Shown: positions 1 through 64,000 of the stretch, piece by piece
How the letters are laid out: each line of letters starts with the position of its first letter
How positions within the stretch are numbered: position 1 is the first letter of the stretch
NCBI RefSeq assembly: GCF_030144855.1
Contig: NC_082712.1
Span: 136,834,001-136,898,000 of the forward strand
Reading direction: 5' to 3'
Source of the DNA: Hypanus sabinus
Taxonomy: Eukaryota
Length of the DNA stretch: 64,000 bases
Notes under the pieces: model-generated
The model's database searches: none
The model's input: only the letters and a program-made list of their open reading frames with translations
What the model was told of the DNA's origin: nothing
Translations under genes and position numbers: made by a program

Positions 1-380
1 AAGTGTCGCCACATTTCTGTGCCAATGTAGCATGCTTATAACTCACTGATCCTAATGCTAGTCTTAGAAATGTGGGAGGAAACTAGAGAGACCATACAAA
101 CTCATTACAAACAGTGGTGGGATTTGAACCCTGATCATATAGCTAATCTTATAAGTGTTGCTCTAACTGCTATGCTAACATGCCGCCCCAGCTATGTAAC
201 CATAAATAAAACTCAGAACTTTTGAAATCGACTGTTACTTTAAATTTATAGGGGTATCATAAAAGTGCTTGCAATTACGTGCATAAATATTGGTGAATAC
301 CTTCTTTGATCAAATATGCTGCAGCAGTAATTCGACAGTTTGCATAAGAAGGGGAAGAATTCATGCTTTATTATTTTTAC

Positions 381-737
381 CTGAAACAGTCATGGAAGAT
401 TTTCCTTCTCCATTGTCTGTGCCAATAAAAACAGAACAGATATAATCTCCTTCTTCATTAAATTGCACAAGTGGAAGAAAAAGAGAAGCAATTCCCTTCT
501 TCAATTCGTTGTCAAATATTTCAGCTCCTTTTCTGTATGGTGTATGCTTTCCTCCACCGAACTGATATATTTCTTGTTTGTTAGAAGAGCCAGGTTTTTG
601 AAAGTACCAATAAACTGCAATTCTTAAAAGGTCAATTTCATTGTCCTTGTAACCAGACACACGGCATTCAAGAAGAACATCTTTATTCACAATGGCTTCA
701 ACAGTTCTTGAATTCATAGACACTATTAGGTCACATT
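381..737 (-). CDS. Ig V-set exon of a B7-H6/NCR3LG1-like (B7 family) gene
   Basis: Acceptor ttaatttttacag, donor G|gtaaaa, 357 bp, phase 1-1. Encodes ECDLIVSM...VLLEC...AVYWYF...ASLFLPLVQFNEEGDYICSV...MTVS, with canonical V-set Cys/Trp/Cys and resemblance to the B7-H6 V domain. Orthology is not proven. Confidence 0.85.
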
Positions 738-1109
738 CTGTAAAAATTAAGATCAAAATTATCATTAGTAAGACAATAATTTCTACTACTGGCATCTACT
801 GTTAACTAATTATGGTTTTAAAATCCTGTAGAATCAATTAGAATTTTATTTTAAACAATGCATTTCCTCCTATAAACTGCAGAACTATTTCCCCTCTCCT
901 TTCCCTTGACCCCCTTCCCTCTCCCTTGACCCTCTCCTCTTCCATCCCCTCCCCCACCCCTTCTCTCCCCCTCCTCCCTCAAAAATCGACTTATAGACGT
1001 TTTTAAAAATGGAATTGATTGGTTACACAGGCGTGTGCTATACTGAGATATGACATAGGATGTGAATATCAGCAGAAACAATGACAAAATACAGATGGAT
1101 ATTGTAAAT

Positions 1110-1625
1110 ATCAATGGATCATGGAATCAGACATAATACAGAAAGGAGCCCTTACAACCATCCCCATCTATGCCAACCATGATGCGCATATACATTAATT
1201 TCATTTGCCTGCAATAGCCATATGCCCCTCTATGCCTTTTCTATCCAAGAACCCATGCAAACAACTTTTAAACATTGGATTTGTACCTGCCTTCACTATC
1301 TCCTCAGGTAATCTACTTTAAATAAATACCAGTCTCCATGTGGAAAGTGCTCTCTCTCAAATCTCCCCCCACCTTAAACTGACAGTAGTTCTAGAGTCCC
1401 TGTGCCCTTTTCTACAAGGTCACCTCTGTTTCCTACATTTTAGTGAGAATAAACCAATTTCTTTTTACAGCCTGCCATTCCATAGAACATCTGGTGAATC
1501 ACTTCTGTACCTACTCGATTGTTACTCCATCCTTCCTGTAATGTAGTAACCAGAACTGTGTACAATACTCTACTTGAGGTGCAAACTAACCAATGCTTTG
1601 TACAACTGCAGTTTAATGTCCCAAT
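1110..1625 (-). mobile_element. Old CR1 3' fragment
   Basis: Degenerate similarity to the CR1 ORF2 3' ends found elsewhere in the window. Boundaries approximate. Confidence 0.6.
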
Positions 1626-1629
1626 TCTA

Positions 1630-4050
1630 TGCTCAGGATTTGATAAGCGATCTTGAAGTAAAGGAGCCATTAGGAGGTAGTGACCATAATATGATAAGTT
1701 TTTATCTGCAATTTGAGAAGGATAAGGGCAGATCGGAGGTGTCAGTGTTGCAGTTGAACAAAGGAGACTATGGAGCCTTGAGGGAGGAGCTGGCCAAAGT
1801 TAAATGGACGGATATCCTAGCAGAAAAGACAGTGGAACAGCAATGGCAGGTATTTTTGGGAATAATGCACAAGGTGCAAAATCAGTTCATCCCCCGGAAA
1901 AGGAAGGATTCAAAGGGGGGAAAGGGGCCACAGTGGTTGACAAAGGAAGTCAGAGATTGCATAGCATTAAAAAATAGAAGTATGACAGAGCTAAGGTGAG
2001 TGGGAAGACAGATGATTAGGAAATTTTTAAGGAACAACAGAACTTAACTAAAAAGGCAATAAGGGGAGAAAAAAATGAGGTACGAATGCAAGCTAGCCAG
2101 GAATATAAAGGTGAATAGCAAAAGCTTTTTTAGGTATGGGAAGAGAAAGAAGATAGTTAAGAACAATGTTGGGCCCTTGAAGAATGAATTGGGTGAAATT
2201 GTTATGGGAAACAGAGAAATGGCAGAAGAATTTAATAAGTACTTTAGATCTGTCTTCACTAGGGAAGACACAAGCAATCTCCCAGATGTATAGATGGGCC
2301 AAGGACATAGGGTAACAGAGGAAATTAAACAAATTGACATTAGGAAGGAAACGGTGATGAGTAGACTGATGGGACTGAAGGCTAACAAATCCCCAGGTCC
2401 AGATGGTCTGCATCCTAGGGTACTAAAGGAGGTGGCCCTGGAAATTGCGGATGCATTGGTAATCATTTTACAATGTTCCTTTGATTCAGGATCAGTTCCT
2501 GAGGATTGGAGAGTGGCTAATGTCATTCCACTTTTTAAGAAAGGAGGGAGGGAGAAAACAGAACTATCATCCTGTCAGCCTAACATCAGTAGTGGGGAAA
2601 ATGCTAGAGTCCATTATTAAAGATGAAATAGTGGCATATCTAGATAGCAGTGATAGGATTGGGCTGAGCCAGCATGGATTTACCAAGGGCAAATCATGCT
2701 TGACTAATCTATTGGAGTTTTTCAAGGTTGTAACCAGGAAGTTAGACAAGGGAGATCCAGTGGATGCAGTGTACCTCGATTTTCAGAAGGCATTTGATAA
2801 GGTCCCACATAAGAGACTGGTGGGTAAAATCAGAGCTCATGGCATTTGGGGGGGGGGGAAGATATTGACATGGATATAAAACTGGTTGGCAGATAGAAAG
2901 CAAAGGGTAACAGTGAATGGGTGTTTCTCGGAATGGCAGGTGGTGTCTAGTGGGGTGCCACAGGGCTCGGTATTGAGACCACAGCTGTTTACGATTTACA
3001 TCAACAATTTAGATGAAGGCATTGAGAATAACATCTACTCTCAAACACCTTGTATTCATGTTTCATTTATGTTTGCTTAAAATTAATAAAAAGATTTAAA
3101 AAGAAAAAAGAGAATAACATCAGCAAGTTTGCTGATGATACTAAGCTGGGTGGCAGTGTGACATGTGATGAGGATGTTAGGAGAATTCAGGGTGACTTGG
3201 ATAGGCTGAGTGAGCGGGCAGATACTTGGCAGATGATGTTTAATGTGAATAAGTGTGAGGTTATCCACTTTGGGAGTAAGAACAGGAAGGCAGATTATTA
3301 TCTGAGTGGTGTAGAGTTAGGTAAGGGAGAAATACAAAGAGATCAAGGAGACCTTGTTCATCAGTCACTGAAGGTCAATGAGCAAGTACAGCAGGCAGTG
3401 AAGAAGGCTAATGGAATGTTGGCCTTTATTACAAAGGGAATTGAGTACAAGAGCAAGGAAATCCTTTTGTATTTGTACAGGGCCCTGGTGAGACCACACC
3501 TGGAGTACTGTGTACAGTTTTGGTCTCCAAGGTTAAGGAAGGACATCCTGGCTGTAGAGGAAGTGCAGCATAGATTCACAAGGTTAATTCCTGGGATGTC
3601 CGGACTGTCTTACACAGAGAGGTTAGAGAGACTGGGCTTGTACATGCTGGAATTAAGGAGATTGAGAGGGGATCTGATTGCAACATATAAGATTATTAAG
3701 GGATTGGACAAGATAGAGGCAGGAAATATGTTCCAGATGCTGGGAGAGTCCAGTACCAGAGGGCATGGTTTGAGAATAAGGGGTAGGTCATCTAGGACAG
3801 AGTTAAGGAAAAACTTCTTCTCCCAGAGAGTTGTGGGGGTCTGGAATGCACTGCCTCGGAAGGTAGTGGAGGCCAATTCTCTGGATGCTTTCAAGAAGAA
3901 GCTAGATAGGCATCTTATGGATAGGGGAAATCAAGGGATATGGGGACAAGGCAGGAACCGGGTATTGATAGTACTTGATCAGCCATGATCTCAGAATGGC
4001 GGTGCAGGCTCGAAGGGCCGAAAGGTCTACTTCTGCACCTATTGTCTATC
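1630..4050 (+). mobile_element. CR1 LINE, 5'-truncated, frameshifted ORF2
   Basis: [38 protein letters not shown] and FADDTK motifs across several frames; ctattgtctat tail. Confidence 0.92.
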
Positions 4051-4163
4051 TCAGCCTACAAAAGCAGGCGTAGTAAATTCCTTTTTAATTTCACGTTTTT
4101 TGTCATTTTCAAGGAGCTAATGGATTTACACATCAAGGTTTCTGTCTATCAATGATCCTTAAC

Positions 4164-5113
4164 CAGTGCCGTATTAACCTAGACGTAAAAGTAGCATAGG
4201 CTACGGGCCCCGCCCGCACTAAATGCTGCAGTCAGGTGAGATCGGCATTCTCACCGTATTCTCTCGACTGTTTGAGTGAGTTTTGGGTAAAGGATTCATT
4301 TGCACTTAAATAAATGACTTCAACCATCAGTCTTCCGTTCTTTCACAAAGTACTGTGGATTGAGTTTATAACAATGCATTTCCTAAAAGCTATGAACCCA
4401 GTTTCATTCTGACAATAAAATTTACTTTGCACTTTGAGTTTCGGGGAACTTCCTTTGACTCTGAGAACAAACTGAGACTGACAGCCCCAGCTCCCGGTAG
4501 CAGCCCGTCCTCAGACACACGTCCAGCCAATCAGTGAGTACCGCTGGGAGAACTATGTTCTCATTGGCAGCGGAGTGTCAGTGGGCAGGACGGTGAACGC
4601 TTGGACCCGGAGCGATCTGGGGAAAGGCCGGAGATTGGGAGTTGCACTTCGGGTAAAGGCTGTTACAGCAGCCGGGGTCTGTCACTCATGGTTACCAGCT
4701 GCGGCGGAGAACGCTCATTTCCAAAACTGAAAAGGATTAAAAATGAACGAAGGAGCACCACGGGCCAAAACAGATTGAACAATTTCACTCGAATGAGTAT
4801 TGAACATGAATTTCTGTGTGAAATAGACATTTCCAGTATCATCAACAAATTTGCTCATGCTAAGTCTAGAAAATCTAACTTTTAAATTGTAGATTTGTTA
4901 CTTTTGACATTTGAAATTGATACCTACATGTAAGTAATACTATTACTGAAGTGTCAGACACAATTTTATTATGGCTGCATAGCAGATGAAAAAATTGAAT
5001 TACCTTACTATGCAAGTAAATAATTTATGTCTTAATACTTAAGGCATTTTTAAAAATTTAGGGCCGATTTATAGCAAATGCTACAGGCCCCATGCTAGCT
5101 TAACCTGGCCCTG
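4164..5113 (+). mobile_element. Non-autonomous hAT transposon with a transposase C-terminal remnant
   Basis: Perfect 8-bp TSD tccttaac. Imperfect TIRs cagtgccgtattaacc / gcttaacctggccctg. ORF 4601-4885 ends with the hAT dimerization motif ERSFPKLKRIKN..RST..QNRL...MSIE. Confidence 0.9.
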
Positions 5114-6269
5114 TCCTTAACTCCCTTTCATTTACTCTGTGTTGAAGTTGACCCCTTCGAGTGTATGATCCTCATGCTTGTCTGAATTAAAGTCCATCTG
5201 TCACATTCCACCCAACTTTCCAGTTGATCCATGTCCCACAATGCAAGACAGTAAATCTGGTTTCAACAGCAAGTCTAACTATACTATAGGGTCAGGCCTG
5301 CACTAGAAGAATGAGAATGAGGGATGAAGAAGAAAAAAATAATTTAGCCAGTTACTGTGCCGTTTTCTACTATGTAACTTCAGGTGACTATTTGTATCAG
5401 CATGAGATCAAATCTTTGTATATATCCCAGGTACCTGATACAACAAAATATTTCAAATTTATTTGGCTGAAATGTTAAACTACACCTCAATCACTGTTTC
5501 ACTTTTGACGAAATAGTTTTGCAGAGCCAAGTACATTCCATTTGTCAGCAATTTCACTTCACTGCCTCATATTGGCCATCAGATTGCAGTGAAGACATCA
5601 AATTTCACAAAAACCGTTATATAATTTAATGATATATAGTATGATATATATTTTTACCTCACAAATTCAAAATTTCTTTTTTCCTAAATATTAGTTCTTA
5701 CAGCGATTCAATATCCAAGAAAAAATTGATAGCACGACAGCAATTAAATTTTATAGCATTTTGGTTATGTAAAATTGGCTATGTAAAGTAGAGGGGAAGA
5801 GTAGGAGAAAAAGACTGCTAATATTTGGTATTGCTATATTGTTCCAAGTCTCCAGCTCAAATCTCATCTGATATACTCATTCAATTTTAAATAAAAAACC
5901 AGAAAAAAATGACATTCCTTTTGGGAGGTATAGTACCAATAACCCAAATGTTTTGCTTCCAGCTCACATTACAGAAGTGATGCAGTACAGATTCTTCTGA
6001 AAACTACAGGCCAACCCTGGGGAAGAAACAAGTTTCATTTTTATGCATGTCCTTAAGTCGACTTTGTCCATAAATCAGAAAATACACAAAAATCACTTGA
6101 TGTGCTAATCATAGATCTGTAGCATCAGAACAAATGGCATCAAAACCACATAAGAGTGATAAGAAAGAATAATTATTAAAAGATGAGAAAGAAGAAACCA
6201 GTTTTCTCATCCATAGGAATATGTATTCATATATGTTAGACTTCTGAATTTAAAATTATGGAAGTCATT

Positions 6270-7160
6270 CATACTTGGGGGTGTTGTGGATAGTCTGGAG
6301 GATTGTCAGATGTTACAGTGGGACATTGATATTTTGCAGAACTGGACTGAGAAGTGGCAGATGGACTTCAATCCAGTTAAGTGTGAAGTGGTTCATTTTA
6401 GTATGTTCAATTTGAAGACAGAATATAATATAAATTGTAAGACTCTTCATAGTGTGGAGGATCTGAGAGATCTCGGGGTCAGTGTCAATAGCACACTCAA
6501 AGCTGCTGCACAGGTTGACAGTGTTGTAAAGAAGGTGTATGGTGAGTTGGCATTCATCAACCATGGGATTGAGTTTGAGAGCCATGAGGTAATGTTACAG
6601 CTATACAAAGAGCTTGGTCAGATCCCACTTGGAGTACTATGTTCAGTTCTGGTCACTTCACCAAGGATGTGGATACTAAAGAGTGTACAGAGGAGATTTA
6701 CAAGGATGTTGCCCGGATTGGAGGGCATGCCTTATAAGAATAGTCTGAGTGAACTTGGCCTTTTCTCCTTGGAGCAACGGAGGATGAGAGGTGACCTGAT
6801 AGAGGTGTAAAAGATGATGAGGGGCATTGACCATGTGGATAGCCCAAGGCTTTTTCCCGGGGCTAAAATGGCTAACACGAGGGCGTATAGTTTTAAGGTG
6901 CTTGGAAATAGGTACTAAGAGGATGTCAAGGGTAGGTTTTTCCACACTGAGAGTGGAGGCTGCATGGAATGCAATCTCCACGGCAGTGGTATAAGCGGAC
7001 ACAACAGGATCCTTTAAGAGCATCTTAGGTTATCAAGCTTAGAAAAATGGAGGGCGACGCGCCAGGGAAATTCTAGGCGGTCTCTAGAGTAGGTACATGG
7101 TCGGCACAACATTGTGGGCCGAAGGGCCTGTAATGTGCAGTAAATATCTGTGTTCTATGT
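6270..7160 (+). mobile_element. Degenerate CR1 3' fragment
   Basis: WQMDFNPVKCEVVHF and QRRFTRMLPGL motifs; ttctatg tail. Confidence 0.85.
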
Positions 7161-7756
7161 GGGTACCTGTAAATTAGGCATTCATAACCTGGAAATGGCC
7201 TGTGTTTGTCTTTTGAGTCTGGCACATTCAGTAATGTTACTACTATGAAAGTTAAGAGTTTAAATTGTATCAAGTCGGCTTGGGCTTGGATGATTGATGC
7301 GCTAGGCTTGAGCTTCGATGTTTGCTTAAAATAATTAAAAAGCATTCGATGGGATAGATAAATCAAGATTGAAAATAACTTTAAAATTAATGTCTGGCCA
7401 TTCAGGTGATGTCAGGAAACACCTCATGTATAGTGAAGAATAACCATTCACCAAAAAGGCATTGAAGCTGAAGTGTAAAGAATATTTCAGAACTGCTACC
7501 AATAGTCCTTGGACCTCCAGAAAATAAATAAGTCTGGAAATGGAAAATATAGCAAATCTCAGTTAATGGTAACCAGAAACCTGTTGAAAGCCCTTTTTGA
7601 TTCACTAAAGTTTGTCAGAGAAGGAATTACACATAAATTGATTGTGTGGGTTTCACACAAGCATAGAGCAACTCAAATAAGGATCAATTTCACTGTGTAG
7701 AAATGGCACAGTATCAGCATTCCCTTGGTGTCACAAGCATGAAAAGATATCCAATC

Positions 7757-8643
7757 ACAAACAAGTGAAAATCTGCAGATGCTGAAAATCCAAGCAACAC
7801 ACACTAAATGCTGGAGGAATTCAGCTGGCCAGGCAGCATTTACAGAAAAGAGTAAACCGTCGACGTTTCAGACTGAGACCCTTCAGCAGGACTGGAGAAA
7901 ATAGATGAGGAGTCAGAAGGTGTGGGGAGGGGCGAATAAAGAGCTGGGAAGTTGATTGGTGAAAGAGATACAGGGCTGGAGAAGGGGGAATCTAATAGGA
8001 GAGGACAGAAGGCCATGGAAGAAAGAAAAGTAAGAGAAGTACCAGAGGGAGATGAAAGGCAGGCAAGGAATAAGGTGAGAGAGGGAAAAGGGGATAGGGA
8101 GCCATAACGGGAAGTTCGAGAAATCAGTGTTTATGCATTTAGATCGGAGGCTACCCAGACGGAATCTAAGGTGTTACTACTCCAACCAGAGTTTGGCCTC
8201 ATAGTGACAGCAGAGGAGACCATGGATTGACATGTTAGAATGGGAATGAGAAGTGGAATTAAATTGTGTGGCCACTGGGAGCTCCCGCTTTTTCTGTCGG
8301 ACAGAGTGTAGGTGCTCGGCAAAGCAGTCTCCCAATCTATATTGGTTCTCACCGATATAGAGGAGGCCACACCAGGAGCACCGGACACAGTAGATCACCC
8401 CAACAGACTCACAGGCGAAGCATCGTCTCATCTGGAAAGACTTTTTGGGGCCCTGAATGGTGCTGAGGGAGGAGGTGTAGGGACAGATATAGTACTTGTC
8501 CGTCCCCTGACCACCTAACACTGACTACTCATCTTTTTTTCTCCAGTCCTGTTGACATGTCTAGGGCCAAAACGTCAACTGTACTCTTTGCCATAGATGC
8601 TGCCTAGCCTGCTGAGTTCCTCCAGCATTTTGTGTGTTTTGCG
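7757..8643 (-). mobile_element. Penelope-like element fragment with inverted terminal repeats
   Basis: GIY-YIG-type ORF (VIYCVRCSWCGLLYIGENQYRLGDCFAEHL). Arms at about 7794-7917 and 8521-8642 are reverse complements. Confidence 0.75.
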
Positions 8644-9049
8644 TGAAAAATATCCAGTCCTCGTTTCTTTTTAGTGTGGAAGAAAGGGACAAGAGAATAT
8701 GAAATTACCTAATGTATGTGAAAAGCCCAAGTATCTATAGGCCATCCATAAAACATTAAATGCGGATAAGCCTTAATTATCCATGTGACCTTTACAAGCA
8801 AGTAATATTAAATTAGATGACACCATTGGAGCAAATCCTGAGACCCTACAACTGACCTTGTATTCCTCATGTCTTACCGATCTCCTGGGAAGGGGATTCA
8901 ATGTAAACAACGATACCCACTTCGGTACCTGCCTCTAGACAATGACCTTGGGGGCACCCAAAATCGGGAGGGGTAAACATATAGAAATACTTCCATGCAC
9001 TTAGAAATATGGAAACCGATATGAGAAACTAATTTGTGATTTAGTGGGA

Positions 9050-9480
9050 GATTCACTTTGTCCCGGAAGTCCATGCAGCATAACCCTCAAAGCCGAAGGC
9101 TGGATCACCGGATCAGACCGAGCCCCCGCCCCTCGTTTTACCTGAAAGTCGGAGCAGAGCCAAGACCGCGACCACCCGGGGTACGAGGCGCGGCAGAAAT
9201 TTCCCGGCGCAGCCCATGGCCTCTCCACTTTTCTTCATTTCTCCGTGTGAACGCCGGGGCGGTGACGGACTCGCACTTCCTTTCTTTCACTTTCGCGAGG
9301 GCTTGGCGCTGCGCCTGGGCGGTCTCGCTGAGGGCAGAAACCCCCAACCCGAGTCGTGTTCCGCCACCATTTTCATCGTCGGCGGGCGAGAGAGCCGAGG
9401 CAACCTGGACGTCGACGAGCTTTCATCCCACCGGTCCAGGACTCTTACAACTCGGGATGCCGCGGAACGGTTGTCTGTGT
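9050..9480 (-). promoter_or_regulatory. CpG island / probable promoter and 5'UTR of the B7-H6-like gene
   Basis: GC- and CpG-rich stretch in an AT-rich, CpG-poor background, overlapping the leader exon. ETS-like ggaagt motifs near 9063 and 9273. Confidence 0.7.
9142..9217 (-). CDS. Leader (signal peptide) exon of the B7-H6-like gene
   Basis: Kozak gccATGG, then MGCAGKFLPRLVPRVVAVLALLRLS and G|gtaaaa. It is 76 nt (phase 1) and joins in frame to the V exon (G+AA = Glu, giving ...LRLSECDLIVSM). Confidence 0.8.
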
Positions 9481-10404
9481 TGCAATGAAAGCCGATCATG
9501 GCAGAAAGAGCAACAACTCCTGATCAGTGCCCTCCTCATTGGAATGTCTCCCATCGCCGCTCCACTCTCACCCGCTCCCTTTCTGTTCCCATTCCCTCCC
9601 CTCAGTGTCATCTCCCGCCTCCCCTCTACTTCATGACGTTATTTAATAAAATATTGATTTTTTTTTCAGCAAACCGATTGGTGACGTAAGATGCTGAGAC
9701 CGGAAAAAATGGTAGATTTGTTTTTCTTGTCATATGGTCTGAGGTACACTGAAAGCACTTGTCTTGCATACCGTCCATACAAATCAATTCATCACAACAG
9801 TGCGAGATAAAACAACCTGAGCGTCTCACTTGGCATCTGTAAATGAAAGCAGACAGTCGACGTTCCGGATCGAGACCTATCATCTGGACTGTCCATTTCC
9901 CTCAGCTGATGATGCCTGATCTGCAGTATTCCTCCAACTGGAATACCTGTATACCAAGCTGCAGATACCAGCTTAAATTTGAAGGCTCTTGTCACCTGAC
10001 CTGTTGAGTATTTCCAGTGTTTTCTGTTTTTATTTTAGTTTTCCATTGTCTGCAATTTTGCTTTAATTAAGATTTTCAGAGATTGTAACTATTTTGGTTT
10101 TAATTTTCCCAAATTCCCTGGAATCAAGAGAAGTTCCATTGGGTTGAGAAACAAAAATATCCAATTCGTTATTTCCAAAAGGGAGAGAGATGCAAAGACA
10201 GAAACTCTGGGCTAGCTTGACATCTGACACAGGGAAGTTATTAAATAGAGAAACTATTATTAAATGTTCCAGCACACCATGAGATAAATGCAGCAATTTT
10301 AAGAAAAGTCAGCATGTTTCTGTGAAAGGAAAATTATGTTCAACCAGTTCATTGGAATTCTTTGATCTCTGGATAATGAGGAATTATATGTTTTTATTTA
10401 TCTC

Positions 10405-10680
10405 GAGATACAGTGGGGAGCTGGCCCTTCCGCCCAATGAGCTGTTCTGACCAGCAATCCACTGATTTAACCCCTACCCTAATCACGGGACAATTTACAA
10501 TGAACTATTAATCTACTAACTCTTTGGCTGTAGGAGGAAAATGGAACACTAGAGGAAACCCATGCGCACTTGGGAAGAATATACAAGGTTTCTTGCAGAG
10601 GACACTGGAATTGAACTCAGAACCGGAATACAACTCAAAGCGGTAACAGTGTCCCGTGAGCTGCAATGCTACTCGATATA
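10405..10680 (-). mobile_element. SINE-like fragment
   Basis: Resembles the SINE-like segments at about 20-190 and 29200-29450. Family not determined. Confidence 0.45.
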
Positions 10681-11361
10681 CAATATTGTGCTTATACTTT
10701 CCAGGACACTTTTGAAGTGTTATTGTTGAAAATAAAAGATAATGATGCATGTGGTTATATTGACTTGGATGGAAGATTGGCTGGCTAACAGGAAAATGGG
10801 TAGACTATGTAACTAGGTATTTTTCTGTTTGGCAAGATACAGAGAGAGGAGTGTTACATGTATTTTTACTAAGGCCTCAGCTTTTCATATAACAGATGAA
10901 GGGACTAAAGGTGTGGTTGCTAAATTTGCTTCTGACACAAAGGCACAAACATCATTATAAAGAGGTGAAAAAGAGGCTATAAATTGATGCAGATAGATTA
11001 AGTGGTAATTATTAATCTGGCAAAGGGAGCACAATGTTAATATATTTAAATATCAGTATGAAAATAAGCATAATGACAGATTGCAGAGCTGAGGGATAAA
11101 TATACTGGATGTGCATGAATCCCAACCAATTCATATCCAGTTGCAACAAATTCTGGAAAGCTTACAGAATATAATTTTTTATTAATAGAGGAAATTGCAT
11201 ACCAAAGTAGGGAGGTTATGTTTTAGCTAGATGATGCTTTAGTCATCTGGAGAACTTGTACAGTACTGGTCTCCTTACTTAGGGGAATATATTGATGGAA
11301 GCAGTTCAGACAAAACTTACTAAACTGATACTGGAATAAGAGGGTTGAAGAAAGGTTAGAT

Positions 11362-12956
11362 CAGGGGTCAGCAACCTTTACCACTGAAAGAGCCACTTGG
11401 ACCCGTTTCCCACAGAAAAGAAAACACTGGGAGCCGCAAAACCCGTTTGACATTTAAAATGAAATAACACTGCAGACAACGTTTTGTTTTGCCTTTATGC
11501 TATGTATAAACAAACTATAATATGTTGCATTTATGAAATTGATGAACTCCTGCAGAGAAAACGAAATTACATTTCTGCATGCAACAGAAACATTTTGAAC
11601 TCCGAAAAAAAGACGTTAGGTTAAAGGTTACTTTTAAGTAAAATACTCAACGTCTATTTGAGTCCTTCTTGTATTTATGAAAAACGCCAAACTTAAATTT
11701 TCCGCCAGCAGCAAACCAAAAATAACGTCAGCCGGCTGTCAACCTGAAAAATAAAAGGACTATTTCACTGAACAATGAAAACATATGAATATACGTAAAA
11801 TAATAGGCAATTAAAATATTTATCATACTTGTTCAGGTTGACTCACACCTGACAATGCAGTCGTATTCAGTAGGGATGGATCGATGCTTAGGGGAGTGAC
11901 CGGGAAGGATAATGTGTTTTTTTCCTCTCTGAACTCACAGAAGCGTTTCCCAAACGATGTTTGCATTGCGATGATTGCAGAATGTAAATACTCCGAATTT
12001 ATCATGTCGTGACATTGTTTGAACTCTCTCAAATTGGGCAAGTGAGACAATGTGCCTTTCTGTAAATCTCTGGCAAGCAACGTCAACTTGCGCTCGAATG
12101 CCAAAACATCCTCCAACATGTGCAGGGCTGTGCGTCCTTACCCCGTTGAAGAGCTGTGTTTAGCGTGTTCAGGTGCGCTGTCATGTCTACCATGAAGTGT
12201 AGCTTTTCCAGCCACTCTGGCTGTTCCAGCTCAGGAAAGTTGAGTCCTTTGCTGCCCAGGAAAGTTTTCACTTCTTCCAGACACGCGACAAAGCGTTTCA
12301 GCACCTCCCCTCTGGACAGCCAGCGATAAAAACACGTAGCGGTTGCTACACGCAGTCAGTAAACTGCAGTCAAAAATAGCTTTATTCGAACTAAACAGCC
12401 TTGCTTTTAAGCCTCCCTCAACCCGCCCCCCATGGGCGCGGATGCTGCAAAAGACACGTACTCACAAACCCCCGTAGGCTATCTCCCTTAGCCTGAACGC
12501 TGGCTAATTGTGAGCCCGTTCGGATGTGTCAGGAAATGGGTCGCCACAACATCTTATTTAGATTGTACAAGATCACCATAATCTTCAAATTTAGATTTAC
12601 ATTTCAAAAACTAACAAACTAACATAAAATACATTTTAATTAAATACTGACCATGTAGCGGTGTGCTACACGCAGCGCTAAAATTACGACATGGAGTCGG
12701 TAACTGCAGTCAAAGGAAAAAACCTTATTCGAAATCTTCAGCCTCACTTTTAAGCCTCCCTCAACCTGCCCCCCATGGCGCAGAGGCTCCAAAGCTCTGT
12801 GCTCGCAAACCCCCGTAGGCTATCTAATTGTGAGTCGGTTCGGATGTGCCAGGAAAAGGGTCGCCACAACCAATTATTTCCCAAAGTAACAGGGAGCCGC
12901 AGCACAGACGTAAAAGAGCCACATGTGGCTCCGGAGCCGCGGGTTGCCGACCCCCG
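11362..12956 (-). mobile_element. hAT (Charlie/GTF2IRD2-like) internally deleted transposon
   Basis: Perfect 8-bp TSD ggttagat. TIRs caggggtcagcaacc / ggttgccgacccccg. Transposase fragments (LKRFVACLEEVKTFL...WLEKLHFMVDMTAHLNTLN; VLAFERKLTL). Inserted in a decayed CR1. Confidence 0.9.
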
Positions 12957-13757
12957 GGTTAGATAATCTGAGATAGTATCTGCTGACACAAGAATGGGGG
13001 ACTTCATTTAAAGAAAGAAAATCCTGAGGGTAGTCGTAGGATGAATAGAGGCTTCCTCATATGGAAGAATATAAACTATTATATAAATATAAACCCAGTT
13101 AAAAATAAAAGGATGGCTAAGGCCAGCTTGTACATGCTGGAAATGCAGCTTTATTTTGCATCCAAAGGCTGGGAATTCACCACTCCCTCAAAATTGCCAG
13201 TCTCTGGTTCTTTATGATAAATTCTACTCTATTGCTGCAAATTTTACAAAATGAAATAATGGGGCTAATATTGTCTTTGACTTCGACCATCAAACATTAG
13301 ACAATCTGTCAGTGTCTGTCTCCATTTATCATTCATCTGCCCCAGTCTTTCAATTCCACCACTGCTTCCCTCCCCTACCTGGCACTACCTGCCTGTCATT
13401 TTACACCCCTCAGGTGCACCGATCACTTTGGAGTCCTTTCAGGCCACCTCCCTTACCCTCTCCATGCTGGACATCTCACCTCTCCATTCTGAAGCTTGGT
13501 GTAGGTTTCTGACAAAAAACATAGATAATTTCCTTCCTTCCACTGTGCCGAATTCCTCCAGCAGACTGTATGTTGTTGCTGATCCAGCATCTGCAGTCTC
13601 TTGTTTTTCCAATCTGCCACTGGGTGTCACTTTTTTTTTGCAATTTAAATGTTTCTTAAAAGTATGGCTAAAGTCTGGATTGACAACAATGTTGTATTTT
13701 AAGTATAATTAAAATTGATATAAACGATTGTATCATTAACTTGTAAGGAAAATGTAT

Positions 13758-14893
13758 ATGTACAAACAAGCTGGATGAACTCAGCAGGTCGGGCAGCATC
13801 CGTTGAAAGAAGAAGTCAACATTTCGAGTCGAGACCCTTGGTCAGGACTAAAGAAGGAGAGGTGAGGGAGGGGAAGCAGGGAGGGGATAGGCAGGAGAAG
13901 TGAAGAAGGAATCTTAGGGGAAAGCACTATGGGTAGTAGAAGAAGGCAGCATCATGAGAGGTGATAGGCAGCTAGAAGAGGAGACAGAGTGAAGGTGGGA
14001 TGGGGGAAGAGAGAGGGAGGGAATTACCAGAAGTTGGAGAATTCGATGTTCATACCAAGGGGCTGGAGACTACCCAGACGGTGTATGAGATGTTGTTCCT
14101 CCAACCGAAGTTTGGCCTCATCATGGCAGTAGGGGAGGCCATGTATGGACATATCCGAATGGGAATGTGAAGCAGAGTTGAAGTGGGTGGGAACCGGGAG
14201 ATCCTGTCTGTTGTGGCGGACGGAGCGTAGGTGCTCGACGAAGCGGTCCCCCAATCTGCGTCGAGTTTTGCCAATGTAGAGGAGGCTGCACCGGGTGCAA
14301 TAAGTTACCCCAACAGACTCACAAGTTAAGTGTTGCCTTATCTGGAAGGACTGCTTGGGGCCCTGAATGGTGGTAAGAGATGAGGTGTAGGGACAGGTGT
14401 ATCACTTGCGCTTGCAGGGATAAGTGCCAGGTGGGAGATCTGTGGGGAGGGACATGTGGACCAGGCAGTCACGGAGGGAATGTTCCCTGCGAAAAGCAGA
14501 GTGGGGTAGAGAGTGAAAAATGTCCTTAGTGGTGGGGTCCTGTTGAAGGTGGTGGAAGTTGCGGAGGATAATATGCTGGATCCGAAGACTGGTGGGATGA
14601 TAGGTGAGGACAAGTGGGACACAGTCCCTGTTGTGGTGACGGGAGGATGGGGTGAGGGCCAAAGTGTGGGAAATGGAGGAGATACGGGTGAGGGCATCAT
14701 TAATGACGGCAGAAGGGAAACCACGATTCTTAAAGAAAGAGGACATTTGGAATATCCTGGAACAGAAAGCCTCAGCCTTGGAGCAGATGTGGCCGAGACG
14801 GAGGAACTGGGAATAGGAATAGAATTTTTGCATTTGGCAGGTTGGGAAGAAGTATAATCAAGGTAGTTATGGGTGTCAGTGGGTTTATAATAC
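13758..14893 (-). mobile_element. Penelope-like element, 5'-truncated
   Basis: RT C-terminal remnants (DTHNYLDYTSS, SQFLRL..ICS) and GIY-YIG C-terminus (GDRFVEHLRSV...EQHLI). Flanked by a 13-bp direct repeat aaggaaaatgtat. Confidence 0.8.
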
Positions 14894-16639
14894 AAGGAAA
14901 ATGTATGATTTTTTAAAAAAAGAAAACACTTGTGCATAGTTTATTTTAATGATAACCAGATACTTGAAAGGTGCAATGCAAGAAAAACTTTCCCTGCTGC
15001 TTCCCATGCATTTGAGCCCCCAGTGTGTGGTAGCTAGAGCTGATAGTACATCAAAAATGATTTGCTACTTCAAGGCCCTTTTACCAGAGACTTCAAGGCC
15101 CCTTTATTCATGTCGTACATTCAGCATACCTCCCGAAGTTGACACTGCTTCACATAAAGTAATATTACATCAGATAAACAAGATTCAGGAAGTTTGAAAC
15201 AGGTTAGAGTGGTGGAGATGTTTAGGAAAAGAATTTCAGATCTCAAGTTTACAACCCAGAGGCTCTGAGATCCACAATTAGGAAATGCTTTCTGAGGCTG
15301 GTTATGGCATGCAATGCATTAACTGCAGCCTCCTAGATAAACTTTACCCACTGCCAGATGCCATGTCCTTGGCCCTACATCACTAGAGCATTTCAATGGT
15401 AAACACCTACTTTAGACTATTGCTTATTGGTTACAATTCTTTCTTCTATACTATAATTCCAAGCTCACTCATCTCCAAACTTCAAGATCAGAGACACAAC
15501 ACCTTCTTAAACAACTGAAGCCTCAACTTCCTGACCAACAGACCGCAAGTGGTAAGGTTAGGCAGCGATGCCTCTGCCATGATCATCCTCAACACTCGCA
15601 CACCACAGCCTGCTACTGTGTTCCCTGTACACTCATGATTGTGTGACCAGTTTATGGTCTAACTCCGTCTCTATTTATATACAGGCCTTGAACAACAGTC
15701 CAGTAGCATGCACCATGATCCATTTACGATCAGAACATCACAAGGTGAAAACAGGTGTGCACTCGTGCGCCTTCATAGTTTACGCAATGTGGCGAGAGAG
15801 CAATAGAGTGACTTGATCCTCATGATGAGGACCACTTACCTGAGGCGGACGCACCTGTTCAAGAATCTCCATCTGCTGCAACACTTCCAGGAACCTATAT
15901 TAGATTGGATTGTTTATCTGTCCCACCACGGTGATATATCCATAGCCTAATAGCTTAGGGCAAGTGACTGAAGAGGCAAAATAATCCACTCACTTTGCCT
16001 GAGCATTCAGGTAGTCTACTCTGACCTTCATTAGATTTAGTGGAGTTTTTTTTTGGTAAGCTCTAATGTTGAAATTTCTGAATCTAGTCAAGACTTTCAA
16101 ACATTGTGAGGACCATTTTTGAACTATATTCAAAACCTTTGATTTGCCGTTAAAGTACAGATGTTGGCTAGTAACACATTTCACTATATGATAAGGATTT
16201 ATTTTCCTTTTTTCTTTCTTTACCAAACAGCTTTGATCTTGGTAGTGGGCGTAAATTCTTTTTTTGTATTATAGAATTATCACATTTCAGTAGTATGATT
16301 TAATTTACATGAATATAAGGTAATGAGATTGCAAGTGTGATGCAAATATAATGTATTTGGTATTATTTTACCTTTTTTGCCTTATATATCTTGTACTCTG
16401 TATTCTAATTAATAAAATTAATAAAAATATTGAAAAAGGAAAAAATCAGATTGCTCTTAAAGGAATTGGTGAAAAGGGGAGGAATACAGAGATAGAAAGA
16501 AATTGTTAAAAATAAAGCAAAAGCTTGTCATAATGTTGGCAGTTCTTTTCGATATTTATGTAAGGAGCATCAGTTACGTGCTATAGGTGAAATGAACTGA
16601 ATTACTCAGTATCAGTGACTATAATTTCAATTCTATAGG

Positions 16640-19600
16640 GAAAAAGTGCCTCCCCAGTGCAAGGGTCAAGGATGTCTCTGAGCGGCTGCAGGACATTCTG
16701 GAATGGGAGGGTGAACAGCCAGTGGTCATGGTGTACATAGGTAGCAAAGATATAGGTAAAAGATGGGATGAGGTCCTACAAGGTGAATTTAGGGAGTTAG
16801 GAGATAAACTAAAAAGTAGGACCACAAAGGTAATAATCTCTGGATTACTACCAGTGCCATATGCTAGTCAGAATAGAAATAGGAGGATATTTCAGATGAA
16901 TACGTGGCTTGAAAAATGGTGCAAGGGGGAGGGATTCAAATTTCTGGAGCATTGGAACCAGTTCTGGGGGAGGTGGGACCGGTATAAACAGGACGGTCTG
17001 CACCTGGGCTGGACTGGAACCAATGTCCTAGGGGGAGCGTTTGCTACTGCTGTTCAGGAGGATTTATACTAATGTGGCAGGGGGATGGGAACAAATGCAG
17101 AGAGACAGAGGGGTGTAAAATGGGAGTAGAAGCAAAAAGTAGTAAGGTGAAAAGTAAAAGTAGCAGGCAGGCAAATCCAGGGCAAAAAGCAAAAGGGCCA
17201 CTTTTGAATATAATTGTATAAGGGCTAAGAGTGTTGTAAAAACAAGCCTGAAGGTTTTGTGTGTCAATGCGAGGAGCATTCGTAACAAGGTGGGTGAATT
17301 GAATGTGCAGATAGTTATTAATGAATATGATATAGTTCGGATCACAGAGACATGGCTCCAGGGTGACCAAGGATCGGAGCTCAACATCCAGGGATATTCA
17401 ATAGTCAGGAGGGATAGACAGGAAAGAAAAGGAGGTGGGGTAGCATTGCTGGTTAGAGAGGAGATTAATGCAATAGAAAGGAAGGACATTAGCCTGGAGG
17501 ATGTGGAATTGATATGGGTAGAGCTGCATAACACTAAGGGGCAGAAAACGCTGGTGGGAGTTGTGTACAGGCCACTTAACAGTAGTAGTGAGGTTGGGGA
17601 TGGCATTAAACAGGAAATTAGAAATGCGTGCAATAAAGGAACAGTAGTTATAATGGGTGACTTCAATCTACATGTAGATTGGGTGAACCAAATTGGTAAG
17701 GGTGCTGAGGAAGAGGATTTCTTGGAATATATGCGGGATGGTTTTCTGAACCAACATGTCGAGGAACCAACTAGAGAGCAGGCCATTCTAGACTGGGTAT
17801 TGGGCAATGAGGAAGGATTAGTTAGCACTCCTGTCGTGCGAGGCCCCTTGGGCAAGAGTGACCATAATATGGTGGAATTCTTCATTAAGATGGAGAGTGA
17901 CATAGTTAATTCAGAAACAAAGGTTCTGAACTTAAAGAAGGGTAACTTTGAAGGCATGAGACATGAATTAGCTAAGATAGACTGGAAAATTATACTTAAA
18001 GGGTTGACGGTGAACATGCAATGGCAAACATTTAAAAATCGCATGGATGAACTACAACAATTGTTCATCTCAGTTTGGCAAAAGAATAAACCAGGGAAGG
18101 TAATGCACCCGTGGCTGACAAGGGAAATTAGGGATAGTATCAAGTCCAAAGAAGAAACATATAAATTAGCAAAAAAAAAGCAGTGCACATGAGGACTGGG
18201 AGAAATTCAGAGACCATCAGAGGAGGACAAAGGGCTTAATTAGGAAATGGAAAAAATATTATGAGAGAAAGCTGGCAGGGAACATAAAAACTGACTGTAA
18301 ATGCTTTTATAGATATGTGAAAAGAAAAAGATTGGTCAAGACAAATGTAGGTCCCTTACAGTCAGAAACAAGTGAATTGATCATAGGGGACAAGGACATG
18401 GCAGACTAGTTGAATAACTACTTTGGTTCTGTCTTCACGAAGGAGGACATAAATAATCTTCCGAAAATAGTAGGGGACTAAGGGTCTAGTGAGATAGAGG
18501 AACTGAGGGAATGCATGTTAGTAGGGAAGTGGTGTTAGGTAAATTGAAGGGATTAAAGGCAGATAAGTCCCCACATCATGGTCTGCATCCCAGAGTGCTT
18601 AAGGAAGTAGCCTAAAAATAGTGGATGCACTAGTGATAATTTTTCAAAACTCCTTAGATTCTGGATTAGTTCCTGAGGATTGGAGGGTGGCTAATGTAAC
18701 CCCACTTTTTAAAAAAGGAGGGAGAGAAAAACTGGGGAGTTATAGACCGGTGAGTCTGATATCGGTGGTGGGGAAAATGCTGGAGTCCGTTATCAAAGAT
18801 GTGATAACAGCACATTTGGAAAGAGGTGAAATCATCGGACAAAGTCAGCATGGATTTGTGAAAGGAAAATCATGTCTTACGAATCTTATAAAATTTTTTT
18901 AAGATGTAACTAGTAGAGTGGATGGGGAGAGCCAGTGGATGTGGTATATTTAGATTTTCAAAAGGCTTTTGACAAGGTCCTACATAGGAGATTAGTGTGC
19001 AAACTTAAAGCACATGGTATTGGGGATATGGTATTGATGTGGATAGAGAATTGGTTGGCAGACAGGAAGCAAAGAGTGGGAGTAAATGGGACCTTTTCAG
19101 AATGGCAGGCAGTGACTAGTGGGGTACCGCAAAGCTCAGTGCTGGGACCCCAGTTGTTTACAATATATATTAATGATTTAGACGAGGGAATTAAATGCAG
19201 CATCTCCAAGTTTATGGATGACACGAAGCTGGGTGGCAGTGTTAGCTGTGAGGAGGATGCTAAGAGCATGCAAGGTGACTTGGATAGGTTAGGTGAGTGG
19301 GCAAATTCATGGCAGATGCAATTTAAGGTGGATAAATGTGAGGTTATCCACCTTGGTTGCAAGAACAGGAAAACATATTATTATCTGAACGGTGGCCGAT
19401 TAGGAAAAGGGGAGGTGCAACGAGACTTGGGTGTCATTGTACACCAGTCATTGAAGGTGGGCATGCAGGTACAGCAGGCGGTGAAAAAGGCAAATGGTAT
19501 GTTGGCATTCATAGCAAAAGGATTTGAGTACAGGAGCAGGGAGGTTCTACTGCAGTTGTACAAGGCCTTAGTGAGATTGCACCTGGAGTATTGTGTGCAG

Positions 19601-20138
19601 TTTTGCTCCCCTAATCTGAGGAAAGACATTCTTGCCATAGAGGAAGTACAAAGAAGGTTCACCAGATTGATTCCTGGGATGGCAGGACTTTCATATGATG
19701 AAACACTGGATTGACTAAGCTTATACTCACTGAAATTTCAAAGATTGAGGGGGGATCTTATTGAAATGTGTAAAATTCTAAAGGGATTGAACAGGCTAGA
19801 TGCAGGAAGATTGTTTCCGATGTTGGGGAAGCCCAGAACGAGGGGTTACAATTTAAGGATAATGGGGAAGCCTTTAAGGACTGAGATGAGGAAAAACTTC
19901 TTCACAAAGAAAGTGGTGAATCTGTGGAATTCTCTGCCACAGGAAACAGTTGAGGCCAGTTCATTGGCTATATTTAAGAGGAAGTTAGATATGGCCCTGG
20001 TGGCTAAAGGGATCGGGGGTATGGAGAGAAAGCAGGTACAGGGTTCTGAGTTGGATGATCAGCCATGATCATACTGAATGGCGGTGCAGGCTTGAAGGGC
20101 CGAATGGCCTACTCCTGCACCTATTTTCTATGTTTCTA
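16640..20138 (+). mobile_element. CR1 LINE, near full length (ORF1 esterase C-terminus + disrupted ORF2)
   Basis: VVMVYIGSKD...DGLHL SGNH-type ORF1; NARSIRNK endonuclease start; RT motifs; several stops and frameshifts; ttctatgtttcta tail. Confidence 0.92.
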
Positions 20139-20559
20139 CGTAGTGTTTTTTTCAAGAAGGGGAGATGTAGTGGTAGTTAATAGTAGTATTCCTATACCAC
20201 TTCCACATGAGAGGAGTTCACATACTGAACAAGCTTGGATAACAAACATCAGTTGAGTATTCTACAGACTGTCGTCCTGGTGTGCTCTGCACTGTCCCTC
20301 AATAACAAACACAACAGGTCACACAGCATCTGGAGTTTTGTGAGTAGTTTTGTGTCTCTTATTTAAATGACCGCGAACGAAAAGATATGTTGCACTGGGG
20401 ATAGTCCAGAGGAGGTTCATGAGAATATCCTGGGAGTGAATGAAAGGATTAACGCATGTGGAGCACTTGCTGGCACTAGACCCGTTTAAATGTTCAGAAG
20501 TTTAAATGAATGAGCGGAGAATATTGAAGTTCCAAATAGTGATGTGGATTGCATGGTTC

Positions 20560-23150
20560 ATTAGAGTCATAGGACACTACAGCATAGAAACTGACTGGAT
20601 GGGCCAAGGTTCTATGTCAAAACCTTAATCTACCTAGTCCCGTTGAACTGTCCCTGAACCGTAGCCCTCCATACCCATCATCCAAGTACCTATCCAAATT
20701 TCTTTTAGATGCTGAAATCAAACCCACATCCACGCCTTGTGCTGACAGCTCATTCCACACTCGTACAATCCTTTCTGTGAAGAAGTTCCCCCTCATGTTC
20801 CACTTAAAATATTTAACCTTTCACATTTAACACATGACCTCTAGTTGTCATCTCACATGATCACAGTGGAAAAGGTATGCTTGCATTTACCTTATTATAC
20901 CTCTCACAATTTTCTATACCTCTATCAAATTTCCCTTCAATCATCTATGTTCTAGGGAATAAAGTTCCAGCCTATTCAACCTCTCTGTATAACTCAGGTC
21001 ATCAAGTCCTGGAACATCCTTGTAAATTTTCTCTACACTCTTTCAATCTTAAAACTCCACACAATACTCCAAATCTGGTGTCTTATACAATTTCAACATA
21101 ACATCCCAACTCCTGTACTCAAATACATTGATCTATGAAGGTAAAAGTCCCAAAAGCTTTCTTTATCACCCTATCTATTATGGATCAGTACTCCTCAGTG
21201 CCCTACTGCTCACCATGTAAAATCTACCCTAGCTACTCCTTCAAAAGTGATATACCTCACACTTTGGATGTACTGTGGAGAACATTCTGACAGGCTGCAT
21301 CACTGTCTGGTATGGGGCAGGGGCTACTGCACAGGACCAAAAGAAGTGCAGAGGGTTGTAAATTTAGTCTGCTCCATCTTATGTACCAGCCTACAAAGTA
21401 CCCAGGACAGCGATGTCTCAGAAAGTAAGCATCCATTATTAAGGACCTCCAGCACCCAGGGCATGCCATTTTTCTCTCTGTTACCATCATGTACAGAAGC
21501 CTAAAGGCACACATTCAGTGATTCAGGATCAGCTTCTTGCCCTCTGCCATCCAATGTCTAAATGGACATTGAACCCTTGAAAACTACCTCCCTTTTTAAA
21601 TGTATATTATTTCTGAATTTTTGCATGATTTTTAATTGATTCAATAAATGTATACTGTATATTATTTATTTATTATTATTTTTTTCTTCTTCTATGTTAT
21701 GTGTTGCATTGAACTGCTGCTGCTACATTAACAAATTTCACAACACATGCCGGTGATAATAAACCTCATTCTGATTCTGATTCTTGTTTGCTTTAATTCT
21801 TTCTGCCATTTCTCAACCACTTTTCCAAATGGGCCAAATCCTGCTGTAAACTTTGATAGTCTTCCTCACTTCCCAATCTTGATGTCATCCACAAATTTGC
21901 TGGTCTAGCTTACCATGTTACTATCCAGGTTATTGATATAGGTGTCAAACAACAAGGGGACCAGCACCGATCTCTGCAACACACCACTAGTCACGGGCTT
22001 CCAGTCAAAGAGGCAACCATCCACAACCACTCTCTGCCTTCCCCCATGAAGTTAATGTCTAATCTAATTTACTACCTCATCTTGAATGCAAAATGACTGA
22101 ACCTTGTTGTCCAACCTCCCATTTCGGAACTTGTCAAAGGCCTTGCTAAAATCCATGTAGACAATATCCACTGACTTGCCTTCATCAACTTTCCTGGTAA
22201 CTTCTTCGACAGACCTTATAATTGGTTAAGCACAACATACCACGCACAAAGCCATATTGACTATCCCTAATCAATCCCTGTCTATCCATATACTTATATA
22301 TCCAGTCCCTTCTAATAACTTTCCATAACTTTACCACTAGTGAAGTCAGGCACACTGGCATATAATTTCCTGGCTTATGCTTAGAGCCTGTCCTAACAAT
22401 GGAACAGCATTAGCTTTTATAAAATCCTCTGCCACCCAACTCATCACTAAGATGATTTCAATGTCTCCGTTAAGGCCCCTGCAGTTTTGGTACTAGTCTC
22501 CCTCAGGGTTCGAGGGAACACTTTGTCAGACCTTGGGGATTTATCCACCCTAATTTGCCTTACAGGGTGCATGACTTCACTACCACGTTTCTTCACTATT
22601 GACTCTCTGTCCATCTTCCAAGTAAATACAAAGACAGTGCAATAAAATCCATTTGAGATCTACTCTCTGTCTTTCGGCTTCACACATAGATTACAACTCC
22701 AGTCTTCCAGAGAACCAGTTTTGTCCATTGCTATCCTTTTGCTCTTAATATCTGTAGATGTTCTTAGGAATCTCCTTCCCTTTATCTGCTAGAGCAACCA
22801 TGCCTTTTCATAGCCCTCTTGATTTCCTTCTTATGTGTTGTCTTGCATTTCTTGTCCTGAATTACCTCATTTGTTGTGACCTGCCTATACCTGCTATGCA
22901 CCTCCTTTTTCTTAACCAGAACCTTAATATCTTTCAAAACAGGGTTCCCTAAATCTGTTATCCATGCTTTTTATTCTGACAGGAACATACAAACTCTATA
23001 TTCTCAAAATTCACTTTTGAAGGCCCCCCACTTATCAAGTACACCTTTGCCAGGAAACAACGTGTCCCAGTCCACACTTGTCAGGTCCTTTCTGATACCA
23101 TCAAAATTGGTCTTTAGATGATACCATCAAGATTTTGAACCTTAACCTGA
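20560..23150 (-). mobile_element. Decayed CR1 interrupted by a plus-strand LINE 3' fragment (about 21255-21783, ending in attctg repeats)
   Basis: Antisense RT-like motifs. The nested fragment has aataaa followed by (attctg)n. Confidence 0.65.
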
Positions 23151-24089
23151 GGACCAGATCAATCCTTTTCTATAATTACAACTTAACTCCTTTCATGACA
23201 AATCTCCAAAATCACAACTTTTAAACAAAGTAAATCTCATTCAATCACTTATCAAAGTCTTTGCAAAAATAATCAGTTCTGCCAGAAAATCAACTTCAGA
23301 TCCATTGAATGAAAAATACACATATACATCCAACCGTTTTAAATACCCGACGTATTGAAACATTTCACGCCTGCTCTGATTCTTCGATCTTGGGTGGTTT
23401 GCCATCTTATTTCCTGGTTCATTGGATGAAATAGTGGGTCATCCACAGAATGTCAATTCACAATACTTGTGAATTGTGAAAAACCTGACCAAAACTCTTG
23501 GTATGATTTAACTGACCTAATTCCTGTTTACACTGTAGAGATTGTGGACACTACTCTCTACCAAACTTACCTCACTGCAGTTGTAGCTTCAATAAATCTT
23601 TTATCAATACCATCTCTCCCCCATGGGTTTCACACTGATGATTTCCCATAAGTAGGGTAGAGACACTAACTACTAATTCCACTTTTAACAGTTTTTATCT
23701 TTAGTTACTTTCTATAGTTTGCTGCATTTCTGTCACTTGTCCAAGCCTCGTTAGCAATGCCTAGTTCTTGCATAGCCCTTTTGTCAAGTTCTCTTTTTAA
23801 AAATTCAGTAAATCTCGTCTTCATCCCTCCACAGTTTTCTGACATTAGATCTTTGGGCTTAATTAACCTGAGTTACACTTATGTTTCCTGCAACAGCCTG
23901 TGGTCTCTCTACTAATTGCTCCTCTAAATCCCACAGACTGTTGGGTGGTTTACAATATAATCCCATTAACTTGGTCATACATTTCTTCTTCTTTAGGTCT
24001 ACCCATAAGCCTTCACTAGAAAAGCTATCCAGCCTATCCTGTATCCTGTACCCAGCAGTATTCTGGGTGACTGTGTCCAGACAAAATGA

Positions 24090-24306
24090 TGCCACAAAGA
24101 TGGGCACTTCCTGCTAAGCAGTAGGTACTGGAATTGCAGCGCTCATGGCTAACACCCCCCACACCTTCGCAGGATAAGATGGTTGCTGCTATCTGGGGCA
24201 CATGGTACTGCACAAATGCCACCTCAACAACCTGAATGAGCAGAAAGATCCTGGATGATAGTCTTTCCCCTGTACGGTACAATCAGGCTGTCCCAGGAAC
24301 TGATAC
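24090..24306 (+). pseudogene. ERV env remnant, SU C-terminal part
   Basis: Frameshifted WALP / YWNCSAHG* / *DGCCYLGHMV, matching the retroviral SU pattern YWxCG...LP..WxGxCYLG. It joins the TM part once the CR1 is removed. Confidence 0.55.
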
Positions 24307-27300
24307 AATAGACAATAGACAGTAGGTGCAGGAGTAGGCCATTTGGCCGTTCTAGCCAGCACCTCCAGTCACTGTGATCATGGCTGATCATAAACAATCA
24401 GTATCCCGTTCCTGCCCTCTCCCCATATCCCTTGACCCTGCTATCTATAAGCGGTCTATCTAACTCTCTCTTGAAAGCATCCAGAGACTTGCCCTCCACT
24501 GCCTTCTGGGGCAGAGCATTCCACTTATCCACCACTCTCTGGGTGAAAAAGTTTTTCCGCATCTCTGTTGTAAATGGCCTACCCCTTATTCTTAAACTGT
24601 GGCCTCTAGTTCTGGACTCACCCATCAGCAGGAAAATGCTTCCTGCCTTCAGCGTGTCCAATCCCTTAATAATCTTATATGTTTCAATCAGATTCCCCCT
24701 CATCCTTCTAAATTCCAGTGTATACAAGCCCAGTCGCTCCAATCTTTCAACATATGACAGTCCTGCCATTCTGGGAATTAACCTTGTGAACCTATGCTGC
24801 ACTCCCTCAATAGCAAGAATGTCCTTCCTCAAATTTGGAGACCAAAACTGCACACAATACTCCAGGTGGGGTCTCATCAGGGCCCTGTACAGCTGCAAAA
24901 GGACCTCTTTATTCCTATACTCAATTCCTCTTGTTATAAAGGCCAGCATGCCATTAGCTTTCTTCACTGCCTGCTGTACCTGCAGGCTTGTTTTCATTGA
25001 CTGATGTATAAGAACACCTAGATCTCGTTTTACTTCCCCTTTTCCTAACGACTCCATTTAGATAGTAATCTACCTTCCTGTTCTTTCCACCAAAGTGGAT
25101 AACCTCACACTTATCCACATTAAACTGCACCTGCCATACATTTGCCCACTCACCTAGTCTATCCAAGTCACCCTGCATTCTCATAACATCCTCCTGACAT
25201 TTCACACTGCCACCCACCTTTGTGTCATTGGCAAATTTGCTAATGTTACTTTTAATCTCTTCATCTAAATCATTCGTCATAAATCTAAATCGGTCCCAGC
25301 ACCGAACCTTGCGGTACCCCACTGATCTCATCCTGCCATTCCGAAAGGGACCCGTTAATCGCTACTCTTTGTTTCCTGTCAGCCAGCCAATTTTCAATCC
25401 ATGTCAGTACTCTGCCCGCAATACCATGTGCCCTAATTTTGCCCACTAATCTCCTATGTGGGACTTTATCAAAGGCTTTCTGAAAGTCCAGGTACACTAC
25501 ATCCACTGGCTCCCCCTTGTCCATTTTCATAGCTACATCCTCAAAAAACTCCAGAAGATTAGTCAAGCATGATTTTCCCTTTGTAAATCCATGCTGACTC
25601 AGACTGATCCTTCTACTGCTATCCAAATGTGTTGTTATTTCCTCTTTTATAATTGACTCCAGCATCTTTCCCACCACTGACGTCCGGCTAACCGGTCTAT
25701 AATTCACTGTTTTCTCTCTCCCTCCTTTCTTGAAATTGGGACAACATTAGCCACCCTCTAATCAGCAGGAACTGTTTCTGAATCTATGGAACATTGGAAA
25801 ATGATTACCAATGCGTCCACGATTTCTAGAGCCACCTCCTTAAGTACCCTGGAATGCAGACTATCAGGTCCCGGGGACTTATCAGCCTTCAGACTCAGCA
25901 GTCTATCCAACACCGTTTCTTGCCTAATATAAATTTCCTTCAGTTCATCCATTACCCTAGTTCCTTTGGCCACTATTACATCTGGGATATTGTGTTTTCC
26001 CTAGTGAAGTCAGATCCAAAGTACCTGTTCAACTCATCTGCCATTTCCTTGTTCCCCATAATAAATTCACACGTTTCTGTCTTCAATGGCCCAATTTTGG
26101 TCTTAACTATTTTTTTTGCTACTTACTTTCGTAAAGAAGCTTTTACTATCCTCCTTTATATTCTTGGCTAGTTTATCTTCGTACCTCATTTTTTCTTGGC
26201 GTATTGCCTTTCTTGTTATCTTCTGTTGCTCTTTAAAAGCTTCCCAGTCCTCCAGTTTCCCACTCATCTTTGCTATGTTATACTTCTTCTCTTTTATTTT
26301 TATACTGGCCTTTACTTCCCTCATTAGCCACGGCCGCCCTGTACTCCCCTTAGGATCTTTCTTCCTCTTTGGAATGAACCAATCCTGCACCTTCTGCATT
26401 ATTCCCAGAAATACCTGCCATTTTTGTTCCACTGTCTTCCCTGCTAGGGTATTGTTCCATTGAACTTTGGCCAGCTCCTCCCTCATAGCTCCATAGTTCC
26501 CTTTGTTCAACTGTAATACTGACACATCTGATTTTCCCTTCTTCTCAAAATGTAGGTTAAAATATATCATATTATGGTCACTATCTCCTAATGGCTCCTT
26601 TACCCTGAGGTCCCTGATCAAATCCGGTTCATTGCACAACACAAAATCTAGGATTGCCTTCTCCCTGGTAGGCTCCAGTACAAGCTGTTCTAAGAATCTA
26701 TCTCGGAGGCACTCCACAAACTCCTTTTCTTGGGGTCCAGTACCATCCTGATTCTCCCAATCTACCTGAATGTTGAAATCCCCCATGACAACTGTATGAT
26801 TACCTTTGCGACATGCCAATTTTAACTCTTCATTCAACTTACACCCTAAATCCAGACTACTGTTTGGGGGCCTGTAGATAACTCCCATTAGGGTCTTTCT
26901 ACCCTTAGAATTTCTCAGTTCTATCCATACTGACTCTACATCCCCTGATTCTATGTCTCCCCTCGCAAGGGACTGAATATCATTCCTCACCAACAGAGCC
27001 ACCCCACCCCCTCTGTTCGTCAGTCTGTCCTTTAGATAAGACGTATATCCTTGAATATTCATTTCCCAGGCCCTGTCCGCTTGAAGCCATGTCTCTGTTA
27101 TCCCCACAACATTGTACTTGCCAATTTCCAACTGAGCCTCAAGCTCATCTACTTTATTCCTTATACTTCGTGCGTTCATATATAATACTTTTAATTCATA
27201 TTCTTTTAACTCACTTTTCATATCACTTCCTATTTCACTTGGCCATACTATATGATCTCTTCTTGGGCTTTCTGCTCCATTGATTCTGTTGTGCTTTTTA

Positions 27301-28420
27301 ACTTTTGCTATTTTCACTTTCCCTTTAACTCCATCTTTATATTTCCAGTTCACCCCTCCCCCACCCCCACTACTAAGTTTAAACACATCTGCGTTGCAGT
27401 GGCAAACCTGTCTGCCAGAATGCTGGTCTGTCGCCTATTAAAGTGCAACCCGTCTCTTCTGTACAATTCATCCCTACCCCAAAACAAACCCCAGTGGTCC
27501 AAGAATGTAAATCCATGCTTCCTGCACCAGTTCCTCAGCCACACATTCAGATCCATTATCTCCCTGTTCCTGCCCTCTCCAGCACGAGGAACTGGAAGCA
27601 AACCAGAGATAACCACCCTGGAAGTCCTGTTTTTCAGCCTTCTTCTGAGTACTCTGAAGTCCCGCTGCAGAATGTCCTTCCTCTTTTTCCTGATGTCATT
27701 TGTGCCGACATGCACTACCACTTCCGGCTGTTCACTTTCACCCTTGAGAGTTCCTTGCAATCAGCCCGTGATGTCCTGGATCCTAGCACCAGGGAGGCAA
27801 CACATCATCCTTAAATCTCACCTGTTGCTGCAGAAAACCCTTTCCGTACCTCATACTATGGAGTCCCCTACTACCACGACTCTTCCTGATGTCTGACTCC
27901 TCAGCTCTGCTTCTGCACCAATTTTTGGCTCGCAGACCCGTCTGCCTCTCAGACTGGCAGTATCTTCTGTCCTGACAGCTTCCAAGAGGGTGAACCTGTT
28001 TACGAGAGGTACATCCCGCGGGGTCTCCTGTACTTCAAGCATCCTTTCCTTCCTCATTGTCACCCACCTTCTCTCTTCCGGTATCCTTGGTGTAATGACT
28101 TCACTGTAGGTCCTGTCCAGAAAACTCTCGTTTTCACGGATGAACCTGAGGTCATCTAGTTCTTTCTTCAGTGTTGTAACATGCTCCTTCAGAAGCTGAA
28201 TCTGAACACACTTTCCACAGCTGTAGAAGCCGGTGGCACCATCAGTGTCCCTGACCTCCCACATCATGCACGTAGCACACTGAATCAGCTTAGCGGTCAT
28301 GTCTTCACCCTCTCCAATTGTGGCGTAGTCTCCTCCCTCGGCTTCCTCACTGAAGACTCTCCAGCCAAAGGCTAGCACTTTTCACACCAGGCACTTCCCT
28401 TGACCAGGCTGCTTCCTGAC
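24307..28420 (-). mobile_element. Apparently full-length CR1 LINE (zinc finger + esterase ORF1, disrupted ORF2)
   Basis: ORF1 CATCMMWEV...CGKC, VVVVGDSIV, VHVGTND, DGLHF; ORF2 YMNARSIRNK through RT; aatagac tail repeats; 5-bp TSD gatac (24302-24306 and 28421-28425). Confidence 0.92.
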
Positions 28421-28850
28421 GATACGCATGGCTTCTCTCATGGAGATGCTACCAATGGGACAGCCTCTGTGTTCAAACATACAGAGGGTGCACTGAGCAG
28501 AGTGTCAGCTGAACTGACGGCTGTTCAGATGGTAGCCTTGCAAAATCAGATGGCCTTGGACTACCTATTTGCAGTGATAGGTGGCAGTTGAGCTGTGATT
28601 CGTCAGAAATGTTGCACCTACATCCCAGATGAGTCTGGGAACATCACTCACCTGGCAGATCAAACCCAGGAGTCAGTAAATAAGATCAGGACAGTAGAGG
28701 TCTAGCTTCATACCTACTCCCTAGGTGCAAGTTGGTGGTTTTTGGAGCACTGGGAGGCTGGTGAACTACTGTCATTGGGTAGTAACTGGTTGATTGTTAG
28801 TTTTGGGTATTATTGTGTTATGTCTTGTGTGTAGAATAGCGAGGTACCCA
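28421..28850 (+). pseudogene. ERV env remnant, TM ectodomain
   Basis: ALQNQMALDYLFAVIGGS*AVIRQKCCTYIPDESGNIT: immunosuppressive-domain motif and a CX6CC motif whose first Cys is now a stop, as in class I (gamma/epsilon-type) env. Confidence 0.88.
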
Positions 28851-29199
28851 CGATGGTTATACAAGCCTTTGGGCCGAGCATCAGTGTTGTGGCTTTTGAT
28901 GGGTAGAAAGTTGCAGTGTCTTACCTGATTATTGAAAGCCGCTGGCCTGTGTAGCTCGCTGGCGTAGAATGGAAGGAGAAAACTGAGTTAGCATTTCTGG
29001 CTGATGACTCTTCATAAACACTATAAAATGTTAATGGTAATTAAAAAAATACAGAGGGTGGAAGAGTAAAGGAAACAAAATGGAGGTTCTATGATAGAGA
29101 GAAGGCCAGAATGGTACAATTATTGGCAGATTAACTTGACAGACTGCAGTAGTTTAGAGATACGAGAAGAGAGAAACTCTGATAAGAGATATGGGAGCC

Positions 29200-29450
29200 A
29201 ATGTAGCATAGTAATTAGTGCCGGGCTATTATAGCTTATGGTATCAGAGTTTGGAGTGCAATTCTGACATTGGCTGTAAGCTCCTCCCTGTGAATGCCTG
29301 GATTTCCTCCCACATTCCAAAGGTGTACTGGTTGGTAGGTTAAGTTGGCATTGTAAATTGCCCTGAGATTAGGCTCAGGTTAAGTCAGGGGTTTGCAGAG
29401 TGATGTGGCTCATTGAGCCAGAACGACCTGCTCTGCATTGCTTCTCTAAA
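29200..29450 (+). mobile_element. SINE-like fragment
   Basis: tRNA-like 5' start (tagcatagtaattag...ggagtgcaattc) followed by ggatttcctcccacattccaaag. Confidence 0.5.
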
Positions 29451-32400
29451 TAAATAAGTAGTTGGGGGCTTCCTCACTCAACCTGCCCCCACACCCTTCT
29501 CGAGTGGCACAAGAACCTTACACTGTGGTCCTTCCCCACCAAGCCCTTGTGGTGGCTGCACCAAGCTTCAGTCCTTCTCTCAGCACTTACTCCTGTAGCC
29601 TGGACACACCTGATCTTAGCCAAAACTCCACAAGCAACCACAGTCCAATTTACTTCCAGACAGGGTACCCTTTCACCATAGTCAGACTCTGTTTGAGATG
29701 TGATGGTTGAAATTACCGGACTGTTCCTTATGATCTTCGTCCCAACTGAAACATCCATCATCCAACAGCATGATTAACATTATATTATTATAAGTATTAC
29801 AGCACAGATTGGAATACTGTTTGCATAACAATGTTAATGTAAATGACCCCACCCCTTTCACTGCCAGGAGCCATCCAATAAAGCCCCAATGCGTAACAAT
29901 AATATGATTACAAGGTAAATTGAGCCATATGGTGTGGAGATTTATAAATGGTTCAAATCAAAATCACTGGAACTCAGCCATCAGAACCGCTGCAATCTTG
30001 CACTGCTGTGCAAGTCCTATGATATCCTAGCCTTAATGCAGGTTAAGGCTGACTTTGTCCATGTGCTGCACAGTTGGATTCCTCTTGGAGTCCCAAGACA
30101 GTACTCCTGCATTATACTCAGGACTGTTAGTGACTGTTAACAAGCCATGTGGAATCTGGAGCAGGTCAGTATAAATGCTCTGCATTCATTTCAAGAACCA
30201 GGCATTCTCTTAAAAAAATCTTCTCAAATTCAAAGTATGCCAAGTTTAATATTCTTAACAACAAGGATAACAGAAAGTGATTCAATGCAATTTCGATAGT
30301 AACATGAAATAGTTTAATATTTTGAGGCTCATATATTGTTCTATTGATTTACATAGGTATTTACAGTACTGTGACTGTCATCTCTGAACTTTCAAACACT
30401 TCTTCTGGCTCAGGATATATATACATGGATAATCTGAAAGTTTATGAATACACATGACCAACATTAATGTTGTGGGGACTGAATATTTGGGACACATATA
30501 TTTCAAATGAAAGAACAAATACACCTTTGACCTGCTAAGTGACAAAATAAGTCTGGTTTAGAAACTTCTTGATCTCTATCACAATGGTGCAATGTAACAA
30601 TAAAATTTATCTGATGCCAATCAATTAATACCCCCAAACTCATTATGTTTAGCTGATGCAAATGAAAACAACACATGGTCATGCAAATTTGCAAGCCTAT
30701 TGCTTGAGCACCCTCCTTGCTGGGTCCAGTACCCTGTGTTCTGTACAGTGCTGTTTATTCACAAAGCTGTCCTTTGAATTCCAAAAAGATTACTGCTCGC
30801 AATTTACATCTCAAAAAGTGTTTTTTGAAGACTGATTCTCATTACTGAAGGTTGCCCTGGGTGTAACAAAACCTCACAGGGATATCACCCAGATCCTGTG
30901 CCCAGCTCAGACCTGGTGCAGGATATCACCAACAGCGGAAGTAACACAGGCAAGTGGCTGCTTATGCCAGTCAACAATTCACACGTTCAATAACAGCAAA
31001 TATTTCTCAAGTGCACGAAAATATGAAGCTCAATCTCAAGTTCAAATTTAATTGTCATTCTACCATACATGGATACCTATGAATACAACCAAAGGAAACA
31101 ACGTTCCTCCAGGGTCAAGGTGCAGAACACAGTAGCAACAGTCATATACAGCACTGGAGGCAGCACACTATCAGTGGCTGCAACAGGCAACGCCTGCTAA
31201 TATCAAACACCAATTTGTTCACAAATGCCAGATGTAATTGTTAGGAGGCAGTTATATTCATATACAGAAATTATAACTATCATTTACTTGTTTTTCTAGA
31301 ATTCAAATACATTTAATGAAAGTATATTTTAAGAGACAATAAAAAACAAGACATACTATGTATATTCATGCTGTTTTTGCCCCCCAAAGATTTTCTCTTC
31401 CAATTTTCCTGGTGCAGCCCCCATATCCGAATCCAATTTTACAACCAGTTGTTAACTAGCATACAATTTTCAGTGAATGGTGTATTTGTTCCTTTTCTCA
31501 CCGCAATTTCCAATTACCAGATGGCCTACCAAATAAATCCCAGTACATCATATTTATCAGCAGTTTCCTTCATCTCTCTGTAAAAGTTAGAGAACTTCAG
31601 GACTTGCATACAAGCATAGATTATTCATTTATATTGGGGACACCGCTTTAGTTGTTACAATTCTAAGCTTAGGTTAACACATGAAAGTTTAGACATTTCA
31701 CATACATACTTGTACAAAAAGGCTCAATAACTTTGCTGCCCAAACTGACATAACATATACATGTAAATCTTAAAACTTAGGTTAATATACAAAATTTATA
31801 TATCATCTTCAAATGTGTTCACATGTGGATGGTCTAATATTTAATGACTGATGTCTAAAATGCTTTAAAAATTAAAACACCTCTCAGTAAACAGTACACA
31901 TAATCCTTTGATGCAATCAAGCTTTCTGGTGTCAATGCTGGATTGCAGAAATCCCCTTTCTGGTTTACAATAGATACTAATATTTAAAGTCAGAAAAGGG
32001 GTTCTGCACACAACAGGGATTGTTATATCCTTGGTTCTAATTGGTCTGTGACTGCAATTCTAGTCCATTTTACTGAATTCCAACAACCTTAACATTAGTT
32101 CTAAAATGTTAGAACCTTGCAATAATGAAGGGCTAGAGCTGCAAGCAGGGCAGGCAGCAACTATGGAAAAGAGTAAACAGTCGACGTTTATAGCTGAGAC
32201 ATTTCATCAAGAGTAGGGGAAAAACGAGGAGATCAGAGTAAGGCAGCTGGGGGGGTGGGAGGAAAAAGTACAAAGTGATAGGTGACGGGTGAAACAGGGA
32301 GTGAGGGTGGAGTGAAGTAAAGAGCTGAGGAGTTGGATGGTGAAAGAGTTAAAAGGACTAGGGAAGGGGAAAACAGAGAGATTTTCTAAAGGTGGGGGGC

Positions 32401-33119
32401 GGCAGGAAACAACAAAGTGGGGGCAATTACCAGTAGTTTGAAAATAATTCTTTCAAAATCGATTTGCCCATAATATTCCTTTAAAACCTTTCAATCCAGG
32501 TACTCATCCAAACACTTAAATGTTTTTACTGTACCAGTATGAAGCTGTCGCTCAGGTCACTCTCATATTCTTCCCCTCTCACCTTAAACCTGTGCTCTGT
32601 AGTTTCTGGTTCCTCTGTGTGCATTGTCCCTTTATTCCCCCCAATAGATGCTGCCCAACTTGCTGAGTTCCTCCAGCATTTTGTTGTGTTTCCAGAAAAT
32701 TTACAGAATTGATCAATGCATCTGATCCACCTGATTAGTTGGGGGCAAAGGAAGGAGAGAGTCAATGTTCGTAAATGCACTAAGAGTAGGTACATTTTTG
32801 TCCAAATGGCACAGGAGTTCAACTGAACTGTAATAAATGATTCCCTGGATTTAACGATAATTACGTAATTAAATCATTGTGACTTAATGTGTCGGATCAG
32901 ACAACTCCTATTGTACATGAGATCTTTGGACACATCTGCCGTCCTCAATTAATTTCTCCTTACACCTACAACTAAATCACTGTCTGTCTCACAATTATGC
33001 TACTTTTGTGACTTAAATAAATGGTACGTTAACTAAACTGGATTAATTTACCGATCAGAATGGTGAACGGATACTGGATGGTAAACTGCAAAAGAACAAT
33101 GAAGTTGAATATGAATTGT

Positions 33120-33125
33120 TTTATT
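33120..33125 (-). terminator. Candidate polyadenylation signal AATAAA of the multi-Ig gene
   Basis: AATAAA on the minus strand about 100 nt after the exon C stop codon. Confidence 0.45.
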
Positions 33126-33228
33126 CTCAGTCATAATTGAAGCACTGTCTTCAACTTAAAAAGAGATTCTATGTTCACTGTTTTAGAAAATGCTGCATAA
33201 ATTCAACTTAACATCAAGTCGTACTGTT

Positions 33229-33506
33229 TCATATGTTCTTCCAAATTAAATTCAAGTTGAACTTGGATGTGATGTTTTCATTTGGTTTCGGTGTATAAGT
33301 TAGTTCAGTGGTGAAACCGCTAGCATTTTCAAATGGCTTGTTTGTAACAAACTCCTTTTCATCAAAAGGATAAGCATCTCTGTACCAGATGATATGAGCC
33401 TCTTCGAGGGCACATTCTTTAACATCGCAAGAAAGAGTTACTGGTTGACCAATTTTAGGATTTTTTGTGAGGCACTTTATTTCTGAAACCTTCTGTGATA
33501 CTTCTG
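33229..33506 (-). CDS. Divergent terminal Ig-like exon C of the multi-Ig gene (absent from the ORF track)
   Basis: Acceptor ttcttttttcag, phase 1. Encodes AEVSQKVSEIKCLTKNPKIGQPVTLSCDVKECALEEAHIIWYRDAYPFDEKEFVTNKPFENASGFTTELTYTPKPNENITSKFNLNLIWKNI*. The IKC...PVTLSC...W pattern parallels exon A. Confidence 0.7.
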
Positions 33507-34696
33507 CTGAAAAAAGAATTCACAATAAATAACATGAGAACCTTAAAGACATTTCAAAAATAAAGACCTATGTGAGTCAATATGTATTACTGCACTCGCA
33601 AAGTCCCTTACTTTAATTCTTACAAATTCTAATGTTTATACTAAATTACCATTGTCATCCTGAACTACTGCAGTTGGGTGGATAAGGAATATCATCCAGA
33701 TGAAATATTTGCTGTCATGGCATAGAATCATGGAATCATACAGCATAAGAACAGGGCTTTGTCTCAGTTCATCAACACTGACCAAGATGCCGGAAGTTAG
33801 ACACATCTGCCCACATTGAATGTATATCCCTGAACACTACCTGTTCAAATGTCTTCTAGATGTTGTTATTTTACCTGCTCCAATACTTCCTCTGTCAGCT
33901 TACTTGATATACTATGTATCATTCTCTGCCTCAGGTCCCTTGAAAATTTTTCTCCTCTCACACTTATACTCTCTAATTTTCAATTCCCTTTGATGGGGAA
34001 GAAGATTTGTGCATTCATCCTAACTACGTCCCATATGATATTATACACCTCTAAGATCACCTCTCAGTCACAGATACTCCAACAAATAAAGCGCTAGTCT
34101 GCTCAGCCTCTCCCTATAACTCACCTCACACTTGACACAACTTCCATGATCTGTTTTTGCTGGTGTAAATTTTATGCTTGTAATTGATGAAATCAGAGCT
34201 ACTTCTGCAATCTCACAATGACCTGTTTTTGCATCTTTCCAGCTTTATACCACATTACTTTGATTTTCCCAGCAATATAGCCATTCAAGATGCTAAATAT
34301 TGCAGGTTATTTAGCTTGAAGTAGTTCCTGATCACATTTAATATCAGATATCTCCTCTCAACTTAATCTAATGGTGTCTGGTTTTTCCATTCCCTTTAAT
34401 GGAGAAAATAATTGTGCATTCATCCTGACTATGCCCCATATGATATTATACACCTGTAAGGTCACCTCTCAGTCTCCAATACTCCCATAAATGAAGTCCT
34501 AACCTGCTCAGCCTCTCCCTATAACTCACCTCCCTGAGTCCTGGCAACATTCTCATAAATCTGCTTTGCACTCTTTCCAGCCAATGATATCTTCTGTATA
34601 AGAAATATCATATCCACTCTTAATCTGGAATATGTTTCTCCTTTCTAGGTATTCTGAACACAGTGGATCACATGCCAGTTTACCTGTCTTACCTTG

Positions 34697-34743
34697 TCAG
34701 CATTTCATGATCTGAACTGTAATCATTCCTTCCATTCCATTCA
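34697..34743 (-). CDS. Paralog of the candidate short terminal exon (xNGMEGMITVQIMKC*)
   Basis: Acceptor tgtatgtctcttctctag. Near-identical to 39032-39078, followed by a gtaaga donor-like site. Confidence 0.25.
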
Positions 34744-35395
34744 CTAGAGAAGAGACATACAGCAATAAAGGAGTTTAGTTGTTAACACAGATGTCACAAA
34801 CAAGTATCAGGTGAAAGTGTGGGATGCATGCTCGGCAAGATTCTTTAAAACAGAGTCAGTATTCATTGCCTTGTGGAAGAGAAGGGAAGTGATCTTGTTT
34901 TAAAATGGAGGCCTAAAGTGATTACAAGCATGTTCAGGCATGGAAGTTAGCACCAGAGTCTACCAGAAAAATCCAGTCCACCTTAGAGTATTTGAAGAGT
35001 TGACGACATGATAGAGCCTGAAGGAAAAAGTAGTTCACCATAAGGTGCTCAAGTGTCTGTTTGGAGATGACTACTTGATTGATATTTACATACATAATCA
35101 GAAGAAACAGTTGGTATACAAATGACGTGAGAAATTTAATTTTGTAAAGCTTAATCAGATCTGTGTTTGGCTGTTTCAATGTATTCTTGTTATCATCTAC
35201 AGAACAGTGGAAATTCATTGGATCTGGGCACCCAAGAAATGAAGGCAGCAATCAGACAGGTCCATTGAAATGGACTGGCAGCTTGTAGACAACAGCTTAA
35301 GTTCACCATTCCAAATACTAATTCTTGTCTCATGTGTAAAAATCTAAAATTCTACTTTGCCCCAATAATGGATTTCAAGTGAATGATCACTTTAC

Positions 35396-35439
35396 CTTCA
35401 CTTGTTGCTTTCAGCTGTCATCTTCCTTGACAGCATTGT
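35396..35439 (-). pseudogene. Paralog of the 45-bp micro-exon, 44 bp with an in-frame TGA (DNAVKEDDS*)
   Basis: Same acceptor/donor context as 39730-39774, but 1 nt shorter and with a stop in all three frames. Confidence 0.4.
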
Positions 35440-35515
35440 CTGCAGGGGAAAATAGTAGTTTAATAAAACCAAATAGACAAATCAAATTAACCCTTAAAAT
35501 CTGAAACACTAATTA

Positions 35516-35865
35516 TCTAGCTACTACTAAAACTCTCATGCTCTGTTTGTCTGTTTGTGACTTCCAATTAGTGCAAACGGCACATTACAGTGGCACATTT
35601 TTTGGCTAAATTGACTGAAAAAGCACCAACTTACAGAATGCAGGCAAAGTTCAGGGTTATATATTCATATAAAATTGCTCAGTTGCCAACAGTAACAGCC
35701 CCGCTTTCACCCGAGAGTCACTCCACCATCATTGAAATCGGGAGGCGACACCAGGATGCATGCGCACGGCCAGCCTCAGCAGCGACACCAAGCGGAGCAA
35801 AAGGGCAGGGCAGCTCTATTTCAATTCTCTCAAATAGTGCCCGAACGGGTCACCCCATTGTCTAG
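35516..35865 (+). mobile_element. Non-autonomous Helitron
   Basis: 5'-TC and CTAG-3' termini, inserted between A and T, subterminal hairpin gtgcccgaacgggtcac, no TSD. Absent from the paralogous site at about 39850. Confidence 0.8.
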
Positions 35866-36084
35866 TTTCATCTAACCAGATGTTAAACAACTGTAGCTAC
35901 CTAGAATTACCTATTCACACCAGCAGAAAAAACACACCAGTTCAGTCAGTGTGAGGACTTGATTTGCAGTAAATGGTTAAATTAATATTCTGTTGCGTTT
36001 AAAATAAATCATTGCATCTATAACAACACTGTTGGATTGTGTCACATGAACACACTAGAATGGTGCACTGTTCCCTGTTACAAT

Positions 36085-36710
36085 TGATGGTGAAGTCGTT
36101 GCTGGGGCAAGGACCTACAAGTAGTTGGGGCTGCACCTGGATGACAGAATTGAGTCGAGCTCAAACACACAGGCTGTGTCAAAGAAAGGCCGGAGTCGCT
36201 TCTACTTCTTGAGGAGACTGAGGTCCTTTGGAGTGTACGGGTTTCTCCTTCACTTCTTCTGCCAGTCTGTTGTCGCCAGTACAATCTTCTCTGTAGTGGT
36301 CTGCTAGGGCAGTGGCATCAACACGGGCAATGCCAGCAGGCTCAATAAACTGTTTAGAAAGGCTGGCTCTTTCATGGGTGTTCAACTGGACACACTACAG
36401 GCTGTCGTAGAACAGAGGACACTACAGGAAATCCTGGAAATTCTGGACAATGGTTCACGCTGTTTGTATGCCACATTGGCTGAACAGAGGAGAACTTTGG
36501 GTGATAGACCAAGACAACCATGCTGCTGCAAAAAGTACTATATAGTCATTCTACCTTCAGCTATCAGGCTCTATAATTAGACAGCCGACAGCTGGTTAAG
36601 TGATGAACCCCTACTGTTAGACTGTTTGAAGTGTCTTTTTCCCTTCTAGTATTTATATCTATGCACTTTTAATTCTAGTCTGAAGCTGTAATTTCTTTTG
36701 GGATCAATAA
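36085..36710 (+). mobile_element. LINE RT 3' fragment (Rex1/RTE-like), duplicated at 42515-43160
   Basis: YK.LGLHLDDR...KKGRSRFYFLRRLRSF motif; both copies are decayed. Confidence 0.7.
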
Positions 36711-37445
36711 AGTAGCTATATCTATCTAATACAAGATCTTCCTTGAAGGAGTAATTTGAATTATTTTTCTTTTTGAACTTTGTCTCTTCATGAACCACCT
36801 CACATTTGATACAACTTATAAGATCTGTTTTTGCTAGTGTAAACCTTATGCTTGTACTTGATGAAATCAGGCCACCTTCTGCAATCTCACGATGACTTGC
36901 TTTTGTGTCATTCCATCTTTATACCACGTTACTTTGATTTTCACAGGAACATAGCCAATGAAGAGACTAAATGTTGCAGGCTATTTAGCTTGAAGTCATT
37001 CTGGATCACTTTTAATATCAGATATCTCCTCTTGACTTAAACTAATGCTCTCTAGTTGTTCCCTTCCCTTTGAGTAACCGACTAAGGCAGCTGCGCTGCT
37101 TCAAAGAGCGCCTTATCAGGCCATTCCTACCCACCACCACTAGGCCCCATAATGAATCAGTCATTATAGGTAGTGATGATCCCTTCCTGTTACACTGCTT
37201 GAGATAACTTATTTTTATTCTTTTGAATCCTCTTCTAATATTTATATCTGTGCACTTGTAATGCTATGGTGACACTGTAAGTTCCTTTGAGATCAATAAA
37301 ATATCTATATCTATCTACTATAACAGGTTCTCCCTCGAAGGCGTAATTAGAATTCATTCTGTTGAATTTTGTCTCTTTGTGAACCACCTCACATTTGATA
37401 CAACTTACTGGAGCTGTTTTTGCTAGTGTAAACTTTATGCTTGTA

Positions 37446-38345
37446 CAGTCGGCCCTCCTTATCCACGGGGGATTGGTCCCCGAACCCCTCGCGGATACCA
37501 AATTTTGCAGGTGCTCAAGTCCCTTATTCAAGCTGTCTCAGTGTGGTTGAACTTAGAACCCAGCGGAACCCCAGACCTTATTTAACCTGTCTCAGTGCGG
37601 TGAACATTAGGACCCGGCTGCAGAGATCTGAATCCGCAGTGTTTCTGTTCGCGAAAAAAATCACGAACACGATTGAAAATCAAATGGAAATAATAAAGTG
37701 ATCTGAAAGAGGTGAAACACCATCGGTCATTGGAAAAGTGTTCGTCTACGTCGGTCAACGATCGGAACAATTTTAAAGGATAAAGTGAGAAAGGCTCTGC
37801 CCCGATGAAAGCTATAATTATTACTAAGCAATGCAATAGTTTAATTATTGGGTTTTGGGTTTTTTATCCTCCGCATCAACCTGGCACGGTGGAGAGCGCG
37901 CTCGGGAGCAGTCTGTCCTGAGTCCCGAGAACTTCCGTTCCCGAGTCTGGCACTGGAACATACATTCCTAAGTGTTTTATATGCATAGAAAGGTAAAATA
38001 TATACTATATACTAAGACAAATGTTTGACTAACTGACGCTAAATGATACCGGATGTACCTGTTCTGACTTACTTAGTAAGAGAACTTCCGATTTTTCTGA
38101 TCCCGATCTACGNNNNNNNNNNNNNNNNNNNNNNNNNNNNNNNNNNNNNNNNNNNNNNNNNNNNNNNNNNNNNNNNNNNNNNNNNNNNNNNNNNNNNNNN
38201 NNNNNNNNNNNNNNNNNNNNNNNNNNNNNNNNNNNNNNNNNNNNNNNNNNNNNNNNNNNNAGTGCTAGAAGCACTTCCGGGTTTTCGCGATTCGCGGTTG
38301 GTTGAATTTGCGCATGCGGAATTTGTGGATGAGGAGGGCTGACTG
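37446..38345. mobile_element. Tigger/pogo-like (Tc1-mariner) non-autonomous element containing an assembly gap
   Basis: TA on both flanks; TIRs cagtcggccctccttatcc / ggatgaggagggctgactg. It splits a segment that is contiguous at 36790-37020. Confidence 0.85.
38113..38260. other. Assembly gap (148 N)
   Basis: Run of N. Confidence 1.
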
Positions 38346-39031
38346 TAGTTGATGAAATCAGGCCATCTTCTTTAATCTCACAATGACCTGTTTTTGCGTC
38401 TTTTCATCTTTATACCACGTTACTTTGATTTTCGCAGCAACATAGCCATTCAAGATGCTAAACATTGCAGGCTATTTAGCTTGAAGTAGTTCTGGATCAC
38501 TTTTAACATGAGATACCTCCTCTCAAATTAAACCAATGCTCTCTAGTTTTGCCATTCCCTTTGATGGGAAAAAGATTTGTGCATTCATCCTGACTATGGC
38601 CATATGATATTATACACCTCTAAGATCACCTCTCAGTCTCCGATACTCCAACAAATAAAGTCCCAGCTGCTCAGCCTCTCCCTATAACTCATCCCCTTGA
38701 ATCGTGGCAACATTCTCATAAATCTGCTTTGCACTCTTTCCAGCCAATGATAACTTTTCCATGAGAGTAAACAAAGCTGTGTACAATACTCCATGTGCTG
38801 CATTACCAACATCTTGTATAACTGTAATGCAATGCCCTGGCCCCCTACATTCAATGCCCTGATGAAGGCCAGCAGGCCAAATGTTTTATTTTCCACCTGA
38901 CTACCTGTCACCTTCGGATAGACATTATAACTATCAGATCCACTCTAAACACACTCATTTGGACTATGCTTCTCCTTTCTCGGTATTCTCAACACAGTGG
39001 GATCACTTGCCAGTTTACCCGTCTTGCCTTG

Positions 39032-39078
39032 TCAGCATTTCAGGATCTGAACTGTAATCATTCCTTCCACTCCATTCA
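39032..39078 (-). CDS. Candidate short terminal exon (VNGVEGMITVQILKC*)
   Basis: Strong acceptor tgtatgtctcttctctag. Phase-1 reading ends in Cys-stop. Paralog at 34697-34743. The reading frame is uncertain. Confidence 0.3.
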
Positions 39079-39729
39079 CTAGAGAAGAGACATACAGCAA
39101 TAAAGGAGTTTATTTGTTAACACAGATGTCACAAATACGTATCAGGTGAAAGTGTGGGATGCATGCTCAGCAAGATTCTTTAAAACAGAGTCAGTATTCA
39201 TTGCCTTGTGGAAGAGAAGGGAAGTGATCTTGTTTTAAAATGGAGGCCTAAAGTGATTACAAGCATGTTCAGGCATGGAAGTTAGCACCAGAGTCTACCA
39301 GAAAAATCCAGTCCACGTTAGAGTATTTGAAGAGTTGACGACATGATAGAGCCTGAAGGAAAAAGTAGTTCACCATAAGGTGCTCAAGTGTCTGTTTGGA
39401 GATGACTATTTGATTGATATTTACATATATAATCAGAAGAAACATTTGGTATACAAATGACGTGAGAAATTTAATTTTGTAAAGCTCAACCAGATCTGTG
39501 CTTGGCTGTTTCAGTGTATTCTTGTTATCATCTACAGAACAGTGGAAATTTATTGGATGTTGTCACCCAAGAAATGAAGGCAGCCATCAGACAGGGCACT
39601 GAAATGGTCTAGCAGCCTGTATAGAACGGCTCAAATTCACCATTCCAAATACTAATACTTGTCTCATGTGTAATAATCTAAAATTCTACTTTGCCCCAAT
39701 AATGGATCTCAAGTGAATGAACACTTTAC

Positions 39730-39774
39730 CTTTACATGTTGCTGTATTGTTGTCATCTTTCTTGACAGCATTGT
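39730..39774 (-). CDS. Candidate 45-bp micro-exon (DNAVKKDDNNTATCK in phase 1)
   Basis: Acceptor ttcttccccctacag, donor G|gtaaag, length a multiple of 3, open in the phase left by exon B. Splice sites are conserved in the paralogous copy at 35.4 kb. Confidence 0.5.
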
Positions 39775-41396
39775 CTGTAGGGGGGAAGAAAAGCAGTTTA
39801 ATAAAACCCAACACTAGACAAATCAAAGTAGCTTTTAGAAATTTAAAACACTAATTATCTCATCTAACCAGATCTTAATCACGTGTATCCACCTGGAATC
39901 ATCTATTCCCAGCATTAGTCAAAAATCCACACCAGTTTAGTCAATGGGAGGACTTGCTATGAATTAAATGGTTAAACTAGTATTGTGTTAAGTTTAAAAT
40001 AAATCATCACTGTATCTATAACAACTTTATTGAAATGAGTCACATGAACACACGAGTACTCTGCTCTGCTCCCTGTTACAATTGATGGTGAGGACGTGGC
40101 TATGAAGAGGAGAGAAGTGTGGGATGCTTGCTGAAAAAGATTATTGACACCAGAGTCAGGATTCACTGCTTCTTGGAAGAAAAGGGAAGTGATCTTGTTT
40201 TAACATGAATGCCTGAAGGGTATAAGGCATGTTCAGGCATGGAAGGTGCACGAGAATATACCATGAAAATCCAGTCCATGTTAGAATACTTGAAGAGTGG
40301 ATCACTCGACACGGCCAAGGGAAAAGCACATGATCCTTCTACAGCTGCTCATGGTTTACAGTAAGGTGCTGAAGTGTCTCTTTGGAGAGGACTACCTCTT
40401 TGATCTTTACTCATCTGATCAGAGAGACATAGGTGTTCAAATGACAGAGAAAAAATTAATTTGTAAAGCTTAATTAGATCTGTATTTGGCTTTGAGTATA
40501 TTTCTGTCATCATTTCACGAACTATGGAAATTTATTGGTTATGGGCATCCAAGCAATGAAGGCAGCAGACTGACAAAGCGTTGAAATGGACAAGCAGCTT
40601 GTATACAACAGATTAAATTCACCATTCCAAATACCAATGTTTGTCTCACGTGCAATAATATAAAATTCTACTTTGACTCAATAATGTGTTTCAAGTAAAC
40701 CATGTCCAGCTCAGGAACTTCCCAAAATGATTATTTTGCTTTCATCTTTTGCTCTACTGCTGCCATTGGAGTGTCGTGGGAGATGGAAGATCTCTGGCTG
40801 TCTGCCTAGAGACCCGAGTTCTTTGGGCAGCGAGCTCAGAAAAAGTGATGCAACAGATTTTTAACATCACAAAATCAGGGAAATGTTTATTATGTCTCCC
40901 ATCTCACTGTGAAACAGGGACACCGCTTTTTCCCTGAATTGGGCAGAGAGCCTGTGGTATATTGAATTACCAGGTGAACGAGTAGAATTTGGGGAACTGC
41001 AAGGCTGTGTCTTTATCGATACTTTACTGCATGCTTGAGTGTTCAGTGGAGGGGGCCGAGGCTTTTTTTGCTGGAGGGGGAGGGAGATCATTGCTTTGCT
41101 GCTGCTTATGATTGAGAGTGGCGAGCTGGGGCGGCTTTGGTGTTCTAACATTTAACTGTCATTCATTCTTTGGTGCGCTCCTCTGATTTCCTGAATGATT
41201 GTGAAGAAAAAGAATTTCAGGATGTATATTGTATACATTTCTTTGACATTAAATGTAGCTTACAAAAGCTTGAGACTGTTGGAACATTTCTTTTGGGCAG
41301 AGTGTGTAGGTTAAAAAAATGTAGTTTAATAGAACCTGATATTAGTCAAATTAAATTAGCTCTTTAAATTTAAAACATTAATCATTTCATCTAACT

Positions 41397-42316
41397 CAGT
41401 GGTCCCCAACCACTGGGCCACGGATCGGCACCAGGCCGCAAAGCATGTGCTACTGGGCCGCAAGGAAATATGATTTGTTGATATGAAACAATACGAGTCT
41501 GCTGCACCATTCCTCACTCCCTGTCACACCCACTGTTGAACTTGAACGCACAAGATGTCATCAGTCACCCAAATGCAGTGATACCCTCGCGCCAGGGATC
41601 ACTGGTTGGACTCGCGCGGCCGGCAGGAAGTACCGTTGCTACCGGCCTGGAGCGCGGACAGATGGGCACTGCCTCTAAACCTGTTTACCACTCTGAACGT
41701 TCATGGGGAACCCAGTGCTAAAATATTCGCGGACGACCTAATTCGGGCTCAGGGTTTTGTAAGTAACAGAGCAGCTACTTCGCTGCGATCAACTGAAAGT
41801 CATCCCTCGAGACAAACTTCTGTCGGTTGATAGATCCTAAAGATCTACAAGAAGGGGTGGGCAGGTGTCCATTTGCATTCCTCGCTCGGTCGGTCGCTCT
41901 CTCCAGACTGCGACCGCCGCGGCCTTGGTACGGGGATCTCCGGCCCTTACCTTGTCCTCCCACTGGTGTGTTGCAATGATTTTATATGTTCATACGAGGA
42001 AAATATGCACTGTTTAATATCCAAACGTTACTAAAAATGTTATGATGCTACTGACAGAGAGTTATAATTGACACCACTATATTCATCCGAGGAAAATATG
42101 CGCTGTGTTTAATATTAAATTCGTTAGATAAACCCTTTTAGAAACAAAATTGAGTGTATTAGCCACTTATAAGTGACTTATAGTTGACTTATCACCTATA
42201 TTTCAGTTGTGATTAACACACCCATCCACTCCCCCCCCCCCACACCTGTCGGCCAGTCCGCAAGAATATTGTCAATATTAAGCTAGTCCGTGGTGCAAAA
42301 TGGTTGGTGAACCCTG
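41397..42316. mobile_element. hAT MITE
   Basis: TIRs cagtggtccccaacc / ggttggtgaaccctg; 8-bp TSD atctaact / atctaacc. Confidence 0.8.
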
Positions 42317-43625
42317 ATCTAACCAGATGTTAGACTGTAACCTCCTAGAATTATCCATCCACAGTATTAGGAACACTGTTTCAGTCAATGTGAGGTTTGA
42401 TATGAAGTAAATGGTTAAATTAATATATTGTTAAGTTTAAAATGATCGATCATTGCATCTATAACAACTTCACTGAAATGTGTCACGTGAGCAAATGAGT
42501 ACTCTGCACTACAATTGCTGGTGAGGACGTGGCTGTGCTGAGGACCTACAGGTACCTGGGAATGCACCCGGATGACAGAATTGAGTGGAGCAACAACACA
42601 GAGGCTGCGTCCAAGAAGGGCCAGAGTTTCCTCTACGTCTTGAGAAGACTAAACTCCTTTGGAGTATGCAGTACTCCTTTGCACCTGTTCTATCAGTCTG
42701 TTGTCGCCAGTACAATCTTCTACACGGTGGTGTGCTGGGGCAATGGCAACAACATGGGTATTGCCTGCAGGCTCTATTAACTTCGTACAAATGCTGCCTC
42801 TGTTATAGGAGTCTAACTGGATGCTGTGGTAGATCAAAGGACCTTGCAGAAAATCCTGGCAATTCTGGACAATGATCTCACCCTCTGTATGCCATCTTGG
42901 CTGAACGGAAGAGAACTTTGAGTAATAGATTAAGGCAGCTGTGCTGCTTCAATGAGTGCTATATCAGGTCATTCTTAACCTCCACCACTAGGTTCTATAA
43001 TGGCTGACTCATTATAGGGTAGGGATGATCCCCTCTGTTGCACTGCTTGAGTTAACTTATTTTTTTATTCTTTTGACTCCTGTTCTAATATTTATATCTG
43101 TGCACTTGTAATGCTAAGGTGACACTGTAAATTCCTTTGGAATAAATAAAGTATCTCTATCTAACTACTACAACAGACTCTCCCGCGAAGGTGTAATTAG
43201 AATTCTTTCTTTTGAACTTTCTTTGTCTTTTCTTGAACCACCTCACATTTGATACAACTTACAACATCTGTTTTTGCTAGTGTATCATTGAAATTAGAAT
43301 AAAACTTAATCGATCTGCACCCTGAACAATTAAGAACCAAGAAACGCAAATAATAACTGAGGACATCATAGTGTATTCTCATTGATATGCCAGTTCTAGG
43401 CACTCAGTATATGTAACTGTGGCCAAGATGCTACGCTCTGTTGGATAGCAGCAAATGATGTACTGGCGGTCTTATCAGAATAAGGAGAGTCAATCTCATT
43501 GAAATGTACAAAACTCTTATCTGTCTGGACAGGAATTAATGTGCAGTTGATGTTTCAGCTGGCTGATATAGCGAGAACAAGGTATCTGAGTCTTACAGTT
43601 AGGATTTGAGAAAAAGATTTTGTCA

Positions 43626-45004
43626 AAAAAGGTAGTAGGGATAGTCCAGGTAATTATAGATCAGTGAGCCTCACGTCTGCGATGGGAAACCTGTTGGAAA
43701 AGATTCTTAGAGATAGGATCTATGGGCATTTAGAGAATCATGGTCTGATCAGACAGTCAGCATGGCTTTGTGAAGGGCAGATCGTGCCTAACAAGCCTGA
43801 TAGAGTTCTATGAGGAGGTGACCAGGCTGAGGGTAGTGCAGTGGATATGATCTACATGGATTTGACAAGGCATTTGACAAGGTTCCACACGGTAGGCTTA
43901 TTCAGAATGTCAGAAGGCATGGGATGCAGGGAAGTTTGGCCAGGTGGATTCAGAATTGGCTTGCCTGCAGAAGGCAGAGGGTTGTGTTGGAGAGAGTACA
44001 TTCAGATTGGAGGGATGTGACTAGTGGTGTCCCACAAGGATTTGTTCTGGGACCTCTACTTTTTGTGATTTTTATTAACGACCTGGATGAGGGGGTAGAA
44101 GGGTAGGTTGACAAGTTTGCAGATGACACAAAGGTTGGTGGTGTTGTAGATGGTGCAGAGAATTGTCGAAGATTACAGAGGGACATTGGTAGGATACAGA
44201 AGTGGGCTGAGAAGTGGCAGATGGAGTTCAACCCGGAGAAGTGTGAGGTGGTACACTTTGGAAGTACAAACTCCAAGGCAGAGTACAAAGTAAATGGCAG
44301 GACACTTGGTAGTGTGGAGGAGCAGAGAGATCTGGGGCTACATGTCCACAGATCCCTGAAAGTTGCCTCACAGGTAGATGGGGTAATTAAGAAAGCTTAT
44401 GGGGTGTTAGCTTTCATAAGTCAAAGGATAGAGTTTAAGAGACGCAATGTAATGATGCAGCTCTAAAAATCTCTAGTTAGGTCACACTTGGAGTACTGTG
44501 CCCAGTTCTGGTCACCTCACTATAGGAAGGATGTGGAAGCATTGGAAAGGGTACAGAGGAGATTTACCAGGATGCTGCCTGGTTTAGAGAGGATGGATTA
44601 TGATCAGAGATTAAGGGAGCTAGGGCTTTGCTCTCTGGAAAGAAGGAGGATGAGAGGAGACATGATAGGGGTAAACAAGATATTAAGAATAGACAGAGTG
44701 GACAGCCAGCACCTCTTCCCCAGGGCACCACTGCTCAGCACAAGAGGACATGGCTTTAAGGTAAGGGGAGGGAAGTTCAAGGGGGATATTAGAGGAAGGT
44801 TTTTCACTCAGACAGTGGTTGGTGCGTGGAATGCACTGCCTGAGTCAGTGGTGGAGTCAGATACACGAGTGACATTTAAGAGACTACTAGACAGTTTATA
44901 TGGAAGAATTTAAGATGGGTGGTTATATGGGAGGTGGGGTTTGAGGGTCGGCACAACATTGTGGGCTGAAGGGGCTATAATGTGCTGTACTATTCTATGT
45001 TCTA
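43626..45004 (+). mobile_element. 5'-truncated CR1 LINE (degenerate RT)
   Basis: RT motifs (SGVPQG..LGPLLF, FADDTK, LEYCAQFWSPHY) and a ttctatg tail. 5-bp tgtca direct repeat on both sides. Empty site tgtcagtcagagc in the downstream units. Confidence 0.9.
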
Positions 45005-45231
45005 TGTCATTCAGAGCTGAGGAAGCTATAAACCCACAATCTTCAAGGCAGAAATTGAAAGATATTGGAAAATAAAGTCTGTGGGGCCAAAACAGGGATA
45101 TGACACTGCAATAAATAAAACAAAGCCTGGCATGATCTCACTGAATAGAAAAGCAGCCATGAGAGGACAAATGGCTTAGACTGCTTCTCAGGGTACAATG
45201 TGATCACAGACTTGGTTAGAATGGTATTCAC

Positions 45232-45561
45232 CTCTTAACTGCAGACGGTAACTCGATGTCACAGGCTTGCTTGAAGTTTCAGAGTGAAGGAATTGCATTT
45301 TGAACTCTTTCCCATGATCTGCAGTCGTTGGTGTAAATGTCCACTGGGATGATCGTGAGTACAAACCACTGGAATCCTCTTTACTTGCTTCGGTGACTAT
45401 TCCTACTTTTGATGGATTTTGAACTTTACTGAAATCTTTGAACCAGAATATCTGATTTCCTTCTGGATAAAATTCATAAGCCGTGCAGGAAAGTGTTAAA
45501 GACTTTCCTATTTCAGGGGAAGGTGGATCTGCCTTAATTTCCAAGATCTTTGGCAATGAAA
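45232..45561 (-). CDS. Multi-Ig gene, C1-set exon B (3'-most copy)
   Basis: tctag acceptor, gtgaat donor, 330 bp, open frame. Confidence 0.85.
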
Positions 45562-46456
45562 CTAGACATAAAAAAGGAAGAAAAATAAGTTAAACTAAAT
45601 ATGCAATTTAGAGAAGATTACAATTTAAACCAAAACTGACAGGCATTTCTTAGTAAGTACTTCAAGACTGAAAACTATTAAAAGCAATGTAAAAAAAAAA
45701 CAATTGCCATGTCTTTCCTGATTTGGATTATTATTTTATTTCTAATGATTGGATCTCACTGCTTTCTTGTGGGTTCTCAGCTGTTGGTGATTGCTCATTA
45801 TCCTGTTGTTAAGCAATTAGCTTTCATCATCACGGCAGCCATCTTACATTGTTTTTATTTCACTTAGTAGTTAGAAGCACTGGTTATTTGAATCTGCCTT
45901 TTATTAGAATACTAATATTTTAATTAAAAATAGATTCATTCAGGAGAGTTCTTTAAACTATCCTATATCCTTTTAATAGTGTGAAACCTGTCAAACACCC
46001 TTGATAAGTATAGTCATATGGCGGCTAGTTTTGATCAAATAGTTTATAATTTTTACAATCAATAACAATTTAAAGTTTTATACTTTTCCCTCTTAACTAT
46101 ATCTATGCATTAACTTTTACTTCTTTGCCTACTAATCAATGAATTCACCCTTTTTATAGAACATAGAATAGTACAACAATTTAATTTCATTTAATTTCTT
46201 TCATTTTCTAAGGAAATCTCTGTTCAATCAAATCAACCATGTTCACTTTCCTTTGCAATAATACAATTAGCCTGTAGGCTTTGCAACAGTTGGCTTTCTG
46301 TCTTAGTAAACGGATGCCAAAGTATTACAAGGGTATGTCCCAGTACCAACAGTTATCATTAGACGGCCATCTTTTATGAATTTCAAATTGATTGTAGAAA
46401 AAAACAATTTCAGAAGCAAAAAGTGATCATGCTTTAGTTAAAAACCTGTTACTTAC

Positions 46457-46768
46457 TCACTTCACCAGCTACCCAATGAGTCTCTTTTGGCTTTGATAAG
46501 CTCTCATGTGTGACTTGGCATGTGTATTTTGTCCTAGCGTCAGCAATGGTGAGAACAATCTTCACATTAGCTGTCAGCTGATAGAGTTCATCCTGTCCAG
46601 TTTCTGCTTTATTAACTACAGAATTTTGTTGAATTTCTGAGCCATCTTTGAGCCATTTAACAGTGATATCTCTGGGGAAAAATGAACTTATTTGACAGCT
46701 TAAGTTCACGGGCTCTTTTGCAATTGGTTTTGCTGTGTTACACTTTATAGTGCCCAGTTTTGGAGGAG
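46457..46768 (-). CDS. Multi-Ig gene, C1-set exon A (copy at 46.5 kb)
   Basis: ttccag acceptor, gtaagt donor, 312 bp, open frame. Confidence 0.88.
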
Positions 46769-46849
46769 CTGGAAGAGAAAAAAAAGGTTTTAAACATTAG
46801 CAGATTTTTAAAAGTGGGGAATTAGATAGTGCGCTTTCCATATGTAATT

Positions 46850-49800
46850 CTTTCTTTCTTTTTCAATCTTTTTATTAAATTTCATATATAAAAAAAAACA
46901 ACACAAAATAATGAATAGATTACAGATTCAATAAACTTGAGATTACATTAGTAATAGGATAATAATATCCTATTAAAACATCCATCAACAAAAGGTGCAT
47001 AAATCAATCAAGTCTATGTAAATATATATGAAAAACAAAAATAATCGTCGAAAAAAGAGAAAAAAAAAAAAATTGAAATTATATATGAGAAAAAATATAT
47101 AATGAAAAAAAATACTAAACTAACACTAACATGGGCAATAATAACACTTTATAAATATATAAAGGTGTCAAGAAAAGAACTCCAGAACTCCATACCTGAA
47201 CAAGTATAAGTAGAGAAAAGGATCTGAAATAAGCCAAATTAATTCATATGAAAGTGTCGAATAAATGGTCCCCAGGTTTCTTCAAATTTAATTGAAGAAT
47301 CAAAGATAGTGCTTCTGATTTTTTCCAAACTCAAATAAGAAATAGTTTGGGAGAACCACTGAAATGTAGTAGGAGGATTTACTTCTTTCCAGTTTTGTAA
47401 TATAGACCTTCTGGCAATTAATGTTACAAAGGCAATCATTCGTCTGATTGAAGGGGAAAGTTGATTGCCATCTTCATTTGGTATACCGAAAATTGCAGTA
47501 ATAAAATGGGGTTGTAAATCGATATTCCATACTGAGGAAATGACATCAAAAATGTCCTTCCAATAGTTATGTAAAGTGGGACATGTCCAAAACATGTGAG
47601 TCAATGAAGCCACTTCTAAGTGACATCTGTCACATTGAGGATTGATATGCGAATAAAATCGGGCAAGTTTATCTTTAGACATATAAGCTCTATGTACAAT
47701 TTTAAATTGTATTAAAGCATGTTTAGCACAAATAGAGGGGGAATTAACCATTTGTAAAATTTTTTCCCATTTATCTGTTGATATATTACATCGAAGTTCT
47801 TTTTCCCATTCTTGTCTAATTCTATCCGATATTTCTGGCTGTATCTTCATAATCATGTTATAAATAAAAGCTACTAATCCCTTCTGACAAGGATTAAAAG
47901 TAAAAATCAAATCTGAAAAATCCGATGGAGTTGAATTAGGAAAAGATGAAAGAATTTTATGTAAGAAATTTCTAATTTGTAAGTATCTAAAAAAATTAGA
48001 TTTAGGTAATTCAAATTTGTTGGATAGTTGATCAAAGGACATCAAAGTACCTTCAAAAAAAAGATCACGAAAACATTTTATACCTTTCCTTTTCCATATA
48101 CTAAAAGCTTGATCTGTCAATGAAGGTTTAAAAAAAAAATTACATAAAATAGGGCTGTCCAAAGCAAAGTTTTTCAGATTAAAGAATTTGCGAAATTGAA
48201 ACCAAATTCGTAGTGTATGTTTAACAACAGGGTTAGATATCTGTTTATTGAATTTGGCTAAATCAATAGGAAGAAAAGAACCAAGAACGGAAAATATAGA
48301 ATATCCCTTAACCTCACTACATTCCAAATTTACCCACTGTGGGCACACAGGTGAATCCAAATCTAGTTTCCAGTACATTAGGTTACGAATATTATTCGCC
48401 CAATAATAAAATCTAAAGTTAGGTAAAGCTAGACCACCATCTTTTTTAGACTTTTGTAATTGCCTTTTGCTTAACCTAGGATTTTTATTTTGCCAAACAA
48501 ATGAGGAAATCTTTGAATCAATATTATCAAAAAAAGATTTAGGAATAAAAATTGGTAAAGCTTGGAATAAATATAAAAATTTCGGTAAAATCATCATTTT
48601 AATAGCATTAATCCGACCAACTAATGATAAAAATAAGGGAGACCATCTAGTAGTAAGTTGCTGAATTTGATGAAGCATAGGTAAAAAATTCAGTCCAAAT
48701 AAATCTTTATATTTCTTGGTGATTTTTATACCTAAATAGATAAAGTTATCAGTAACAACTTTAAATGGCATCCTATCACTCAATAAAGTTTGCGGGTTTA
48801 AAGGGAATAACTCACTCTTATCTAAGTTTAACTTATAACCAGAAAAACTACCAAATTGAGCCAACAAGGATAAAATAGCAGGAATAGACCTACTAGGATT
48901 AGAAATATATAACAACAAATCATCAGCATAAAGCGATAATTTGTATAACTTCTCATTACGGGTAATACCAAAAATATTAGGAGACTCACGAATAGCAATA
49001 GCTAAAGGTTCTAATGCAATATTAAATAATAAAGGACTTAAAGGACAACCTTGTCTCGTACCACGAGATAATTGAAAAAAAGAGGATCTATAATTATTTG
49101 TAAGAACAGAAGCAACAGGTTTATAATATATTAATTTAATCCATGATATAAAATTAGGACTAAAATTAAAGTTTCTCAATGCATTAAATAAATATGTCCA
49201 TTCAACTCTATCAAAGGCTTTTTCAGCATCTAATGAGATAACACATTCTGGGGTTGTAGGTGATGAAGTATAAATTATGTTAATCAATTTTCTAATATTA
49301 AAAAAGGAATATCGATTCCTAATAAAACCAGTTTGATCTTCTGAAATAATCTGTGGTAATACCTTTTCTAATCTAATGGCTAAAATTTTTGTAAGAATCT
49401 TAGAGTCTACATTTAATAATGATATAGGGCGATAAGATGCACATAAGGTAGGATCTTTATCTTTTTTAAGAATTAGAGAGATAGTAGCTTCATAAAACGA
49501 TTGAGGTAATCTCTTCTTAACAAACGCATCATTAAAGATTTCACATAGCCAAGGAGAAAGCAATAAAGAAAAAGTTTTAAAAAATTCTACAATAAAACCA
49601 TCAGGACCAGGAGCTTTCCCTGAATTCATTGATGAGATAGCCTCTCTTATTTCATCCATAGAAATAGGAGCATCAAGCAAGCTACAATCTTCATCTATCA
49701 GTTTAGGAATATTCAAATTATTAAAAAAATTATCCATCGTAAACCGGTCACCGTCAAATTCTGATTGATATAAAGATTTATAAAAATCTTGAAAAGTGTT

Positions 49801-52144
49801 ATTGATTTCTTTATAATCAGTAGTTAAATTACCGTCTTGTTTACGAATTTTAATAATTTGTCGCTTAGTCGAAATAGCTTTTAATTGATTAGCTAACAAT
49901 TTACCAGTTCGATCACTATGAATATAAAATTGAGCCCTAGTCTTAATTAATTGATTCTCAATTGAAGAAGATAATAATAAACTATGTTCCATTTGAAGCT
50001 CAACTCTCTTCTTATAAAGTTCTTTGGTAGGAGTAACGGAATAAATCTTATCAATTTCTTTAATTTTATCCACCAATAAAGCTATATCTGAATATCTTTG
50101 TTTTCTTTTACCAGCGGAATATGAAATAATTTGTCCACGAATAAAAGCCTTGAAAGAGTCCCAAAGTATTCCTTTATCAATCTCTTCATTATAGTTTGTT
50201 GAAAAAAATAAGTCAATTTGTTGTTTTATGAAGGTAATAAATTCTGGATCTTGAAGTAAAGTAGCATTAAGTCTCCAAGATCTAGTATTGATAGAAGAAT
50301 CCGAAATCTTGATAGATAACTTCAGAGGCGCATGATCCGAAATAGCAATAGAATCGTATTTACAATCAATAACATCTGTTAATAAACGATGATCAATAAG
50401 AAAGTAATCAATTCTAGAATAACTATGATATACATGTGAAAAGAATGAAAATTCTTTACCTTTAGGGTTCAAAAACCGCCATATTTCAGTAATTCCAGAA
50501 TCAACCATAAAAGAATTAATAAGTAAAGCTGATCTATTCGGAAGAGTTCGAATAGGTTTAGATCTATCCATCGAAGGATTCAAACAACAATTAAAGTCTC
50601 CACCCATAATCAACATATATTCATTCAAATTAGGAAGAGAAGTAAATAACCGTTTAAAAAATTCAGGACAATCAAAGTTTGGAGCATAAATATTAACTAA
50701 AACAACTTTCCGATTAAAAAGTGAACCAGTTATCAACAAAAATCTACCCTGTGGATCAGAAATAATTTCATAATGTGTAAACGAAATTGAGGCGTCTATA
50801 AAAATAGACACACCCCTAATTTTAGCGGTACAATTTGAGTGAAATTGTTGACCTTTCCAGAACCTAAAAAAACGTTGATTATCCTCCCTCCTAATGTGGG
50901 TCTCCTGTGCAAAAATAATATTAGCGTTCAATCTATGGAATACTTTAAATATTTTTTTACGTTTAATCGGATGATTTAAACCATTAGTATTCCACGAGAT
51001 AAAGTTAATAGATTTATCCATCATACCAATATTAATTGTGTGTATCATAAAAGGTTAAAAAAACACATAACCCACAATTTAGGAAGAAGGAAAATTGATT
51101 CAGGAGCAACCGGAGATCCTGACACCTCAACAATATTAACAATTTAAAGTCAGCCCATAAACTAAAAGCAAAAAAATAAAAAGCAAAAGCATGAAAAAAG
51201 ATCCCTCCCCCCTCCCCCCACCCTTTGAAAGAAAGCCAAGCGGCAGGCGCATAAACTAATACTAATATTACCCCCATTTCAAGATGGCAGCTCCATAAGA
51301 AAATTTTTTAAGAAAAAACTATATAACACCCCAATTAAAATATAGAGTTGCAAAAAAAAAAAATATATATATATATATATACCTACATATATATATATAT
51401 ATATATACATACACATACACATACACACCCATATCAGACAAATCAAAAAAAAACTAAAATAGTAAAACCAGAAAGATCATTAATAAAAAAAAAAATGCAC
51501 ATTAAAGTTTAAAAATGTGATACACCTTTAAAAAAGAATTTCCATATTCAGATACAAAGATGACGTTTCACAAGCCAAGACTTATGGGAAGAAGAAACGA
51601 CATTTTGAGAAAGCCATATTACAAAATATGAATATAAATTCAGCAATCTAATGAGAAAATATAGTAAAAAAAAAGTTATCAAAATAGAATATTTTTATAT
51701 AAAAAAAAAGATTTAATAGACACTACAACATATTTAAAAAAAAACTAAAGAAAAAGAATTCAAAACCTTTGTTCCATTTCTAAATACAGGCAAACAAATA
51801 AACGCTTATAAAAAGTAAAGACTTATGGGAAGAAGAAACGACATTTTGAAAAAAATAATTCATTATTACAAAATACAAACGTATATAAAAAAAAGGATAT
51901 TATAAAGATTAAAACAGCATCTATAAGCAATAATAATAGTAAAAAAAAAGACCCAGACCCATAGTTCAAAATAAGAAGTTATAACCCAACTTCCAGGGTT
52001 AAAACTTAAAATGAAATAACATCCTCTCTCCAAAAAAAAATCTTCAATGTAACTCATAGTTCAAGTTGCACTAGAGGATCGATATTCTTCAACAAATTTC
52101 TTCGCTTCTTCAGGAGTGATAAAAAAGTGTAGACTGTTGTCGGG
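46850..52144 (-). mobile_element. L1-clade LINE, 5'-truncated within ORF1, with intact ORF2
   Basis: 12-bp TSD ccatatgtaatt (46838-46849 and 52145-52156). A-rich tail with AATAAA at 46871-46876. Empty sites at the equivalent positions near 56454 and 60760. ORF1 C-terminal remnant ...FFITPEEAKKFVEEY...* at about 52060-52144. Confidence 0.95.
47239..51048 (-). CDS. L1 ORF2p (APE endonuclease + reverse transcriptase + C-terminal CCHC), 1269 aa
   Basis: SWNTNGL, AQETH, GGDFN, SRIDY, SDH endonuclease motifs; QGCPLSP and LYADD RT motifs; CDRC...HMFWTC. Uninterrupted frame. Confidence 0.95.
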   Translation of the reverse strand: MIHTINIGMMDKSINFISWNTNGLNHPIKRKKIFKVFHRLNANIIFAQETHIRREDNQRFFRFWKGQQFHSNCTAKIRGVSIFIDASISFTHYEIISDPQGRFLLITGSLFNRKVVLVNIYAPNFDCPEFFKRLFTSLPNLNEYMLIMGGDFNCCLNPSMDRSKPIRTLPNRSALLINSFMVDSGITEIWRFLNPKGKEFSFFSHVYHSYSRIDYFLIDHRLLTDVIDCKYDSIAISDHAPLKLSIKISDSSINTRSWRLNATLLQDPEFITFIKQQIDLFFSTNYNEEIDKGILWDSFKAFIRGQIISYSAGKRKQRYSDIALLVDKIKEIDKIYSVTPTKELYKKRVELQMEHSLLLSSSIENQLIKTRAQFYIHSDRTGKLLANQLKAISTKRQIIKIRKQDGNLTTDYKEINNTFQDFYKSLYQSEFDGDRFTMDNFFNNLNIPKLIDEDCSLLDAPISMDEIREAISSMNSGKAPGPDGFIVEFFKTFSLLLSPWLCEIFNDAFVKKRLPQSFYEATISLILKKDKDPTLCASYRPISLLNVDSKILTKILAIRLEKVLPQIISEDQTGFIRNRYSFFNIRKLINIIYTSSPTTPECVISLDAEKAFDRVEWTYLFNALRNFNFSPNFISWIKLIYYKPVASVLTNNYRSSFFQLSRGTRQGCPLSPLLFNIALEPLAIAIRESPNIFGITRNEKLYKLSLYADDLLLYISNPSRSIPAILSLLAQFGSFSGYKLNLDKSELFPLNPQTLLSDRMPFKVVTDNFIYLGIKITKKYKDLFGLNFLPMLHQIQQLTTRWSPLFLSLVGRINAIKMMILPKFLYLFQALPIFIPKSFFDNIDSKISSFVWQNKNPRLSKRQLQKSKKDGGLALPNFRFYYWANNIRNLMYWKLDLDSPVCPQWVNLECSEVKGYSIFSVLGSFLPIDLAKFNKQISNPVVKHTLRIWFQFRKFFNLKNFALDSPILCNFFFKPSLTDQAFSIWKRKGIKCFRDLFFEGTLMSFDQLSNKFELPKSNFFRYLQIRNFLHKILSSFPNSTPSDFSDLIFTFNPCQKGLVAFIYNMIMKIQPEISDRIRQEWEKELRCNISTDKWEKILQMVNSPSICAKHALIQFKIVHRAYMSKDKLARFYSHINPQCDRCHLEVASLTHMFWTCPTLHNYWKDIFDVISSVWNIDLQPHFITAIFGIPNEDGNQLSPSIRRMIAFVTLIARRSILQNWKEVNPPTTFQWFSQTISYLSLEKIRSTIFDSSIKFEETWGPFIRHFHMN

Positions 52145-52502
52145 CCATATGTAATTATTTATAGCTTTGATAACTTTGGAAAAAGACATAAAAATAATTA
52201 TTAAATGTTTATTAAATTAAATCAGTGTAATCCTACCCTATTGATTTAGCTTGCTATATTCCTAAATTATCTCAAATCATTTCCCTTGTAACATTATTAC
52301 TACCTTGTAACAATAAGAGAAATATGGTATCAAGACAATGCATTCACCAGAGGAGCCTCCAAATCAAATAAGCAATCTGGATCCTTTTTCGGATCCAGGG
52401 TTACTGCTTTCTCTTGCTTGTCGTTAGTGGAGTGGTGCAGTATGCTACATAAGTACTACGAGTTCTGGTCTGTATTTTGCTCTGTGTGTGTATTTTATCA
52501 TG

Positions 52503-53214
52503 TGTTACGAATTCCCGTAACTGGATAACTTACCAGCAAAGATAGAGAGGTCTGTTGAAGTCTGATGTCACTATTTTCAAACGTTTTATTCGTAAACGGA
52601 CACAAAAGTAGGATTAATACATACATTCAGATAGGGCACATTGTCAACACTCAATCTAAAGCGCGGGTATATTAATAATCATCATTATTAAGTGAGCTCT
52701 ACGGTTGTCTAGGGGGTAATAGATTGTCCGTTGGAAATATAAAAGTCACTCAGAAGGCTGCAGGCCTCAGCCCTTTGAAAATCGCTGGGTTTCATGTGGG
52801 GCGACCGAGAGAGAGAGATTGAGGGGAGAAGAGAAAGAACTTGCCGAGTCTCGATGAATCTTCCGTGAATTCGGGGGAGCGTTGGTTTCCTCTCCCCGAT
52901 GTTAGTTAAAGCGGTTTTCTGTGATTCCAGCCACAGATTCCAATCCCGGAATCTAACGCACGTGGCTTCCTTCAGAATGGCTTCCCGCTGCTGCGGGAAC
53001 ACTCTCGTGTCTTCTTGATGCGTCTGAGGGGCTGTCCCCCTGAGACTCTCCTTTATACTTCCTCACGGGGTCGCAGGTGTCAATCAGGTTGTGATGATGC
53101 AATCTCTCTCTCAACCAGCCCACCTTGCCCAAGGGCTTTTCACGTGGTCTCCATGAGACAATAGTCGCTGTTGTCTTTATTCTGTATCGCTGGTGGTACC
53201 TGCAATTTGGCACG

Positions 53215-53250
<36 letters not shown>

Positions 53251-53332
53251 CAACAGGGTCTACTGACACCCCCCCCCCCCCCCAACGGGTGCTCTTGCGA
53301 TTCTCACAAAGGAGGGGGCTGGGATCATAACA
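52503..53332. mobile_element. Solo-LTR-like element in the repeat unit (copy 1)
   Basis: TGTTACGA...TCATAACA inverted termini; flanks catg/cgtg resemble a 4-bp TSD with one mismatch; internal TATAAAA. Confidence 0.55.
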
Positions 53333-54846
53333 CGTGTAAAGAACTGCGTTGAAATTTATTGGTTATGGGCACCCAAGAAATGAAGGCAACAGAATAACAG
53401 AGTGTTGAAATGGACTGGCAGCTTGTATACAACAGCTGAAATTCACTATTCCAAATACTAATACTTGTCTCGTATATAATAATATTCGACTTTGACCCAA
53501 TAATGGATTTCAAGTAAAACATGTCCAGTACCATAATTACTTATTTGCATGCTAACTGGCCCCAAGATTTTACACAATACTTTCAACTCTTTATGATATT
53601 GAAAACTCCTCCAGTAAAAGTATTGTTCTAATCATCTGACCAACTGTGCCAGTTAAAAATTACACATTTCCCACCTAGAATTTGTCATCCAATCTCATCA
53701 CCCCCCTCGTTTAACTGCTGTTCTGCAGCAGAAAGCACCAGCTAAGAGAAATCCATAGCACAATGATTGAGAGATTTCCTCAGTGACATCGGGCGTATTT
53801 GTGCCACACTGCTTTGTTATTAACCATATATTCCAGCAAAGAACCCTCCAAGGCAAGCATATGCTACTAGCGTACAAAGGAATTTTAACTGCACACAAAT
53901 TATTGTCACCCTCTACCTCGTTAAGTATATTTCTCCATCGTACATAATCACATTCCCTTTTCTCGTTTCTGACTCACTGATGTGAATTATGTTATTTGTT
54001 TTAAACAAGAAATAACAAACAAAACTTGGTAGTTTATTATCCTTAGAACAGCTTCAGGTTTACTTCCACTTAAAAATTCAGTACTGTTGTCCCAGTGCAA
54101 AAAGACAGCACAGCACAAGATTTCTGCGCACAATGGTTATTACAAATTAGAGGGAACATTGCGTCCTATTCCTTTTATTCCTGAAAATCTGTAACATTAC
54201 CAGCCTCTATTACTCCCCAGCAATGGGCTACACCCAAGCCCTGCACCATTGCACTGGTTAGTGACCTCACTTGATCCAGCACTTTTCAGTGCCGGACATC
54301 AGAGGCCGATTCTGCACACTGTCTCCGTGGCTTCCTCTGCACCCCATCTGTGCACTGAGGGCATCATAGTGTATTCTCATTGATATGCCCGTTCTAGGCA
54401 CTCAGTATATGTAACTGTGGCCAAGATGCTACGCTCTGTTGGATAGCAGCAAATGATGTACTGGGGTCTTATCAGAATAAGGAGAGTCGATCTCATTGAA
54501 ATGTACAAAACTCTTATCTGTCTGGACAGGGATTAATGTGCAATTGATGTTTCAACTGGTTGATATAGCGAGGACAAGATATCAGTGTCTTACAGTTTGG
54601 ATATGAGAAAAAGATATTGTCAGTCAGAGCGGTGAGGAAGCTATGAACCCACAACCTTCAAGGCAAAAATTGAAAGATATTGGAAAATAAAGTCTGTGGG
54701 GCCAAAACAGGGATATGACACTGCAATAAATAAAACAAAGCCTGGCATGATCTCACTGAATAGAAAAGTAGCCATGAGAGGACAAATGGCTTAGACTGCT
54801 TCTCAGGGTACAATGTGATCACAGACTTGGTTAGAATGGTATTCAC

Positions 54847-55176
54847 CTCTTAACTGCAGACGGTAACTCGATGTCACAGGCTTGCTTGAAGTTTCAGAGT
54901 GAAGGAATTGCATTTTGAACTCTTTCCCATGATCTGCAGTCGTTGGTGTAAATGTCCACTGGGATGATCGTGAGTACAAACCACTGGAATCCTCTTTACT
55001 TGCTTCGGTGACTATTCCTACTTTTGATGGATTTTGAACTTTACTGAAATCTTTGAACCAGAATATCTGATTTCCTTCTGGATAAAATTCATAAGCCGTG
55101 CAGGAAAGTGTTAAAGACTTTCCTATTTCAGGGGAAGGTGGATCTGCCTTAATTTCCAAGATCTTTGGCAATGAAA
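54847..55176 (-). CDS. Multi-Ig gene, C1-set exon B (copy at 54.8 kb)
   Basis: Same splice sites and protein as the other B copies. Confidence 0.85.
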
Positions 55177-56071
55177 CTAGACATAAAAAAGGAAGAAAAA
55201 TAAGTTAAACTAAATATGCAATTTAGAGAAGATTACAATTTAAACCAAAACTGACAGGCATTTCTTAGTAAGTACTTCAAGACTGAAAACTATTAAAAGC
55301 AATGTAAAAAAAAAACAATTGCCATGTCTTTCCTGATTTGGATTATTATTTTATTTCTAATGATTGGATCTCACTGCTTTCTTGTGGGTTCTCAGCTGTT
55401 GGTGATTGCTCATTATCCTGTTGTTAAGCAATTAGCTTTCATCATCACGGCAGCCATCTTACATTGTTTTTATTTCACTTAGTAGTTAGAAGCACTGGTT
55501 ATTTGAATCTGCCTTTTATTAGAATACTAATATTTTAATTAAAAATAGATTCATTCAGGAGAGTTCTTTAAACTATCCTATATCCTTTTAATAGTGTGAA
55601 ACCTGTCAAACACCCTTGATAAGTATAGTCATATGGCGGCTAGTTTTGATCAAATAGTTTATAATTTTTACAATCAATAACAATTTAAAGTTTTATACTT
55701 TTCCCTCTTAACTATATCTATGCATTAACTTTTACTTCTTTGCCTACTAATCAATGAATTCACCCATTTTATAGAACATAGAATAGTACAACAATTTAAT
55801 TTCATTTAATTTCTTTCATTTTCTAAGGAAATCTCTGTTCAATCAAATCAACCATGTTCACTTTCCTTTGCAATAATACAATTAGCCTGTAGGCTTTGCA
55901 ACAGTTGGCTTTCTGTCTTAGTAAACGGATGCCAAAGTATTACAAGGGTATGTCCCAGTACCAACAGTTATCATTAGACGGCCATCTTTTATGAATTTCA
56001 AATTGATTGTAGAAAAAAACAATTTCAGAAGCAAAAAGTGATCATGCTTTAGTTAAAAACCTGTTACTTAC

Positions 56072-56383
56072 TCACTTCACCAGCTACCCAATGAGTCTCT
56101 TTTGGCTTTGATAAGCTCTCATGTGTGACTTGGCATGTGTATTTTGTCCTAGCGTCAGCAATGGTGAGAACAATCTTCACATTAGCTGTCAGCTGATAGA
56201 GTTCATCCTGTCCAGTTTCTGCTTTATTAACTACAGAATTTTGTTGAATATCTGAGCCATCTTTGAGCCATTTAACAGTGATATCTCTGGGGAAAAATGA
56301 ACTTATTTGACAGCTTAAGTTCACGGGCTCTTTTGCAATTGGTTTTGCTGTGTTACACTTTATAGTGCCCAGTTTTGGAGGAG
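56072..56383 (-). CDS. Multi-Ig gene, C1-set exon A (copy at 56.1 kb; GSDIQQ variant)
   Basis: Same splice sites as the other A copies, with one E>D substitution. Confidence 0.88.
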
Positions 56384-56810
56384 CTGGAAGAGAAAAAAAA
56401 GGTTTCAAACATTAGCAGATTTTTAGAAGTGGGGAATTAGATAGTGCGCTTTCCATATGTAATTATTTATAGCTTTGATAACTTTGGAAAAAGACATAAA
56501 AATAATTATTAAATGTTTATTAAATTAAATCAGTGTAATCCTACCCTATTGATTTAGCTTGCTATATTCCTAAATTATCTCAAATCATTTCCCTTGTAAC
56601 ATTATTACTACCTTGTAACAATAAGAGAACTATGGTATCAAGACAATGCATTCACCAGAGGAGCCTCCAAATCAAATAAGCAATCTGGATCCTTTTTCGG
56701 ATCCAGGGTTACTGCTTTCTCTTGCTTGTCGTTAGTGGAGTGGTGCAGTATGCTACATAAGTACTACGAGTTCTGGTCTGTATTTTGCTCTGTGTGTGTA
56801 TTTTATCATG

Positions 56811-57521
56811 TGTTACGAATTCCCGTAACTGGATAACTTACCAGCAAAGATAGAGAGGTCTGTTGAAGTCTGATGTCACTATTTTCAAACGTTTTATTCG
56901 TAAACGGACACAAAAGTAGGATTAATACATACATTCAGATAGGGCACATTGTCAACACTCAATCTAAAGCGCGGGTATATTAATAATCATCATTATTAAG
57001 TGAGCTCTACGGTTGTCTAGGGGGTAATAGATTGTCCGTTGGAAATATAAAAGTCACTCAGAAGGCTGCAGGCCTCAGCCCTTTGAAAATCGCTGGGTTT
57101 CATGTGGGCGACCGAGAGAGAGAGATTGAGGGGAGAAGAGAAAGAACTTGCCGAGTCTCGATGAATCTTCCGTGAAATCGGGGGAGCGTTGGTTTCCTCT
57201 CCCCGATGTTAGTTAAAGCGGTTTTCTGTGATTCCAGCCACAAATTCCAATCCCGGAATCTAACGCACGTGGCTTCCTTCAGAATGGCTTCCCGCTGCTG
57301 CGGGAACACTCTCGTGTCTTCTTGATGCGTCTGAGGGGCTGTCCCCCTGAGACTCTCCTTTATACTTCCTCACGGGGTCGCAGGTGTCAATCAGGTTGTG
57401 ATGATGCAATCTCTCTCTCAACCAGCCCACCTTGCCCAAGGGCTTTTCACGTGGTCTCCATGAGACAATAGTCGCTGTTGTCTTTATTCTGTATCGCTGG
57501 TGGTACCTGCAATTTGGCACG

Positions 57522-57553
<32 letters not shown>

Positions 57554-57636
57554 CGACAGGGTCTACTGACACCCCCCCCCCCACTTCAACGGGTGCTCTT
57601 GCGATTCTCACAAAGGAGGGGGCTGGGATCATAACA
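56811..57636. mobile_element. Solo-LTR-like element in the repeat unit (copy 2)
   Basis: Same termini and flanks as copy 1. Confidence 0.55.
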
Positions 57637-59150
57637 CGTGTAAAGAACTGCGTTGAAATTTATTGGTTATGGGCACCCAAGAAATGAAGGCAACAGAATA
57701 ACAGAGTGTTGAAATGGACTGGCAGCTTGTATACAACAGCTGAAATTCACTATTCCAAATACTAATACTTGTCTCGTATATAATAATATTCGACTTTGAC
57801 CCAATAATGGATTTCAAGTAAAACATGTCCAGTACCATAATTACTTATTTGCATGCTAACTGGCCCCAAGATTTTACACAATACTTTCAACTCTTTATGA
57901 TATTGAAAACTCCTCCAGTAAAAGTATTGTTCTAATCATCTGACCAACTGTGCCAGTTAAAAATTACACATTTCCCACCTAGAATTTGTCATCCAATCTC
58001 ATCACCCCCCTCGTTTAACTGCTGTTCTGCAGCAGAAAGCACCAGCTAAGAGAAATCCATAGCACAATGATTGAGAGATTTCCTCAGTGACATCGGGCGT
58101 ATTTGTGCCACACTGCTTTGTTATTAACCATATATTCCAGCAAAGAACCCTCCAAGGCAAGCATATGCTACTAGCGTACAAAGGAATTTTAACTGCACAC
58201 AAATTATTGTCACCCTCTACCTCGTTAAGTATATTTCTCCATCGTACATAATCACATTCCCTTTTCTCGTTTCTGACTCACTGATGTGAATTATGTTATT
58301 TGTTTTAAACAAGAAATAACAAACAAAACTTGGTAGTTTATTATCCTTAGAACAGCTTCAGGTTTACTTCCACTTAAAAATTCAGTACTGTTGTCCCAGT
58401 GCAAAAAGACAGCACAGCACAAGATTTCTGCGCACAATGGTTATTACAAATTAGAGGGAACATTGCGTCCTATTCCTTTTATTCCTGAAAATCTGTAACA
58501 TTACCAGCCTCTATTACTCCCCAGCAATGGGCTACACCCAAGCCCTGCACCATTGCACTGGTTAGTGACCTCACTTGATCCAGCACTTTTCAGTGCCGGA
58601 CATCAGAGGCCGATTCTGCACACTGTCTCCGTGGCTTCCTCTGCACCCCATCTGTGCACTGAGGGCATCATAGTGTATTCTCATTGATATGCCCGTTCGA
58701 GGCACTCAGTATATGTAACTGTGGCCAAGATGCTACGCTCTGTTGGATAGCAGCAAATGATGTACTGGGGTCTTATCAGAATAAGGAGAGTCGATCTCAT
58801 TGAAATGTACAAAACTCTTATCTGTCTGGACAGGGATTAATGTGCAATTGATGTTTCAACTGGTTGATATAGCGAGGACAAGATATCAGTGTCTTACAGT
58901 TTGGATATGAGAAAAAGATATTGTCAGTCAGAGCTGTGAGGAAGCTATGAACCCACAACCTTCAAGGCAAAAATTGAAAGATATTGGAAAATAAAGTCTG
59001 TGGGGCCAAAACAGGGATATGACACTGCAATAAATAAAACAAAGCCTGGCATGATCTCACTGAATAGAAAAGCAGCCATGAGAGGACAAATGGCTTAGAC
59101 TGCTTCTCAGGGTACAATGTGATCACAGACTTGGTTAGAATGGTATTCAC

Positions 59151-59480
59151 CTCTTAACTGCAGACGGTAACTCGATGTCACAGGCTTGCTTGAAGTTTCA
59201 GAGTGAAGGAATTGCATTTTGAACTCTTTCCCATGATCTGCAGTCGTTGGTGTAAATGTCCACTGGGATGATCGTGAGTACAAACCACTGGAATCCTCTT
59301 TACTTGCTTCGGTGACTATTCCTACTTTTGATGGATTTTGAACTTTACTGAAATCTTTGAACCAGAATATCTGATTTCCTTCTGGATAAAATTCATAAGC
59401 CGTGCAGGAAAGTGTTAAAGACTTTCCTATTTCAGGGGAAGGTGGATCTGCCTTAATTTCCAAGATCTTTGGCAATGAAA
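59151..59480 (-). CDS. Multi-Ig gene, C1-set exon B (copy at 59.2 kb)
   Basis: Same splice sites and protein as the other B copies. Confidence 0.85.
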
Positions 59481-60376
59481 CTAGACATAAAAAAGGAAGA
59501 AAAATAAGTTAAACTAAATATGCAATTTAGAGAAGATTACAATTTAAACCAAAACTGACAGGCATTTCTTAGTAAGTACTTCAAGACTGAAAACTATTAA
59601 AAGCAATGTAAAAAAAAAAACAATTGCCATGTCTTTCCTGATTTGGATTATTATTTTATTTCTAATGATTGGATCTCACTGCTTTCTTGTGGGTTCTCAG
59701 CTGTTGGTGATTGCTCATTATCCTGTTGTTAAGCAATTAGCTTTCATCATCACGGCAGCCATCTTACATTGTTTTTATTTCACTTAGTAGTTAGAAGCAC
59801 TGGTTATTTGAATCTGCCTTTTATTAGAATACTAATATTTTAATTAAAAATAGATTCATTCAGGAGAGTTCTTTAAACTATCCTATATCCTTTTAATAGT
59901 GTGAAACCTGTCAAACACCCTTGATAAGTATAGTCATATGGCGGCTAGTTTTGATCAAATAGTTTATAATTTTTACAATCAATAACAATTTAAAGTTTTA
60001 TACTTTTCCCTCTTAACTATATCTATGCATTAACTTTTACTTCTTTGCCTACTAATCAATGAATTCACCCATTTTATAGAACATAGAATAGTACAACAAT
60101 TTAATTTCATTTAATTTCTTTCATTTTCTAAGGAAATCTCTGTTCAATCAAATCAACCATGTTCACTTTCCTTTGCAATAATACAATTAGCCTGTAGGCT
60201 TTGCAACAGTTGGCTTTCTGTCTTAGTAAACGGATGCCAAAGTATTACAAGGGTATGTCCCAGTACCAACAGTTATCATTAGACGGCCATCTTTTATGAA
60301 TTTCAAATTGATTGTAGAAAAAAACAATTTCAGAAGCAAAAAGTGATCATGCTTTAGTTAAAAACCTGTTACTTAC

Positions 60377-60688
60377 TCACTTCACCAGCTACCCAATGAG
60401 TCTCTTTTGGCTTTGATAAGCTCTCATGTGTGACTTGGCATGTGTATTTTGTCCTAGCGTCAGCAATGGTGAGAACAATCTTCACATTAGCTGTCAGCTG
60501 ATAGAGTTCATCCTGTCCAGTTTCTGCTTTATTAACTACAGAATTTTGTTGAATTTCTGAGCCATCTTTGAGCCATTTAACAGTGATATCTCTGGGGAAA
60601 AATGAACTTATTTGACAGCTTAAGTTCACGGGCTCTTTTGCAATTGGTTTTGCTGTGTTACACTTTATAGTGCCCAGTTTTGGAGGAG
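60377..60688 (-). CDS. Multi-Ig gene, C1-set exon A (copy at 60.4 kb)
   Basis: Acceptor ttctcttccag, donor A|gtaagt, 312 bp, phase 1-1. Encodes APPKLGTIKC...VNLSCQISSFFPRDITVKWLKDG...YTCQVTHESL...WVAGEV, a canonical C1-set signature. Confidence 0.88.
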
Positions 60689-61115
60689 CTGGAAGAGAAA
60701 AAAAAGGTTTTAAACATTAGCAGATTTTTAAAAGTGGGGAATTAGATAGTGCGCTTTCCATATGTAATTATTTATAGCTTTGATAACTTTGGAAAAAGAC
60801 ATAAAAATAATTATTAAATGTTTATTAAATTAAATCAGTGTAATCCTACCCTATTGATTTAGCTTGCTATATTCCTAAATTATCTCAAATCATTTCCCTT
60901 GTAACATTATTACTACCTTGTAACAATAAGAGAAATATAGTATCAAGACAATGCATTCACCAGAGGAGCCTCCAAATCAAATAAGCAATCTGGATCCTTT
61001 TTCGGATCCAGGGTTACTGCTTTCTCTTGCTTGTCGTTAGTGGAGTGGTGCAGTATGCTACATAAGTACTACGAGTTCTGGTCTGTATTTTGCTCTGTGT
61101 GTGTATTTTATCATG

Positions 61116-61827
61116 TGTTACGAATTCCCGTAACTGGATAACTTACCAGCAAAGATAGAGAGGTCTGTTGAAGTCTGATGTCACTATTTTCAAACGTTTT
61201 ATTCGTAAACGGACACAAAAGTAGGATTAATACATACATTCAGATAGGGCACATTGTCAACACTCAATCTAAAGCGCGGGTATATTAATAATCATCATTA
61301 TTAAGTGAGCTCTACGGTTGTCTAGGGGGTAATAGATTGTCCGTTGGAAATATAAAAGTCACTCAGAAGGCTGCAGGCCTCAGCCCTTTGAAAATCGCTG
61401 GGTTTCATGTGGGGCGACCGAGAGAGAGAGATTGAGGGGAGAAGAGAAAGAACTTGCCGAGTCTCGATGAATCTTCCGTGAAATCGGGGGAGCGTTGGTT
61501 TCCTCTCCCCGATGTTAGTTAAAGCGGTTTTCTGTGATTCCAGCCACAGATTCCAATCCCGGAATCTAACGCACGTGGCTTCCTTCAGAATGGCTTCCCG
61601 CTGCTGCGGGAACACTCTCGTGTCTTCTTGATGCGTCTGAGGGGCTGTCCCCCTGAGACTCTCCTTTATACTTCCTCACGGGGTCGCAGGTGTCAATCAG
61701 GTTGTGATGATGCAATCTCTCTCTCAACCAGCCCACCTTGCCCAAGGGCTTTTCACGTGGTCTCCATGAGACAATAGTCGCTGTTGTCTTTATTCTGTAT
61801 CGCTGGTGGTACCTGCAATTTGGCACG

Positions 61828-61859
<32 letters not shown>

Positions 61860-61940
61860 CGACAGGGTCTACTGACACCCCCCCCCACTTCAACGGGTGC
61901 TCTTGCGATTCTCACAAAGGAGGGGGCTGGGATCATAACA
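61116..61940. mobile_element. Solo-LTR-like element in the repeat unit (copy 3)
   Basis: Same termini and flanks as copy 1. Confidence 0.55.
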
Positions 61941-63454
61941 CGTGTAAAGAACTGCGTTGAAATTTATTGGTTATGGGCACCCAAGAAATGAAGGCAACAG
62001 AATAACAGAGTGTTGAAATGGACTGGCAGCTTGTATACAACAGCTGAAATTCACTATTCCAAATACTAATACTTGTCTCGTATATAATAATATTCGACTT
62101 TGACCCAATAATGGATTTCAAGTAAAACATGTCCAGTACCATAATTACTTATTTGCATGCTAACTGGCCCCAAGATTTTACACAATACTTTCAACTCTTT
62201 ATGATATTGAAAACTCCTCCAGTAAAAGTATTGTTCTAATCATCTGACCAACTGTGCCAGTTAAAAATTACACATTTCCCACCTAGAATTTGTCATCCAA
62301 TCTCATCACCCCCCTCGTTTAACTGCTGTTCTGCAGCAGAAAGCACCAGCTAAGAGAAATCCATAGCACAATGATTGAGAGATTTCCTCAGTGACATCGG
62401 GCGTATTTGTGCCACACTGCTTTGTTATTAACCATATATTCCAGCAAAGAACCCTCCAAGGCAAGCATATGCTACTAGCGTACAAAGGAATTTTAACTGC
62501 ACACAAATTATTGTCACCCTCTACCTCGTTAAGTATATTTCTCCATCGTACATAATCACATTCCCTTTTCTCGTTTCTGACTCACTGATGTGAATTATGT
62601 TATTTGTTTTAAACAAGAAATAACAAACAAAACTTGGTAGTTTATTATCCTTAGAACAGCTTCAGGTTTACTTCCACTTAAAAATTCAGTACTGTTGTCC
62701 CAGTGCAAAAAGACAGCACAGCACAAGATTTCTGCGCACAATGGTTATTACAAATTAGAGGGAACATTGCGTCCTATTCCTTTTATTCCTGAAAATCTGT
62801 AACATTACCAGCCTCTATTACTCCCCAGCAATGGGCTACACCCAAGCCCTGCACCATTGCACTGGTTAGTGACCTCACTTGATCCAGCACTTTTCAGTGC
62901 CGGACATCAGAGGCCGATTCTGCACACTGTCTCCGTGGCTTCCTCTGCACCCCATCTGTGCACTGAGGGCATCATAGTGTATTCTCATTGATATGCCCGT
63001 TCGAGGCACTCAGTATATGTAACTGTGGCCAAGATGCTACGCTCTGTTGGATAGCAGCAAATGATGTACTGGGGTCTTATCAGAATAAGGAGAGTCGATC
63101 TCATTGAAATGTACAAAACTCTTATCTGTCTGGACAGGGATTAATGTGCAATTGATGTTTCAACTGGTTGATATAGCGAGGACAAGATATCAGTGTCTTA
63201 CAGTTTGGATATGAGAAAAAGATATTGTCAGTCAGAGCTGTGAGGAAGCTATGAACCCACAACCTTCAAGGCAAAAATTGAAAGATATTGGAAAATAAAG
63301 TCTGTGGGGCCAAAACAGGGATATGACACTGCAATAAATAAAACAAAGCCTGGCATGATCTCACTGAATAGAAAAGCAGCCATGAGAGGACAAATGGCTT
63401 AGACTGCTTCTCAGGGTACAATGTGATCACAGACTTGGTTAGAATGGTATTCAC

Positions 63455-63784
63455 CTCTTAACTGCAGACGGTAACTCGATGTCACAGGCTTGCTTGAAGT
63501 TTCAGAGTGAAGGAATTGCATTTTGAACTCTTTCCCATGATCTGCAGTCGTTGGTGTAAATGTCCACTGGGATGATCGTGAGTACAAACCACTGGAATCC
63601 TCTTTACTTGCTTCGGTGACTATTCCTACTTTTGATGGATTTTGAACTTTACTGAAATCTTTGAACCAGAATATCTGATTTCCTTCTGGATAAAATTCAT
63701 AAGCCGTGCAGGAAAGTGTTAAAGACTTTCCTATTTCAGGGGAAGGTGGATCTGCCTTAATTTCCAAGATCTTTGGCAATGAAA
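63455..63784 (-). CDS. Multi-Ig gene, C1-set exon B (copy at 63.5 kb)
   Basis: Acceptor tttatgtctag, donor G|gtgaat, 330 bp, phase 1-1. Encodes SLPKILEIK...LTLSCTAYEFYPEGNQIFWFK...GLYSRSSQW...YRLQLR. Confidence 0.85.
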
Positions 63785-64000
63785 CTAGACATAAAAAAGG
63801 AAGAAAAATAAGTTAAACTAAATATGCAATTTAGAGAAGATTACAATTTAAACCAAAATTGACAGGCATTTCTTAGTAAGTACTTCAAGACTGAAAACTA
63901 TTAAAAGCAATGTAAAAAAAAACAATTGCCATGTCTTTCCTGATTTGGATTATTATTTTATTTCTAATGATTGGATCTCACTGCTTTCTTGTGGGTTCTC

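Follow-up and report, generated by a model that had tools for sequence, protein, structure and literature searches.

An in-frame tandem pair of Ig exons in the post-transmembrane tail of LOC132397552, a B7H6-family gene of Hypanus sabinus, and its probable duplication history

The window analyzed here, that is, the whole stretch of 64,000 nucleotides of Hypanus sabinus DNA, contains a tandem repeat of two Ig exons. With a probability of roughly 0.8, we read this region as the 3′ half of a minus-strand gene of the B7H6 (NCR3LG1) family, LOC132397552, with a repeat that arose by the duplication history proposed below. The repeat, the exon anatomy, the RefSeq identity, the domain fold, and the difference in copy number between species are the firm parts of this reading.

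Results

Two alternating C1-set exons form a symmetric coding module

The Ig exons of the array lie in the window in the order B-A-B-A-B-A-B, all on the minus strand.

60377-60688, minus strand: exon A, 312 bp, phase 1-1, encoding a C1-set Ig domain with the canonical Cys pair (Pfam, splice sites)
56072-56383, minus strand: further copy of exon A
46457-46768, minus strand: further copy of exon A
59151-59480, minus strand: exon B, 330 bp, phase 1-1, encoding a C1-set Ig domain without the F-strand Cys (Pfam, splice sites)
63455-63784, minus strand: further copy of exon B
54847-55176, minus strand: further copy of exon B
45232-45561, minus strand: further copy of exon B

Each exon has an acceptor with a polypyrimidine tract and AG as well as an intact GT donor, which is GTAAGT after exon A and GTGAAT after exon B. 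The first-pass annotation had described alternating A and B C1 exons with intact splice sites and phase 1-1, and the exon boundaries at the seven copies confirmed this. Because each exon has a length divisible by 3, is in phase 1-1, and retains its native splice sites, every unit lengthens the protein by 214 residues without a frameshift. In the RefSeq model, the A-to-B joins encode Ile and the B-to-A joins Ala, exactly the residues that the first-pass annotation had given, and its view that the two exons together form a symmetric unit that stays in frame is supported.

Both domains passed the cut-off of 21 for the Pfam C1-set model PF07654, with scores of 61.1 bits for A and 32.0 bits for B. 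The exon A domain keeps the B-strand Cys, the F-strand Cys, and the C-strand Trp, all of which were invariant in 19/19 relatives. The exon B domain keeps the B-strand Cys and the Trp in 27/27 relatives, and its F-strand position is Met or, in bony vertebrates, Val in every relative. In the structure predicted by AlphaFold2 (pLDDT 94.6), A-B forms an Ig beta-sandwich with seven strands per domain, and the best Foldseek matches to this model were the C1 domains of SIRP-gamma and SIRP-alpha and the IgG Fc, with a TM-score by query of 0.65-0.66 for SIRP. These models indicate that the unit adds a SIRP d2-d3-like pair of C1-set domains.

The array is the tail of LOC132397552

When spliced, the seven Ig exons and two mini-exons of the window reproduced residues 634-1408 of XP_059832358.1 without a mismatch, and the single Asp variant of the array fell in the third A domain of this protein, which is the matching copy. 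This exact match shows that the array is no additional gene next to a B7-H6-like one. A separate multi-C1 protein adjoining such a gene had been proposed, but this is not supported, since the array is the post-transmembrane tail of LOC132397552 itself. The first-pass annotation did not recognize the protein as a described gene; XP_059832358.1 is the RefSeq Hypanus sabinus "uncharacterized protein LOC132397552," the product of a B7H6-family gene that is annotated but unstudied. The product is arranged as V-C1-TM-D1-D2-(A-B)x4 followed by a 24-residue end, where D2 is the Ig exon that precedes the A-B pairs of the array. The earlier count of at least seven C1 domains in the window held, but of the further ones expected off its right edge, there is only one more array exon, A1.

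Residues 1-217 of XP_059832358.1 had human B7-H6 as the best PDB match (8e-32 to 1.5e-31 across both domains), and the next-best family was CD276 (1.5e-21); this V-C1 part lies outside the window and is tied to it via the exact match of residues 634-1408. A hydrophobic 19-mer starting at residue 225, between C1 and D1, corresponds to the transmembrane helix, and a single transmembrane helix after C1 was also found in 56/59 relatives. The family search matched nurse shark B7H6 (QTT61906.1) and, by common layout, Bombina NCR3LG1, the names B7H6 and NCR3LG1 on these relatives being those given by depositors or automatically. A sequence search, which had been suggested for placing exons A and B, assigned them to the C1-set by Pfam and to the B7H6 family via the protein. 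NCBIfam held no model matching the LOC132397552 protein. A full-text literature search, whose reach did not extend to the likeliest shark and frog B7H6 papers, found no description of Ig domains behind a B7H6 transmembrane helix.

An origin in another multi-C1 family, namely UrIg2, IgW/IgNAR, or a SIRP gene, was also considered. The best PDB sequence matches of exon A include SIRP-alpha, SIRP-gamma, and shark UrIg2; the last of these, an Ig-like gene that does not rearrange and has numerous C domains, reportedly differs in their number between sharks and batoids (PMC12227049). However, the exons belong to one annotated protein with a B7-H6-like V-C1 and a mid-protein transmembrane helix, and all of the closest full-length relatives share the layout V-C1-TM-Ig tail, which makes such an origin extremely improbable. 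The UrIg2, SIRP-gene, and Ig heavy-chain identities were rejected on the basis of the V-C1 match to B7-H6 and the layout; the arrangement that defines UrIg2 (a VJ-type V, then C domains alone, and 3′-terminal transmembrane exons) is not that of LOC132397552.

The inclusion of all four A-B pairs in one mRNA is given by the RefSeq (Gnomon) model XP_059832358.1, which is the sole evidence for it. A search of the protein collection for RNA-derived fragments across the B-to-A junction found none and matched only an unrelated 168-aa Hemitrygon model. The RefSeq model starts at a Met inside the V exon and lacks a signal peptide.

Near-identical 4.3-kb units make up the array

Direct-repeat and self-BLAST searches of the window showed a 4.3-kb unit repeated head to tail across 45005-64000. 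The units and the elements within and beside them are listed here.

60758-64000, minus strand: repeat unit U1, truncated at the window edge, 0.12% substitutions versus U2; contents from repeat and exon mapping, exon B 63455-63784 and exon A 60377-60688 of the next register
56453-60757, minus strand: repeat unit U2, complete, 4305 bp (self-BLAST, divergence)
52145-56452, minus strand: repeat unit U3, complete, 4308 bp, whose exon A carries the Asp variant
45005-46853, minus strand: U4, the last and partial unit, with exon A 46457-46768 and exon B 45232-45561; 0.32-0.54% substitutions
56686-56778, minus strand: dead stub derived from the 3′ end of the D2 exon, with an in-frame stop and no acceptor
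52378-52470, minus strand: another D2 stub, one stub being present per unit
60991-61083, minus strand: another D2 stub
46854-52144, minus strand: 5.3-kb LINE in the intron between U3 and U4, splitting the last unit from the rest
43626-45004, plus strand: CR1-like retroelement fragment that terminates the homogenized part of the array
43356-43625, minus strand: old flank that shares 94% identity with unit positions 54354-54622 and marks the age of the first duplication

The copies of the array were 99.5-99.9% identical to one another. The first-pass annotation had noted near-identity of whole units including their introns, and this was borne out by a substitution divergence of 0.12-0.54% between unit pairs. 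Each pair of units differed at 4-12 substitution sites, and the length of (TC)n also differed between units. The sole exonic difference was one substitution, Glu to Asp in exon A of U3, and with a single exonic substitution, selection on the repeated exons is beyond the power of the data. The near-identity of U4 to the other units ends at 45005. The LINE carries an intact ORF2 of 1269 aa with endonuclease and reverse transcriptase and is bounded by a target-site duplication of roughly 12 bp.

Near-identical 4.3-kb units are hard to assemble and their count is known from the assembly alone, so the unit number could be an artefact in which the repeat was over-expanded or collapsed. We consider this very unlikely, because the real substitutions (4-12 per pair), the microsatellite length, and the LINE with its target-site duplication mark the units as distinct copies. 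Furthermore, the array has no gap, the sole N run being at 38113-38260, and multi-copy tails also occur in orthologous and paralogous genes of three other assembled ray genomes.

The tail varies among relatives, and the 3′ end of the Hypanus gene carries lesions

The layout V-C1-TM-D1-D2-A-B...T is common to sharks, sturgeon, newt, frog, and lungfish, and single-pair paralogues retain the terminal Ig exon T. In the tree of the V-to-D2 region, LOC132397552 was sister to Hemitrygon akajei XP_072905582.1 with support of 98/97. This orthologue, which has (A-B)x2 in comparison with the four pairs of Hypanus, is also without T and is open over 1007 residues with a leader. A Mobula paralogue has six copies of B, the inner ones identical. 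Taken together, at least three lineages of rays show separate amplification of the tail region: whiptail stingrays have gained A-B pairs, devil rays copies of B only, and sawfish one additional B.

The 3′ end of LOC132397552 falls inside the window.

39730-39774, minus strand: tail mini-exon 1, 45 bp, phase 1-1, matched to the RefSeq protein
35411-35439, minus strand: coding part of tail mini-exon 2, which ends the RefSeq protein
33206-33506, minus strand: relic of the terminal Ig-like exon T, frameshifted and past the stop
361-795, minus strand: ORF that contains the V-set exon of the neighboring B7H6-like gene, the next one along and more divergent

Mini-exon 2 has lost 1 bp in comparison with the paralogues, and this loss creates the TGA at which the RefSeq protein stops. 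The V exon at 361-795 is not part of the array gene; it belongs to this neighbor, a different family member. The RefSeq model thus agrees with the DNA, with the leader missing and the terminal exon dead.

Because of the frameshift stop in mini-exon 2 and the frameshifted terminal Ig exon, some decay of LOC132397552 is possible. A stronger version would have the gene decaying or dead, with A and B exons that look perfect only as copies too young to have gathered lesions; the absence of a signal peptide in the RefSeq model, the lone exonic substitution with its lack of power for selection, and the RNA-derived B-to-A fragments missing from the protein collection all fit this. However, the exons outside the repeat (V, C1, TM, D1, and D2) remain open in the model, with a branch length of 0.048 that does not exceed the 0.056-0.058 of the paralogues. 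The open Hemitrygon orthologue with the same layout indicates that the T-less multi-pair form has persisted since the Hypanus/Hemitrygon split. In addition, A1 retains 100/104 residues, while the neutral flank is down to 94% at the DNA level. Death or advanced decay of the gene is therefore unlikely.

Proposed history of the array

The dead D2 stub in every unit suggests that one illegitimate duplication came first and that unequal crossing-over or gene conversion acted later, and the recombination mechanism that we infer has three steps. The first duplicate would have come from an illegitimate join that linked the interior of the D2 exon to the intron following B. This first duplication would be old, since the Hemitrygon orthologue likewise carries multiple pairs and the identity between the outer flank and the units is no higher than 94%. 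Later unequal crossing-over and/or gene conversion would then have altered the copy number and homogenized the inner copies to 99.5-99.9%. The growth and shrinkage by unequal exchange envisaged earlier fits the four pairs in Hypanus and two in Hemitrygon.

The multi-pair state might instead have arisen independently in Hypanus and Hemitrygon via separate recent duplications, and not once with concerted evolution afterward. In copy clustering, the A and B copies grouped by species, and the inner Hypanus units are only 0.1-0.5% apart, as separate origins would predict. Nevertheless, the two orthologues have two derived features in common, more than one pair and the loss of T, and an old first event is indicated by the 6% divergence of the 3′ flank from the units and by the four residues at which A1 differs from the inner A copies. 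Independent origin thus appears rather doubtful, and an old shared duplication with later homogenization is preferred.

Membrane side and meaning of the tail

The position of the array behind the transmembrane helix raises the tentative possibility that true C1-set domains facing the cytoplasm have been amplified in a type I membrane protein, with tail length quickly tuned by gain and loss of exon pairs in several ray lineages. We know of no C1-set domains in such a location. In a variant of this idea, the transmembrane exon may be a cassette, and splicing may place the ten-domain array in the cytoplasm or in a long secreted protein. The mid-protein transmembrane helix found in cDNA-level proteins and the sparsity of glycosylation sequons in A and B point to the cytoplasm. 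The Cys pairs of D2 and A, which have not changed in more than 400 million years, and the transmembrane-less isoforms predicted in three species point to the oxidizing side. Per 100 residues, sequons numbered 1.14 in V, 1.49 in C1, 0.58 in A, and 0.19 in B, which is a gradient with no clear-cut topology. That tail length is a varying trait is likewise something we infer, and the separate amplification of the tail region in at least three ray lineages suggests that this length is itself under some pressure.

LOC132397552 offers a clean natural case of protein growth by whole-domain exon blocks, in which the scar of the breakpoint, the D2 stub, is still visible. Other genes are known to grow in this way, so the case is a neat illustration and not a new principle. 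It also marks domains A and B as a place to seek the function of the B7H6-family Ig tail.

Comparison with known systems

Human B7-H6 has a V-C1 ectodomain that is the best match of the LOC132397552 V-C1. To our knowledge, it has no Ig domains after the transmembrane helix, whereas LOC132397552 has ten. Nurse shark B7H6 (QTT61906.1) and Bombina NCR3LG1 share the full layout V-C1-TM-D1-D2-A-B...T, and LOC132397552 differs from these family relatives in having lost T and in having four A-B pairs compared with one.

The SIRP-alpha and SIRP-gamma d2-d3 domains are the best sequence match of exon A (5.4e-20) and the best two-domain fold match of A-B. However, the sequence identity is only 22-23%, domain B is without the F-strand cysteine, and the position in the protein is different. 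UrIg2 has another V type, belongs to another gene family, carries its transmembrane exons at the 3′ end, and is a weaker match to exon A than SIRP.

The kringle IV-2 repeat of LPA has a 5.5-kb unit with exons of 160 and 182 bp (PMC4378929). Similar to the array described here, it is a multi-kb two-exon unit, head to tail within a gene, near-identical and in frame, that sets protein length. In LPA, two exons make one kringle and copy-number variation is documented in populations, whereas in LOC132397552, each exon is one whole Ig domain and variation is seen between species only. Fish IgD/IgW genes also have tandem C-domain blocks (delta2-delta3-delta4 in catfish, zebrafish, and salmon, and in coelacanth IgW), that is, blocks of C1-set Ig exons in tandem in one gene with a copy number that differs by species (PMC5192425). 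These are antigen-receptor heavy chains with all domains extracellular, whereas LOC132397552 encodes a B7-family ligand and carries its block after the transmembrane exon.

The repeat array and its exons

Direct-repeat search and self-BLAST of the window revealed a head-to-tail array (period, 4304-4308 bp) whose units carry two Ig exons, A and B. The array and related features are as follows.

Features of the array and its surroundings
361-795, minus strand: V-set exon of another, more divergent B7H6-like gene, whose other exons are off the left edge
33206-33506: relic of the T exon (the terminal Ig-like exon of single-pair paralogues), with a frameshift
35411-35439: mini-exon 2, joined to the array exons in the splice test
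39730-39774: mini-exon 1, joined to the array exons in the splice test
43626-45004: 1.4-kb CR1-like insertion beyond the last unit
45005-46853: final partial unit
52145-56452: complete unit
56453-60757: complete unit
60758-64000: third unit, cut by the right window edge
60377-60688, 56072-56383 and 46457-46768, minus strand: exon A, 312 bp, open
63455-63784, 59151-59480, 54847-55176 and 45232-45561, minus strand: exon B, 330 bp, open

In pairwise alignments, the units differed by 4-12 substitutions per pair (0.12-0.54%) and, slightly, in the lengths of a (TC)n tract and of homopolymers. Both exons were preceded by a polypyrimidine tract and AG and followed by a GT donor (GTAAGT after A, GTGAAT after B), with phase 1 at both ends. 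Both exceeded the Pfam C1-set cut-off of 21 bits (A, 61.1 bits; B, 32.0 bits) and shared only 30% identity, indicating an alternating pair rather than a single repeated exon. The repeat, open exons, splice sites and phase were all as the first-pass annotation had described them.

The array belongs to an annotated B7H6-family gene

The best HMMER match of exon A among 1.8 billion representative proteins was a 958-residue protein of Hemitrygon akajei, and a family search from the latter led to XP_059832358.1, "uncharacterized protein LOC132397552" of Hypanus sabinus (1408 residues). When spliced, the seven Ig exons and two mini-exons were identical at every residue to positions 634-1408 of XP_059832358.1, and the single Glu-to-Asp difference among the copies fell in the right copy. 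These results indicate that the window is Atlantic stingray DNA and that the array is part of LOC132397552, so the protein that the first-pass annotation did not recognise was already annotated; the RefSeq model has both joins it predicted, with Ile at A-to-B and Ala at B-to-A. Comparison with relatives gave the layout V, C1, a hydrophobic transmembrane (TM) stretch, two Ig domains (D1 and D2), four A-B pairs and 24 residues. Further array exons had been expected off the right edge; the first A exon (A1), which differs from the inner A copies at four residues, lies there, but it is the only one. The two tail mini-exons sit at equivalent positions in an older tandem duplication. This duplication spans 34118-43284 (period ~4335 bp, 75-93% identity) and includes the sole N run in the window (38113-38260).

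Among solved structures, the V-C1 region matched human B7-H6 chains best (8e-32; CD276, 1.5e-21). QTT61906.1, a 1092-residue nurse shark protein entered under the name "B7H6", was a close full-length relative, and a Bombina protein named NCR3LG1 was also among the relatives through the same layout. The HMMER/BLAST placement proposed earlier, here made with exon A, the family search and V-C1, gave the B7H6 family. The array gene is therefore itself of this family, and the "B7-H6-like gene" previously set beside it is the more divergent neighbour, whose V exon (361-795) was 32% identical to V-C1 of the array gene's relatives.

The layout V-C1-TM-D1-D2-A-B-...-T was common to rays, skates, sharks, chimaera, sturgeon, newt, frog and lungfish, and A-B aligned across the family with a mean column identity of 68%. 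Judged from these alignments, the A-B pair is an ancient conserved module of the family. A confident AlphaFold2 model of A-B (pLDDT 94.6) superposed best on the membrane-proximal C1 domain pairs of SIRP-gamma and SIRP-alpha (TM-score 0.65-0.66), which were also top sequence matches for exon A.

Most of positions 1-33000 consisted of retroelement copies, CR1-like and others, lying in either orientation (one inverted pair, 1636-4049 and 24315-26625, is 78-81% identical), and tblastn found no additional Ig exons there. The stretch 9143-9238 (minus strand), which lies between LOC132397552 and the 361-795 V exon, encodes 32 residues 91% identical to the leader (residues 1-32) of Hemitrygon XP_072905583.1 and is likely a leader exon.

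Origin and maintenance of the array

A copy of the D2-exon 3' end, roughly 75-90 bp, was found ~300 bp upstream of exon A in every unit, with an in-frame stop and the remainder of the exon absent. Its presence in each unit suggests that, in the first duplication, a point within D2 became linked to the intron that follows B; this would have been an illegitimate event, and all later units would have inherited the D2 scar. Past the CR1-like insertion, the flank at 43356-43625 was just 94% identical to the units, and the sister gene in Hemitrygon (V-to-D2 tree, support 98/97) has two A-B pairs, suggesting that the first duplication was not recent. The T domain is absent from both genes. The A and B copies clustered by species, and inner copies were identical or nearly so. 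The old flank, the multi-pair orthologue and the species-wise copies point to an old array kept uniform, in which unequal crossing-over and/or gene conversion would have homogenised the copies and altered their number; separate recent duplications are a weaker account of these data. Because A and B are multiples of three in length and of phase 1-1, each exchange would gain or lose 214 residues in frame.

A full-length LINE (46854-52144, minus strand), which has a target-site duplication of roughly 12 bp and an intact ORF2 (1269 aa; endonuclease and reverse transcriptase), is inserted in the intron preceding the final A exon. It looks young and is possibly still active. This insertion shows that the assembled units are separate copies.

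In single-pair paralogues, the mini-exons run on into T. Mini-exon 2 of LOC132397552 has one base fewer and reads on to TGA, and the XP_059832358.1 model lacks a leader, its first residue being a Met inside the V exon. Together with the T frameshift, these features would suit a dying gene whose repeated exons are intact merely through youth. However, the non-repeated exons remain open and show no lengthening of their tree branch, the Hemitrygon orthologue has the same T-less layout with a leader, and A1 retains 100 of 104 residues, all of which make decay improbable.

Separate expansions in other rays

In a paralogue of Mobula hypostoma (LOC134353705), D2 is followed by six B domains, and the M. 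birostris counterpart has A and then six B. The four inner copies were identical within a species and slightly different between species, and the edge copies were distinct. A sawfish isoform also contained a second B. In the tree, the multi-B gene was sister to a single-pair Mobula gene, indicating growth separate from that in the stingray; by this phylogeny, the six-B tail arose independently as a second array of coding exons in that part of the tail.

Location of the Ig tail relative to the membrane

Sequence features bearing on whether the tail lies on the oxidising side or in the cytoplasm were mixed. The oxidising side was favoured by the invariant canonical Cys pair of D2 (16/16) and A (19/19), and by retention of unpaired Cys residues in B (B strand, 27/27) and A (N-terminal, 15/19). 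It was also favoured by annotated isoforms skipping precisely the TM exon in Hemitrygon (XP_072905590.1, 38 residues) and Bombina (XP_053576614.1, 34 residues), and by a catshark model without this exon (Scyliorhinus GCB65803.1). If true, these models would give a secreted protein with every Ig domain on one chain, and they suggest that the TM exon of non-mammalian B7H6 genes may be a cassette exon. In contrast, 56 of 59 relatives had a TM helix, among them an elephant shark UniProt entry, presumably transcript-derived; both canonical Cys are gone from D1 and one each from B and T; and V-C1 carries 1.1-1.5 glycosylation sequons per 100 residues, whereas A, B and T carry 0.2-0.6. These observations favour the cytoplasm.

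Comparison with known systems

The gene itself is known from annotation, and none of the papers searched described the stingray array or tail-domain amplification in the B7H6 family. The array is moderately interesting alone and more so for the attention it draws to the unexplained Ig tail that non-mammalian B7H6 carries. Growth of this sort has known precedents. In LPA, the kringle IV-2 repeat likewise consists of a multi-kb two-exon unit, of 5.5 kb (PMC4378929), tandem blocks of C-domain exons in fish IgD and coelacanth IgW resemble the stingray array in exon-block growth (PMC5192425), and shark UrIg2 resembles it in having a variable C-domain count (PMC12227049).
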